From contig NIVC01002157.1 in NCBI GenBank assembly GCA_002269645.1, forward strand, positions 1 to 64,000: a stretch of DNA of 64,000 nucleotides, read 5' to 3'. The notes under the pieces are model-generated. The model was not told where the DNA came from. It ran no database searches and saw only the letters and a list, made by a program, of their open reading frames with translations. A program made the translations under genes and the position numbers. Below are positions 1 to 64,000 of the stretch, in pieces (positions within the stretch are counted from its first letter, which is position 1; every line of letters starts with the position of its first letter). Source of the stretch: Macrostomum lignano (taxonomy: Eukaryota).

Positions 1-2423
1 TGTAATAAACCGACTAATGGGGTTGATCATGGATTGGGAGATCTGTCGGGCGACCTCCTGGTGCATGGTTCCTATCTGGAAAAATGTTTTTACTAGAGTG
101 ACTGACTGCGTTTGAGATCCAATTCAACATATTTTAGATATAAAACACTGCTAGACACAATCCAACACTGCTTAGACCTAATGCAACACAGTTCAGTTCT
201 TTGAGTCATTTAACTCATAACTCAGATTCAAAGTCAGATAACAAGTTCGGTAAGCTCACCTCCTCAATATAATCGGCCAGCATAGGAAAAGTTGTTACCA
301 GACAAGAATTCTTCTTCTCCAAAGGAAACTTCTGGAATAAAAAGGAAAAAGTCCATCAGTTTTTCTAGCAATTTAGACAGAGGCAACGAGGTCAAATCTT
401 GGGAAAAAATCAATATGATCAAGCCTGCATACCATGCTACCATACTTCTTCATCAGAGCTGCCAGTCCATGAGATGCAGCTGCCAAAGCCTGTTGAGCAG
501 CCTGGATTTTCTCGCAGTAGCCATGAAATTCATAGGCAAATTGCCTAAGCATTTGTGCATCTTCTTCATAGATCGAAAGCACTGACTGAGTCTACAATGG
601 AATTCAAATTATTTTTTTTAGAAAGTGGCCATTCAAATATATAAAATAATAAAAATTCTTTGCATAGACTAAGACTAGTTAGAATTTTATTAGCTTATGA
701 CTAAGGATAATTGTTCTAGGTCTTTTCTCAAGTGCTCAAGGATTCTATGTGTGCAGGGCGATCTATATTTTTACGATTTGATGCTTTTAAATTCGTGCCA
801 AAATACTAAGCAAACGATTTGTTATAATGTACATGTTTTCCAAAATATTTTCGCAAATTAATTTTTGTTTAAAACTACGGAATAATTTAGTATAAATAGA
901 CGTGATCTGGGCCGAGAGAGAGCAACTTGCCTTCGTGCAGTTCCTATGAAAGGAGTAAGCATATAAAGAAAGGAGTGTTACGAATAATTATAAGAGGAGC
1001 CGTTTTCCGAGTCATTCATTTGCAGACATAAAAGCAAAATAGACTGAAGCGTATACAGTATATACTATTGAGAAGCAGCAGCATTGAGTAGTAAGAGAAT
1101 ACAAAGTAGTTCCTAAGTAATAAGTGTAAGAATAACCGGAGGCTGTGACCCTCTGATCTTGGTAACGCCCAAGGACTTGCAAAGTACATGAAATACATAT
1201 ACCAGTATAGCCAATAGACCACTCAGGCCAGAATAATAATAAAAGCTACCAGAACAATAGTAAACGCTACTGGAATAACAAGAGAACGATAACAATTGTA
1301 AGGGCTAAATAATATTCTAAGAACAAAATACTCAGACTAAATACTCAGACTAAATACTCAGACTAAATACTCAGACTAAATACTCAGACTAACTACTAAA
1401 GATATATACTCAGATCTATTCTAAAAAACATTTCTTGGATTATTCTAAGATTGATAAACTCATAATTTATTAATAGGATAATCCTGGTGGCAGCTACCAA
1501 CTTAAAAAATTAGTTTAGCCCTTTGACAACTTGGTGGCAGCTAGTAAGGCTAAACAAAATAATAATTAAGACCCCTGAGACAGCTTTTGGTAACAACAGT
1601 GGGATATTATTAAGAAGGAAGAATCACCCCTGTTACATATGATATTTTGCTCATTTATGTTGTTCTATTATTTTCTATTAATTAAGCTCCATTTATTAAA
1701 TAAATCTATTTTAAACTTGCACTTAAGCACAAAAAGTTTAACAACCTATAAATGAAATTTAATAAATCAAAACAAAGAACATTGAATATTTATTAAACTA
1801 TTTTAAAGTGTTAAAAATTAGCTTATAATTTTTTTAAAATTAAGATAAACTATATTTTGTTTAATATACAAATCTTACAATAAATTTCTTAATCAGTTAA
1901 CTAATTTAACAACAAAAGTTATCAATAGGACTAATAGGGGGGATTCCCATTTTTCTGGCAATTTTTGTTGCTACATTAGACCAGAATAAAGCAAATATAT
2001 GCAAAATATAAAAACAAGATATAACTATCTATTGTGCATCTCTCTAACAAAAACCAAGTTGCCAGCCCTTCATATTTCTAGTATATTCAACCTTTACCAG
2101 TGTAAAAATGCCAAAACGGTTGGTAGCTCTAACTATTGATAACATAATTTATTATTGACAATATTGACTATAAAAGAAACATTAAAAAATAAAAACAGTA
2201 GCCAAATGTAAAATGTTATGAAGGAACACATATGAAATTTACTGAATGGCCCAAAAGATCATATTTGTATTTATTATAAAATATGCAATAAGCTTCAAAT
2301 CATTAGTCATGAATGAAGTCATAAAATAAAAAAATGGCTTCTAAAATCAAAAGTAAAATCACTTTGACTTACCTTGGGACTATCATGAATTGCTTCCTCT
2401 AATGTAAGCTTCCTTGGAGCCAT
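1..2423 (-). CDS. APPL1: APPL1/DIP13-like adaptor (N-terminal BAR domain), first four coding exons; gene runs off the window start
   Basis: Exons 2423-2373 (MAPRKLTLEEAIHDSPK|GTAAGT), 591-433 (TQSVLSIYEEDAQMLRQF...AAQQALAAASHGLAALMKKYGSM|GTATGC), 331-260 (KFPLEKKNSCLVTTFPMLADYIEE|GTGAGC) and 75-<1 (IGTMHQEVARQISQSMINPISRF). All are phase 0 with GT-AG ends. They align by eye to the human APPL1 N-terminus (KLPIEETLEDSPQ TRSLLGVFEEDA...KEYEKQ RFPL...KVIDE). Confidence 0.85.
880..1560 (+). mobile_element. Degenerate dispersed repeat (solo-LTR-like) in APPL intron 1; inverted paralog at about 18760-19430
   Basis: Shares GTATAAATAGA, GAGGCTGTGACCCTCTGATCT, CTCAGGCCAGAATAATA and GTGGCAGCTACCAAC with the reverse complement of 18760-19430. 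Contains a 13-bp AAATACTCAGACT x5 expansion (1326-1392). Confidence 0.6.
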
Positions 2424-3971
2424 TATGTTTTTTCAGATTTATTAGGCAGAAAAATTCAGTCAAGCGCACACCAGTTTATTATTTACTTTCCTGTTGCATG
2501 TAGCAGAAACTCATAAAAGCATAAAGAATAAAAGGTTCCTCAGAACTGTCGAGGAGTCGGTTTCTGGGAAAATTGATATATTGAAATTTCGCTACTGGGA
2601 GTCCTTGATCCTGAACCTGTTAAAACAAATGGGCGCTAAGATCATCACGAGCTTGCTGCAATATGAATAATTGACTTTCTCCAATCAAAAACGAAAAAAA
2701 CTTGAGTTATTATATGCATACTTCTTGAATATACTATGAATTATTATGATGTGCCTATATATTTCTTTCGATGTAGTCGATTTTATAAAAAAACAGATGG
2801 CTAAACTGATTTTTACACAACTTTCACCAAACATGCCTAGCCAGTGTAGATCAGAAATTATTTAGCAACATACGATACAATGTAACTGTACTGTCTTGGC
2901 TAGTAGACTGCTTTTTGAAGGACTATGCTAAAAACGGTTATCGATTCTAGTCAGTTTGCTCCGGAAGCTTGTTTAGTCTTCCATAGCTTGATTATATTTC
3001 CAAGGATTATACCAAGGTATATTTATTTGGTATATTTATACCAAGCAATAAATGATAAGTCTCTGAGCAGAGCAAGCAAGGCTATATTTGGATGAGACAA
3101 TGCCTAGAATGTGCAGCGTTTTTTTAGTGCTGGTCGAACTAACACTCCGATAACTAGGAAACATGAATAGCTTTTTCCTTCAGTTAGCTTCAGAGCTTGG
3201 TGTGAGGGGGGGCAAAGCTATTCAGGTATGCAGGTACATGTACCTACCTTAATCACTGCCATAGACCATTTTTGTTTTCTATAAACAAATGGCATCAAGT
3301 CAAGAACAACTATCATCTGTCAGCTTTGCAGCTACATTTAATTCTATTTAATTATTAGAATTATGCAATATAAATAATAACATTCAACATTATCGTGTGT
3401 ATTTTAAAACAATATGAATGAACATTAAAAAGAAAATAATGTAGTCAATTTGAGAGACAATATCAGAATTGTTAAATGAACAGCAATAATCTATTCCCAA
3501 TAGTAACTGAAGACATTGGAAGCGATTGAATGCCAGCTGTAGAAGCGCAGACTAAATTAAAAACAAAAAACATGAAAACTTGGATAATACTGCTTATGAG
3601 TAGCATCTATAGCATACAAAAATGTTTAGTATATTGCAAAAGGCATGTTGGTAAATACGAGAGAGTGAATAGACGAAAGTGCAAAAATGAGTGAATTGCA
3701 ACAATATAACTGGAAATCAATTTCTAGCAAAGCATTTAATTCTAGCTTTATATCGTATTAAAGAAAGCAACAGAGTAAACAATCACAAAGACTATAAAAG
3801 AGCTAGCTGAGAAATTAAACATATCCGTACAGTGAAAGCATAGGCTAGCTTTGCTATATATAATGCATATAAAGCGGATTTAAAGTGTTTGCCACTGAAT
3901 ATGAAATAAAATGAGGCACAATGAGCCTGAGAGCCCAGACGAGGATTAGAAGGCTAAGTGACTATAAAAAG

Positions 3972-4243
3972 AGGGGGTTGTAGCCTAGTGGTTAGAGCGT
4001 CGGACTCCCGACTGGAAGGTAAGGGGTTCGATTCTCGGCTCACTCAGAACAATTTGTGTCCTTGAGCAAGACACTTTAGCTGTAAAATGGGTGGCAGTAT
4101 TAGCTAGGTTATTAAATGAGGGTGTGTGTGGCGACCCCCAGTCCTTGGACTGAACAGCCGTACGCAGCCTTCAGGCTGCGGCTGAGCTGTCGGTTGCATA
4201 TCTGCCCATTAGGGCAGGTTTAACCAATTATTATTATTATTAT
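3972..4243 (+). mobile_element. Full-length tRNA-derived SINE with (ATT)n tail and 13-bp TSD
   Basis: A-box TAGCCTAGTGG, B-box GGTTCGATTC, central hairpin GTGTCCTTGAGCAAGACAC, 3' stem-loop CTGCCCATTAGGGCAG and (ATT)n tail. TSD TGACTATAAAAAG at 3959-3971 and 4244-4256. Confidence 0.9.
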
Positions 4244-4469
4244 TGACTATAAAAAGTTGGATATCTGTCAACTTAGGCAGCCTACAGTTGTTTAAATATG
4301 GGTTGAATGATAATCACGAGAGGCCTCTGGGAAACCCTGGTGCTAAGAGACAGTTCAGAGACAGACAGAGAGAGCGGAGAACACGTGACTAGAAATCGTG
4401 GTCCATAGTGTCAACAAACAGACTAAACTTTTAAAAGGCAAAAAAACCCACCAATATCTGTAACGCCTG

Positions 4470-7400
4470 CTACTCATCAATAAATAGATCCTCTGTAGGA
4501 TGACAGAACGCCATGTACTCATTGTAGAACCTGGCGTAGGCAGCCTGCACAGCCGACACTAAGCTGGCCAGCTGTTGGCAGGCGCCAGTGAACACGTGAG
4601 CAGCGGCCAGACGGCGCTCCAGTCTAGGATGCCGGGTGACGAAAGCGGCAACCGCTGGCAGAGTTGGATGGACGCAGCACAGGGACACATTGCGCATGCT
4701 GAAGTAATAGCTGAACTGTTCGGCAGTGGGCTGTAATACAAATTTAAATTTTTTTGGAAAAGTTTTTGTTTGTAAAAAATTTATTTAACTATCAACCCTT
4801 GCTACTTATCAGTAGGCGATTTGGAATATTATATTCAACATCTAACAGAGGAATTTTAAAAAGCCACAAGTTATGGATGATAAAATTGACGTCTTTGGAG
4901 GGTCGCCACACACACTCTCAATTACCCCAGCTAATGCTGGCACCCATTTTACAGCTGGGTGAATTGAAGCAATGCGTCTTAAGCGTCTTGCTCAAGGACA
5001 CAAACAGTGGGATCGGGAATCGAACCCCCGACCTTCAAGTCGTAAGTCCAACGCTCTAACCACTAGGCTACAACCCCCTGCCTAAAACCCCCTTAGAAAA
5101 CACTGAGCAAGTTGTCCATGCTTACTTTTGTTTAACAAACGAGTACTAAAAAGTTACAAAAATTAAAAAAACAATTTGAATGATAAAAGTACAGCCGCAT
5201 TTTATCAGCCTACCTACTGACTTAAAAAACGCAACCTTAGCTACGCATCTGTAATACCTGCTGCAAACAGCAGTGACTGTCACGTGACTGCCGCTTTAAT
5301 GCCCGCTTATTGACAAGATCGGCGGCGCCCGTAGACGCTGCCAGACAGGGCGAGGACAGACGGCGCAGCAGCTGCGTCAGCAGCGGTGGCGCCGTTTTCT
5401 GGCGATGCTTTGCCGTAAAATTTGCATCGCCCTGTTGCGGCTGCTGTTGCTTGAGCGAAGAAAAAAGCAGACAACTTTAGATTTTAGCGCACATAATAAC
5501 AGATGAAAAAATAGGTTAGCAAAAGCGCTACACTACTCACATAAGCATTGCAAGTAGGCGAGAAGCGTTTTGTAATACAATTTATGCATTTGGAACGACA
5601 AGAAGGGCATCTTACCTCGCCAGTTAAACAGCTGCTAGACATTCTAATGCCGTAGGTGCTCACTACCACACTGCAGTTGGAGCCACTGCGACCTGATTGG
5701 CTGCTGAGCACCTTGAAATGAGTAAATACGAGTATCAATAGTATGTGCATTAGCATAACTGCTTGATGAGGGACAAAAATCTGTTTTCTTTTTTGATTAA
5801 ATAAATGAAATGACGCTCAGTTAAGTGAAATGGCGCCCAGTTAAATGAAAAAAGGCGCCTAGATAAATGAAATGGCGCCCAGTTAAATGAAATGGCACCT
5901 AGTTAAATGAAATGGAACCCAGTTAAGAAAATGAGTCCCTAGATTTCCTCACAAATGGCTCACAATGCTCACCCGATCCAAAGCCTTGGCCAGACGGGCC
6001 CGATCGACTCCGGCGGCCACTTCAACCGCGCCAACAAAATTTAAACCTGTGGCAACAAAATTGCCGCCGCTGCCGCCAACGCCGCCTTCAGGTTCGGCAA
6101 CGACAGCGGCGGAAGCGACAACAGTCGTTGGCGGACTCGACAATGTCGACAAGGTCAACGACGACGAGGACGACGACGAAGGCGGCGGCGGCGGCGATAT
6201 GGCGGGAGCCGGCGGCAGTAGTGACTGACTGTCGCCAGTGCAGCTGGGCTTGGCGGCAGATGCCAACGGCAGAGGGAAGACGCCGCGCTCTCTAGTGCGC
6301 AGATTGACCCCGGCAGCCCAGCCGTCTGGGTCGACACGTAGCACAACAATAGGATCGCCTTCGACTAGAGCCAGCTGGTCCGGATGGCGCGGGCAGAACC
6401 GGTGGGCTGCCCGATGCGACGGGGTCGGCGTTGGCGACGGCTGAGCAGTCTGGGAGTCGCTGACAGACCAGATTGCCTCCCATTCGGCTGATTTGTAGAA
6501 TGAGCGGCCGGCTGCTTTGGAGTTTATAAATTATTTATATTTAATTATACTGCCAATATTTTTACGGCATACTGTATGCTTTGCTCCATCCCTGCTAACC
6601 TAACCACTTTCTGAAACACTTCTTAGCACAGTTGTCAACTCTTTTCGCGAGCGTCTACTCTTTTTCAGTAGTTCATCTGCGCATCATCCCTTAAATTTTA
6701 ATTTGGCAGCTAAAAGTTTCTTTTTTCCTCGGGTTTTGTGGCCTCAAGAGCAAATGGGGTTAAGCAGGAACAAAATGACCCGTTAGAAAAGTTATACACC
6801 TGCAGAGGCATAAAAAGTGAACGAGGTGCACAAAAGAGGCAATTTGATGTCCTATTTCGTGCATGTTTTGGAAATGCACCTGAGTGCACCTTTTATGCCT
6901 AAATGTCACCAATATTTTTGAAGAGGCATGAAAAGTGTAAAATCGGTGAAGTGGTCAGGCAGTAGGTGAATTCTCAATTTTGATTGGTTGCGGCGTTAGG
7001 AGCAGTAAAGGTGTGTAAGGGGCACTGGAGGTGCGCAAAAGGTGAACAGCAGGCTCATAAGTGAGGCACAGCAGGTGCACGGGAGGTGCAGAAGGGGCAC
7101 AGAAAGTGCATGAAAGGTGAATCAGAGGTGGGTGTACATGATTCTAATTAAACTACTTCTTTCAAAAGACAATTAAGTCACGGAATAAATAGGTGCGCGT
7201 ACATGTGCATTTCCAAAACAAGCACGAAATAGGCCACTAAGGTGCCTCTTTTGTGCACCTTGCTCACCCTTTATGCCTACGCGGTTGCATAACTTTTCCA
7301 ATGGGAATTAGTAATAAAAATTAACTGTAAGTTACATACTCGCATATTGCAGGCACATTAAACATAGAAAAGCTTTATTTACACCTATACTAATCGCTGC

Positions 7401-8704
7401 TATCCCTTCCTGATTCTGGCCAACCGCGATAGTAAACATTCCCTATACTGATAAGTTGCAATGACTTTCAAATACTGAGGAAAAGTTCCGAAAAGCGGTG
7501 AAAAGTTTTGCATCAGTGTGGAAAAGTTTCGATTCTTTCCAAAGAATAGTGAGGAAAAGTAGCAAAGAATTTTCGCAAGTTGGAATGCCCCTTTCATTGC
7601 TTCTACACCTAAAGTGCCCACTGTGCACCTTTTGTTCACCTTTTGTGCCTCCAATGCACACTGTACACCTTTTATGCACCTCCACCGCGGCGCACCTTTT
7701 GTTCACCTTTTACTCCACCAATACCCCCAATTCCTACTCTGTTCACCTTTTGTGCCTCCAATGCACACTGTGCACCTTTAATGCACCTAACTCCCCTATG
7801 ACACTTGTGCCCCTACCGCCTATTTCATGCCTTAAATTCACCTTTTGACCCTGCAGAGGCACTGAGGTGAACACGCGGTGCACAGTGGAACAAAATAGGC
7901 ATAAGAGAGGCGAAAGTGAGGCAGAAGGTGCAAAACTCTTCACCTTTTATGCCTACTTTAGAAAATCAAAATCCAACGGGTGAACGTAATACAGACGAAA
8001 CTCAGCCTAGGGAGCAGGCAGGCCTAATATAGCTCAGCCAATGACAGAGCAGTAAGAAGAGAGGTCAAAGTTTGACGGTCGAAACTCAGCCTAGGTGGAC
8101 AGACCCCATCTAGCTCAGCCAATGAGAGAGGAGTAAGGACTCGCTTTAGTATTTTGTTATAAAGTCAGACACAAGCGGGCAAGAGGAAATCCTTAAACTG
8201 TTTTACGGGCCTGGCTGGAGGGCTGGAGCGCCAACCCTTTTCACTCTGCTCTTTATGCACACGCATTGGATTTGGGTGCAGCTGCCAACAGGATGAATAC
8301 TCGTAAGCTAATTGAATGTGTTCGCTTTAAGGACAAAAAGCCTGTGGCGAATCTTGCAACTCAGACACTAAAATATCTATCTATTTTTATTTTAGTATCT
8401 GTGATCACGACAGATCAACTTCAATTTTGACACCCTCTATTTTTTCCAAGCTGGAATTTGACAAACGGCGCCTGGAACCCCGCCGATAAAAAAACAAAAC
8501 TAAGTTTATTTTTTTCTACATTTCAATATTACCTTCCGGAGACTTCTGTTCAGAGCCAGCCAGATCTTCGCCAACTCTACTACACACCGGCATGCTGACT
8601 GGCCTAGACGGTGTGCTGCTCATAAAACTGCGCAGCGATTGGCTGACGCTAGTATGACGCAACAGTACAGAATCCACCACTTTGGACGATACTTCGTGCT
8701 CCAT
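4470..8704 (-). CDS. MAPK8IP1: JNK-interacting protein 1/2 (JIP1/Aplip1)-like scaffold: D-motif, SH3, PTB and C-terminal kinesin-light-chain-binding tail
   Basis: Exons (8704, or further 5' to about 8854-8881)-8533, 6514-5973, 5711-5616, 5449-5258 and 4730-4470, with consistent phases (1,0,0,0). SH3: SHRAAHRFCPRHPDQLALVEGDPIVV...WAAGVNLRTRERGVFP. PTB: NFVGAVEV...YYFSMRNVSLCCVHP...AFVTRHP...AHVF. Tail: YMAFCHPTEDLFIDE* (human YTCPTEDIYLE*). JIP-type D-motif RPVSMPV. The start codon is uncertain. Confidence 0.88.
4898..5078 (-). mobile_element. tRNA-derived SINE copy (3'-truncated) in the last JIP1 intron
   Basis: Reverse complement of the 3972-4243 head and body (GTCTTGCTCAAGGACACA, GAATCGAACCCC, CTCTAACCACTAGGCTACAACCCC). 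Confidence 0.85.
5815..5930. repeat. 20-bp minisatellite in a JIP1 intron
   Basis: About 5-6 copies of GTTAAATGAAATGGCGCCCA. Confidence 0.8.
6799..7285. mobile_element. Foldback/MITE-like element with inverted arms of about 72 bp; related GCACCTTTT/AAAAGGTGCA arrays continue to about 7950
   Basis: 6807-6879 (GGCATAAAAAGTGAACGAGGTGCACAAAAGAGGC...TATTTCGTGCATGTTTTGGAAATGCAC) is the reverse complement of 7205-7277 with few mismatches. Confidence 0.7.
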
Positions 8705-9352
8705 TTCGTCTAAGCAGTGCCGACAAGGTCTGGCATCAGCTAAGCTTGTACAATCGGCCGCCGGGCTCAACTCAGTCAGCTGATAGAATTGGCGCTGACA
8801 TCCGGTACAGGTGCGGATAGTGCCGCTGTGGCCTGACGCCTGCTGCTGCTGCTGCTGCGGGGGCCGTTGTTTAGTATTTTGTTAAATTCAACTTTGACTA
8901 CTGCAAGTAGGCTTACTAGATGATTAGTTCGGGCTGTTCCACCTCTCATACTCCTTCGGCGACATTGACCGCTGAGCACATACAAGAGCGCGGACACGCT
9001 CACACAGGGTGTACAGCGGTCCGGACTTTCTAATTGTCAGGCATGTACACTCTCTGTGTCTTTGGGGTTGGCCCTAATAGGTGTGAATCGAACGTGCGTT
9101 TATAATCTCCAACATATAGAAGCTGATGGGATGGCTGGCAGTGGAAGAAAAATTAATACAACTCAAAAAGGCAATTTTTCATGCAAAAAAGTTTTAGACA
9201 GTCACAATTTTATTACTTTCTTGACAAGGTCTCCGGGAAGTGAGGCAATTTGAATCCAACAAAGTGCGCTAAATATAAAATGCTCCTGTTGCCTACTAAC
9301 AGTAGGATAAAAACACCAATTTAATTAAGCTAAACTATTCCACTTGTAATCT

Positions 9353-10602
9353 TCAGTTTCGCCACAGCTTCAATTCGCGATCCTTCCCTCCGCTGGCCAC
9401 TTTCTGGCCGTCGGGCGACCAATCGACTGCGTAAACTTCGTCAGCGTGGCCGGGCAAATCGTTCACAGGCTTTAAACGATTCTTGCCGCCAGCAGCGCCA
9501 ATGTCCCACAGCTTTAGGGTGCTGTCGGCGCTAGACGATACCAATAGGCGGCTGTCGGCCGACCAGGCCACCTGGTAGACTCGGCCAACATGGCCAAGCA
9601 GGGTGGCCAAGAATTTGCCTGTCCGGCCGTCCCACAATCGGACAGATTTATCAAAACTGGCGCTAGCCAATAAGCGGCCGTCCGGGCTAAATCGGACATC
9701 GTTGACCAGCTGCAGGTGGCCGGTTAGGCGGGCCACGGGCCGCTTGTCGGTCTCCGGGGTCCACAGCGTTAGCGTGAAATCGTCGCTCCCTGATACGAGG
9801 CGTTCCGGCTGGTCGCGTCTGGGATGGGCGGGAGAATGAAGGGTAAAGTACTTGGTTCTTAGCCAATGGGATGGGGAGCATTATATAATGAGATCGGGAG
9901 TATTATCCAATGAGATCGGGAGCATTATCCAATGAGATCGGGAGCATTATCCAATGAGATCGGGAGCATTATCCAATGAGATCGGGAGCATTATCCAATG
10001 AGATCGGGAGCATTATCCAATGAGATCGGGAGTATTATCCAATGAGATCGGGAGCATTATCCAATGAGATCGGGAGCATTATCCAATGAGATCGGGAGCA
10101 TTATCCAATGAGATCGGGGGCATTATATAATCACACTAAGAACCCTAGCAAACTGCATGGAGACTAAACATGATGCTAAGGAAGCCGTAGTCTTCTATTG
10201 TCTAATTGCCTAACCTGGCAGCCTCGTAGACTCGCCGGGCCCGTTCGCACAGCTCAGTTCTTGGCGCGCCAATCTCCGGTGCCGGCTTGCCAGGCTCGTT
10301 AGCACCAAGCCGCATAGCGTAGTCCGTACTGAGCGCCAGAGTGTTCACCCAGTGCGCGTGCTGCTGCAGGGTGCGGCACAGGGCGCCGTCGTCAGCGCGC
10401 CAAACTCGGACTGTCCGATCCCGGCTGCCCGTGTACAGCAGGTCGGTGCCGCCCCAGCGCACCTGTGCAATGGGATGGAGGGTGAGGGTTTTCAAGTATA
10501 TTGCCTGGACCACGATTTTAATTTATTCATTTTTGATAGTGTCTAAAACTTAGGCATTTGAACATTTGCTTATCAATCTGCCTTCCTACTGTCCTGTCTT
10601 AG

Positions 10603-10633
<31 letters not shown>

Positions 10634-12019
10634 GTCTGTCTGTCTGCCTACCTTAGTGTCTGTCTGTCTGTCCGTCTATCCACCTTTCGTATCTATTTAA
10701 AAATTTTTAAAATCAACACAGCCCCTAAGTTACTCACCTGAGTCACGGCCTGCTCGTGTCCGCTAATAACCCGGCTAACCTGTCCAACAATGGTGTCCCA
10801 CAGTATCACAGTGCAATCCTTAGACGCCGATGCCAATAATCTGCACTCAGAATCCAGATGCAGCGGTCGCCAGGCCAAGCTGGTCACCCACTGCGTGTGC
10901 CGAGCCAGCGGCCGGCCAATCTGCTTGCCAGTGTCCGGGCACCACAGGCAAATCTGGCCGCGCTTGCAGGCGCTGGCCAGGCGCCGGCCGTCTGGCGACC
11001 AGGCAATGCACAGCACCCAGTGCTTGTGTCCCCGACACTCGTGCAAAGGCGTCTCGGTTGACAAGTCCCAGAATCTGACGGCGGCGTCACCGGATCCGCT
11101 GGCCAAATTCCGGCTGTCAGGCGAGAATGCGGCCGATAGGACGGCCTCCGAGTGGCCGGGCAGGCTGGAAGTGCAGCGAGTCACCGGGCGGACACGAAAC
11201 AGCGCCTGCGGTTGGTAGACTATGCGGAGCAGGCGCTCGTTGACTCGGCCGCAGTCGACAGCGCCAGCTAGACTGGTGGCCACTTCCGCTTCGTCTACGA
11301 AAAATCTGAGGTAGGGAATATGTAGGGCGCAGTTAGTCGCAGGGTCATATTTAATTTAGGTTATTAATAAGCTTTTATATCCGGCTAAATTTATTTTAGC
11401 GCCGCTGAGCACTTACTTTGGAGCCGCAGGCACTCATTTTGGCACCAAAGGCTCTCATTTTTGGCGCCATAGGCACTCATTTTGGTGCCACAAGTACTCA
11501 TCTTAGCGCCGCAGGCACTCATTTTGGCGCCATAGGCACTAAATTTGGTGTGATAGACACTCAATGTGGCGCCACAAGCACTCATTTTGGCACTAAAGGC
11601 ACTCCTTCTGGCGCCACAGGCACTCATTTTGGCACCAATGGCACTCATTTTGGCGCCACAGGCACTCATTTTGGCACCCTGAAGCAAAAATTCTTGGTTT
11701 TCATTAAGCTGCGCATATTGTAGAGTTATTTTGATCACCGGGGGCGAATAATTTCCCAAAGAATTGACAAGCCCCCCCTTACTAACTCCCTAACGCATTA
11801 CCTAGCAAAGCATACTACTCACTTATAAATAACTTGATCATCATAATCCCCGCTCTGGACTATCAATTGAGCATCGAGTGTCGCCTTTAGATCTGCTACT
11901 GTAGATCCCAGCAGAGCCTGCAGGGGCGGCCCAGCTTCCTCGCCAGTCTCGCTGACAAACTGCACAAGCACGGCGCGATCTTCTCCATTGTCGTCATTGT
12001 CATCAGCTGTGCTGGACAT
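9353..12019 (-). CDS. NLE1: Notchless homolog 1 (NLE1/Rsa4), NLE domain plus WD40 repeats, 60S biogenesis factor; 492 aa
   Basis: Exons 12019-11823, 11305-10738, 10462-10215 and 9818-9353, all GT-AG with phases 2,0,2; 1479 nt in frame. Motifs VLVQFVSETG, IVYQPQALFRVRPVTRCTSSLPGHSEAV, LVSGSDDFTL and GHADEVYAVDWSPDG. Confidence 0.96.
9874..10130. repeat. 22-bp minisatellite in NLE1 intron 3
   Basis: About 11 copies of GAGATCGGGAGCATTATCCAAT. Confidence 0.95.
10598..10680. repeat. (TGTC)n microsatellite with CTTAGTGTC motif in NLE1 intron 2
   Basis: CTTAGTGTCTGTCTGTCTG twice; the same motif family occurs at 33810-33920 and 44000-45945. Confidence 0.8.
11417..11675. repeat. 21-bp minisatellite in NLE1 intron 1
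   Basis: About 12 copies of GGCACTCATTTTGGCGCCACA. The ORFs across it are repeat artefacts. Confidence 0.9.
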
Positions 12020-15000
12020 TGTTGTTGCAAACAGGTTAAATTTTAGGTGCTAGAAGAAATAGCAGATAGGATCTGAAATAAAAAAAAAATTGCTTTTAAT
12101 AATTGAAAGTTTTTATATTGAAAAACATTAATTTTTAGAGTAAGAAAAAGTGGCTAAGTAATGTTTTGGCTTTAGAAAATGTGAAGCAGATACAGTCAGC
12201 TACAAGAGGTTCTGGACATTGAAACTAGGCAAGTTGAAGCTTCAGACCATTCAACACTAACACTGGCATATGTAGAAGCTGTGTATACAATGGGTGCCTC
12301 ATTTTCTCACTCACTTCAATGGAGGCACTAGTCGTGGTGTGCTAGACATAGGTGATGTTTTCATGGGTAACAAAACAGATCTATTAGCTTGATCTAGAAA
12401 CTAAATGCTAATCAACTGTCTGCTGCTTCAATGGCAAGTTTTCACCAATGAAATTGTAGATGGAGTGCTAACAGGCTTTTGACAACTTTTTTTCTCAAAA
12501 ACTGATTAAATTGCAAGTGGTATTGTAAAACCAATAACTATGAGCACAATAGTATACTAGCTTCTGTCCCCCTAAGGTGATTATAATAAAAGTATAAAAT
12601 ATAACTGCTGCAATACCTGCCTGCACTATGACAATACCAATATATACACTATTAAAAACTATTGATTTCTTTGCTAGCAGCAATATCAAGACTATTATTC
12701 ATCCTGGTTACTTGGGAGACCTGGGTCTGGAATATCTTTCCTGTCTTGAAGGTAAAAGAGCAACTATTAGATAATTGAATTTTGATTCTATAAGTCACTA
12801 TCATAGATCATATAAACATGCTAATGGACTTATAAAATTTGATTTGTTTTAATTTGTTAAAAACTGTGAATTTGTTTTGCTAAACATTACCTAATAAAAT
12901 TCTACCTGATTTTTCTATAAAAGTAGCCATACCTATACCATAGCTATCTAAAATAAACAGTAACTTTTTGAGCCTTTTGAGAAATTCAATCTTTAGGACC
13001 CTAGTCTTTTAAGTTTGTGTATGACCAAGGCATAAAGCCTAAGAAAGATTACAGTGCATAAAAAAGCACAAGATAGGAGAAGTCTTAAAGGCTTGGAATT
13101 GGGAAATTGAAGTTATAAAGGCTTAAAATAGGGCAATAGAAGCCATAAAGGATTATAATAGGTGTAAGAAATTAGGCAAATACTGTTAGGCATAAGGAAA
13201 TAAGAATACAAAAACTTATAATAAAGGTATTGATAAGATAGAGGCTTATTGCTAGACACCCTTGATCCTAGAAAAAGCCATTACTTTTAGGATACACTAG
13301 TGCTTTAAGCCTTCCTAAAGGCATTTAAATTTGAAAATTCAAACATTAAAAGCATGAAAAAAGTTTTTTAATTTTTGACCTAATTCCAAATTGATTTTTG
13401 CATTTTTCAAAATTTTATATATATTTGATTACTCACCACTGAAAAGTTGCCACTCTATGCACTAGTGAGCAATGTCTCTTGTATTATTCTAAAGTAAAAG
13501 ATACAAAAAAACTGATTGGGTGGCTTTAATCCATCTAACAAAACCCTTACACATTGCATCCTCCCACTTTATTCCTTAACTCGAAAGCTTACCGCAGTGT
13601 AGCAAGTGTTGTCATTGCAAAGATAGAGAGACTACTTTCAAAAGAGACAGATGGAATATTCTATGATAGCAAATTTTTGATGTTGCTAAATATATATAAG
13701 AACACTATGACACTAAGCCCTCAATGATAAGTATTCAAATTAAAAGTTCTAATATTGAAGGCATTAAAAACTTGTTTTCAAATATTTGACGCACTTACAA
13801 TTGGTATAAATTTGATATACAAATTTTCCAAATGATTTTGAAATAATTAGGCCTATTAGCTATTGCCTCTACGGGCTCTACCTACAACTGCACTACCCAG
13901 TATTGTGTATTCATAAAATAAGACAAACAAGATCAGAGAATTTTAGGGGGTTGATAAATTGTAGGCTACCTTTTTACCCCCCCCCTTATATACACCCACA
14001 CTTTTATTAATTGTCTATTAGACTGATTATTAAACAATAATAAAATTAAACCAACCCTACCATTTGTAAGCCTATTACGCTACACAAAGGGTCATAAAAC
14101 TCCTTTAGCTTTATTCCTAATATAAATCCTACATTAGGGCCTATACATTGGCTAAGGTCAGAGAAGCCTAAATGGTTGCACTGAACAATTAAATTTAAAA
14201 ACAATGCACCCATAAAAAGCATTGAAAATCATTTTTTTATTTGATCTACTTTCTATTCAAAGCTATTTCCTATTTAATGTGCTATTTCTTTGATAGACTA
14301 ATAGACAAATAGCGCAAAATTATTATATAGATCTATTGGCATATTTGGTCTGCTTGAATCCTAAAAAAGTTGTATTTAGCAATGCAAAGGCATCTAAAAA
14401 AGTAGTATAAAATGCACTTTGAAAAAAAGGTGCAAGTAATATTTTAGTTTCTATAATAAAAGGTAGGCCTAGCTAGAACATTTTAAAGGAAAAGGTAAGC
14501 AGTTGAGAGGTGATGGGAATATTTAAACAAATAAATAATAATAGTAATTAAACTTGTTAATCCTTTTATAGAATTTAGACAGATCAACTAGAACTTTATA
14601 TTAATATATAATTGCAAGTTTTTATAAATAAGAAAAAGACATAACACTTTTTTTGTTATAATGTGCATATAGAATATCAAACATAAGAATGGAACAAGTT
14701 TTTTATTGTTGCAAAACGCAATGCAAAAGTAAACTTAGTAAAGTTGTATATTTTGAAATTTTGGTATATTTGACCTAAACAAAGTCACATTTCTAATTTT
14801 TGGTATACTTGGCATATAAACTATGGGCTCATGACAGGGCTCTAGTTACAATTAGGCCCTGCCCCAACCTTTGATTTTTTATTTTAAACATTAAAAATAC
14901 TTGAGCTGATGAATAAGCAATGAGGACCATATTACTAGCTTAGTTTTTTAAAAGATAAATTAGGAGTTGTAGGGATTCTAGTTTTGTGCAACAATTAATT

Positions 15001-16382
15001 AATTGCATATTTTAGCTAGAAGATTAGGAGGATCATTAAATTTAAAAGTAATAATAGGCCTATGCCAATGGAAATGCAAGCAATACTTATTATTATCACA
15101 GTTGCTAGGCCTAATAATAAATGAATAGACCAACTTGAAATACTTTTAAATAATTCGTCTTCCATTCAATACTGACAATAGGCATAGCCAAAATGGCATA
15201 GTAGGTAAAAATAAGGTAAGTAGGGTAAGTAGGTGACTGTAGGTCTACTGGAAAATTTTCAATTCATGCCAACCAATACTTAAACTTGAAGTGTAGACAA
15301 AACTTCTATATTAACATCACGTGTTACTAGGCCTACGCACTAAACTTTCCTTTACTCTTCTTGCTTCTTGAGTGATTGCAAAATACTTAACAATAAATTT
15401 ATCTCAAATGCATCAATGAATTAACATTGCTAGGTTGATTAATTGTAATTAATTAATTGTAATAGGTCCTAGTCACATCTTATAGGCCCACCATATGGCC
15501 CGCTTTAATTTAGTTATCAAGTTTTAATTTTTTCTTAGAAAACTTTTACACAAAAACAAATTACAATATGCAACAGACAACAGGAATGTATTGTGTTCCG
15601 GCCTTTTGCTTGTTAAATATGTGAATGAGATTCATATGCATAATATTTGAGGTAGCTATAAAATGTAAATTCGGAACAATCAGTGCTCATCATCACTCGT
15701 CGGTCAGCAGCAGCATGTAGAAGTGTAGAACTTGTTGTATGATGTTGTATTGTCGTTTAGCATAGCCAATTAGCCATAAGGGCTGAGGGTTTAAATAAAT
15801 TATCGAAGCTTTAAATTAAAAAAACTAGGCCACTATGAGTTACTATAGTTAATTAGGCCTAGGGCTACTGTAACTTTCTAAAGTTCTTAATGTTCTTAAC
15901 CTTCAAAATAAAGTAAAGCACTATTTCGAACTATAAAATGGTTGTAGGCCTATAGTACAGAGTCACAGACGCAGAAGTAGCAAGTAGGCTAGGGGCTACA
16001 CTAGTGCAGTGCCTAAGTCAACTTAGTTTAATTAATCATTATGTTTACTTTAGTGACAATCAATCTGGTGACTGTCATTTTAAGCCTAGGGCCTAGTGCT
16101 AATGTGGTGCAATATGAGTATGTGTAGGCCTATTATTATTTTGTTTTTATTTACACTAGATAGGCAGTATCCAATTAATCAGGCAATAAAAGGATATAGC
16201 AATATATGATCTAGTGCATACATGCCCAACCTAAAAATTTCACCCATCCGATGCAACTTAGTTTTGTCCAGATTTGTGACTTACCTATATATCACCACAC
16301 TGAAAGACTGGGAGAGGGGGTAAGTTTCTGGATGTGCCCAGACTGTCCAGACAGAAAGTTATTGAGAATAAAACAGTTTAGT

Positions 16383-17644
16383 TATGAGGGCTAAGCAATA
16401 AGTTTTTAGATATGCATTGTTGAGAGGCAGCTGACAAAATCTGACACCATAGGTATCAAGTGCATTAGGCCCTATATAAGTAAAATGTTTGTAAAGTTTC
16501 AGACACACTGGTCATATATATTCAGTGTAGCACCCAAACCAAGCTAGTATACCCACCGTATCTATCAAATTCACAATGGAGCTCAATATAAGTCATTTTA
16601 GAGCAATGATTTATTACTATTTTAAAAGTGGTTTGCAGCAGCAAGAAAGTCTTAAGCACTTGCAAGGAGCTTTTGGGTATGAAGCACCATCTAGATCCAC
16701 CATTTTTGACTAGTTTGTCAAATTTCAATGTGGTAGATAGAGTCTGGATAATAAAGAGCATAGCGGCTGGCCTGTCTCCTCAATGACCAAGGATAGGCCT
16801 AATATTGCTGCTATCTGGGCCATGGTTGAGGATAGGCCTAATGTCCAAGTGACTATGGTCCAGATAGAAGCAGAAGTGGGCATCTTATCAGAATCTATCA
16901 GGACAATCCTGCATTCACAGCCCAACCTAAGCAAGATTTCTGCATGCTAGGTGCCTTATCAACAGACTCTGAAGCAAAAAGAGGCTCAGGTGACCTAGTG
17001 CCACACCATGCTCGACAGATTCAATGGAGGTAGCTCAAACTCAGTCTGGGATATTGTCAATGGTGACAAGTTCTAGATCTATAGTTTTGACCCAGTGACT
17101 AAGCAGCAGTTGGCCTAGTTGGTTGGCCAGTTGGTGGCACCCCACCATCTAAGCTTCAGCAAGAGCGCAGCATGGCAAAGCAGATGATGGCCATTTTTGT
17201 GGTAAAAACTGGTTATCTGGCCACAGTTCCACTCGTGCAGCAATGCAAAGTCACTAGTAACTAGTACACTAACGTTTGCTTACTAGAAGTGCTAAGTGCT
17301 CTTTCCAGGCATTGCCCAAGGACTCAAGCTTGGGGCATCCTTCTCCATTATAACAATGCCCTAGCCTACAAGGCTCAACTGATGGTAGAGTTCCTGGCCA
17401 GAGAGTGCATTCAAGAGCTTGGTCATCCACCCTACAGCCCTGACCTGGCCCTTTGCAACTTTTTTGTGTTTCTACAAATCAAGCGCAAGATGTGTAGGAT
17501 CCACTATAAAAAGCTGCAGTGGAGGCTTTTATCTGGCATGTGGAAGAGGTGCCTGCTTATAATTGGTCCAGCTGCTTCAGTATATGGTTTGAATGCATGA
17601 AAATTTGCATCAAATCTGCTGAAGAATACTTTGAAAAGATGTAA
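16383..17644 (+). mobile_element. Mariner (Tc1/mariner DD34D-type) transposon relic; transposase pseudogene at 16576-17644
   Basis: MELNISHFRAMIYY..FGYEAPSRSTIFD*F; KISAC*VP (WVP motif); VWDIVNGDKF*IYSFDP (GDESWIY); ILLHYNNALAYK (HHDNAPAH); HPPYSPDLALCNFF (YSPDLAPxD); terminal EYFEK-like end. TIR-like left end TATGAGGGCTAAGCAATAAGTT at about 16383; no right TIR found. Confidence 0.92.
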
Positions 17645-17867
17645 CTGTGCATGCAAGAGCAAAAACGATGCTATTTACAGGGCATTACAATAGATAAAGA
17701 ATGTGTGATGACAGGAAGTTGAGTTAGACTTACAAGTTTGCTAAAACCATGGGCAAAAAAACAATTTCTTTCAATACCATTGTGCTGCACACAAATTGGA
17801 GCCTTCTATATATTATGCCTTCTAAAATTTGCCATTTATACAATGCCTAGATGACAGCCAAAAAATC

Positions 17868-18090
17868 TCCCAATTGCAACTTAGTTCTTCCCAATTGCAA
17901 TTTAGTTCCTCCCAATTGCAACTTAGTTCTTCCTGATTATGACTTAGTTCCTCTTGATTGCAACTTAGTTCCTCCTGATTGCAACTTAGTTCCTCCAAAT
18001 TGCAACTTAGTTCCTCCGAATTGCGACTTAGTTCCTCCCAATTGCAACTTATTTCCTCTTGATTGCAACTTAGTTCTCCTGATTGCAACA
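17868..18090. repeat. 21-bp minisatellite
   Basis: About 10 copies of TTGCAACTTAGTTCCTCCCAA. Confidence 0.9.
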
Positions 18091-18759
18091 TAATTTTCAC
18101 TTTATATATGACTTTTCTTGCCTTTTTCTTTTTTCTTTTCTTTCTTTTTCTCTTTTCTTTCCCCTCTCTTCTCCCTCCTTTCTTTTCCTTTTCTCTTCCT
18201 CTTTTCTTCTCCCAATTTTTTTGTTTTTGTATTTTTAATTTTGCGACTTACCTTGACTAGCAGCCATTTTACCCATCTAGTTTGGATAGGTTGGACAGGT
18301 GTTAGGCATGTATGATCCAGTGACAATCAATTTAGCAATAGTCAATCTAGCAATAAGATATAATACAAGGTAAATAAGCTATTAAATTAACAATTTAGGC
18401 TTAGTATTTATACAGATTATTAAGGCTATACTAGGCCTTGTTATTATGTTTATTGATATTAAATTTTGCAAGTGTTTATCTACTATGCAGAATTTGTTAA
18501 ATAATAAAAGTCGCAACTATATTGCATTCTCCTTTGTATTTTTAGTATAGCAAATACATGAAAATTGCAATGCAATTACTATTTTTTGGTTCTTTGATTC
18601 TCAAATATTGTTAAAAGTAAAAAGAATCTTAATGATTAGGGCCTAATTGCCTTAAAGCTTTATATTTGTATAGTTTATATACAACAACAAATATAAATAA
18701 CTAAAATAGGTCTAATTTATAAGTAATATACATGTCGTAGGGGTTTGCTTCCCTCTTTT

Positions 18760-19430
18760 AGCTATTCCACTAATGCCACCAAGTTGTAATAGGCTAAAGC
18801 TTCTCTCTATTAAAAAATCCTACTAAGGTCACCAAAGTTGTAACAGGGCTTAACTTCTATTTTTATAAATGTTGGTAGCTGCCACAAAGACTATTCTATT
18901 AATAAATTATAAGTTTATTATTTTTATAATAAGTCTGAGAAATGTTTCTTATAATTAGTCTAAGTATATATCTGAGTAGTTGTCTAAGTATTATTCTTAG
19001 TATTATTCTTGGTATACAAGTTGTGTTCTACTGTTATTATGATAGCATTCTACTATTATTCTGGCCTGAGCAGTGTATTGGTTTATTGGTAGATATTCTG
19101 CATGTACATTTTGAATTGCATGTACTTTTAGTCCTGGATTTTACAGAGATCAGAGGGTCACAGCCTCTAGTTATTCTTGCATGTATCAATTTAGGATCTA
19201 CTTCATATTCTCCTACTACTTAACATTTCTGCCTCTCAGTAGTAGTATATTCAGTATATGCTTTAGTCTATTTCACTTTGCTTTGCAAATAATTAACTTG
19301 GAAAACAATCTTCAATAACATTTACTTGGTACTCTTACTATTTGATACTGGCCTACTTTCTTAAGGAACCGCAATGCGCAAGGTAGGTCTCTCCTTTGCC
19401 AAAAATGCTTCTATTTATACTAAATTTAAT
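18760..19430 (-). mobile_element. Inverted paralog of the 880-1560 LTR-like repeat
   Basis: Contains GATCAGAGGGTCACAGCCTC, TATTCTGGCCTGAG, GTTGGTAGCTGCCAC and CTATTTATAC, colinear with 880-1560 in reverse. Confidence 0.6.
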
Positions 19431-20848
19431 GCTAGTTTAAACAAAAATTAATTTGCATAAAATATTATGAACATACATGCGCAACCCCCCTGATTTACAC
19501 TGGCCATGCGACTTACTTTTTAACAAAAAATGCGACTTACCTGCAAAAGAAACCTTAACGCAATTTTGGGTAAACGGCAGGAGTAACTATGACTGTCTTA
19601 TTAGGCTAAATGCCTCGTCATCTAATTAGTACTCCATCTGTATTCTTCAGGCTGGGCAGTTTTGCGACTTACCCCTGTTCCACCACAATTTACGGTGGCC
19701 AGATCGGCCAGGTCGGCCAGCAGTTGCGCATGTATGCTTATGAAAAATATGTGTATTATAACAAATGTGTTTTCTTAGATTTGGCACGCATGCAAAATGA
19801 GTTATACAATTATCAATTTTGTCCCACAATGTTGAAAAATAAGTTCCCTAATAGTTCATAGCCACTGATAAAGATCATAAACTTGCTTTAATTGAAAAGA
19901 TAAACATTTCATATAATTTGGTTAGCCTAGGTGTATTTAATATGATGGGTCCACACTTTTATGTAATATCTAGCTTTATAGCTAAAACAACCTAAATGTT
20001 AATCAGGGCTTAATACAAATATTTAACTAGTTAGGCTATCTCATTGTATATTAACCAATGATAGCTAGAAATGAAAATTGCATATATTATTTACTTCATG
20101 TGCATTTACTGCATGTCATAGCATTATCAATTCTTATAGTATACATAAAGGAAACAACATTTTTTTTCTTAATCAGATTTACAAAGTATTAATAACACCT
20201 AATTTTACTAATATTCTTAAATATTAGTAAATAATGTCCAATATCCAAATATCCAATTATCTTTTTGAAAGACTTTATCTTAAAAGTTTTTATTTACTTT
20301 TTCAATTCTTTTGCTAATTTATAATCATAGAATAGAACAGCTATAACTACTAAGCTAATCAATAATATTTTATTCTATTTCATTTTTTATAGATAATATT
20401 TAGTAATCCTAGGCTTAATTATGTATATTTGTCCTATTTCATTAAAATCTATCTAGGCAATATTATAGTTATATTATATAGAAAATTAGCAATGACTATC
20501 TAAATTTAAATTAACAACAAAATTTTGGAATCAATTATAACTTCACTTTAACTTTAATTATAACTTTAACTTGTTCATTTGCCAACAAACAAAAAAACTA
20601 AAAATCACTATGTATCAACTAAAAAGTAAAGTCACATAGTAAAGATCAAATAAAACATATTAAAACAAAAAAACAGCTATTTAAAATTTTAATATCAAGC
20701 TTCTTATATATGCCATGGCCAATATGGCAATATAATACTATAGACAATATAATAATAGTATATTTGGCAATTATATGCCCACCTAAGTTAGACAAAAAAT
20801 TTCTATACCTAGCCTATTTTAAGGCTTAAGATAGGCCTATCTGGCTTC

Positions 20849-21028
20849 AAGTGGCGCAATCAAGGGGAGGGGTGGCAGTTGCCCCTCTTAGGCAAACACC
20901 AAAAAAAAATCGAAGGGGAGACAAAGCAAATTTTTGCCTAAAACAGAGCCACTTCTCCACCTCCCTTCCCAGGTCTTTATCCTTTAGAATCTACCCTCCT
21001 CCTTAAAAAATTTCTGGTTGCACTACTA
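20849..21028. mobile_element. 180-bp hAT-type MITE with 8-bp TSD
   Basis: TSD CTGGCTTC at 20841-20848 and 21029-21036. Imperfect TIRs AAGTGGCGCAATCAAG and CTGGTTGCACTACTA. Confidence 0.75.
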
Positions 21029-21507
21029 CTGGCTTCTAGTCAATCTAGAGACAAGACAATCTAGCATTAGAAAACCCGGCAAGAGTCAGATTGGCAACAG
21101 ATGATCTGGCAATAGATTTTTTGTAGATTTTATAGATTTTAGGACTGTATCTAATGTTTTCTACATGTATATAACATTTCTATTCTAATCTAAGATATGT
21201 CAATCCTAAACTCCTAATGTAAGTTACTATAATAAACAAATTTTATCTTCTAAGCTAAAATTTTCTAGCTATTTATTATATAATACAAATATGTATGTAC
21301 AGGGCCCCTCCCGATTCTTTTACAAAATTTAAGCAATAATCTCTTGAATACACCTGCCATTCCATTGCTGCTGTCGTCTTAATTCTTTTGACAAGGTGTT
21401 GAAAAAATTGGTTTTAAAGAAAAAACCAATTGAATAAAAAACAATCGTTTAAATTAATACAAAGTTTTTTATCCAATCAGTGCCATAAAAGCTGCCCCCA
21501 ACGACAC

Positions 21508-22683
21508 ATGGAGTTTCATGTTACTTGCGGCAGGCACAAAAAGCTGGTATCTGTCAACTGTCTTAACAGCTTAGAATCGGCCATCTGCAGTCGTTTCCAT
21601 GTTCGCCAGCCGCTGCTGTTGCAGCGCTGGCATGACGCCTACGCTGACTGGCTTGATGTCGAATTTCCAATAGCTGATGATAATGAGCTGCAGGCTAATA
21701 CACGATTATTGGCTATACCACTGACACCTCCGCCGTCAACTTCTGCTGCTTCTGCCGCTACCTCATTTGTTGTTAGCACCAACAATCATAACAGTAATGA
21801 GGCTTTAATAGAATGCGATGACTCGTTGCCTAGCGATACTGCTTTATCTTCCTGTCTGCCGCAGCAGCAGCAGAAGGCTTCGCCGCCTCCGCCATTGTCA
21901 GTGTCGCTTTCATTGCCATTGTCTCTGCTGCCGCCGCCGCCACCGCCTCCGCAGCAGGTGACGGTGTCAACGCCAACGCCGACTCAATCGCCAACGCCAT
22001 CCGTTGACTGTTCAGCACCGGCCTCGGCCGACCAGCCTAGCAACTGGCCATCTCCATTCGTCATTCCCGTTGACCGGTTCGACCCGTCATTATCGGCCGC
22101 CGTGTTTAACGCTGGCGGAGGCGGGGCGCTTAGCCGGGACGAATTGACCCGCCTGTTGGATATTCTGTTCCAGCAGATTCGCCAGTACACCTTCTATCCA
22201 AAGACCAGTCAGTACGCCGAGGTGGCCGAAGCTCTTCTGTCGCTTTATCCTCAACTGGACGAAGGCCTGCCACCAGAGGACGCCTTGTCGCTTTGGAAGA
22301 ATCGACTGAGTCAAAAATTTCGCAACTGTCGCAAACGCGGTGTTGGTTTCACCGACGAGGAAAAGGCTCGATTCTATGCCCGAAGGCCTCCAACCGCCGC
22401 CTCCTCAGTCGCATCGTCTAGTGGCAATTTAAAGCGAATTAAACTCGCTAAAAGCTCTTTCACAGCAGCAGCAGCGGCAGCAGCAATTTCTATTGAACCG
22501 TCGCCATCGTCAGAAGAAGTTGACGATTACGATGGTCGCTGCGTTCTTAATTATCCGACTAATTGCACAGCAGGTGGCGCCCAGGGCGCTAAAATTGGCG
22601 GAAGCGAGGACAATAATGTGGCATTCGGATCGGAGTTTAGAAATTCTGAATTGCTGAACGGTATCGGAGCGTTTGGTCTGTGA
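21508..22683 (+). CDS. Single-exon uncharacterised protein: N-terminal PB1/ubiquitin-like region, Pro-rich linker and SAMD3-like (BEN-like) helical domain; possibly transposon-derived
   Basis: First ATG of the 21430-22683 ORF is at 21508 (MEFHVTCGRHKKLVSV...LLLQRWHDAYADWLDV). The segment WPSPFVIP...LLDILFQQIRQYTFYPKTSQYAEVAEALLSLYPQL...WKNRLSQKFRNCRK fits the pattern seen in SAMD3-like proteins. GC-rich and stop-free for 391 codons. Confidence 0.65.
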   Translation: MEFHVTCGRHKKLVSVNCLNSLESAICSRFHVRQPLLLQRWHDAYADWLDVEFPIADDNELQANTRLLAIPLTPPPSTSAASAATSFVVSTNNHNSNEALIECDDSLPSDTALSSCLPQQQQKASPPPPLSVSLSLPLSLLPPPPPPPQQVTVSTPTPTQSPTPSVDCSAPASADQPSNWPSPFVIPVDRFDPSLSAAVFNAGGGGALSRDELTRLLDILFQQIRQYTFYPKTSQYAEVAEALLSLYPQLDEGLPPEDALSLWKNRLSQKFRNCRKRGVGFTDEEKARFYARRPPTAASSVASSSGNLKRIKLAKSSFTAAAAAAAISIEPSPSSEEVDDYDGRCVLNYPTNCTAGGAQGAKIGGSEDNNVAFGSEFRNSELLNGIGAFGL

Positions 22684-23106
22684 GACTGCTAGCGAGCGAG
22701 TTAATTATCAGCGAGTTTATTACCTGACCCGCAGCCATGAGCTGGATTTTCTATTTGGCCCTTGAGGTAAAGTTTGCTGACCCCTGGCCGTAGTACAAGT
22801 GGGGAATAAATGCCATACAAGTACTTAATTAGGTAACTATGGCTCAATATATTCTGATTGTCATTTATTTGTCTAATCCACAGATAATAGAATAGCCAGA
22901 TGTGCCACTTGCGAAAATGTACCCATCTAATGTAATCTTTTTTATTACAGTTTTTGAAGCTGCAAAAATCTCTGGCTTTCTACAAGCTAGCTCATTAAAT
23001 TAGCATCTTCATTCTGTTTTACCGACTCAAGACGGAAAAAGGGGTGGCGCCCCAGTCCCCAGCAGAGCCGATGAACAGTTGAGCTTCCTCTTGCACGCTT
23101 GTGTCT

Positions 23107-23450
23107 GAATTTGACCTCTTCTCCTTACTGCTCTCTCATTGGCTGGGCTAGATTAGGCCTGCCCCCTAGGCTGAGTTTCGTCCGTCTAACTTCGACCTCT
23201 TCTCCTTACTGTTCTCTCATTGGCTGGGCCAGCCCCCTAGGCTGAGTTTCGTCCGTCTAACTTCGACCTCTTCTCCTTACTGTTCTCTCATTGGCTGGGC
23301 CAGCCCCCTAGGCTAAGTTTCGTCCGTCTAACTTCGACCTCTTCTCCTTACTGCTCTTTCATTGGCTGGGACTGCCCCCTAGGCTAAGTTTCGTCCCTCT
23401 AACTTCGACCTCCTCTCCTTACTGCTCTCTCATTGGCTGAGCTAAATTTG
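23107..23450 (-). repeat. CCAAT-containing tandem repeat of about 55-60 bp; inverted paralog at 7995-8140
   Basis: About 5 copies of TTCGACCTCTTCTCCTTACTGCTCTCTCATTGGCTGGG...CCTAGGCTGAGTTTCGTC; 7995-8140 carries two reverse-complement units. Confidence 0.8.
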
Positions 23451-25112
23451 GCCTGCCTAACCGTTTCATAAGTCATTTAATTCTGGGTTTCTTTAAGCTA
23501 AGCGTCAGAATCGCTGCCATTCGGTAATTTTAGTTCAAATTAAGCCATTTTTTCTGAAATCTATCGCATACCCACAAACAACTCATTTTTAGTATATGAA
23601 GATTTAGTATATTTAGATTTTCAGAAGCCGTCTGGCAACAAGCCAAAAAAGTTTAAAATCGACTAAAATGTCGACATCCATACCCTGCCCTACCCTTTAC
23701 ACTGCTGAGTCCCTCTAACCCACAGAAATTGCAGAAGTCTGCAGACTCCCATATTTACAGATTACTAGAATTTGATAATTGATACAAGACTTAAAATCCT
23801 AACAATATTTAATAGTTATAAAATTATTGATACTGCGAATGAAATATGAACTAAAAATAGGGAACTTAAATTAAATAGCATCCACGTTTCCTAACAGGGT
23901 GTCAAAATGGAAATTGATGTGTTCTGATAGACACTAGCTGTGACACTAAACGGCCTATTTCCTCCTTATGGGAATTATAACAAGTTTATTATTTTTACTA
24001 TAAAATGAAAGTTTCTAAATAAAACATTTCTCTGTTTAGTTATGTTTGCGCGAGTATTTTACTTTTGTCGTTCAGGTCCACTGTGTGTCAATTAATAACT
24101 TCGTATAATTGTTATCCTATTGTAACGCAACGTCATTATTATTTAGTATTGTTTATTATTATACTTGGACTTATGTATACTATTTGTTTTTTTCTTAGCA
24201 AATCTTGTCATTTTTGTCTAAGTCTCATTTTTTCATTCGAGTCGAGTATTTTAAAATGAATTTTTGTGTGTTTATTCGAATTTATAGAATTATATCAATT
24301 TATAACTGTATTTTTCCTTTCTCGCTACTTGTGCCGCGCTTGTATAGTAGTCAATATAGCACATTACCCGGAATTTCTTTTGGCCATTTGGCGCTATATC
24401 TGAGCACTACTCTGTTAGTGCTTAATGAACACTTTTTTCTTTTCTATATTGCATTTTCTGTTGTTGAACGCGTCTCAGTGTAGTCTTTGTTCGATTCTTT
24501 TCTGTTAGGCCTTCAATAAAAGTACAATATCTAATAATCATTTCTTGGTAGCCAATTTGTTCACTTATACAAGTCGCTATTGCGTACGAGTACCAATAAG
24601 GTAAATGCCGCTGTCTTGCTAAGTTAAACGTCTGTCCGATCTAGTATAACTGTGCTGTAGGCCTATTGTGCATTTTCTAATTTGTTTTCACCTTTTCTGT
24701 CACTGTTTAACTGCCTGTATTAGACTTTTTGCATACTGGTAAAGCGTGGAATATATTATAATAACAATGTGGTGCAAGGTCCCATTGTCAGTCAATGGTA
24801 AGGGCAATCAGATTCGGTATGGACTTGCAATATCGGGTTGGGCTTTTCAATGATCAGTATTCATTATTATACAATAATTGCTAATGTATCTACGTGCAAC
24901 CTCTGATGCTTATTAGTGTCGCAATCTCTTTCTATTGTCAACTTTTTCTCTTCTGTTTATTGGCTGTGCAATTTTTCTATGCGGGATTGCAGCCTGTTGT
25001 TAGACTTGTTTTAAGTCCATATATTGCGTTTCTTATACTCTTGTCTAACAAGACTTATCAAAGTAAATTTGCATATGGCTGGGATAAAATGCTAGTCTAT
25101 CATTTTTACATG

Positions 25113-26133
25113 CATGACCATAGTGGCAACAGTAGTCCATGGCTCCTTATGACCATAGCGGCAACAGTAGTCCATGGCTCCTTATGACCATAGTGTCAAC
25201 AGTAGTCCATGGATCCTTATGACCATAGTGTCAACAGTAGTCCATGGCTCCTTATGACCATAGTGTCAACAGTAGTCCATGGCTCCTTATGACCATAGTA
25301 GCAACAGTAGTCCATGGCTCCTTATGACCATAGTGGCAACAGTAGTCCATGGCTCCTTATGACCATAGTGGCAACAGTAGTCCATGGCTCCTTATGACCA
25401 TAGTGGCAACAGTAGTCCATGGCTCCTTATGACCATAGTGGCAACAGTAGTCCATGGATCCTTATGACCATAGCGGCAACAGTAGTCCATGGCTCCTTAT
25501 GACCATAGTGTCAACAGTAGTCCATGGATCCTTATGACCATAGTGTCAACAGTAGTCCATGGCTCCTTATGACCATAGTGTCAACAGTATTCCATGGCTC
25601 CTTATGACCATAGTAGCAACAGTAGTCCATGGCTCCTTATGACCATAGTGGCAACAGTAGTCCATGGCTCCTTATGACCATAGTGGCAACAGTAGTCCAT
25701 GGCTCCTTATGACCATAGTGGCAACAGTAGTCCATGGCTCCTTATGACCATAGTGGCAACAGTAGTCCATGGATCCTTATGACCATAGTGTCAACAGTAG
25801 TCCATGGCTCCTTATGACCATAGTGACAACAGTAGTCCATGGCTCCTTATGACCATAGTGGCAACAGTAGTCCATGGCTCCTTATGACCATAGTGTCAAC
25901 AGTAGTCCATGGCTCCTTATGACCATAGTGTCAACAGTAGTCCATGGCTCCTTATGACCATAGTGACAACAGTAGTCCATGGCTCCTTATGACCATAGTG
26001 GCAACAGTAGTCCATGGCTCCTTATGACCATAGCGGCAACAGTAGTCCATGGCTCCTTATGACCATAGTGACAACAGTAGTCCATGGCTCCTTATGACCA
26101 TAGTGGCAACAGTAGTCCATGACTCCTTATGAC
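25113..26133. repeat. 35-bp minisatellite
   Basis: About 29 copies of GACCATAGTGGCAACAGTAGTCCATGGCTCCTTAT. Confidence 0.97.
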
Positions 26134-26724
26134 AGTGACAGAAGTAGTAGTATGTGTCCGTTTGATTATGATTAAAATCGTAGTCCGCCTATGACGATAG
26201 TGGTATGAATCCAAATAACCATAATGGAAACCGCAGTTACTTTTATTAGTTCTGTCTGAATGCCAAACATTTTTCTTGTTTAAGCACTAGTTACTATGCT
26301 GTCCCTACTTTAACAGGTTCGTCTAGATGAGTTTGTCATTTTCTTTGAGAACCATGTGATTTATCTGTTTTACTGTTCCATGCTTTTGTTAAAATTTCAT
26401 ATACGAGTGTAATTGGTATAGAGCCAAGTGTATTTGTGAGTCTACAGAAAAAATACTATTTATTATTTCAGTATCCTCGTATGCTCTTATCAGCAAACTT
26501 ATCTAATTCTCTTGTTTTCAATTTTCCTGTGCTATACTGTGCGCTCTGTTAAAAATCAAAAGTTTTTCTATGTTGGTGTACACCTATTCTATCTGATGTT
26601 AAATTTGTTTTGGCTTTGATAATTTTTATTCTTTTCCTAATTCAGAAGGTGGTGTTTAGTTCCTAGAATTGCATCAATGTCGCATTGTCCTTTAACTAAT
26701 GCGGGAATCATCTTTAAACCATTC

Positions 26725-28533
26725 CGTCAGTCATCCTTAAACCATTCTAGCAGTCATCCTTAACCGATTCCAGCAATCATCCTTAACCGATTCCAGCAGT
26801 CATCCTTAACCGATTCCAGCAGTCATCCTTAACCGATCCCAGCAGTCATCCTTAACCGATTCCAGCAGTCATCCTTAACCGATCCCAGCAGTCATCCTTA
26901 ACCGATTCGAGCAGTCATCCTTAACCGATTCCAGCAGTCATCCTTAACCGATTCCAGCAGTCATCCTTAACCGATTCCAGCAGTCATCCTTAACCGATTC
27001 CAGCAGTCATCCTTAACCGATTCCAGCAGTCATCCTTAACCGATCCCAGCAGTCATCCTTAAACCATTCCAGCAGTCATCCTTAAACCATACCAACAATC
27101 ATCCTTAACCGATTCCAGCAGTCATCCTTAACCGATTCCAGCAGTCATCCTTAACCGATTCCAGCAATCATCCTTAACCGATTCCAGCAGTCATCCTTAA
27201 CCGATTCCAGCAGTCATCCTTAACCGATTCCAGCAGTCATCCTTAACCGATTCCAGCAATCATCCTTAACCGATTCCAGCAGTCATCCTTAACCGATTCC
27301 AGCAATCATCCTTAACCGATTCCAGCAATCATCCTTAACCGATTCCAGCATTCATCCTTAACCGATTCCAGCAGTCATCCTTAACCGATTCCAGCACTCA
27401 TCCTTAACCGATTCCAGCAGTCATCCTTAACCGATTCCAGCAGTCATCTTTAACCGATTCCAGCAGTCATCCTTAACCGATCCCAGCAGTCATCCTTAAC
27501 CGATTCCAGCAATCATCCTTAACCGATTCCAGCAATCATCCTTAACCGATTCCAGCAATCATCCTTAACCGATTCCAGCAGTCATCCTTAACCGATTCCA
27601 GCAGTCATCCTTAACCGATTCCAGCAATCATCCTTAACCGATTCCAGCAATCATCCTTAACCGATTCCAGCAGTCATCCTTAACCGATTCCAGCAGTCAT
27701 CCTTAACCGATTCCAGCAGTCATCCTTAACCGATTCCAGCAGTCATCCTTAACCGATTCCAGCAATCATCCTTAACCGATTCCAGCAGTCATCCTTAACC
27801 GATTCCAGCAATCATCCTTAACCGATTCCAGCAATCATCCTTAACCGATTCCAGCATTCATCCTTAACCGATTCCAGCAATCATCCTTAACCGATTCCAG
27901 CAATCATCCTTAACCGATTCCAGCAGTCATCCTTAACCGATTCCAGCAATCATCCTTAACCGATTCCAGCAGTCATCCTTAACCGATTCCAGCAGTCATC
28001 CTTAACCGATTCCAGCAATCATCCTTAACCGATTCCAGCAGTCATCCTTAACCGATTCCAGCAGTCATCCTTAACCGATTCCAGCAATCATCCTTAACCG
28101 ATTCCAGCAGTCATCCTTAACCGATTCCAGCATTTATCCTTAACCGATTCGAGCAGTCATCCTTAACCGATTCCAGCAATCATCCTTGACCAATTCCAGC
28201 AGTCATCCTTAACCGATTCCAGCAGTCATCCTTAACCGATTCCAGCAGTCATCCTTAACCGATTCCAGCAGTCATCCTTAACCGATTCCAGCAGTCATCC
28301 TTAACCGATCCCAGCAGTCATCTTTAACCGATTCCAGCAGTCATCCTTAACCGATTCCAGCATTCATCCTTGACCGATTCCAGCAGTCATCCTTAACCGA
28401 TTCCAGCAATCATCCTTGACCGATTCCATCAATCATCCTTAACCGATTCCAGCAGTCATCCTTAACCGATCCCAGCAGTCATCTTTAACCGATTCCAGCA
28501 GTCATCCTTAACCGATTCCAGCATTCATCCTTG
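26725..28533. repeat. 23-bp minisatellite immediately upstream of UBE2O
   Basis: About 78 copies of AGTCATCCTTAACCGATTCCAGC. Confidence 0.97.
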
Positions 28534-28802
28534 AACCTTGAAGTTGAAGTCTTTGAAGTCATTAAAATCCTTGATGCAATTGTATTTTTTAGTGAAACAC
28601 TGAAACGTTTATAAAAACGAGCTTATGATAAGGTCATTGTTAATTGCGCAAACAAGTATTGATCCTTTAGTTAGCGACATAAGACCTTATGCTAGAAATA
28701 TACCATAGCTAGCGGACAATAAAGCAGCATTTATTGCTATTCCCGCTACAGCTCGCCTTTAGAAATCTCGCGCCTGAGTGTTTGCCCGGTAACGCGCTAG
28801 AG

Positions 28803-31800
28803 ATGAACGGAGGAGTAGCTGAAGCCGTCTCAGACGCCAACGCCAGCAACAGCACCAATAATGGATGCCGTCTCTACCTGGACGATCTAGTAGTTCGACT
28901 GGATCGCGACAGGCGCTACGCCGATATCGGCATAGTGGAGGTTGAAGATTACGAAGACGCACCGTCGGAGGAGCCACGGCTTAATCCATCCGTTGACTGG
29001 CTGTGCAGCGGCGCTACCGGCGAGCTCGACCCGACTCAGGTTGCCGCCACGCCAGCCGATTTTAGTAACCATAGCGGCGCCGAGCCTGTTAGCATTGTTG
29101 ATAGGGCCTTCTCGACTGGCGACGCGGTCAGATGGGCCAACGACGAGGCTGGACAAGCTGGCACTGTTGAGGCCACGCGACGCCAGTGCCACCTGTACGT
29201 GCCCGGCTATAGCAGGTTGATTGCCGGGGTCTCGGCTGATCGCATCCTGTGCGGCAATGTGAGTCTAGCTCAGATTATTCAATTCGTTTATTGGTAGTTC
29301 AACCATCCAGTATACGCTTTAAATTTCCCATCGCACATGCTAGGATTTCCCATCGCACATGCTAGGATTTCCCATCGCACATGCTAGGATTTCCCATCGT
29401 ACATGGTAGGATTTCCCATCGTACATGGTAGGATTTCCCATCGTACATGGTAGGATTTCCCTTCGTATGTGGTAGGATTTCCCATCGCACAGTAAGAATT
29501 TCAATTTGTACATGATAGGATTTTTTTGTACATGGTAGGATTTCCCTTTGTACTGGTACATAGTGAGATCCCAATCGAACTCGTAAATGATAGGATTTCC
29601 CTTTGTACTGGTAGATAGTGAGATTCCCAATCGAACTGGTACATGGAAGGATTTCCCATCGTACATGGTAGGATTTCCCATTGCACATAGTAAGAATTTC
29701 AATTTGTACATGATAGGATTTTTTTGTACATTTTGTACATGGATTTCCCTTTGTACTGGTACATAGTGATATTCCAAATCGAATGGAAGGATTTCCCATC
29801 GTACATGGTAGGATTTCCCATTGTACATGTTAGGATCCCCTATCGTACACGTTAGGGAAACGCTATAGTGGTTTTGGAAGACAGAATTAAGTGTCTTGCT
29901 CAAGGACACAAATTGTTCCAGTCGGATCGGGAATCGAACCCCCGACCTTCAAGTCGTGAGTCCGCCACTCTAACCACTAGGAAGTTTTAAAAAGAAACGA
30001 ACTTCCCTGCCTTTGATTGACAGTTCATTGACGAACTCGGTCGCCAATCAGTCCAGTACGACGGCTGGTACGGCACTGTGCAGTCCATATCGCGGGAACT
30101 GGTGGAACTCAAATTTGTCGACGGCTCCGTGTAAGCTGCTTGCCTCATTATTATTTGCTGTTTAATATTCGAATACGCAACCGGCTACTTAGATTAAGTA
30201 GCTTCCTTTGTCAGCATGAAGAAGCTTAATTACGAGTATTTGAAACTTAAAATAGCTAGCATTTATGCCCCCTCTTTTACATTCGCGATAATAATTTAAT
30301 GCTAGCGGGATAGTTCGACTTTTATATAGATTTTTATTGCATCTGATTTATAATTCATTGATTTTGCTAAACCCGCCCACACAGCTCTGTGAACTGAGTG
30401 ATCAAAGATTTTTTTCGAAATTTATTGCCTGCAATTAATTTATGATTGCATTGAGAAGAGAAATCTCACGATCTTTCTTATTTAATATTAATTATTGAAT
30501 TTGAATCATTTTAATTTCCTGTCGCCTCTGTAATCTCAGCTGGGAGTCTCGGAAATGAATTAATGTGCATGACAATTGTGTTAGGGACTTTTGTAGGATT
30601 TAATGAAAGTCATTAATTTGGTCTCTGTGGAGCAATGCTAACCCCATACTCGTAATTCATGTAGGTTCCTAATACATCAGCATTCGGGGCACTGCAGGGT
30701 CCTCACCTTCATATAGCTGGTCATTGTGCAGGGTCCTCACCTTCATGTAGCTGGTCATTGTGCAGGGTCCTCACCTTCATGTAGCTGGTCATTGTGCAGG
30801 GTCCTCACCTTCATATAGCTGGTCATTGTGCAGGGTCCTCAGCTTCATATAGCTGGTCATTGTTCAGGGTTCTCAGCTTCATATAGCTGGTCATTGTGCA
30901 GGGTCCTCACCTTCATGTAGCTGGTCATTGTGCAGGGTCCTCACCTTCATGTAGCTGGTCATTGTTCAGGGTCCTCAGCTTCATATAGCTGGTCATTGTG
31001 CAGGATCCTCAGCTTCATATAGCTGGTCATTGTTCAGGGTCCTCAGCTTCATATAGCTGGTCATTGTGCAGGGTCCTCACCTTCATGTAGCTGGTCATTG
31101 TGCAGGGTCCTCACCTTCATGTAGCTGGTCATTGTTCAGGGTCCTCAGCTTCATATAGCTGGTCATTGTGCAGGGTCCTCAGCTTCATATAGCTGGTCAT
31201 TGTTCAGGGTCCTCAGCTTCATATAGCTGGTCATTGTGCAGGGTCCTCAGCTTCATATAGCTGGTCATTGTGCAGGGTCCTCACCTTCATGTAGCTGGTC
31301 ATTGTGCAGGGTCCTCACCTTCATGTAGCTGGTCATTGTGCAGGGTCCTCAGCTTCATATAGCTGGTCATTGTGCAGGGTCCTCAGCTTCATATAGCTGG
31401 TCATTGTTCAGGGTCCTCAGCTTCATATAGCTGGTCATTGTGCAGGGTCCTCAGCTTCATATAGCTGGTCATTGTGCAGGGTCCTCACCTTCATGTAGCT
31501 GGTCATTGTGCAGGGTCCTCACCTTCATGTAGCTGGTCATTGTTCAGGGTCCTCAGCTTCATATAGCTGGTCATTGTTCAGGGTCCTCAGCTTCATATAG
31601 CTGGTCATTGTGCAGGGTCCTCAGCTTCATATAGCTGGTCATTGTGCAGGGTCCTCAGCTTCATATAGCTGGTCATTGTTCAGTGTCCTCAGCTTCATAT
31701 AGCTGGTCATTGTTCAGGGTCCTCAGCTTCATATAGCTGGTCATTGTTCAGGGTCCTCAGCTTCATATAGCTGGTCATTGTTCAGGGTCCTCAGCTTCAT

Positions 31801-34800
31801 ATAGCTGGTCATTGTTCAGGGTCCTCAGCTTCATATAGCTGGTCATTGTTCAGGGTCCTCAGCTTCATATAGCTGGTCATTGTGCAATGATCATTGTATG
31901 TCAGCTACGAGTATATTGTTTACATAGATATCAGACATAGACTGATGAGTTTCTCCAGCATCTCAACTGTTAAGCCTCATCAGCTCTCCCAATTCTCCTG
32001 CCAACCAACACAAACAGAATCCGCGGCCCGGCGCACGTGCTGGAGTACGGCGACACTCGGGTTATCGGCGATTTCTCCGCGAACCAGTCGCATCCGTTCT
32101 GCAGCGACCGGCTGTACCGCGGCGCCTTTGTCGAGCTGCACCCGGGCGTACTGCACACCCTTCGATCCGAGATTCAATGGATTCGATTCGGCTCCAATCC
32201 TGCCGCGCTAAGGCGTGCTGTGAGCCGGCGGCGACTTGTTGCCGAGGTTATTAGCGTCAAGCCGAGCAGCTTCGAAGTTGATTGGCACTTCTGCTTCCCC
32301 TGTCTGACTGTCAGGCCGCTTGGCGACCTGCCTAAAGAGCTGGAGGCGAGCCGCCTGCTGGCCTGCAATCCCGCCATTGGCAGCGACCGGCCTGCTGTGG
32401 TGGACAGGCTGACTCTCGGCTGCTTTGCGTGAGTCCGGGTCTGTCAGCGTGGGTCCAAGTGGGTCAAGGATGCAGCTTCGCGTGAGTCCGCATCTGTCTG
32501 CGTGGGTCCAAGTGGGTCAAGGATGCAGCTTCGCGTGAGTCCGTATCTGTCTGCGTGGGTCCAAGTGGGTCAAGGATGCAGCTTTGCGTGAGTCCGCATC
32601 TGTCTGCGTGGGTCCAAGTGGGTCAAGGATGCAGCTTTGCGTGAGTCCGCATCTGTCTGCGTGGGTCCAAGTGGGTCAAGGATGCAGCTTTGCGTGAGTC
32701 CGCATCTGTCTGCGTGGGTCCAAGTGGGTCAAGGATGCAGCTTCGCGTTAGTCCGTATCTGTCTGCGTGGGTCCAAGTGGGTCAAGGATGCAGCTTTGCG
32801 TGAGTCCGCATCTGTCTGCGTGGGTCCAAGTGGGTCAAGGATGCAGCTTTGCGTGAGTCCGCATCTGTCTGCGTGGGTCCAAGTGGGTCAAGGAAGCAGC
32901 TTCGCGTGAGTTTTGGGTCTGTCAAAGTGGGTCAAGGATGCAGCTTTGCGTGGGTTCAAGCAAGCACTGACTAAGTGGAATAAACTGTGATTATTTATTG
33001 CTTTACACGCGTTGGTTCTGCACTTTCCCTATAAAGTAAATAGCGAAAATGCCAGAAAGTTTTTTATTCCGATTTTTAAATATTTTTTGCATTGACTCTT
33101 TAAGAGTAGACAGCTTTTACTGTGGCAGGCACTTGTGAAACTTTTGCTAAATTTCTAATTAGTTCATTTTTCAAGAGAGAGACAGAAAGTTACACTTAGT
33201 CCCATTTTTACGGCTTCCCAGAGGTGAATAAATTAATTATTAATTACATTCTGTCATCTCTTAAAAGATGCGCGAATTTACAATCGGCAATTTGAAGCAT
33301 CAATATTTCATTAATCTTCTCTTTCTGGCAGAGCACTGCTGCATGAGTACTGTCCCACTTACTGATTGTTGGATTTGGCTTAAAGCTAATGCTTTATTAT
33401 TACTTCTCCTGTAAAGTCTTCATTTAAGGCGCCGTGTGGATTATTTTTGTTGAGTAGCCAGACTTCCTTTCGGTGGAGCAGCCCCCCCATGGTCCATTGG
33501 TTGAGCAACCCCCCCCCCCTATGGTCCTTCGGTTGAGCCGCCCCATGGTCCTTCGTTGAGCCGCCCTATGGTCCTTCGGTTGAGCCGCCCTATGGTCCTT
33601 CGGTTGAGCCCCCAATGGTCCTTCGTTTGAGAACCCCGCCCTAATTCTCCTTCGGTTAAGCAGCCCCTCAATGGTCCTTTGGTGCAGTCCTTTTGTTAGT
33701 GTCTTGCGATAAATCAATGTAATTAAATCAAGTTAGTAAATATGCATATCGGTAGGTCTAATCAGTATGATGTATTTCATGATGCTTATATCGTAGATCG
33801 GACTGCTACACTTGTCTGACAGACAGACGACAGAGAGACACAGACAGGCACTGACAGACAGGCAGACAGACAGACACTAAGACAGACAGACATACAAACC
33901 GACAGACAGACCGACAGCCAGACCAATTCCATCACAGATATAATATATTAAATGATAGTAATAACATAATATAATACAGATGTTTAATAACGGCAGTAAA
34001 GTCAATAAGTGTTCCTGAGCTGTAGCTGAAATTGATCGACCGTACACAATCGATGATTAATTAATTTCTTATTATAGATCAATTTGACAAGCTGAGCGTG
34101 CCGGTATGGGATGCATTAAACCGGAACTATGCTGTGTAATGTAATCGACAAGACTCTACAGACAGACTGTAGTTCACTCTCCGCCCCCCCCCCAGTTTGC
34201 CCAAATCTATCGACCTGGCTAAACAATGACTTAGCTAGAGAGAGTTCAACTTTGTTTAGCTTGAAAACAGCCGCTTGGCTTAGCTTAGGCTGGCTAATTT
34301 GCACTCTCTGGCAATGGCGTAGTAAAGTAGAGATGGATAAATTAATTAGAATCACGTCGTCAACTGTACTTGAGCAATCTTGTTACAATTTGCTATTACT
34401 GTAAATGAGCAAAGGACAGAGAGAGTGATCGGTTATATCAGGATTGTTGCGTAAATAACTTTTTTACGCTACCGAACACCTACAAGTTAAGCCGAGTGGG
34501 CAGCGGTTAGTACGCAGTTAAATAGACAAGATAAAGCTCAGCAGTAAACGTCTCTGACCCTCGCACCAAAGTGCCCTGGGTTCGATCTGGGGCTTCTGCG
34601 CTTCTTGCCCATGAAGGTCAACCACGAGGCACAGTGTGTACATGTCTCATAATGAGAAATCAAATCCGCCGCTGTACACCCTGTGCGTGCGTGCTCAGGG
34701 CTGACTTCTTGCCTCTGCTGGCAGCGGTTTAACTGGGTTGCGGTTGTGAATAAAAGCCCCCTGTAAACTGAGTACACTGAGCTGCAGTTCACCCTGCTGT

Positions 34801-37800
34801 GGTAGGGTAGCGTAAAAGCCCCCTGTAAACTGAGTACACAGAGCTGCAGTTCACCCTGCTGTGGTAGGGTAGCGTAAAAGCCCCCTGTTAACTGAGTACA
34901 CAGAGCTGCAGTTCACCCTGCTGTGGTAGGGTAGCGTAAAAGCCCCCTGTAAACTGAGTACACAGAGCTGCAGTTCACCCTGCTGTGGTAGGGTAGCGTA
35001 AAAGCCCCCTGTAAACTGAGTACACAGAGCTGCCGTTCACCCTGCTGTGGTAGGGTAGCGTAAAAGCCCTTTGTAAACTGAGTACACAGAGCTGCAGTTC
35101 ACCCTGCTGTGGTAGGGTAGCGTAAAAGCCCCATGTAAACTGAGTACACAGAGCTGCAGTTCACCCTGCTGTGGTAGGGTAGCGTAAAAGCCCCCTGTTA
35201 ACTGAGTACACAGAGCTGCAGTTCACCCTGCTGTGGTAGGGTAGCGTAAAAGCCCCCTGTTAACTGAGTACACAGAGCTGCAGTTCACCCTGCTGTGGTA
35301 GGGTAGCGTAAAAGCCCCCTGTAAACTGAGTACACAGAGCTGCCGTTCACCCTGCTGTGGTAGGGTAGCGTAAAAGCCCCCTGTTAACTGAGTACACAGA
35401 GCTGCAGTTCACCCTGCTGTGGTAGGGTAGCGTAAAAGCCCCCTGTTAACTGAGTACACAGAGCTGCCGTTCACCCTGCTGTGGTAGGGTAGCGTAAAAG
35501 CCCCCTGTTAACTGAGTACACAGAGCTGCAGTTCACCCTGCTGTGGTAGGGTAGCGTAAAAGCCCCCTGTAAACTGAGTACACTGAGCTGCCGTTCACCC
35601 TGCTGTGGTAGGGTAGCGTAAAAGCCCCCTGTAAACTGAGTACACAGAGCTGCCGTTCACCCTGCTGTGGTAGGGTAGCGTAAAAGCCCCCTGTAAACTG
35701 AGTACACTGAGCTGCAGTTCACCCTGCTGTGGTAGGGTAGCGTAAAAGCCCCCTGTAAACTGAGTACACTGAGCTGCCGTTCACCCTGCTGTGGTAGGGT
35801 AGCGGCGAGTTGCAACGCCACAGTGTCTCAGGTTACTCCAATGCAACCCGTGTAATTTTCCCCTTGGAATTTCTACTTTTGACAACCATAATAATCTGGC
35901 GTTATCTCTAAACCCAGGTACTTGAACCTGCGCCAGGATGATCGCGTCTTCCAGGTGGAGCCGCACACCAGCCTCGGCTGTGTCCTATACGAGCTGATGC
36001 TGGGCGGCGGCGAGCAGCGTGCGGCGTCTGAGCAGCTTGTTGCCTGTGAAATTCTGCCAGCAGCCGCGGAGGCGTCCGGGGATGAAACTGACACAGCAGA
36101 GGCGGCAGCGGCGGTCGCAGCGGCCTGCTGTCTAGACGGCGCTGCCGATTTCTCTGCCGATTCTTCCGACGGTGCCGCCGGCTCAGCTCCTCCCGCTGTT
36201 GCCCGCGCCCCCACCCGCTTTCCCGTTTCTCGAAGGCGTCGTGGCGGCGGCGGCGGCGGCTTCGGTCGAAACGGGGGCCGGGGCGATCGGCGAGTCTCTG
36301 ATGGCAGAGGCGGCGGCGGCGGCGGCAGAAGCGAAGGCGGCGGTGGCGGCGCAGGAGGGGACGCCGTGCTGCAGGAGCTGCAAAAGCGGGCGCTGCGCTC
36401 GGGCCAGCTGCTAGCGGTGCAGGTGGTGAGCTGCTCCACCCGGGTGGACGTTCGCTGGCAGGACGGCCGACTGCAGACCGACATCTCGTCTTGGTGAGCG
36501 CCGATTTGCCTTTATTTCATTTGTTGATGCGTTGACTTACTTGACTTAGCTGCAGGGCTGTCCCGGAGGGGACACAGCGGGAAGGCGCGGGCGCCCATTC
36601 CGCTAGTCCCTGAACGGCCGACGCGTCGCTATGGACGGAGGGTTGGCGCCGCCCAGGGAGGTCCCCCAGTGTCGCCAGCAGCTATGGTGCTCTCTGGAAA
36701 GGAGAGTTCAGCCCTGCGGGTGGCCCGAAGGTAGCGCATGAGCTGATTAAAGTTTTCGGGTTTGCACGCTTCAGTAATAGATGTGTGTGGCCCGAGGTAA
36801 GTGAGTCTGGCCCGCGTGAAGGCGGGACAGATGCTGACGAAATGCTCAGCGGTTTCGTCACCTGAGTTGCAGAAACTACAGGTGGCGTTGGTGGCGTTGC
36901 CCTGCAGGTACTGGTGCCTGGAGAAGCAGCCGTGACCAGAGAGGGTCATGGTGGCAGCCCGGATGTCTCTGCGCGAGAGGCGCAAGAGGAGCTTCCGGAG
37001 CTGGTGAGAGGGCTGAGGGACAGCGCCTCTGGATTGCCTGCAGTTCGTGCGGTTCGCCCAAGTCGAGCGGTGCTGAGTCCTGATCCACGCTTTGATGCGT
37101 GAGTCGATGACACAGCCAGGAATCGGGACAAGAGGTTCGGGGCCGAGAGAGGAGCCGGAGGCACCAACTTTTGCAAGGGTGTCAGCCAACTCATTTCCTC
37201 GGATCCCCACATGCCCCGGAACCCACTTAAGGGTAATTTTGTTGGCGGAACCCAACACATTGAGGAGTTTGATACAGTCAAGGACTGTAGCAGAGTTGGT
37301 GCTGCAGCCACTGATGGCGTGCAAGGCAGCTTGGCTGTCCGAATGGAAAATGATGTTCTTACCAGTAACGCCAGTGGCGAGAAGCTCTGCAGTGCAGGAG
37401 CTGATGGCCAGAACTTCATTTTGGAAAACACTGGAGTTGACCCCAGTGTATTGAGCGTGGGTAGCGATGACCCTCCCGTTCAGAAAGATTCCAACACCAA
37501 AGCCGGTGTTGGCTGACTGCTTAGAACCGTCGGTGTAGCAATGAAGCTCACCAGGGTTCCAATGGTCATTGATGTTATCGCGCGAGTCGATAGCTACGGA
37601 GTAGCGCTGTCTCAGGTTGAGCGTTGAGGCAATGCCATCGGTGAAGACGCGATTGGCCTGACACTCGTTGAGAAAGTTGAGGCACAGATCGCTATGCGGG
37701 ACAAGGTTCCGCTTAGCAGGTGCTCTCATGTAAATGAATTTGACGCCGGCATCAATTAGACGCCGCGTCGTTCTAGCCGCCTCACCCCTGATGAAGAGGT

Positions 37801-40800
37801 CAAGAGGCGGAAGATTAAGGAAGGCCCCCATGCCAGCAAAGGGCGTGGACCTGGTGGCGTTGCAGATGAGCCTACACGCTCTGCCTTGGATCGTGTTGAG
37901 CAGGTCTGCATGGCTTTTGACCTGGGTAGCGCTAACCCAGACAACAGAGGCGTACGTAATGGCAGGTCTAACTACGGAAGTATAGATCCACCAAAGCCGC
38001 TTTGGGGATAGACCCCAAGAAGTGCCAAGTGCTCGTCGGAGCTGGGCCAGGATGGCTGAGGCACGCTTGGCTTTTGCTTTCACGTGGAAGGACCAGTTGA
38101 GCCGGTGGTCAAGTGTGACCCCGAGACATCTGGTCTGGTGCGCGAAGGCAATATCTCTGCCGTAGAGCTGCAGAGGACGTATGTTCCAGCGTAGTCTGCT
38201 GGTAAACATAATGGCAACGGTTTTGGGCTCAGAGAGTTCCAGACCATTGTCATTGGCCCAGGATTCTGCTTTGCGGATAAAGCTCTGCATCAGATCCCTG
38301 AGCGTGCTGGGAGACGGTCCTGCCACAATGGCCGTGACGTCATCAGCATACCCGACTTTGAAGACGGGGTCGGGTCGGGAGTCACTCAGAAGAGCGTCCA
38401 TGACCAGGTTCCAGAGCGTCGGGGTGAGGACTCCGCCTTGGGGTCCACCCTTACAGACTCTGGTGGAGGCAGTTTGCCCAAGAAGTTGGGCAGTGACCGT
38501 ACGGTTGGAGATCATGTACATGATCCACCGTATGAGGGTAGCATGAGCTTTGCGATTTTGAAGGGCCCTCTGAAACGCTTCAAAGATAACGTTGTCGAAG
38601 GCGCCAACAATGTCAAAAAGAGAGCCAGAGCGTAACCGTCACCCAGTACCGCCCTTTCAATCTTCTCGACAATCGCATGCAGGGCGCTGTCAGTCGACCT
38701 CCCGGTGCGGAAGGCGTGCTGATTATTGCTGAGGGGCATCGCTGTCAGCTCGCAGGACAGCAGCCGCCAGAGAATAAGCCTCTCAGTGAGCTTAAGCATT
38801 GCTGACGTTAAGCTAATAGGCCGGAAGGCCTTGACGCTTTGGTAGTCACCCTTCCCAGGTTTGGGAATAAAGACTACCGAGCTTCAGTCCAGCATTTGGG
38901 AACGTATCCCAGCTGGATAGAGGCCCGCATGAGATTGCGGGTGAGTCTCAGGAACGAGGGTATCTTGGCTGCTTCACGAAGGAGAACAGGGTAGATACCA
39001 TCAGGTCCAGGAGATTTGAAGGGTTTGAAGGTTCTGACCGCACGAGCGATTAGGTCTTCAGTGACAATGCCCGCCGCTAGGGTGGCTCCATCCATCGAAT
39101 GGTTGGGCTCCGGTCTAGCAGTAGGTACCCTCGGGAAGAATGTGCTAAGCATATGCTGAAGCACTTCTTCAGGGTCTTTAGTAAGAGAGCCATCATCTTT
39201 TTTGATCATGGCTAATTTGGACATTTTGTCCATTGTAAGGGCCTTGACAAGCCTAGAAGTAGGTCTGTCTTGATCCAATTCATTGCAGAATTGGCGCCAC
39301 TTACATTCCTTGGCCTTGCGCACTTCAGATTTGAAATTGCGGGAGGCTTGCCGGAAAAGCTCCATGTCCTCCGGGTTTCCGGTCTTCATGGCACGGCGAT
39401 GAAGGCTTTTGGCCTTCCGCCTGAGTTTCCCCAGCTCCGGGTTCCACCACGGCGCCGAGGTCTTGCCTTTGTAGGCGCGAGCAGGACAAGCCGCTTCGTA
39501 GGCTTCAATAATGCAACCTGTCAGCGTCTCAGCCATATGATCCACATCCTCGCAGGTCTCAATCGGACGTAAGTCCGTGAGTTCCTGCAGGTGCAGATCA
39601 AGGGCAGCCTTGTAGGCCGCCCAATCAGTGTTGCGGATATTGCGTCTCCAAGTGATCGGAGACTGGGTTTTAGTGTCCGCGATGTTAAAGGCGATAAAGC
39701 AGTGGTCAGACAGGGAGGGCTCCTCAGACCAGACTCTCCACTCCTCAACTCTGTCAAAGAGTCTTGGGGTAACGAGTGTGGCGTCGAGGACCTCGGTCCA
39801 TCTGCCATTATTAAAGGTAGGAGTGCTGCCGCGGTTGCAGAGCATGAGGTTTGTGTTAGAGATGAGGGCCAGAAGCTCCTCTCCTCTAGTGTTGGTATCT
39901 TTGCTGCCCCAGTGCTTGTGGTGCGCGTTGAGGTCGCCCCCTAAGCACAGCTCAGCGTTCTGGGACTCGCAGTACTGCGCGAGGCGCAGTAAACTCTCAG
40001 GAGCAGGGTCTCTGTCGCCTGGGATATAAACCGAGGCAACAAGACACGTACGCGGAGAGAAATGATTAGATTGGATGACACAAAGGTCTCCATCAGAGAG
40101 ATCAGTCCTCAGCCAAGCCTGGAGATGGCTAGCAGCGAGGATAGCCGCTCTAGGGCGGCTGTTCCCCGGGCCACACACATAAAAATCAGAGTAGCCAGAG
40201 GGAATGTTGGGCAACTTACCGTTGCGCATCCAGGGTTCCTGGATCAGGATGAGGCCTGGCCTGTACAGCTCAGCAATCTTCATCAGATTTACTGACGCAG
40301 ATACGAATGCTGTAAATTAATTTGCAGACAGAATGTCGCTCCTTTGGCAGCGTGGAGCTTAGTCATACTGTATTAAATGCAATTTCTGGCTAGAGCCCAG
40401 GGCCATCAAGGAGACTTGGACAACAGATCGTCCTCGTCCCAGGCCGCTGGGGCTTGACTGGGAGATGGGAGTTGGTCGACGTCCATGGCCTCCTCACCCC
40501 CACCGGCCCCCCCAGCAGAGTCTCAGGCTCCGATGACAGGATGGAGGAAGCTTCCTCACCTGCATCTTTACCTTCAGACCCCACCAAGGTGGCCGAGGAG
40601 AGCTCGGATTCCGAAGACCCGGCCTCGTCCTCAACTCCTTCTCCGACTGGCAGGTTTGGTTCCCGGGGCTTGGCCGGAGCCGTTACCGCGGTCGCCGAAC
40701 TGCTGCTAGCAGAGGGGCGAGATGCAGCTTTGGCTTTGGGATCGGCTTGCGCCTTTCCTTGGGCCTTAGACTGCGCCCCGCTCTTGCCGGAGATGCCGGG

Positions 40801-43800
40801 GTTGGCAGTAGCCTTCCCTTTGGCAGGCTTTCCTCGGCGCAACTTGAGCTTGAGGGCACCCAGCTGGAAAGAGGATCCATTAGGGTACCGACTCGCCCAA
40901 GTGCTGGAAAGGCCGAGGACAATTGAGTTGCCCGTCTCCCCCTGCGGACTTTACGGTGATACACCAGTCCACTAGCAGGGAGGTCGGGGTTCAGACGCAG
41001 TAGGACCCGGCGAATAACGTCTGGTCCAGCTGCGGTGCTCTTAGCAGGGACGAAAACCACATAGGGTATCGTCTTTGGACGCTGGCCCTCGCGAAGAAAA
41101 AGAGCTCCGCCAAGGTCAGCATCCAAGGAGACCGTCGGTAGCCGCTGGAGCAGCCGCCGAGCGTCCTCCTCGCTGCTAGGAGCAATAAGAACGAATGTGC
41201 TTCGCAGCACCATCCGCTCAATGCCGATGGAGATTCCCTCCTCGACAGTCAGCTCAATCAGATAGGAGTCAACAGCACTCCACACTTTTTGAAGCTGATC
41301 AGTGGTCCAGTCCTGGTCGCGACCTTGGATGATCACTCCCGGGATTTTGGCCTTGGCCTTCGCCGCAAAGGTAGCTCCCGAAGGAACCTCCTTGTTGGCA
41401 GTGGCCATTTGTTGCGCCGTGGTTTCGGCCTCAGCAGCCGCGGCAGCAGCTCCAGGGAGCGCCGCCGCTGAACTACTGGAGCTTCCACCGGCCGGCCCGC
41501 CTGGTTGCCTTGGGACTCCAGTCGCTTCAGCATCCATGGTGGACGCCGCCGCTTTGGCCCCCGCAGCTCCCTTCTTGGCCTGCCTTTTGGCGCGTTGTTT
41601 AGCGCGTTTGCGCTCAAGCCGAGCCCGCTGAGCTTCATCGGATCTGCCAGATTTGGCCGGTCCTTTAGGCTCAGAGCTCGCGGTTCCCTTAGATCCACCA
41701 GCGGAGCTGGCAGGTCTTTGGGTATTTTGAGTTTGGTAGCTCTGGTCGGATCTGCCAGCAGAGCCAGCCGGTCCTTCCTTTGCCACAGTTGAATCAGTCG
41801 GTTGGGATCTGCCAGCAGGGCCGGCCGGTCCTTCGGACTGAGGTTGGGGTTTAGAAGGGTCCCCGTCCCTAGAGTTAGCTTGATTATCCATAGACGGCTC
41901 GAAGGCCATGATAAAAGGTTGGTGGGCTACCCTCAAAGGGGCGCGGTACCCACCCGGCCGCTCCACCTGACCGGGCAGTAGGCCAATAGCACCCTCAAGG
42001 CTGGCCCGACACCAGGAGGGGGACCGCTTGCGACCGGACTACTCCCCGGCCTTCCAGCCCATCGGCACGGTCAACACCTTAGGCATTAGAGAGTACGTTG
42101 AGCAGTACCACGGCCTGCAGGTTGGCGAGCCAGACCCGCATACCCAAATTCGGCCGAAGCCACTGGATAGGGTCGCCAGCGCCGGAGCCCAGTCTGTCCA
42201 GCAGCCCTAGGGACTGCCTTGAACACACGCGGGGACGAGTACCCTGGGTCGACTTGCGAGACAGCGTGGGGGGGGGGGTCTGCGGCTGCCAGAGGCAAAT
42301 AGAGGGTGCAGACCTCCCACCAGCCTTGACCTGCTGAAGATAGGGGCAGGCGTGAAGCATCGCAGACCTTAGCCCATGGGCCTGGTCTGTCTCATACTTC
42401 ACTGGCATGCTGAATACGCCTTCGCGTGCAATTGATGTTGATGCGTTTCTTTGTTCAAGCTTGCTTCTGCTACTTTTTTATTTTGTTGAGTGCCGACTTG
42501 AAAACTTCACAAGCAGCTTTTAAATGCCTTTTTCCAATTAGTGTTGATGTATTATTCTTCTTTGGCTTTGAAGTTCGCAAAGTTTCAATTTAGCAGATAT
42601 TAGCCACCTTCCTAATTAGGCATGTTTCTCTTCATTTCGAAACCAAGATAATGTGTTGCTTCAGACCTACACTCCACGTGTTAGTATATGATGTGAATTC
42701 ACACAATCACTCCGTAGCATGCTAATCTCAAATACAGTGTGACTTCACACATTCACTTCACTCCACAGAAAGCTTAATATCAAATACAGTGTGACTTCAC
42801 ACCTTCACTCCACAGCACACTAATCTCAAATACGGTGTGATTTCACACCTTCACTCCACAGCACACTAATCTCAAATACAGTGTGATTTCACACCTTCAC
42901 TCCACAGCGCACTAATCTCAAATACAGTGTGACTTCACACCTTCACTTCGCAGCTAGCTAATCTCTGTGTGACTTCACACCACTCGACAGCATGCTAATC
43001 TCAAATAGTGTGACTTCATACCTTCGCTTTAAATCACTCATCGTCTTACGGTGTGACGTCATGAATCTGTATGTGCTTTGCTAACTTTTTACGGCATTTT
43101 TCCCCAATTAAAACCAAAAAAACCGACAAACAGCGATCTGGTGCCGTTCGACGATTTCATGGAGAGCCAATTCTTTCCTGGCGATTTTGTGCTCAGCAGC
43201 CAGCAGCAGCTGCAGCTGGAGGCCGACATCGGCGACGGCTCCAATCCGGCAAGCTCGTCGATGCCCGATCGCTACGGGCTGGTGCTGGAGAATGACGTCA
43301 GGCAGAAGCTGGCTAGAGTGCAATGGTTTCGCGAGGGCCCGGCCGCCGCTACCGCTACCGGCGGCGCCTCCGAACCGCTTGGCCAGCCCGAGCTAGTGAG
43401 CACCATCGACCTAAAGGAGTACCCTATCTATGAGTACAGGCCCAGAACTATCGTGATGCTCAAGTCGCAGCAGTTGGTGGGCGATCAGCCCGAAGCGGCA
43501 GCGGCATCTCCGCCCGGCCCTATCCAGTTAGGCGACGTTGTGCGAGTGGTGCTGGAAACGGTGAGACTGCTGTGGGTCAGGGTTCAGATGTTGCTTCGGC
43601 GACATCGTTATAAAAAACTAGCGCTGAGCCAATCCTGCCCATTCCGCTGACTCCTGAGCAGATGCGAGCGCGTCGGTACTGTACGCAGGCACGTACTCAG
43701 GGTGTACAGTGCCCTGACTTTCTAATCGTCAGGCATGTACACTGTGCCTTGGGGGGAGGGGGTTGGCCGGCATGGGTTCGAGTCGCCAGACAACCCCCCG

Positions 43801-44196
43801 CCCTTCTCTAGCCAATTTTCATGCACAGGCTCCAAATTAAAGTTTAATTTGTTTAATAAATTATTAGAGCGCTAAACTCTAAATGAGCCAGGTAGTTGTG
43901 TCGCGATAGCTAGGTGTTGACCGCTGAGCTGCTCTGCACGAAATAGATAGATGGGTAGATGGACAGTTAGACAATGGGTATGTAGATTGACTGATTGATA
44001 ATCAGGTGGGCAGAAGGACAGACAGGCAGACACTAAGAATAGGCGACAGGTGGCGTCGTCCGAGCCGGTGGCGAAGGCGTTGCCGCTGGGGAAGAACTGG
44101 GATGTTGGGCAGTGCGGGGCGGGTGGGTTGGCGCTGCGAGACAGGGCACTGGACAGACAGAAAGACTGACAGACAGACAGACAGACAGACAGACAT

Positions 44197-44245
<49 letters not shown>

Positions 44246-44266
44246 TAGACAGACAGACAGACACTA

Positions 44267-44319
<53 letters not shown>

Positions 44320-45120
44320 GGCAGACACTGACAGATTGATAGACAGACAGACAGACACTAAGACACAGACAGACAGACACTAAGACACTAAGACGCAGAC
44401 AGACACACAGACAGACAGACACTAAGACCCAGACACACAAACAGACAGGGAGACACAGACAGACACTAAGACCCAGACAGACACACAGACAGACAGGGAG
44501 AGACAGACAGACACTAAGACACAGACAGACAGACACTAAGACCCAGACAGACAGGGAGACACAGACAGACACTAAGACCCAGACACACAAACAGACAGAC
44601 AGACACTAAGACACTAAGACGCAGACAGACACACAGACAGACAGACACTAAGACCCAGACACACAAACAGACAGGGAGACACAGACAGACACTAAGACCC
44701 AGACAGACACACAGACAGACAGGGAGAGACAGACAGACACTAAGACACAGACAGACAGACACTAAGACCCAGACAGACAGGGAGACACAGACAGACACTA
44801 AGACCCAGACACACAAACAGACAGGGAGACACAGACAGACACTAAGACCCAGAGAGACACACAGACAGACAGGGAGACACAGACAGACACTAAGACCCAG
44901 ACAGACACACAGACAGACAGGGAGACACAGACAGACACTAAGACACAGACAGACAGACAGACACTAAGACCCAGACAGACACACAGACAGACAGGGAGAC
45001 ACAGACAGACACTAAGACACAGACAGACAGACACTAAGACCCAGACAGACACACAGACAGACACTAAGACACAGACAGACAGACAGACAGACAGACAGAT
45101 AGACAGACAGACAGACACTA

Positions 45121-45173
<53 letters not shown>

Positions 45174-48100
45174 GGCAGACACTGACAGATTGATAGACAG
45201 ACAGACAGACACTAAGACACAGACAGACAGACACTAAGACACTAAGACGCAGACAGACACACAGACAGACAGACACTAAGACCCAGACACACAAACAGAC
45301 AGGGAGACACAGACAGACACTAAGACCCAGACAGACACACAGACAGACAGGGAGAGACAGACAGACACTAAGACACAGACAGACAGACACTAAGACCCAG
45401 ACAGACAGGGAGACACAGACAGACACTAAGACCCAGACACACAAACAGACAGACAGACACTAAGACACTAAGACGCAGACAGACACACAGACAGACAGAC
45501 ACTAAGACCCAGACACACAAACAGACAGGGAGACACAGACAGACACTAAGACCCAGACAGACACACAGACAGACAGGGAGAGACAGACAGACACTAAGAC
45601 ACAGACAGACAGACACTAAGACCCAGACAGACAGGGAGACACAGACAGACACTAAGACCCAGACACACAAACAGACAGGGAGACACAGACAGACACTAAG
45701 ACCCAGAGAGACACACAGACAGACAGGGAGACACAGACAGACACACAGACAGACAGGGAGACACAGACAGACACTAAGACACAGACAGACAGACAGACAC
45801 TAAGACCCAGACAGACACACAGACAGACAGGGAGACACAGACAGACACTAAGACACAGACAGACAGACACTAAGACCCAGACAGACACACAGACAGACAC
45901 AAAGACCCAGACAGACACACAGACAGACAGACAGACATTGACACAGATACTTCAGAAATAGATTGATCCACTTGGCATACGTAGTGTAAAAACTGGTAAT
46001 AAAAGTTTAATTCAGTTTCATTCTATTTCATCGCTAAATCAGCTGTTAGTGTCAATGCAAACTGATCTTCAAAGAGACCGGGAATTCAACTTGTTTCTTA
46101 AGCTGATAACCGCCCCCACTACCCCAGTGTAATTCTTCTTTTTTGTTTGCCGAAAATCCGACATATATTTGAGGATGGGAACTCTGCTGCCTACATATGT
46201 GCTTCAACCCCCCCCCCCAGTGATTCGAACTTCCTGCCTCCGTCTATTACAGTTGTTTGCTCAACAGCATACGCAATAGCTTATTATAACTACAAAGCTA
46301 TATTGCAGTGTGCGGGCTAGGCTGTCAGTGGAACAGTTTCTGTGTCTTCATTTTCTGGTTCTTATAGCATTCCATATATGTTCTATTAAAGAGCGCGTTA
46401 ATAAAATTACTTTTCGATACATATCGGTATAAGCATTACCTAACTATAAGTCTATTTAGGCCTATTCTAGCTTGTATGTAGTCTTATTATGTATCCTAGC
46501 GAATCACTTCCTAATAAAGTGTGCTTTCGATACATATCAACAGGGCAAAATTCGTGTCGCCTGGTTAGACGGCCAAGAGTCGGATCTGTGGCCCAGCGAG
46601 TTATTTAGTTTAGAAGGCCTTCTCAGTGGCGGCCCGGAGCAACGCTCGGCTAGCGAGTCTTCGAGCTTTTTCAACAATTTCGAAGCCGACTCGGACGATA
46701 ACGAATCCTGGGAGACGGAGAGCGAAGAGACCGCTGAGCCTGACGAGGCTGACCGAGTAGGCATTGTTGTTCAAGTCACCAGCGGCGGGGATGTAGTTGC
46801 TATGGCTACAGAGGGAGACGACGAGATGGGCGGAGTGGCTACTGCCGCCAATTCGAATTGCTGGCTGCCGCACCACGCCTCCTGCTCGGATGAGTGGGCC
46901 TGCGCTAGACAGGTGGGTTTTTTATAGTCTGTCGCAGTCTGTAATTGCTGTCATGGTAATTTTTGCATATTGTAGTTGCTGTCACTGATTTTTTCAGCCT
47001 GCAGTTGCTGTCACTGTGATTTTTGCAGTCTGTAGTTGCTGTCACTGTGATTTTTGCAGTCTGTAGTTGCTGTCACGGTGATTTTTGCAGCCTGTAGTTG
47101 CTGTCATGGTGATTTTTTGCAGTCTGTAGTTGCTGTCACGGTGATTTTTTGCAGTCTGTAGTTGCTGTCATGGTGATTTTTGCAGCCTGTAGTTGCTGTC
47201 ACGGTGATTTTTGCAGCCTGTAGTTGCTGTCATGGTGATTTTTTGCAGTCTGTAGTTGCTGTCACGGTGATTTTTGCAGCCTGTAGTTGCTGTCACTGTG
47301 ATTTTTGCAGCCTGTAGTTGCTGTCACTGTGATTTTTGCAGCCTGCAGTTGCTGTCACTGTGATTTTTGCAGCCTGTAGTTGCTGACACGGTGATATTTT
47401 GCAGCCTGTAGTTGCTGTCACTGTGATTTTTTGCAGTCTGTAGTTGCTGTCATGGTGATTTTTGCAGTCTGTAGTTGCTGTCACGGTGATTTTTGCAGTC
47501 TGTAGTTGCTGTCACGGTGATTTTTGCAGCCTGTAGTTGCTGTCATGGTGATTTTTGCAGCCTGTAGTTGCTGTCACGGTGATTTTTGCAGTCTGTAGTT
47601 GCTGTCATGGTGATTTTTGCAGCCTGTAGTTGCTGTCACGGTGATTTTTGCAGTCTGTAGTTGCTGTCACGGTGATTTTTGCAGTCTGTAGTTGCTGTCA
47701 CGGTGATTTTGCAGCCTGTAGTTGCTGTCACTGTGACTGTCGCAGCCTGTAGTTGCTGTCATACCGGCTGTCACGCAGGCTGTCACAGCATCCATCGCAC
47801 TCTGTGCCTTCTATATGCTGCTGTCCTATGCTGCCGCCATTTTAGGTTGGTGTCCAGCTCAGGGAGCCGCTGCGACTCATTGCCGACTGCCTACGCGAGG
47901 CTGTAAACGCAAATGCCTGTCGTACGGTAACATCAACAGTAGTGCACAGCATCCACCAGGCGCTGGACACCATCCTGCTGACAGCCCACGGCCTGCGCAC
48001 CCAGCTGCACGACCTGCGCTCTCGGCCGTCCTGCCTGTGCCGCAATGCCACAGCTAGTCAGCGCCAGGCTCTGCTGCAGTTCTCCAGCCACCTGCGGCAC

Positions 48101-51100
48101 CTCACCGCCGACACCGGCTGCCTGGAGGCCTTCACCGATCCGGAGGCCATGCCGGACAAGCTGGCGCCGTTGCGTCACGCGCTCACTCTGCGCCGTCCCG
48201 ACGAGCAGCTGCTAGTGGATCAGCAGCAACGCGTTGTGCCAACATTTGTGCCGAGGGTGTCCAATCCGCTGTCCGACTCGCTTAGGCGCCTGTGGCAGTC
48301 GGCCACCAGCCTGATGCGGGCCGGGCCCGACTTGCCGCCTGCTGAGCTGGACACTGACGCCCAGTTGGACGTGCCAGATGTGCGTTTGATTTGCCAGTCT
48401 GTCTGGACCTTCTGCTGTTTGTTTGTTGCTTATTGCATTTCCATTCGAGTTCAAAGCTGTAGTTTGGGACCGATCTTTGTTCGTATTCATCTGAAGGATT
48501 CTTTGGAGATTAAGAATTTTAGTTTTGAGGTTTGGATTCTTAGTTTTGAGGTTGGGATTCTTAGTTTTGAGGTTGGGATTCTGAGGTTGGGATTCTTAGT
48601 TTTAAGGCTGGGATTCTTAGTTTTTGAAGTTGGGATTCTTAGTTTTGAGGCAGAGATTCTTAGTTTTGAGGTTGGGATTCTTAGTTTTGAGGTTGGGATT
48701 CTGAGGTTGGGATTCTTAGTTTTAAGGCTGGGATTCTTAGTTTTTGAAGTTGGGATTCTTAGTTTTGAGGCAGGGATTCTTAGTTTTGAGGTTGGGATTC
48801 TTAGTTTTGAGGTTGGGATTCTGAGGTTGGGATTCTTAGTTTTGAGGCTGGGATTCTTAGTTTTTGAGGTTGGGATTCTTAGTTTTGAGGCAAGGATTCT
48901 TAGTTTTGAGGCTGGGATTCTTAGTTTTGAGGCTGGGATTCTTCGTTTTTGAGGTTGGGATTCTTAGTTTTGAGGCAGGGATTCTTAGTTTTGAGGTTGG
49001 GATTCTTAGTTTTGAGGCTGGGATTTTTAGTTTTGAGGTTGGGATTCTTAGTTTTGAGGCTGGGATTCTTAGTTTTGAGGCTGGGATTCTTAGTTTTGAG
49101 GTAGGGTTTTTTAGTTTTGAGGCTGGGATTCTTAGTTTTGAGGCTGGGATTCTTAGTTTTGAGGTTGGGATTCTTAGTTTTGAGGTTGGGATTCTTAGTT
49201 TTGAGGTTGGGATTCTTAGTTGGAAGATTGGGATTATTACGAGATTGAGATCACTAGTTTGGGTTTAGGTTTTACAAGCATTTTAAGGGGGTGGATTTTT
49301 ATGATTTGTTTGTTTAAACCTTACTAATTTTGATTGAATGTTTGTTGTTTTGTTTCTATATTGATGTTGATGCTCTGTGCTTTGACTGCTGTGTTTTAAA
49401 AGAAATCCAGTAATTTCAACCCGATGTCTGGACTTTAATAAGATAAAAGATGCATATAAAGACAATAAAGACAATAAAGACATAATTTCTGGTCCAGGCT
49501 CAATGATAAAACCGCTCCTGAAGGGTATAGCAAGCTTGTCAGAGAGCGCATCGGTTGCAAAGAAACAACAATTCACAGGACTAACCAGTAATGGTTTAGA
49601 ATCGATTCATCTGTAATTAAATACACTCCAGCCGAAATGAGTAACAAAGAATGCTTGAAACGGATTAATGTCGGAATCGGCTGCCTTGAATGCGAATCAG
49701 TATTGGATTGATGGGCGCATTTGTTAGTTAGCTAACTAATTCCATAGCTAAATTGCCTGCAGATAAAATGGCTATGAATAAACTAATGAACTGTTTTGAT
49801 TCTTTCCAAGCATTGCATACTATTGTCTTCAAACAGCCGTGCCCCTCTGAAGCTTCTAGTATTCCCCTCTGGAGCTTCTATTATTCCCCTCTGGAGCTTC
49901 TAGTATTCCCCTCTGGAGCTTCTAGTATTCCCCTCTGGAGCTTCTAGTATTCCCCTCTGGAGCTTCTATTATTCCCTTCGGGAGCTTCTAGTATTCCCCT
50001 CTGGAGCTTCTAGTATTCCCCTCTGGAGCTTCTAGTATTCCCCTCTGGAGCTTCTAGTATTCCCCTCTGAACCCTCCAGCATTCTCCTCTGAACCCTCCA
50101 ATATTCCCCTCTGAACTCTCTAGTAATTCCCTCTAAACCCGCTAGAGCAACTCTGGAGAATGGTCTATTTATTCTTGCTTAGCAATCTACTTTTTGAACA
50201 ATAAAAATCATAATAAATAGCTCTTTTTATGGCTAACGCACACTTATCTTGCTCGTTGATATACACCTGTACATAACAGACCATGTTCTGTCGTTGTGCA
50301 TACTAGTACGCTCATATATGCATATCGTACTGGGTTGGCCGGCTGTCTTGTTGCATTAGCGAATCGCAGGTCAACGCACTGGACTCCTGTCCTATGTGTA
50401 TAAATATACTCCAATAAATTGCGGCTTTTTCAAGCCTCGTATTCAATGCATCCTATCTCTGGTGATCCATATCGAGTCTACTTTAGGTCACTTTCATTCT
50501 CTTCTCTAACGCGCATATTAAGAGAGCCTTATCCTGTGTGCGCGAGTAAGCTTTTTGGCGAGATTGCTTAATCGAGTTACCATAGGCCCGGCGGCTTTCT
50601 AGTTAGATTGCAGTAACTCACTGTGTTGTTAGTGTCTCCCTGGCTTACTAGGGGAGTTTTGGAATTACCTTGATGAGGCAGTAGCGGATGCCTGCCTGAC
50701 TCTCTCGGTGTGTCACTTCCTGCTTTCAGACTGCTAAATTTGATAGTTTTTTAAAGTAAATATGCCTGTAGTAATGTAATACTCTAGACCAAACAAGTCG
50801 ATGTGTGTCAATCGTACTACCCATTGTTCTCAAATATGTAAGAACAGGTTTACCTTCATCTATTCTCTTAAAAAATTTCGATGGAATCGAAATCTACGAA
50901 GGTCCGTCGATGCATAGTAGAATGCTTAACACTTTGGTAACCTTTAGAAAGACTGCAAACAAGGCGTTGGCTGGCTTGGATTGAAGATTGAAAATATAAT
51001 CTCTCCGAATTAGTCAAAACAATGGCCGTTTTGACTTTGAAACTCAGTCCTAAATTTGACGGAAATGGCATCAGTTACTATTTTTGCGCAATCGCTAATG

Positions 51101-54100
51101 TTCAAGACTTCAAGCTAAAGAGATTTGCTATCAAGTTATCTCAAGACTTCAAGCTAAGGAGATTGCTATCAAGTTATCTCAACACTTCAAGCTAAGGAGA
51201 TTGCTATCAAGTTATTTCAAGACTTCAAGCTAAAGAGATTTGCTATCAAGTTATCTCAAGACTTCAAGCTAAGGAGATTGCTATCAAGTTATCTCAAGAC
51301 TTCAAGCTAAGGAGATTGCTATCAAGTTATCTCAAGACTTCAAGCTAAGGAGATTGCTATCAAGTTAACTCAAGACTTCAAGCTAAGGAGATTGCTATCA
51401 AGTTATCTCAAGACTTCAAGCTAAGGAGATTGCTATCAAGTTAACTCAAGACTTCAAGCTAAGGAGATTGCTATCAAGTTATCTCAAGACTTCAAGCTAA
51501 GGAGATTGCTATCAAGTTATCTCAAGACTTCAAGCTAAGGAGATTGCTATCAAGTTAACTCAAGACTTCAAGCTAAGGAGATTGCTATCAAGTTATCTCA
51601 AGACTTCAAGCTAAGGAGATTGCTATCAAGTTATCTCAAGACTTCAAGCTAAGGAGATTGCTATCAAGTTATCTCAACACTTCAAGCTAAGGAGATTGCT
51701 ATCAAGTTATTTCAAGACTTCAAGCTAAAGAGATTTGCTATCAAGTTATCTCAAGACTTCAAGCTAAGGAGATTGCTATCAAGTTATCTCAACACTTCAA
51801 GCTAAGGAGATTGCTATCAAGTTATCTCAAGACTTCAAGCTAAGGAGATTGCTATCAAGTTAACTCAAGACTTCAAGCTAAGGAGATTGCTATCAAGTTA
51901 TCTCAAGACTTCAAGCTAAGGAGATTGCTATCAAGTTGTCTCAACACTTCAAGCTAAGGAGATTGCTATCAAGTTATCTCAAGACTTCAAGCTAAGGAGA
52001 TTGCTATCAAGTTTTCGCAAGACTTCAAGCTAAGGAGATTGCTATCAAGTTATCTCAACACTTCAAGCTAAGGAGATTGCTATCAAGTTATCTCAAGACT
52101 TCAAGCTAAGGAGATTGCTATCAAGTTGTCTCAACACTTCAAGCTAAGGAGATTGCTATCAAGTTATCTCAAGACTTCAAGCTAAGGAGATTGCTATCAA
52201 GTTATCTCAAGACTTCAAGCTAAGGAGATTGCTATCAAGTTATCTCAACACTTCAAGCTAAGGAGATTGCTATCAAGTTATCTCAACACTTCAAGCTAAG
52301 GAGATTGCTATCAAGTTATCTCAACACTTCAAGCTAAGGAGATTGCTATCAAGTTATCTCAACACTTCAAGCTAAGGAGATTGCTATCAAGTTATCTCAA
52401 CACTTCAAGCTAATGAGAATTGCTCAAGTTATCTCAAGACTTCAAGCTTAAAGACTCAAACTAATTATACGGTTTACCATGTTCGTGTAGATTTTCCATA
52501 CGGATTAGTTAAGGAAGAGAGAGCATCATAACGTGGAGTGAAGACTACAGTTAGCTTCGTTTAGCTACATACCACATTGCGTGCACCGAAGCCATTCTGG
52601 TTGTGAACTATTATCTGGTTTGGATTGTGGATAAGTCATATCATCGTCTTTCGTGATACCTGAGCCTAAAATGTGTCTTATAGGATAAAGCAAGATTACT
52701 CTGGGGCACACTTTGAGACAAGCTGTGGTGACAACTTGGCAGCAAGCGACTTTTTTGCATGATTCGCAGCTTCCCTCCCTACTTTTTAATATCTTCTCTA
52801 TCACTCTGCTAGTCGAATATTTTTCCGCGATTCTGTCTACGTACTGGGGTACACTAGGCGTAGAACTGGGCGATAATATTCCCATGCGGCCTGGTTCCCA
52901 CGCTTAGGGATGAGGGAGAAGCTAATCGCCTTAAGCACAGGATCTTCATTTCTACTAAAGCACTGCAAATTTCTGGCACTGCAAATAGATTTTCAATGGC
53001 ACTAAAATCAGTAGACTTTTGGCAGGAGGGGGGGGGCAAAATCTGCACACAAGTCTTCTGCTCCCTTGGGTAGGATAATTTTATTGTCGCTATGAGGGAT
53101 TGTGGTGAGAGAAGATATTTTAATGGAAAGAGAGTGGTGGAAGATAATAGGAAGAATGGCAGAAAATATGATAAGGAATGGTAAGATATACGGGAGAGAA
53201 GGCTGTGAGATCTGGCAGATGTAGGTAGGAGAATTGTAGGAAATACAGAAAAAGAACAGTCAGAAGGCGAGAAGTAAAATCTACGAAGTACGACAAAGGG
53301 GTCACTCCACCTGACTAAAGGCGGGTTGTGACACAACGGTATCACATTACATAATATGCCCGAAGGCATATTATAGAAGTGAGACATACCTGTGGCAACA
53401 TTTGTACTCACCCACGCATTTATACTCTTGATGAGGAAAGGAAGCGAAATAAATAGCATAGCAGAACTGCATCTTGATCAGGCCACGATGTGGGACGCCC
53501 ACTCTTCCATTAGCTCATTTGCATAATTAGCCCACAATATAAAGGATTAGAAGGCCTTTATAGCTAATGAGGTTTTGAATTCACCTGTTACGAGTTTGTC
53601 GTCTGCACGCGACCAAACTTAGAGATATTAACACGAGCATAGATGACAATTGAATTGCTCCATTTGCTCCATTGGATTACAGACTGTGAGGCTAGAAAAT
53701 TACCTAATATATTCAAATTGATATAGCTAGTCTGTGTGAATGAAAGTGTTAGTAAACCATGTTGACAAAACGCAAATTGACAAAACATTTCTCTCCCTCT
53801 CTCTGATGTCAATCAGAAAGATTGAAATCCCTACTATAGGTGCTCTCTGCTCTATTTTTCTCCTCGATTTCGCTCTCGCCTTGTTTGCTCTGTGACGTGT
53901 GTCGCCTACATCGATAACGCTTCCTCTCTGCTTGGTACTTCAAACTACTCGGCACTCGGCCAAAAATGCATGGCCAGCCATTCAGTCCCGCACTTCAGTT
54001 AGGCGTGTAATACTTGATGGAGCAAAACTTGATGGAGCAAAACCAAGTGGGGACTCACCAAAGCATAAGAGAAGTTCGAGAATAGGTGAAATGCAACTGG

Positions 54101-57100
54101 GATCAAGTGTTAAGAGGAAAATGGCATATGCGGGGCAAAGCAAAGGCAACTAGTACGCTCGTATTTCCTTTTAAGCGCTGTCCTCGGCTCTATTAAAAAT
54201 GCAGTAAAAAGCATTAAAAGAAAGTAAAAAGAGACGTAAGACTAAATTGTTTTTATTGCTTGTTCTTGAGATATTTATTGTCAAAACACTCCTAATTGTA
54301 GGTGGAAAATTAATTCGGTTCATTACATCATAGACGTTTGACATCTATTATTATACCTTTTCCGGACATCTTCTGAACTGAAAAAAAAATTGTCTGCTAT
54401 TAAAAATAATCATGCTCATACGAGCTATAACCTGTGTCACATCCACCTTTTAGCTATATTAAAATCTCCGCAAGATTTTGGTGTCTAAAACCCTACAGTG
54501 CATTTGTATCCTTGAGCTAGAATATTAATGCAAGCAACGCCCCGGATTTTTGCTGATATTTCAAGTGCTACCGATGTCAACTGGCTTCAGATGGGACTTT
54601 CTGCAGGCATTTAGACTGCTGGCTTGAAGCAAGCGATATTCTTAATCCTGAAAGCAGCATCACACTTCTTTGGCTAAGTCTCTTAGCACTCAGGAAGATT
54701 TTCCTTCTAAGTAGAAAGCAATCCGTGTTTTTGGGACTGATTTCATCTGGATTTCCTACTCTTTAGTGGCTCTTCCTAGCTTGACTGCTTGAAGTTCGTG
54801 TTTCCTGTGTCTATCCTGCCCTTTCGTTTCCAACTCGATCGCTTCATTTGCTAGTTTGACTCGCTTTCATGCCTGCTCCTCTGATCGATCTCTTCATCAG
54901 CTACTGCAAGCTTGTCAGGTTAATACTTGGCATCTGACTTGCTTCGCCCTCTAATTTTATTATGCAGATTCTGAATCAATCGAAATGTCAATGCTAAGTT
55001 ACTCTCTCTCTAAAGGGTGGCACAGGTTGTGCAGTCTGTTTACTTTGATTGCTCAGAAGTGGTCGCTGGCTTATTGTATTAATATATTTATTTCCGCTTC
55101 TCAAACAGCATGCGCAACAAAAAGATCTAAGCGCGCTGATGCTGCATCAGTTTGCACTGGCACAATTTCTACGGAGCGAGAGCGAGAGGGAGAAGAAAAT
55201 AGGAAAATTAAAGGCGCGACACCGAATTCAATTGGATGCGAGTCGGGGTTTCAACGTCAATTCAAATCTTTCTTCAACTGCTTTCTGTTGGTATACGTCT
55301 GCATTAGATTATTGTCTGGCTCATTGTGACCGCAAATTGTTTGTTAGCCTAGAGTATTATTCATTCATACAACGCGAACAAAGTTTCCGCGATTAATCTA
55401 TTATTCAGTCTTGAAGTTCGTCAAACATCTTGCCACGGAGCGGTGTGAACGAGAACCTCTTGCCGCGAAGCGGAGTGAACCTCTTGCCGCGAAGCGGAGT
55501 GAACTTCTTGCCGCGAAGCAGAGTGAATCTCTTGCCGCGAAGCGGAGTGAACCTCTTGCCGCGAAGCGGAGTGAACCTCTTGCCGCGAAGCGGAGTGAAC
55601 CTCTTGCCGCGAAGCGGAGTGAACTTCTTGCCGCGAAGCAGAGTGAACTTCTTGCCGCGAAGTGGAGTGAACTTCTTGCCGCGAAGCGGAGTGAACTTCT
55701 TGCCGCGAAGCGGAGTGAACTTCTTCCCGCGAAGCGGAGTGAACCTCTTGCCGCGAAGCGGAGTGAACCTCTTGCCGCGAAGCGGAGTGAACCTCTTGCC
55801 ACGAAGCGGAGTGAACCTCTTGTCGTTCGAGCTCTCATCGTCCAGTTCTTGCTCTTCGCCGTCGTCCTCCTGATCGTAGTAGGGCTCTCGGTCGTACGCG
55901 GTCGGGCTATTAACTTCGCTCAGTGCTTGCATCAGGTTGCGAACCTCGAATTCCGATGGTTCGTTCTCGCCCGTCAGCGCTTCCGGCTGATGCTGCTCTT
56001 GCTTTTGCTCCGTCGACGTAGCGTAGGCGGTTGAGAACACCGCCAAAGATACCAAGATGGCCACATATTGGGCGTACTTACACCTCGGCTTCATTTTCGC
56101 TCTTCACGCTATAGTTTAAAGCTGAACAGAAAAAGCCGATCAGTTGCCTCCTTGACTCTGCCAGTTGTGCTTTATGGAGTCCAGTTTGGAGAGCTAGGTT
56201 GCCGCTCCAGTGTGTCTTTCTTCGCGTTGAATTTCTGCCTCTTTTTATCCCCACTCTTTCCTGCAACGGAGCAGGGGTGGTTGCAGTTTTGCTCCGCATT
56301 TCATCAGCATTGCGCGCTGAGTCCAATTGGCTTCCACGGGTTGGATCCTATCAGAGTAAAGCTTCGGTGTTTGTCATGTTAGGATGCGATTTCCCCCACT
56401 GGCCGCACGCATACTCTCAATAACCTCGACTCTCAACTTTAAGCTTTTGTTTAAAAGCTATAATTTCTTTTTGGAAAATAATACAACTGAACCAACTTGA
56501 CGAGCCATTTGCAAATTAAATTCAATTTTAGCCGCTTGTGTCTCGGTTTGAAATTCGAATCTCATGAACTGTAGCTATGGAAACATAATTAGGTTTGCTC
56601 TTCTGGTATGGTTTTTTTATTATCTAGCTTGTAGATATCTATCATAATAAATAACGACAAAAATATTATATTGAAGGACTTTCATTACACATTAGAAATA
56701 CGCAAAAAGAAATAACTACTTAAAATATGTGGAAGATAATCGGTAATATGACCTGAAGCTTGTTATTGATTTGAGAACTCACTGTGCCCTTATTGGCTTT
56801 AGTAATAGGCATTGACGTTGCTGATCCAAGTCTGCCGCATGATTATCCGCAGTGTCAGTTTCGTTGCTTGCCGCTCATTTCTAGTTGCTTTTGTCCATCC
56901 ATCGTAAGGAGAAAATCGAAGCTTGAAATAGTTCTATCTTTTTTCTCCTACTTGCGGAGAAAAGACAAAGCCAATTTTCTCTTTTGGGCGGCTCCTCGGC
57001 AATCGATCGACTTTTGAGGGGAAATGCCGGCCAGTCTTTTCCGATCCCAATCTGGCCTTGCAGTATGTTGTTTATTATAATTCAACAAAGCAGAAAAGCA

Positions 57101-60100
57101 TACAGCGTGTTTTTAACTAAAGAGCGCGCGCTTCTTGAGCCTGTGCCTGTCTATTAAACTTGATGATGTTCTTGGGATGTGCCACCGAACTCGTAAAAAC
57201 TGTCGATACTATACTGTTTAACGGTTCATATTATGCCGTGTTGACTAAACCCAAACCCAGATTCCAGAATCCACTTTTGATTAATACTAAACTTCTTCAA
57301 TAATCAATAAAAAACCTTAATTAAAGCCGTAACACAATTTCGGACAGATTCAAAGATTAAAGTGCTGCAATAGAAGTACATAAAAATTTTCGCTTCACTC
57401 TTGTTTGACAGCGTGGTACAACTCTGAAAATTTAGGTATAGAGAGTTACTTTTTGTAGATATCAATGCTTTGGAGAATTAACAACTACAGCAATAAATAT
57501 AGTTAAATTTCGTTGCACCTGTAACCAAGACTGTGCTTGTCATGTATAGTCTGCAGTCCACATATTGAATTAGTCATTTTGCTTCTACATACTTCAGAGC
57601 TTAAACTCTTATTTACTCCCCACCCCACCCCCGCTCTATGCAGTACAACGCCATGCAAGAGATGATGCAGCTGCTGTACGGTCAGGTGCGACTTCGCATG
57701 GGCAGCCAGTTGACCGAGGCTACCCGCAACAATCTGGAATTCTTTCGCAGCACTATTTGCCGAGTTATGCAAGTCGAAATTGCCGAGGTAGCGGTGCCGG
57801 AGTCTACGGCTGGGACCGGAACTGCCGATCAGGTCTGTCGGTGGCCAATAATGGACAATGGTAGCTAAGGATAGGCAATGATGGACAATGGTAGCTAACG
57901 ATAGGCAATGATGGACAATGGTAGCTAAGGATAGGCGATGATGGACACAATGGTAGCTAACGATAGGCGATGATGGATAATTAATGGTAGCTGAGAATAG
58001 ACACTGATGGACACAATGGTAGCTAAGGATATGCAATGATGGACAATTGTAGCTAAGGATAGGCAGTGATGGGCAATGGTAGCTAAGAATAGACAATGAA
58101 AGCTAGGGATATGGCAAGGACAGCTAGGATAGACAATGAAAGCTAGGGATATGGACAAGGACAGCTAGGATAGACAATGAAAGCTAGGGATATGGACAAG
58201 GACAGCTAGGATAGACAATGAAAGCTAGGGATATGGCAAGGACAGCTAGGATAGACAATGAAAGCTAGGGATATGGACAAGGACAGCTAGGATAGACAAT
58301 GAAAGCTAGGGATATGGACAAGGACAGCTAGGATAGACAATGAAAGCTAGGGATATGGACAAGGACAGCTAGGATAGACAATGAAAGCTAGGGATATGGG
58401 CAAGGACAGCTAGGATAGACAATGAAAGCTAGGGATATGGGCAAGGACAGCTAGGATAGACAATGAAAGCTTGGGATATGGGCAAGGACAGCTAGGATAG
58501 ACAATGAAAGCTAGGGATATGGCAAGGACAGCTAGGATAGACAATGAAAGCTAGGGATATGGACAAGGACAGCTAGGATAGACAATGAAAGCTAGGGATA
58601 TGGGCAAGGACAGCTAGGATAGACAATGAAAGCTAGGGATATGGCAAGGACAACTAAGGATATGGCAAGGACAACTAAGGATAGACAATGAAAGCTAGGG
58701 ATATGGCAAGGACAACTAAGGATAGACAATGAAAGCTAGGGATATGACAAGGACAACTAAGGATAGACAATGAAAGCTAGGGATATGGCAAGGACAACTA
58801 AGGATAGACAATGAAAGCTAGGGATATGGCAAGGACAACTAAGGATAGACAATGAAAGCTAGGGATATGGCAAGGACAACTAAGGATGCAGACGCAGTTA
58901 ATAATGCTCAGCGGTATGTTCATTGGCGGCGGTCACAGGAGCAGACGGATCGCCAAGCCTCAAACCCAGCGTCGGCCTCCAAGCCAGCAGCACGTCCAAC
59001 CGCATCTCCGGCAGCCGAGGGCGGAGCCGGCACCTTCCTCCTAGTCGAATGCGCCCCGCCAACGCATCTGCACTACGCCGAGTCAGCCTTCTCCAGTTCC
59101 GGCCTGCCGCCGAAGGCGTTCGTTTCCGCCTGGAGACGCGAACTGGCCCTTCTTGGCGACCACCTGCCCAGGGGCGTCACCGTCAAAGCTTACGAGGACC
59201 GGATGGACCTCATGGCCGTTCTCATCGAGGGCCCGGCCGGAACACCCTACTCTGGCGCCCTGTTCCTATTCGACCTTCATCTGCCAACTGCTTATCCCGC
59301 TCAGCCGCCGCGCCTGCTCTATCGATCCATGTGCTCTGGTCGGCTCAATCCCAACCTGTACGAGTGCGGCAAGGTGTGCGTCTCGTTGCTGGGCACCTGG
59401 GACGGGCAGGGCACTGAGCGGTGGGCACCGGGCGAATCAAACCTGCTGCAGGTGAGCTTTTGTAGTTGAACTGCTAGATATTCGATTTTTGTCTGTATCC
59501 AGTATCTCAGATAGCTAGTTAAAATCCCAATTTGAAAATCCCAGATCCTCAATAAAATCCCCATCTGAAAATCCCAGATCCTCAATAAAATCCCAATCGG
59601 AGGATCCCAAATCCTCATTAAAATCCAAATCGGAGAATCTTAAATCCTCATTAAAATCCCAATCTAAGAATCCCAAAATCTTCATTAAAATCCCCATCTG
59701 AAAATCCCAGATCCTCATTAAAATCCAAAATCTTCATTAAAATCCCCATCTGAGAATCCCAAATCCTCATTAAAATCTCATCTGAGAATCCCAAATCCTC
59801 ATTAAAATCCCAATCTGAAAATCTCAGCTTATTAAAATCCCCATCTGAAAATCCCAACTCATTAAGATACCAATCTAAAATCATTTGACCGCCGCCAGGT
59901 GCTGGTGTCGGTGCAGGGCCTGATCCTAGTCGAGGAGCCGCTATTCAACGAGCCCGGCTACGAGAAGGGCACCCAGGCGGCCGCGGTGAAGAGTCGCGAA
60001 TACAACGAGCTGGCCGTGGTCCGAACCGCCCAGTCGATGGCCAGTCTGGTCTCCTCGCCGCCGGACACGTTTGCTGCCGAGGTCGGCCGCTACGCTGAAA

Positions 60101-60255
60101 CTCGCTTGCGGAGCTACGCCGACCAGCTGGCCGACTGGCTGGCCGACCGCGGCCGGCCGGGCTTCCCGCTGCTGCCGCTGTCGGCCGGAGCCAAGCTGTC
60201 GCTCACTGCGGTGGTCAGGAGACTCACAGAACTTGCCGATAAGGTGCAGGGGTAG
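28803..60255 (+). CDS. UBE2O: UBE2O (E2-230K) E2/E3 hybrid ubiquitin-conjugating enzyme, 10 exons, 1312 aa
   Basis: Exons 28803-29258, 30024-30130, 32018-32428, 35918-36493, 43134-43560, 46544-46912, 47846-48379, 57644-57832, 58939-59451 and 59899-60255. All GT-AG with matching phases (0,2,2,2,0,0,0,0,0); 3939 nt. Motifs [38 protein letters not shown], and a UBC domain ([67 protein letters not shown]) with the catalytic Cys. Confidence 0.93.
29325..29845. repeat. 22-bp minisatellite in UBE2O intron 1
   Basis: ATTTCCCATCGTACATGGTAGG units with an internal duplicated block. Confidence 0.9.
29884..29981 (-). mobile_element. tRNA-derived SINE 5' fragment
   Basis: AAGTGTCTTGCTCAAGGACACAAATTGTT...GAATCGAACCCCCGACCTTC...CTCTAACCACTAGG. 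Confidence 0.85.
30690..31886. repeat. 34-bp minisatellite in UBE2O intron 2
   Basis: About 35 copies of AGCTGGTCATTGTGCAGGGTCCTCACCTTCATGT. Confidence 0.97.
32419..32955 (+). repeat. 53-bp minisatellite whose unit contains the exon-3 5' splice site
   Basis: About 10 copies of GCTTTGC|GTGAGTCCGCATCTGTCTGCGTGGGTCCAAGTGGGTCAAGGATGCA; the donor hexamer recurs every 53 nt from 32429 to 32906. Confidence 0.95.
33490..33630. repeat. 24-bp minisatellite in UBE2O intron 3
   Basis: About 5 copies of GGTCCTTCGGTTGAGCCGCCCTAT. Confidence 0.8.
34751..35803. repeat. 62-bp minisatellite in UBE2O intron 3
   Basis: About 17 copies of AAAAGCCCCCTGTAAACTGAGTACACAGAGCTGCAGTTCACCCTGCTGTGGTAGGGTAGCGT. Confidence 0.97.
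36629..40366 (-). CDS. Retrotransposon ORF2: AP endonuclease, reverse transcriptase, RNase H and CCHC finger (about 1246 aa after three single-base frame corrections)
   Basis: [30 protein letters not shown] (APE); PKPGK..FRPISL, F(L)[21 protein letters not shown] (RT); YTDGS, EVLAI, SDSQAAL, WVPGH..GNELAD (RNase H); [14 protein letters not shown]. -1 shifts near 40304, 38877 and 38614. Confidence 0.9.
40406..41909 (-). CDS. Retrotransposon ORF1 (gag-like, DUF4780-type by eye; about 501 aa after two single-base frame corrections)
   Basis: [10 protein letters not shown]..., basic/Ala-rich linker, [13 protein letters not shown]; -1 shift at the C5 run 40938-40942 restores [22 protein letters not shown]; probable second shift at the C7 run 40507-40513 gives an acidic end [16 protein letters not shown]. 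Confidence 0.75.
42715..43030. repeat. 46-bp minisatellite in UBE2O intron 4
   Basis: About 6 copies of AATCTCAAATACAGTGTGACTTCACACCTTCACTCCACAGCACACT. Confidence 0.85.
44037..44096 (-). pseudogene. GNB1: Orphan G-protein beta subunit exon fragment (20 codons) preceded by its 3' splice site
   Basis: CCCAACATCCCAG|TTC TTC CCC AGC GGC AAC GCC TTC GCC ACC GGC TCG GAC GAC GCC ACC TGT CGC CTA TTC = [20 protein letters not shown], versus human GNB1 234-253 [20 protein letters not shown] (19/20). It then breaks into TTAGTGTCTG repeats. Confidence 0.85.
44145..45945. repeat. Complex (GACA)n/GACACTAAG array with an 854-bp higher-order duplication
   Basis: Identical repeat-derived ORFs at 44264/45118 and 44514/45368, offset by 854 nt. 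Confidence 0.95.
46925..47790. repeat. Minisatellite of about 32 bp filling UBE2O intron 6
   Basis: About 26 copies of GCAGTCTGTAGTTGCTGTCACGGTGATTTTT(T). Confidence 0.95.
48515..49225. repeat. 21-bp minisatellite in UBE2O intron 7
   Basis: About 33 copies of GGGATTCTTAGTTTTGAGGTT. Confidence 0.95.
49845..50140. repeat. 22-bp minisatellite in UBE2O intron 7
   Basis: About 12 copies of CTCTGGAGCTTCTAGTATTCCC. Confidence 0.9.
51103..52450. repeat. 38-bp minisatellite in UBE2O intron 7
   Basis: About 35 copies of CAAGACTTCAAGCTAAGGAGATTGCTATCAAGTTATCT. Confidence 0.97.
55405..56094 (-). CDS. Neuropeptide prohormone, 229 aa: signal peptide, acidic spacer and 16 amidated peptides (13 FTPLRamide, 2 FTLLRamide, 1 FSFTPLRamide); nested antisense in UBE2O intron 7
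   Basis: Hydrophobic N-terminus [25 protein letters not shown]; D/E-rich propeptide; peptides flanked by KR/KK dibasic sites with a Gly amidation donor (last copy GK). Acceptor-like TTTTCTGTTCAG just upstream of the ATG; AATAAA at 55087-55092 (minus strand). Confidence 0.93.
   Translation of the reverse strand: MKPRCKYAQYVAILVSLAVFSTAYATSTEQKQEQHQPEALTGENEPSEFEVRNLMQALSEVNSPTAYDREPYYDQEDDGEEQELDDESSNDKRFTPLRGKRFTPLRGKRFTPLRGKRFTPLRGKKFTPLRGKKFTPLRGKKFTPLRGKKFTLLRGKKFTPLRGKRFTPLRGKRFTPLRGKRFTPLRGKRFTLLRGKKFTPLRGKRFTPLRGKRFSFTPLRGKMFDELQD
57848..58886. repeat. Minisatellite (23-bp grading into about 41-bp units) filling UBE2O intron 8
   Basis: GATAGGCAATGATGGACAATGGTAGCTAA, then AGGATAGACAATGAAAGCTAGGGATATGGACAAGGACAGCT units. 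Confidence 0.95.
59515..59880. repeat. Minisatellite of about 33 bp in UBE2O intron 9
   Basis: AAAATCCCAGATCCTCATTAAAATCCCAATCTG-like units. Confidence 0.9.
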
Positions 60256-60309
60256 CGATGAAGATGCTGATATGGTTCTCTGTGTCTCTGAGGGTTGGGA
60301 GCAACTGGG

Positions 60310-61580
60310 AAATGGATTGCTAATCTAGCCAACTGGATTATTGTGGATTGCTAATCTAGGCAACTGGATTATAGTGGATTGCTAATCTAGCCAACTGGAT
60401 TATTGTGGATTGCTAATCTACCCAACTGGATTAGAGTGGATTGCTAATCTAGCCAACTGGATTATTGTGGATTGCTAATCTAGCCAACTGGATTATAGTG
60501 GATTGCTAATCTAGCCAACTGGATTATTGTGGATTGCTAATCTAGGCAACTGGATTATAGTGGATTGCTAATCTAGCCAACTGGATTATTGTGGATTGCT
60601 AATCTACCCAACTGGATTAGAGTGGATTGCTAATCTAGCCAACTGGATTATTGTGGATTGCTAATCTAGCCAACTGGATTATAGTGGATTGCTAATCTAG
60701 CCAACTGGATTATTGTGGATTGCTAATCTACCCAACTGGATTAGAGTGGATTGCTAATCTAGCCAACTGGATTATTGTGGATTGCTAATCTAGGCAACTG
60801 GATTAGAGTGGATTGCTAATCTAGCCAACTAGATTATTGTGGATTGCTAATCTATCCAACTGGATTAGAGTGGATTTCTAATCTAGCCAACTGGATTAGA
60901 ATTGATTATAGTGGATTGCTAATCTATCCAACTGGATTAGGAATTGATTGCTAATCTATCCTACTGGATTAGGAATGGATTGCTACTCTATCCAACTGGA
61001 TTAGAGTGGATTGCTAATTTATCCAACTGGATTATAGTGGATTGCTAATATAGGCAACTGGATTAGAGTGGACTGCTAATCTAGGCAACAGGATTAGAGT
61101 GGATTGCTAATCTAGCCAACTGGATTAGAGTTGATTAGAGTGGATTGCTAATCTATCCCACTGGATTAGAGTGGATTGCTAATCTATCCAACCGGATTAA
61201 AGTGGATTGCTAATCTAGGCAACTGGATTAGAGTGGATGGTTAATTTAGCCAAATGGATTAGAGTTGATTAGAGTGGATTGCTAATCTATCCCACTGGAT
61301 TAGAGTGGATTGCTAATCTAGCCAACTGGATTAGGAATGGATTGCTGCTCTATCCAACAGGATTAGAGTGGATTGCTAATCTAGCCAACTGGATTAGAGT
61401 TGATTAGAGTGGATTGCTAATCTATCCCACTGGATTAGAGTGGATTGCTAATCTATCCCACTGGATTAGAGTGGATTGCTAATCTATCCAACCGGATTAA
61501 AGTGGATTGCTAATCTAGGCAACTGGATTAGAGTGGATTGCTAATCTAGGCAACTGGATTATAGTGGATTGCTAATCTAA
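60310..61580. repeat. 31-bp minisatellite starting 55 nt after the UBE2O stop codon
   Basis: About 40 copies of GTGGATTGCTAATCTAGCCAACTGGATTA(TT/GA). Confidence 0.95.
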
Positions 61581-62174
61581 CGCAGTAGATTTCTCTATAA
61601 AACAATTATTTTGATGGATTAGCACTGATTTCTCTGTTCTATCAATTTTTGTCACCGAATACTGAGAGCCGGAGACACAGCTCAATGCCAGAGCTTCCAT
61701 TGCGCCAGTTGGGTCCCCAGTTTTGCCTTGTATCTCGGCGCCTTAATTAACCTGATGCCGCCTGTAGCCTGTAGCATGTCGGCTTGGTTAAACAATGGCT
61801 TTTTTATCTCTTGGAACGGTCTTTCCTCAATCAGCACCCGCCACTCTGTCCCGTCTCGGAAAGCAGCCTTTCCGCTTCAGCAATTATAATTGCTTTACTA
61901 TATAATATCTATAAAAGAAAGTTATCTATTTTTACTGCGAGCTATTTTCTTATCATATTCAGCGCGCACTACTCATCGGTCATTTTATTCAGTAGCCTGT
62001 TTTGAACTGCGATCGAGCAGAATGAGAGTTGGTCAACTGTTATTGTTATTATTGTGTAATTGCATATTTTCCCATTGCCTAAACGCCCCCCATCTCTTTT
62101 GAATCCCGTTCGGTGCTCTGCTCTCTCTCCATCCAGCTTCTTCGCTCTTTAACATTGTTGTTTTCCTTTGTCAG

Positions 62175-62870
62175 ATAGGGAATCTCCGGGGTGAGATTTC
62201 CGATCTAGTAAGTCTCCAGGGGTGAGATTTCCGATCTAGTAGGTCTTCGGGATGAGATTTCCGATCTAGTAAGTCTCTATGGGGAGATTTCCGATCTAGT
62301 AAGTCTCCAGGGTGAGATTTCCGATCTAGTAAGTCTTCGGGATGAGATTTCCGATCTAGTAGGTCTTCGGGATGAGATTTCCGATCTAGTAAGTCTCTAT
62401 GGGGAGATTTCCGATCTAGTAAGTCTCCAGGGTGAGATTTCCGATCTAGTAAGTCTTCGGGATGAGATTTCCGATCTAGTAAGTCTTCGGGATGAGATTC
62501 CGATCTAGTAAGTCTCCTGGAGGGTGAGATTTCCGATCTAGTAGGTCTTCGGGATGAGATTTCCGATCTAGTAAGTCTCCAGGGTGAGATTTCCGATCTA
62601 GTAAGTCTTCGGGATGAGATTTCCGATCTAGTAAGTCTTCGGGATGAGATTCCGATCTAGTAAGTCTCCTGGAGGGTGAGATTTCCGATCTAGTAGGTCT
62701 TCGGGATGAGATTTCCGATCTAGTAAGTCTCTATGGGGAGATATCCGATCTAGTAAGTCTCTATGGGGAGATTTCCGATCTAGTAAGTCTCCTGGGGTGA
62801 GATTTCCGATCTAGTAAGTCATCGGGATGAGATTTCCGATCTAGTAAGTCTCCTGGAGGGTGAGATTTTC
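62175..62870. repeat. 30-bp minisatellite
   Basis: About 23 copies of GAGATTTCCGATCTAGTAAGTCTCCAGGGT. Confidence 0.95.
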
Positions 62871-63330
62871 AATTTTAAGATTTTCGAAGATATTCAGGGC
62901 TGAGATTTCCTAGGAGTGAGATTTCCAATCTACCCAATAGGCAAAGCATTTCCACTGCAAAGTCACTGCGTTATGCCATGGCTTTATTTTGTTTAAATTT
63001 AACTACCATAATTAAGAAGCACGGCGCTTAATACTTCCCTGCTAATTATTACGCCCTGATTATGCTCCCACACGCACAAGCGCTTAGCATGACTATAAAT
63101 TGGCTGAATCATCTGCACTCTGAACTGCTTCTGCAGCTGTTTTAAGATCACTTTATTGCACTGTTGTTAGGCCTGCGAAAATGTCTTCATTATATTACTG
63201 AATACAGTAGACTGTAAAGCGTATAAAATGGCATCAAGAACTGTTTTTTCATTGTTTCGGTTTCTGGCGTTTTTGATTATAAAAACACCTGTTGAATTTT
63301 GCGTTGGTTCGTTTTTTCCTAGCTTTCTGA

Positions 63331-63510
63331 AAGGTCGGGGGTTCGATTCTCGACTCGCCCGGAACAATTTGTGTCCTTGACAAGACACTTAACTCTGCAT
63401 TGCTTCAGTTCACCCAGCTGTAAAATGGGTGCCAGCATTAGCTGGGGTAATTGAGGCTGTGTGTGGCGATCCCCCAGTCCTTGGACTGAACAGCCGTACG
63501 CAGCCTTCAC
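63331..63510 (+). mobile_element. tRNA-derived SINE copy (truncated at both ends)
   Basis: GGTTCGATTCTCGACTC...GAACAATTTGTGTCCTTGACAAGACACTTAAC...CCCAGCTGTAAAATGGGTG...CCCAGTCCTTGGACTGAACAGCCGTACGCAGCCTTCA matches 3972-4243. Confidence 0.88.
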
Positions 63511-64000
63511 ATGCGCCGCGCAATACAATAAGGCAAATGACAGTAAGTCGGTACACAGTTTAGATACTATGCATACAAATACACTATTATTAATAATATG
63601 CATTTTTATATTTGAGTTGGTAACGATGAAGGGCAAACTGGGGGTGCAGGCTACACAGAAAGGAGCAGCTCACCTTGCTTGAAAAATGGCTCAGAGAGCG
63701 GTGCATCTCAGCGGCCGCAATCAACTTTGCTGAGAAAAAATACTAAGGGCTACAGCAGCTCCAGTTTTGTGAGCAGGCAATGGTTGGGTGTTGAGGCTTT
63801 TTAAGTATTTGGAAAAGCATTTGAGAATTGCTTCCAGCGCTGCTCGCAAAAGCATGTAAAAATTGACAGCAGTTTCATTTACGGACGCATGCGCTTGTCA
63901 AAGTGAATTGTGTTCGATTGATTACGTAATATATTACCATCTTTAAGCGGATTTTACAGTTCGTATGCAAGACAGTAATTAGGGTAGACAAAGAAGACAT

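What the first reader, a model, noticed from the sequence alone, without database searches (positions are those of the whole stretch)
16383..17644. RIP-like C>T/G>A hypermutation (CpA/TpG and CpG) of a mariner transposon in an animal genome
Seen: the transposase is nearly colinear with few indels. Five positions where mariner transposases normally have Trp read TAG (FD*F, AC*VP, VT*C, KF*IY, N*YT). His reads Tyr (CAT/CAC>TAT/TAC: VPY, GY, HYNN, AYK), Pro reads CTA (CLLEV, NALAY, FLQI), and Arg reads TGC/CAC/CAG/TGT. The TIR-like end reads TATGAGGG, where mariners often start TACGAGGG. Established: TGG>TAG, CAY>TAY and CCA>CTA are CpA/TpG transitions, the hallmark of fungal repeat-induced point mutation (Neurospora RID pathway), which is not described in animals; CpG transitions follow 5mC deamination. 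Inference: a repeat-targeted CpG plus CpA methylation/deamination system destroyed this element in place. Ancestral codons are inferred from family knowledge, not from an alignment.
Basis: partly seen in the sequence, partly recalled or inferred. Interest (0 to 1): 0.85.

Follow-up and report, generated by a model that had tools for sequence, protein, structure and literature searches.

The report
Methylation-type C-to-T decay of mariner
A dead mariner transposon, in what is almost certainly the flatworm Macrostomum lignano, was ruined almost entirely by C-to-T changes at CpG and CpA (mainly CAG) sites; this mutation pattern is confined to some repeats and fits targeted DNA methylation followed by deamination better than a fungal-style RIP system.

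Summary
Against a consensus built from about 40 genomic copies (intact 353-aa DD34D transposase), the window copy carries 135 C>T/G>A changes, 7 T>C/A>G and 17 transversions. Per-site C>T rates in 12 hypermutated lineages are CpG .36, CpA .11 (CAG .16), CpT .06, CpC .035 and T>C .009.

The pattern is restricted to repeats. In a 36-kb comparison with the homeologous contig, the mariner, its host repeat and an unrelated old repeat show CpG about .8 and CpA about .22. Adjacent unique DNA shows no CpA bias (.064/.081/.066). Fifteen other copies of the same mariner, equally old by transversions, lack the pattern and sit in CpG-rich flanks (Spearman -0.79).

C>T and G>A changes are interleaved along the sequence. 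RIP composition indices are negative. The genome encodes DNMT1, DNMT2 and DNMT3 types, and I found no RID-like or APOBEC-like gene.

Best reading: germline CpG methylation of selected repeats, with DNMT3-type CAG side activity, followed by deamination. RIP proper is not supported. The assembly statistics match M. lignano Mlig_3_7, whose methylome pattern is undescribed. Two local hyperdivergent blocks remain unexplained.

The parts
16383..17648 (+). 3'-truncated mariner copy. TA target duplication at 16383-16384; 5' TIR from 16385 (TGAGGGCTAAGCAATAAGTTTTTAGATATGC; consensus CGAGGGCTGAGCAATAAGTTTCTGGATGTGC); 3' TIR absent.
   Evidence: The alignment to about 40 genomic copies and the consensus show homology ending after GATGTAACTGT. 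Other copies carry TA duplications.
16576..17644 (+). Transposase pseudogene (the consensus encodes 353 aa, DD34D). It has 7 premature TAG stops: 5 from TGG and 2 from CAG.
   Evidence: Codon-by-codon comparison with the consensus. Pfam HTH_48, DDE_3 and Transposase_1 on the consensus protein. Nearest database relatives are 80% identical mariner/SETMAR-like transposases.
16217..16322 (.). Short piece of a high-copy host repeat immediately upstream of the mariner.
   Evidence: Matches of 86-91% on dozens of contigs, several of them next to other mariner copies.
17675..18320 (.). High-copy host repeat abutting the truncated 3' end. It contains a 21-bp minisatellite (TTGCGACTTAGTTCCTCCCGA)n, is CpG-depleted (o/e .16) and is hypermutated like the mariner.
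   Evidence: At least 1263 first-look candidates, including places beside other mariner copies. Consensus of 21 copies. Homeolog comparison: CpA .228 and CpG 7/9.
16217..19471 (.). Domain of excess transitions between the window and its homeolog C2600: Ts 6.3-9.3% with Ts/Tv 3.3-6.8, against Ts/Tv 1-2 elsewhere over 36 kb.
   Evidence: Per-kb landscape and context table. Fisher test, repeats against unique DNA: CpA OR 4.0, p 5e-10.
13290..14260 (.). Unrelated old repeat family showing the same signature; serves as a replicate.
   Evidence: 594 first-look candidates at 70-75% identity. Homeolog comparison: CpA 20/95 against CpT .107 and CpC .109. Against a 21-copy consensus: CpG .46, CAG .225, CAH .145, CpT .122, CpC .093, T>C .026.
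14883..16216 (.). Unique intergenic DNA, present only in the near-identical contigs and the one homeolog. Used as the local neutral control; it shows no CpA bias.
   Evidence: for copy number. pooled over 11800-13289 and 14261-16216 (which contains this stretch): CpG 5/39, CpA 23/359, CpT 30/372, CpC 10/152, Ts/Tv 1.3.
16861..18592 (.). Hyperdivergent block between the window and the otherwise identical contig C2359: 77 substitutions, 70 of them transitions. Unexplained.
   Evidence: A second case occurs at another locus, L008/L022.

Best explanation
The window holds an old, 3'-truncated mariner copy embedded in a high-copy host repeat. The insertion predates the split of two subgenomes.

The copy, its host repeat and other repeats nearby lie in DNA that the germline has kept cytosine-methylated. 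Methylation is heavy at CpG (maintained by DNMT1, set by DNMT3). It is lower at non-CpG sites, following the flank preference typical of DNMT3 enzymes: CpA, especially CAG. Spontaneous deamination of 5-methylcytosine to thymine on either strand then produced an accelerated, one-directional C>T/G>A decay. T:G mismatches outside CpG are probably repaired less well than those within CpG.

This decay created the TAG stops from TGG (CCA on the other strand) and from CAG, the Tyr from His, the Leu from Pro and the Cys/His/Gln/Trp from CGN Arg codons. Copies of the same family that landed in unmethylated, CpG-rich DNA decayed with the ordinary balanced spectrum.

Shown here: the mutation spectrum, its restriction to repeats and to particular copies, and the presence of the DNMT genes. 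Inferred, not shown: that these repeats are methylated, that the CpA component comes from DNMT3, and that deamination is spontaneous rather than enzymatic.
For: (1) Spectrum. In 12 hypermutated lineages against the consensus, C>T per site is CpG .36, CpA .109, CpT .058 and CpC .035; T>C is .009 and transversions about .01. Counting sites hit at least once: CpG .97, CAG .78, CAH .50, CpT .41, CpC .31.

(2) The repeat-specific non-CpG motif is CAG. CAG .164 against CAH .082 in the mariner. .37 against .19 in non-mariner repeats, but .077 against .061 in unique DNA. .225 against .145 in a second family. CAG and CAC are the known non-CG targets of mammalian DNMT3B and DNMT3A (PMC7736785, PMC5595995).

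(3) Restriction to repeats. Homeolog comparison gives CpG 19/23 and CpA .218 in repeats. Adjacent unique DNA gives CpG .128, CpA .064, CpT .081 and CpC .066, with similar transversion levels (.014 against .018).

(4) Copy specificity. Fifteen 'young-looking' lineages all have broken ORFs and as many transversions as the hypermutated ones (about 10 against about 13), yet 12-19 C>T changes against 53-89. C>T load correlates with CpG depletion of the 3-kb flanks (rho -0.79, p 2e-9).

(5) C>T and G>A changes are randomly interleaved in every lineage, as expected for slow damage to both strands of duplex DNA.

(6) The CpA and CpG loads rise together across copies. From those fractions I calculate by hand a ratio of log-survival terms of about .05-.11.

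(7) Exons of DNMT1 type (PDB E 4e-64) and DNMT3 type (E 4.5e-19), plus DNMT2, are present in the genome. The literature says M. lignano keeps DNMT1 and DNMT3 and has low 5mC (PMC11292947, PMC9246332, PMC10658182).
Against: - No methylation data were available, so methylation of these repeats, at CpG or at CAG, is inferred only from mutation footprints.
- The CpA excess is about 10% of the CpG excess. This is high compared with typical animal non-CG methylation levels and needs either substantial CAG methylation in the germline or poor repair.
- The -1 pyrimidine preference differs from the mammalian TACAG motif. It also occurs in unique DNA, so it is probably background.
- Two allelic pairs carry 4-6% transition-only blocks inside otherwise identical sequence. 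A constant slow process does not predict this.
- The repeat-against-unique control comes from one 36-kb locus plus two further families.
- The lineage counts involve some pseudo-replication.
Confidence: 0.6

Rival explanations
1. A true RIP-like defence: a homology- or small-RNA-guided enzymatic C-to-T mutagenesis that hits repeated DNA in bursts in the germline, using a DNMT-like or unknown deaminase activity.
For: C>T/G>A makes up 85% of changes. CpA is preferred over CpT and CpC, and only in repeats. C>T load is decoupled from transversion 'age'. Two loci have transition-only 4-6% blocks coinciding with the mariner and adjacent repeat inside otherwise identical subgenome copies. Derived C>T alleles are split between the two copies, as independent hits would give.
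Against: CpG, not CpA, dominates. The substrate RIP index (CpA+TpG)/(ApC+GpT) is 1.73 and TpA/ApT is .90, equal to the window background of .93. Fifteen lineages of >95% identical 1.3-kb copies escaped. The old repeat is still hit although its copies are only 70-75% alike. Load follows regional CpG depletion. There are no strand-coherent runs. All PF00145 hits are DNMT1, DNMT2 or DNMT3 types, so no RID/Masc1-like gene was found. Eight of ten allelic pairs show no block.
Confidence: 0.1
2. AID/APOBEC-type cytidine deaminase editing of single-stranded transposon DNA. TGG>TAG is also the classic APOBEC3G footprint.
For: TGG>TAG 26 times against TGA 0 times in 12 lineages. The 5' pyrimidine preference gives CCA .156 and TCA .123 against ACA .081 and GCA .066.
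Against: C>T and G>A are equal in number and randomly interleaved in all 14 copies tested. CpG is the main target. The -1 pyrimidine effect is also present in unique DNA. The non-transposing host repeat and an unrelated repeat are hit in place after the subgenome split. No APOBEC_N or NAD1 match was found in the genome; this is a weak negative because the search works exon by exon and had no positive control.
Confidence: 0.04
3. Ordinary neutral decay: the genome-wide AT-biased mutation spectrum acting for longer on an old copy, with no targeting.
For: Intergenic DNA is 30-33% GC. C>T exceeds T>C even at CpC.035 against .009. The -1 pyrimidine effect is genome-wide.
Against: Adjacent unique DNA of the same age shows no CpA or CAG excess and only about 2-fold CpG elevation. 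Copies of the same family with equal transversion counts lack the signature. Ts/Tv is 3.3-6.8 in the repeat domain against 1-2 elsewhere.
Confidence: 0.08
4. Methylation-independent heterochromatin effect (weaker uracil or mismatch repair, late replication) for the non-CpG part, with the hyperdivergent blocks caused by assembly or polishing chimerism or ectopic gene conversion in repeats.
For: The assembly is Canu on PacBio CLR reads, polished with Pilon using short reads; 36% of its length lies in chimeric scaffolds (PMC5730564, PMC10733133). The blocks coincide with repeat DNA. Of the 37 'private' derived alleles, 11 are shared with the homeolog, which I judge (no formal test) to be more than parallel hits would give.
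Against: Chimerism or conversion from less-mutated copies can only dilute, not create, an excess of derived T/A alleles relative to the family consensus. Transversions are not elevated in the repeat domain. The CAG specificity points to an enzyme preference rather than a general repair deficit.
Confidence: 0.15

Closest known systems
5-methylcytosine deamination decay of methylated transposons (vertebrate CpG decay; plant CG/CHG/CHH-methylated TEs)
   Same: One-directional C>T/G>A on both strands. CpG is nearly exhausted (59 of 122 CpG cytosines changed, CpG o/e .12) while CpA/TpG are enriched. The effect is confined to methylation-prone repeats. DNMT1 and DNMT3 are present.
   Different: In most invertebrates methylation sits on gene bodies, not TEs. 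Here genic DNA shows no CpG hypermutability (CpG .030 against .021-.025; exon CpG o/e .93), and only a subset of repeats is affected. A sizeable CpA/CAG mutational footprint is not, to my knowledge, described for an animal germline.
Repeat-induced point mutation (Neurospora crassa RID/DIM-2 pathway) and RIP-like processes of other fungi
   Same: C:G>T:A transitions restricted to repeated DNA. CpA is preferred over CpT and CpC. Stop codons are created and copies permanently inactivated.
   Different: CpG is the dominant target. CpA/TpG are not depleted. Near-identical copies escape. Targeting follows the neighbourhood rather than homology. No RID-like gene was found. No premeiotic single-cycle signature is visible.
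DNMT3-dependent non-CG methylation (mCAG in mammalian embryonic stem cells via DNMT3B; mCAC in neurons via DNMT3A)
   Same: The hierarchy CpG >> CpA > CpT > CpC and the CAG preference of the repeat-specific component (PMC7736785, PMC5595995).
   Different: Known from methylomes of particular mammalian cell types, not as an evolutionary mutation footprint in TEs. The upstream flank preference differs. Methylation itself was not measured here.
APOBEC3G hypermutation of retroviral cDNA (GG>AG, TGG>TAG stops)
   Same: Trp codons turned into TAG, never TGA. Preference for a C preceded by C.
   Different: No strand coordination. This is a DNA transposon and non-mobile repeats mutated in place. CpG dominates. 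No APOBEC-like gene was detected.

Membership tests
mariner (Tc1/mariner superfamily, DD34D) | TA target-site duplication and about 30-bp terminal inverted repeats | tested here: met
   In the family, TA flanks the element and the ends are inverted: CGAGGGCTGAGCAATAAGTTTCTGGATGTGC ... GCTCAGCCCTCG. The window copy keeps only the 5' TA and TIR.
mariner (Tc1/mariner superfamily, DD34D) | Transposase with an N-terminal Mos1-type HTH and a DDE/D catalytic domain, with 34 residues between the second and third Asp | tested here: met
   Consensus ORF of 353 aa. Pfam HTH_48 (E 4.9e-11), DDE_3 and Transposase_1. HHD-N...C-D spacing is 34 residues, counted on the translation. Relatives are annotated Mos1/SETMAR-like. 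The window copy itself is a pseudogene.
Repeat-induced point mutation (RIP) | C:G>T:A transitions confined to duplicated DNA | tested here: met
   85% of changes are C>T-type. The excess is present in three repeat families and absent from adjacent unique DNA.
Repeat-induced point mutation (RIP) | CpA as the dominant target, giving CpA/TpG depletion and TpA gain (TpA/ApT >= .89 and (CpA+TpG)/(ApC+GpT) <= 1.03) | tested here: not met
   CpG is the dominant target (.36 against CpA .11). The indices are .90 (equal to the window background of .93) and 1.73.
Repeat-induced point mutation (RIP) | All sufficiently long and similar copies are hit (homology-dependent) | tested here: not met
   Fifteen lineages of 1.3-kb copies, 2-3% from the consensus, carry a balanced spectrum. 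Load tracks flank CpG depletion.
Repeat-induced point mutation (RIP) | RID/Masc1-type cytosine methyltransferase homologue | tested here: not met
   The PF00145 search of the whole assembly scored all 15 candidates. The 12 matches fall into DNMT1-, DNMT2- and DNMT3-type genes. The six-frame, exon-wise search could miss a divergent gene.
Repeat-induced point mutation (RIP) | Acts premeiotically within one sexual cycle | not testable with these tools
   Needs crosses or pedigrees.
Methylation-driven (5mC deamination) decay | Maintenance and de novo C5-methyltransferases present | tested here: met
   DNMT1-type exon (E 4e-64 to PDB DNMT1) and DNMT3-type exon (E 4.5e-19 to DNMT3A). Agrees with the literature on M. 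lignano.
Methylation-driven (5mC deamination) decay | CpG>TpG/CpA on both strands far above other transitions, regionally coherent | tested here: met
   97% of CpG cytosines were hit in at least one lineage. C>T and G>A are balanced and interleaved. Flank CpG o/e correlates with load.
Methylation-driven (5mC deamination) decay | The affected sequences are actually methylated in the germline, at CpG and at CAG | not testable with these tools
   No methylome data could be reached. Reviews state that the methylation pattern in free-living flatworms is unknown (PMC9246332).
AID/APOBEC editing | Strand-coordinated clusters of C>T or G>A | tested here: not met
   Runs tests in 14 copies: observed runs equal or exceed expectation for all sites.
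AID/APOBEC editing | AID/APOBEC-like deaminase gene in the genome | tested here: inconclusive
   No hit for PF08210 or PF18778. There was no positive control, and other deaminase clades were not searched.

The most novel reading that the evidence does not exclude
The flatworm germline has a RIP analogue. It would be an active, targeted C-to-T mutagenesis of selected repeats (CpG plus CAG), acting in bursts. Such bursts could make two otherwise identical subgenome copies differ by 4-6% transitions exactly over a mariner and its neighbouring repeat, as seen at 16861-18592 and at the L008/L022 locus. This would be the first such genome defence described in an animal.
Probability: 0.1. Interest if true: 0.9.

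Novelty: new variant of a known kind. Interest (0 to 1): 0.5.

Why it matters
Macrostomum lignano is one of the few flatworms that kept DNMT1 and DNMT3. It is reported to have only low 5mC, and reviews say the genomic pattern of methylation in free-living flatworms is unknown.

The mutation footprints found here make a sharp, cheap-to-test prediction: methylation in this animal is aimed at a subset of repeats rather than at gene bodies, and it includes a CAG/CpA component strong enough to leave an evolutionary scar. If confirmed, this would be an unusual methylome for an invertebrate, closer to the fungal or plant arrangement. It would also be an example of methylation acting as an irreversible mutagenic TE inactivator in an animal.

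There are practical consequences too. TE age estimates based on Kimura distance in this genome will be badly wrong for methylated copies. Divergence between the subgenomes will be overestimated in repeats.

Tried and rejected
(1) The first MAFFT alignment without strand adjustment gave a nonsense consensus because loci are stored in contig orientation. It was redone with --adjustdirection.

Fitch parsimony on the ML tree inflated 'T>C' reversals because CpG and CpA hot spots are homoplastic. I therefore relied on direct comparison of independent lineages with the consensus and on counts of sites hit at least once.

(3) Polarising flank mutations by majority among triplicate loci was swamped by minisatellite misalignment and by unbalanced trees. 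I dropped it in favour of the filtered homeolog comparison.

(4) The LINE at 36.6-40.3 kb was tried as a control family, but its copies are about 100% identical and so uninformative.

(5) The host repeat proved a poor context control. It is a 21-bp minisatellite plus a CT-rich tract, and nearly all its CpA sites are GCAA. It gave CpG .34, CAH .033 and CAG 4/18. This agrees with the extended motif but carries little weight.

Smaller requests worked.

(7) Exact-sequence look-up of the neuropeptide-like ORF and a literature search for its peptide gave nothing.

(8) The paper reporting M. lignano methylation (Wasik et al. 2015) is not held.

(9) Considered and rejected: that the CpA excess comes from ancestral CpG sites hidden in the consensus. 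That would produce paired A>G changes, which are rare (0-6 per copy).
Full report
WHAT IS THERE

Window 16383-17648 is a copy of a mariner transposon. It starts with the TA target duplication and a 5' inverted repeat (TA|TGAGGGCTAAGCAATAAGTTTTTAGATATGC). It runs through a transposase reading frame (ATG 16576, TAA 17642-17644). It stops being homologous to its family a few bases later, so the last ~60 bp and the 3' inverted repeat are missing.

A DNA search of the window's own assembly found at least 43 places. I aligned 40 of them. Their majority consensus is 1312 bp, 53% GC, has 62 CpGs and encodes an uninterrupted 353-aa protein. That protein has Pfam HTH_48, DDE_3 and Transposase_1 domains and DD34D spacing. 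Its nearest database relatives are 80% identical mariner/SETMAR-like transposases.

Two more stops are CAG>TAG. There are four His>Tyr, five Pro>Leu and about 24 Arg CGN>TGN/CAN changes. The first TIR bases are TACG>TATG.

In total the copy differs from the consensus by 135 C>T/G>A changes, 7 T>C/A>G and 17 transversions. By the 3' neighbour of the mutated C, the rates are CpG 59/122, CpA 42/206, CpT 21/177 and CpC 13/164.

THE FAMILY SPLITS INTO TWO KINDS OF COPY

Twelve independent lineages are hypermutated. The tree is star-like with long terminal branches. Pooled C>T per site is CpG .36, CpA .109, CpT .058 and CpC .035. T>C is .009 and transversions are about .01.

Fifteen other lineages are 2-3% from the consensus with a balanced spectrum: CpG .055, CpA .015, CpT .008, CpC .026, T>C .020. 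These are not active copies. All have broken ORFs and roughly neutral codon-position patterns. They carry about as many transversions as the hypermutated class (7-14 against 6-23).

So the C>T load is decoupled from age. It correlates instead with the CpG depletion of the 3 kb flanking each copy (Spearman -0.79, p 2e-9). Most hypermutated copies are embedded in one and the same high-copy host repeat.

EXTENDED CONTEXT

The hottest non-CpG motif is YCAG. Rates are CAG .164 against CAH .082, CTG .063, CTH .055 and CCH .033. At position -1 the rates are C .158, T .122, A .080 and G .067.

Counting only whether a site was hit at least once, which is robust to shared ancestry, gives CpG .97, CAG .78, CAH .50, CpT .41 and CpC .31.

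Trp codons became TAG 26 times and TGA never in the 12 lineages.

C>T and G>A are equal in number and randomly interleaved in every copy (runs tests).

LOCAL NEUTRAL CONTROL

The window region exists as near-identical contigs (C2359, and C4063 overlapping the first 16 kb) and as one 86-97% identical homeolog, C2600, which shares the mariner insertion and its truncation.

Over 36 kb aligned to C2600, transitions and transversions are about equal everywhere (Ts/Tv 1-2) except at 16-19.5 kb. That stretch holds the mariner plus host repeat and has Ts 6.3-9.3%, Tv 1.4-2.6% and Ts/Tv 3.3-6.8.

C/T differences per C site:
- Repeat domain: CpG 19/23, CpA .218, CpT .122, CpC .107.
- Unrelated old repeat at 13290-14260: CpA .21, CpT .107, CpC .109.
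- Adjacent unique intergenic DNA: CpG .128, CpA .064, CpT .081, CpC .066.
- Genic remainder: .030, .022, .025, .021.

Fisher tests, repeats against unique DNA: CpA OR 4.0 (p 5e-10), CpG p 2e-7, CpT p .07, CpC p .2.

The CAG effect is seen in the mariner (.38 against .154) and in the other repeats (.37 against .19), but not in unique DNA (.077 against .061). The -1 pyrimidine effect occurs in unique DNA too and is therefore background.

A second family (21 copies of the 13.3-14.3 kb repeat, polarised by its own consensus) reproduces the order: CpG .46, CAG .225, CAH .145, CTG .158, CTH .112, CpC .093, T>C .026.

The signature is real and associated with repeats.

WHY IT IS NOT RIP

- CpG, not CpA, is the main target. 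With saturation corrected, the CpA excess is about one tenth of the CpG excess.
- CpA and TpG are enriched rather than depleted. (CpA+TpG)/(ApC+GpT) is 1.73 and TpA/ApT is .90, against .93 for the whole window.
- Near-identical 1.3-kb copies escaped, while a family whose copies are only 70-75% alike is still being hit.
- Targeting follows the neighbourhood.
- There are no strand-coherent tracts.
- A profile search for C5-methyltransferases across the assembly found only DNMT1-, DNMT2- and DNMT3-type genes. PDB best hits were DNMT1 at E 4e-64 and DNMT3A at E 4.5e-19.
- APOBEC_N and NAD1 profiles found nothing. This is a weak negative.

MOST LIKELY MECHANISM

Selected repeats are kept methylated in the germline, heavily at CpG. 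Non-CpG sites are methylated at a lower level, with the CpA>CpT>CpC and CAG preference known for DNMT3 enzymes (PMC7736785, PMC5595995). 5mC deaminates to T on either strand. T:G mismatches outside CpG may be repaired less efficiently; this point rests on my own knowledge and is an inference.

The CpG/transversion rate ratio implied (roughly 60-130 fold) is within a few-fold of the mammalian figure as I recall it, so no burst is required.

What is shown: the spectrum, its restriction to repeats and copies, and the enzymes' genes. What is inferred: the methylation itself, DNMT3 as the source of the CAG component, and spontaneous rather than enzymatic deamination.

ORGANISM (INFERENCE)

The assembly has 764,410,778 bp in 5269 contigs. 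Mlig_3_7 of the flatworm Macrostomum lignano DV1 has 764,424,962 bp in 5270 scaffolds including a separately added mitochondrial genome (PMC5730564). It is later described as 5,269 scaffolds holding three subgenomes, S, L1 and L2 (PMC10733133).

The triplicated contigs seen here and best Notchless hits at only about 45% identity to lophotrochozoans fit this identification. Reviews state that M. lignano retains DNMT1 and DNMT3 with low 5mC, and that the methylation pattern of free-living flatworms is unknown.

UNEXPLAINED

The window and C2359 are identical over the unique flanks but differ at 77 positions (70 transitions) in 16861-18592. Polarised by the family consensus, 37 of 45 differences inside the mariner are C>T-type derived alleles, split 21:16 between the two copies. 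Eleven of them are shared with the homeolog.

A second locus (L008/L022) shows the same thing, while eight other pairs do not.

Possible causes: homogenisation of the flanks that stalls at diverged repeat DNA, ectopic conversion, consensus or polishing chimerism in a Canu CLR + Pilon assembly, or genuine recent bursts. The last keeps a small probability alive for a RIP-like process.

Chimerism or conversion could inflate the post-split differences in repeats. It cannot create the excess of derived T/A alleles relative to the consensus, nor the contrast between the two classes of copies.

VERDICT

The RIP label is not. This is best filed as a new variant of methylation-driven transposon decay, in an animal where the methylome is undescribed. 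The CAG component and TE-restricted targeting appear to me unusual for an invertebrate.

Noticed in passing
window 16861-18592; also loci L008/L022 (mariner plus about 600 bp to its right): Blocks of 4-6% divergence, almost all transitions, between subgenome copies that are otherwise identical over more than 1 kb on both sides. The blocks coincide with the mariner and the adjacent repeat.
   Followed up: partly
window 36629-40283 (- strand): Non-LTR retrotransposon with endonuclease, reverse transcriptase and RNase H domains. At least 1171 first-look candidates in the assembly, and all 40 scored are about 100% identical, so it is very young or active. CpG o/e is .72.
   Followed up: partly
window 55405-56094 (- strand): 229-aa ORF with a signal peptide, an acidic spacer and about 17 tandem FTPLRG units flanked by KR/KK. 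It looks like a neuropeptide precursor that would yield FTPLR-amide. No exact record and no literature hit.
   Followed up: partly
window 16466, 16794, 16833; L003 and L032 at other positions; L020: Insertions of TAGGCC(C) beside a TA, three times in this one mariner copy and also in other copies at different sites. L020 carries TACGCTCG instead. They resemble Tc1/mariner excision footprints (TA + end bases + TA).
   Followed up: no
window 1-11800 and 21000-36500 against C2600: Genic DNA shows no CpG hypermutability between homeologs (CpG .030 against .021-.025 for other C), and exon CpG o/e is .93. There is no sign here of the germline gene-body methylation typical of invertebrates.
   Followed up: partly
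window 17867-18100 and loci L057-L076: The host repeat contains a 21-bp minisatellite (TTGCGACTTAGTTCCTCCCGA)n followed by a CT-rich tract and a CpG-rich tail. Similar minisatellites fill the flanks of the DNMT exons (loci L041-L050).
   Followed up: partly
window about 44150-46000: A long (GACA)n microsatellite accounts for the AT skew of .81 in that bin.
   Followed up: no
window 1-16312 against contig C4063:45731-62035: Contig C4063 ends inside the repeat just upstream of the mariner and overlaps the first 16 kb of the window's contig at about 100% identity. This is an assembly break at the repeat, or a third subgenome copy.
   Followed up: no
window 9353-11283 (- strand) and 58852-59469 (+ strand): Exons of a Notchless (NLE1) WD40 homologue. 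Also a ubiquitin-conjugating-domain ORF that I judged UBE2O-like by eye, without running a search.
   Followed up: partly

Follow-up and report, generated by a model that had tools for sequence, protein, structure and literature searches.

Among protostomes, the tachykinin-related peptides and the natalisins have the C-terminal motif FxxxRamide in common (PMC4730192), and protostome tachykinin precursors contain multiple paracopies, each of which is followed by a Gly and a dibasic site. The published spiralian members include FRFTALRamide, FGFAPMRamide, YGFHALRamide and AYPSGFTMPRamide, and most of the spiralian tachykinins in the table of a 2019 review do without the central Gly of the FxGxRamide consensus (for example FTALRa, FAPMRa, FHALRa, FTMPRa and FHAVRa). 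All tachykinins in that table are at least six residues long, usually with a Gly or an aromatic residue before the Phe, and the spiralian precursors contain two to seven copies. Alanine scans of oyster tachykinins identify the first Phe and the last Arg as the only positions critical for receptor activation (PMC9521575). Tachykinin signalling is held to be ancestral to bilaterians, and the ligand side in flatworms is a stated gap; the 2019 review gives tachykinins as not known from flatworms. On the receptor side, hints come from a monogenean with a GPCR of the TK clade and from S. japonicum, where a tachykinin-like receptor is annotated.

The window analysed here, a stretch of 64,000 nucleotides from Macrostomum lignano, a free-living flatworm, contains on its minus strand a complete prepropeptide coding sequence of 229 aa plus a TGA stop (55405..56094), apparently as one coding exon. 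It was taken from the list of open reading frames, and its product is identical to that of a called gene on NIVC01002157.1 in GCA_002269645.1. The reading frame opens with an ATG and is preceded by an in-frame TGA 12 nt upstream. A first-pass annotation had placed a signal peptide, an acidic spacer and 16 tandem units at exactly these positions, and the canonical prohormone layout it described, with dibasic-peptide-Gly units in tandem, is supported. The N-terminal 25 residues (56020..56094, minus strand) resemble a signal peptide with predicted cleavage after AYA, as judged by the classical criteria only (n-region, hydrophobic core and small residues at -3/-1): there are three basic residues (n-region +3), a hydrophobic core whose 9-residue Kyte-Doolittle mean reaches 3.06, and A-Y-A at -3/-1. 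This is followed by an acidic spacer or propeptide of 66 aa (55822..56019, minus strand) with 21 D+E residues and a net charge of -18, and then by a repeat block with a net charge of +48. Prohormone spacers and repeat arrays are expected to be disordered. Outside the coding sequence, GGCTTTTTCTGTTCAG, which lies 27 nt upstream of the ATG (56122..56137, minus strand), is a candidate acceptor, either a 3' splice site or a trans-splice site; trans-splicing affects 38.8% of M. lignano genes (PMC5730564). Beyond the stop codon, AATAAT variants 43 and 91 nt downstream, or the first canonical AATAAA, 312 nt past the stop (55087..55092, minus strand), might serve in polyadenylation.

Parsing, Tandem Repeats Finder and a unit probe together define the peptide array (55432..55821, minus strand) as 16 units of the form K[KR]-F-T-[P/L]-L-R-G, which are 24 nt long in 15 cases and 30 nt in the last, owing to an FS insertion. 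Re-parsing returns the unit counts first reported, with 13 copies of FTPLR, two of FTLLR and one of FSFTPLR. Tandem Repeats Finder gives a period of 24 bp with 15.4 copies and 95% matches (55453-55822), and probing with a 21-nt unit detects 16 copies, every one of them within the array, where shuffled sequences lead one to expect 0. A Gly amide donor is present in all 16 units and dibasic sites lie on both sides of 15 of them. The earlier description of 16 units with dibasic sites thus stands for these 15 and fails for the 16th, as the last unit and the C-terminal tail (together 18 residues; 55408..55461, minus strand) have no dibasic site after the Gly, and the sequence continues G-K-M with a single Lys in place of the pair. 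Because of this single Lys, release of FSFTPLRamide is doubtful. Apart from its 6-nt insertion, the core of the last unit differs from the consensus by synonymous changes only (ACT>ACA, CTT>CTC and CGC>CGT).

On the basis of the sequence, together with what is established for the prohormone pathway, we propose that the signal peptide would be removed after Ala25 and that prohormone convertases would cleave after every K-R or K-K pair; R-G-K-R should be a strong convertase site because it has Arg at P4. The basic residues would then be trimmed by carboxypeptidase E, and the exposed Gly would be converted to a C-terminal amide by peptidylglycine alpha-amidating monooxygenase. Each precursor could yield about 13 FTPLR-NH2 and 2 FTLLR-NH2, with predicted [M+H]+ of 632.3878 and 648.4191 respectively, together with the acidic propeptide, and FTPLR-NH2 may then act on a tachykinin-type GPCR. 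A PC2 homologue (RNA815_2403.2) of the M. lignano nervous system is known, and its knock-down is lethal (PMC4490696).

The extreme basicity of the repeat block would also suit a non-neuronal secreted product, either a polycationic protein that stays uncleaved or gland peptides (adhesive, prostate/seminal or epidermal) with exocrine, pheromonal or antimicrobial roles, and exocrine tachykinins are indeed known from the saliva of mosquitoes, from wasp venom and from the salivary gland of the octopus. However, the known exocrine tachykinin precursors each contain a single peptide copy, and a Gly in every one of the 16 units, combined with an acidic spacer that balances the basic array, is a specific signature of amidated-peptide prohormones. 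We regard a non-neuronal product, in any of these roles, as improbable.

Several lines of evidence bear on whether the reading frame is a genuine coding gene. Its GC content is 57%, compared with about 41% in both flanks, and the 91 non-repeat codons of the signal peptide and spacer have a codon-usage log-likelihood ratio of +0.165 per codon, against -0.25 to -0.67 in the other frames. None of 5000 pieces drawn at random from the surrounding UBE2O intron reaches this score (5000/5000 lie below it), and the GC3 of the same part, 0.71, is close to the 0.74 of verified exons. Within the repeats, six of eight variant types are synonymous in the frame of the ORF where 26% would be expected (binomial p = 0.0057), although this test covers only eight variant types in a repeat that is young or homogenised (95% identity), and one antisense frame of the array is likewise synonymous at five of eight. 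One of the two replacement variants is an R>K in the dibasic site, the other a P>L. The GenBank annotation of GCA_002269645.1 has RNA-seq transcripts with TransDecoder as its sole source (PMC5730564), and we infer that the 229-aa gene model belongs to this deposited RNA-seq-based annotation.

These observations also bear on a non-functional explanation, according to which the array is a GC-rich 24-bp minisatellite, open in five frames by chance and adjoining an ORF with a hydrophobic start, and the gene model is an artefact that arose when intronic or antisense transcription was annotated. There are 27 minisatellite arrays in the window, simple or tandem repeats make up 15% of the M. lignano genome (PMC5730564), and by a rough, uncomputed estimate chance alone would put Gly plus a dibasic pair into some frame of about 5% of the 24-bp units that are free of stops. 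Of the 27 arrays only the peptide array has a periodic Gly and dibasic pattern, and has it in the frame of the ATG and signal peptide. Against the minisatellite explanation, the non-repetitive codons are exon-like in the frame of the ORF only, the diverged terminal unit retains FTPLRG despite its three synonymous changes, and a signal peptide, an acidic spacer, an in-frame array and a bias towards synonymous variation all coincide. We therefore consider a chance repeat of this kind very improbable, and it is likely that the locus is a genuine precursor of an amidated secretory peptide.

Neither the whole precursor nor its first 101 residues, which are non-repetitive, found a homologue in word-indexed searches of protein collections without Macrostomum sequences. 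The searched protein collection must be without Macrostomum proteins because its best UBE2O homologues are only 45-56% identical, and the 229-aa protein itself is absent from it; the negative results are for this reason uninformative on congeners. Phmmer, run exhaustively against 1.84 billion representatives, gave 331 matches, all of them to the repeats of unrelated proteins of period 8. These include mucin-like GTPSTGKT, ETPQRGGV and VRGARGTG and are matches of periodicity or composition. Two degenerate back-translated DNA patterns gave 0 matches among metagenome contigs. Homology search can hardly detect precursors that are short and repetitive. No paper describing FTPLRamide as a neuropeptide was found in the searchable literature, with two flatworm peptide catalogues outside its scope, and within the same bounds the peptide is, as first stated, uncharacterised in M. 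lignano. The strings FTPLRamide, PLRamide and FTPLRG matched only frog bradykinin-related peptides and unrelated items. The strings PLRG, TPLR and LRGK do not occur in the planarian catalogue (Collins 2010 supplements), whose only genuine Arg-amide product is the single-copy npy-9.

With Phe at -5 and an amidated Arg at -1, we suggest that FTPLR-NH2, if released by the processing steps above, is the flatworm version of the protostome tachykinin-related peptide (FxxxRamide), an assignment that we hold tentatively and at little short of even confidence, as the motif fixes two residues only and the match was reached after several families had been considered. The pentapeptide F-T-P-L-R is followed directly by the Gly from which its amide is predicted to form, and there are several paracopies, 15 or 16 in number. 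The ending in an Arg-amide, which the first-pass annotation took to be unusual, is in combination with Phe at -5 the very motif of tachykinin-related peptides and natalisins (PMC4730192). The central Gly is absent, with Pro in 13 units and Leu in two; the usual length of roughly 6-12 residues or more, extended N-terminally before the Phe, is likewise not seen, since 15 units are bare pentapeptides and the sole extended unit is the 16th, FSFTPLR. Set beside the published spiralian members named above, FTPLRamide is nevertheless within the known variation of tachykinins. This weakens the framing of a new peptide family, and the M. lignano peptide probably adds to a family that is already known. 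FTPLRamide may possibly even be the first tachykinin-type ligand in Platyhelminthes, reduced to the bare five-residue receptor-activating core and present in some 15 copies per precursor, a claim that we advance with reserve.

The closest likeness is to the tachykinins of the oyster Crassostrea gigas (PMC4200219; PMC6880623 Suppl. Table S1). The core of Cragi-TK3 (FRFTALRamide), FTALR, is identical to FTPLR at four of five positions, the 16th unit FSFTPLR agrees with FRFTALR at five of seven, and Cragi-TK1 (FGFAPMRamide), with the core FAPMR, has the Pro at position 3 in common with FTPLR. Both of the residues critical at the oyster receptor, the first Phe and the last Arg, are present in FTPLR, and the oyster and M. 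lignano precursors alike begin with a signal peptide and contain multiple paracopies that are each followed by Gly and basic residues. There are also differences from the spiralian tachykinins: the M. lignano copies number about 15 and are near-identical, whereas the spiralian ones number two to seven and are varied, and homology at the level of the precursor is not detectable.

The bare pentapeptide without a central Gly, the lack of any homologue in the protein collections and the lack of a paper on FTPLRamide as a neuropeptide would also fit an orphan peculiar to the lineage, a neuropeptide or peptide hormone processed as proposed but unrelated to tachykinins and with a receptor outside the TK clade. 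Flatworms are rich in lineage-specific prohormones, for example spp-1 to spp-19 of planarians. The homology negative is nevertheless weak for collections that lack Macrostomum and for short repetitive precursors that are hard to detect, and an orphan origin has to accommodate both residues critical at a spiralian tachykinin receptor and the 4/5 match to the oyster core. We consider such an orphan peptide unlikely.

The tachykinin-type assignment has to be distinguished from two other families of similar motif. FTPLRamide formally fits the consensus of arthropod natalisins (FxxxRamide, and FxPxRamide in Diptera; PMC4730192, PMC6880623), and natalisin precursors are multi-copy like that of M. 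lignano. Natalisins are, however, 15-24 residues long in Drosophila and have a distinct natalisin-receptor clade, while the M. lignano units are pentapeptides; moreover the reports of them are confined to Panarthropoda (arthropods and tardigrades), and the host here is a flatworm. We reject natalisin membership, and a relationship could exist only via shared tachykinin ancestry. The first-pass annotation had also read the peptide as a pyrokinin with its last two residues swapped. This comparison fails, since the defining feature of PRXamides (Arg at -2 and a hydrophobic amide at -1) is absent. All units end P/L-L-R-Gly, with Arg at -1 and not -2, and we reject membership in the pyrokinin/PRXamide group, including sCAP and ppl-1.

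A version of the pyrokinin reading that allows for divergence would make the precursor a flatworm PRXamide, orthologous to the pyrokinin/sCAP-like ppl-1 of planarians, in which the C-terminal R-L has become L-R. Both hosts are flatworms, and the layout of Smed-ppl-1 is the same, with a signal peptide, a spacer and tandem KR-YFSPRM/LG units. BLASTP of the precursor against Smed-ppl-1 gives E = 7e-08 with the units aligned as F-[TS]-P-x-x-G-K-[KR], although this score is inflated by repetition and requires one gap per unit, the period being 8 residues in one and 9 in the other. The units of both share F-[S/T]-P, but the products YFSPRMamide and YFSPRLamide (PMC2953531) end in P-R-M/L-amide and the M. 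lignano peptide in P-L-R-amide. An exchange of R and L takes one transversion per codon; even so, the PRXamide C-terminus is missing from 16 of 16 units, and the essential Arg would have had to move by two coordinated substitutions throughout the array, accompanied by co-evolution of the receptor. Orthology with ppl-1 thus has, in our estimation, a slim chance of being correct.

A relationship to bradykinins arises from profile searches, in which the precursor matches Pfam PF06753 (Bradykinin) with 51.7 bits against a cut-off of 20.7, and from bradykinin-related peptides of frogs, for instance RVALPPGFTPLR (PMC4210874), whose last five residues are FTPLR. The profile match covers only 7 of 19 positions (8-14) and its score is summed over repeats. 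Its source is the pentapeptide also present in [Thr6,Leu8]-type bradykinin-related peptides of frogs and birds (..PPGFTPLR), which differ in biogenesis and have an unamidated C-terminus. Bradykinins, with the full nonapeptide RPPGF[ST]P[FL]R, end in a free carboxylate whereas every M. lignano unit carries Gly as an amide donor, the N-terminal half RPPG is missing, there is no similarity to bradykinins beyond the motif, and the host is a free-living flatworm. The missing RPPG half together with the amidation signal effectively refutes the Pfam identity, which is an artefact of a motif multiplied by repeats. The likeness is best regarded as a coincidental short motif, and a bradykinin-related precursor as scarcely credible.

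If the tachykinin-type assignment is correct, FTPLR-NH2 would offer the tachykinin-like orphan GPCRs that are annotated in flatworms, parasitic species included, a candidate ligand. With such receptors annotated in monogeneans and schistosomes, the M. lignano candidate makes the flatworm ligand gap testable, and directly so in M. lignano itself because transgenesis, RNAi and a sequenced genome are available. Should the peptide instead prove to be an orphan, a neuropeptidome that is poorly catalogued would still gain an amidated peptide of high copy number.

The setting of the gene is as first described, nested antisense inside UBE2O, whose domains on the plus strand flank the peptide ORF. Upstream in UBE2O are an exon segment with the SH3-B domain (43078-43650, plus strand; Pfam PF23043, 2.1e-08) and an exon with SH3-C (46472..46927, plus strand; PF23044, 1.3e-07), the latter being the nearest verified coding segment on that side. 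On the other side lie the last two exons (58852-59469 and 59899-60255, plus strand), which encode the UBC core and the C-terminus (Pfam UQ_con, 2.9e-17); tblastn of 120 UBE2O homologues gives matches only at 58.9-59.5 kb and 59.9-60.3 kb. The deposited UBE2O gene model of 1329 aa ends at 60255 and spans the peptide ORF on the opposite strand, and the peptide gene sits in an intron of roughly 10 kb. Around it, this intron is crowded with minisatellites, and repeat masking could easily hide genes of this type.

The open reading frame (ORF) of the putative peptide gene lies at 55405..56094 on the minus strand and encodes 229 residues, starting at an ATG (context gcgaaaATGaag) with an in-frame TGA 12 nt upstream. 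Parsed in frame, the product consists of a signal-like segment (the first 25 residues), a 66-residue spacer (21 acidic residues, net charge -18), a repeat block of 130 residues in 16 units (net charge +48) and the C-terminal tail KMFDELQD. Tandem Repeats Finder places the array at 55453-55822 (24-bp unit, 15.4 copies, 95% matches, no indels), and a unit probe finds all 16 copies within it and none elsewhere in the window (0 expected from shuffles). The units are FTPLR (13), FTLLR (2) and FSFTPLR (1), exactly as counted in the first-pass annotation. That annotation gave all 16 dibasic cleavage sites, which holds on both sides for 15 units but not for the last, where only one Lys comes after the Gly (G-K-M), making release of FSFTPLRamide doubtful.

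The main alternative to a gene is a minisatellite that by chance reads as peptide units. Such repeats are common here, as there are 27 distinct tandem arrays within the 64-kb window, and simple or tandem repeats make up 15% of the Macrostomum lignano genome (PMC5730564). However, only this array among the 27 yields a periodic pattern of Gly and dibasic residues, and does so in the frame of the ATG and the hydrophobic N-terminus. Differences between the units also argue for a gene: six of the eight variant types are synonymous in the called frame, where 26% are expected (binomial p = 0.0057), although one antisense frame with the same wobble positions reaches 5/8. The other two types change the amino acid (R>K, within the dibasic site, and P>L), and the most diverged unit retains FTPLRG despite three synonymous changes. 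Scored against a table of 655 codons from verified exons of the same window, the 91 non-repetitive codons of the ORF give +0.165 per codon in the called frame alone, the other five frames giving -0.25 to -0.67 with stops in each, and the called-frame value tops all 5000 segments of 273 nt drawn at random from this intron (highest score 0.057). GC3 of these codons is 0.71 (verified exons, 0.74), and at 57% GC the ORF forms an island between flanks of about 41%. The product is, moreover, identical to a gene already called on contig NIVC01002157.1 (GCA_002269645.1), whose record positions equal the window coordinates. For this assembly, transcripts derived from RNA-seq, with TransDecoder ORFs, were the sole basis of the GenBank annotation (PMC5730564), and we infer that the contig gene table reflects this deposit because it includes a spliced 1329-residue neighbour. 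A polypyrimidine-CAG candidate acceptor at 56122-56137, which precedes the ATG by 27 nt, and AATAAT/AATAAA motifs lying 43-312 nt past the stop codon would be consistent with an mRNA. We consider it very likely that the ORF encodes a true precursor of amidated secretory peptides, located within an intron of UBE2O.

On the plus strand, opposite the peptide gene, a 207-residue ORF with a TTG start (55411-56034) runs across the repeat and most of the spacer. It has a negative codon-usage score, no homologue support and no match to UBE2O sequence; the best reading is that its antisense frame is open simply because this is usual where coding sequence is GC-rich.

The nested antisense position proposed earlier is borne out, as UBE2O domain matches on the plus strand flank the ORF (SH3-B, 43078-43650; SH3-C, 46472-46927; UBC core, 58852-59469) and the 1329-residue UBE2O model in the contig gene table spans it on the opposite strand. 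With tblastn, 120 UBE2O homologues are placed only at 58.9-59.5 kb and 59.9-60.3 kb. The host intron is about 10 kb long, against a genome mean of 1.1-1.4 kb (PMC5730564), and also contains several minisatellites. Its 5' end is approximate; an ORF at 47942-48952 (+) apparently starts as a UBE2O exon and stays open into a 21-bp array (48519-49239) of FEVGILS repeats.

In the processing that we propose, the signal peptide would be removed first, a convertase would cut after each KR or KK (R-G-K-R placing Arg at P4), a carboxypeptidase would trim the fragments, and the Arg before Gly would be amidated, to give 13 copies of FTPLR-NH2 (computed [M+H]+ 632.3878) and two of FTLLR-NH2 (648.4191). M. 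lignano has a prohormone convertase 2 homologue of the nervous system, knock-down of which is lethal (PMC4490696), so the processing machinery is present.

Word-indexed homology searches and an exhaustive phmmer search found no relative of the precursor in protein collections without Macrostomum proteins, the phmmer matches being to unrelated period-8 repeats. As a UBE2O control confirms this composition of the collections, and the 229-residue query is itself absent from the clustered collection, the null result is uninformative about close relatives and is not evidence of absence. Two sequence-pattern scans of metagenome contigs gave no match. FTPLRamide was not found as a neuropeptide in the literature searched; the main flatworm catalogues (McVeigh 2009, Koziol 2016) lie outside it and may already list the gene under an npp-type name. 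The strings PLRG, TPLR and LRGK are absent from the planarian neuropeptide catalogue, whose sole genuine Arg-amide product is the single-copy npy-9.

FTPLRamide had been read as a new family, resembling the arthropod pyrokinin FTPRLamide with its last two residues exchanged. The planarian pyrokinin prohormone-like gene Smed-ppl-1 has the same precursor layout, with tandem KR-YFSPRM/LG units; BLASTP aligns the units of the two (E = 7e-08), with a gap in every unit and a score inflated by repetition. Membership of the PRXamide peptides fails because their defining C-terminal end is absent. Pfam reports a bradykinin match (51.7 bits) that covers 7/19 profile positions and is multiplied by the repeats; its source is the frog bradykinin-related peptides that end in FTPLR. 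Bradykinin is rejected because the N-terminal half is missing and the precursor has a Gly amide donor.

A better description is a candidate tachykinin-type precursor, a comparison that the first-pass annotation did not make. FxxxRamide is common to tachykinin-related peptides and natalisins (PMC4730192), FxGxRamide being typical of the former in insects and FxPxRamide of dipteran natalisins (PMC4730192, PMC6880623), and the central Gly is mostly unconserved in spiralian tachykinins (table of PMC6880623). These include FGFAPMRa, ARFFGLRa and FRFTALRa in oyster (masses also in PMC4200219), YGFHALRa in scallop, pEYGFHAVRa in Anodonta, AYPSGFTMPRa in Capitella and QPPQGFHAVRa in Platynereis (PMC6880623). 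FTPLR is identical to oyster FTALR at 4/5 positions, its Pro has the same position in oyster FAPMR, and the 16th unit, FSFTPLR, matches FRFTALR at 5/7. In alanine scans of the oyster peptides, two residues alone were critical for receptor activation, the initial F and the terminal R, and in protostome tachykinin precursors several paracopies are present, with Gly and a dibasic site after each (PMC9521575). Several points speak against this reading, however: FxxxRamide fixes two residues only and was found after other families had been tried, 15 units are pentapeptides without any extension, whereas every tachykinin in the review table is longer, and the number and uniformity of the copies are unusual among tachykinins. 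The full chain from gene to family, a candidate flatworm tachykinin-type (FxxxRamide) precursor, we therefore propose tentatively, at somewhat less than an even chance. The first-pass interpretation is partly supported; the tachykinin-type assignment is preferred to its new family and scrambled pyrokinin. No flatworm tachykinin had been discovered as of a 2019 review, whose table has no platyhelminth (PMC6880623). A receptor of the tachykinin clade is reported from a monogenean, and one in S. japonicum is annotated as tachykinin-like. If the tachykinin link is confirmed, it would close this gap in the phylogeny and supply a ligand that could be tested on orphan flatworm receptors.

Minisatellite density in the window is very high, many of the arrays being 1-2 kb long at 95-97% identity (for example 25114-26133, 26708-28537, 30693-31886, 34751-35804, 44152-45937, 51102-52448 and 60313-61579), and the spike in AT skew at 44-46 kb is explained by about 1.8 kb of (GACA)n. 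If introns of this kind are repeat-masked, small peptide genes encoded by repeats, such as the present one, could be overlooked. An upstream UBE2O intron contains a non-LTR retrotransposon (36629-41966, minus strand) with ORFs for reverse transcriptase and RNase H (36629-38521), an APE-type endonuclease (38874-40283; Exo_endo_phos_2, 3e-21) and a basic product that is ORF1-like in appearance, with no Pfam match (40683-41966); the split reading frames suggest a possibly degraded copy. Upstream of UBE2O, a Pro/Ser/Ala-rich ORF of 417 residues (21430-22683, plus strand; no Pfam match) may represent one exon of a gene not yet characterised. A WD40 beta-propeller gene (9353-11283, minus strand) has exons in ORFs at 9353-9736 and 10693-11283, with a 22-bp array in its intron (9859-10126) and a 21-bp array, open in one frame, just upstream (11393-11675).
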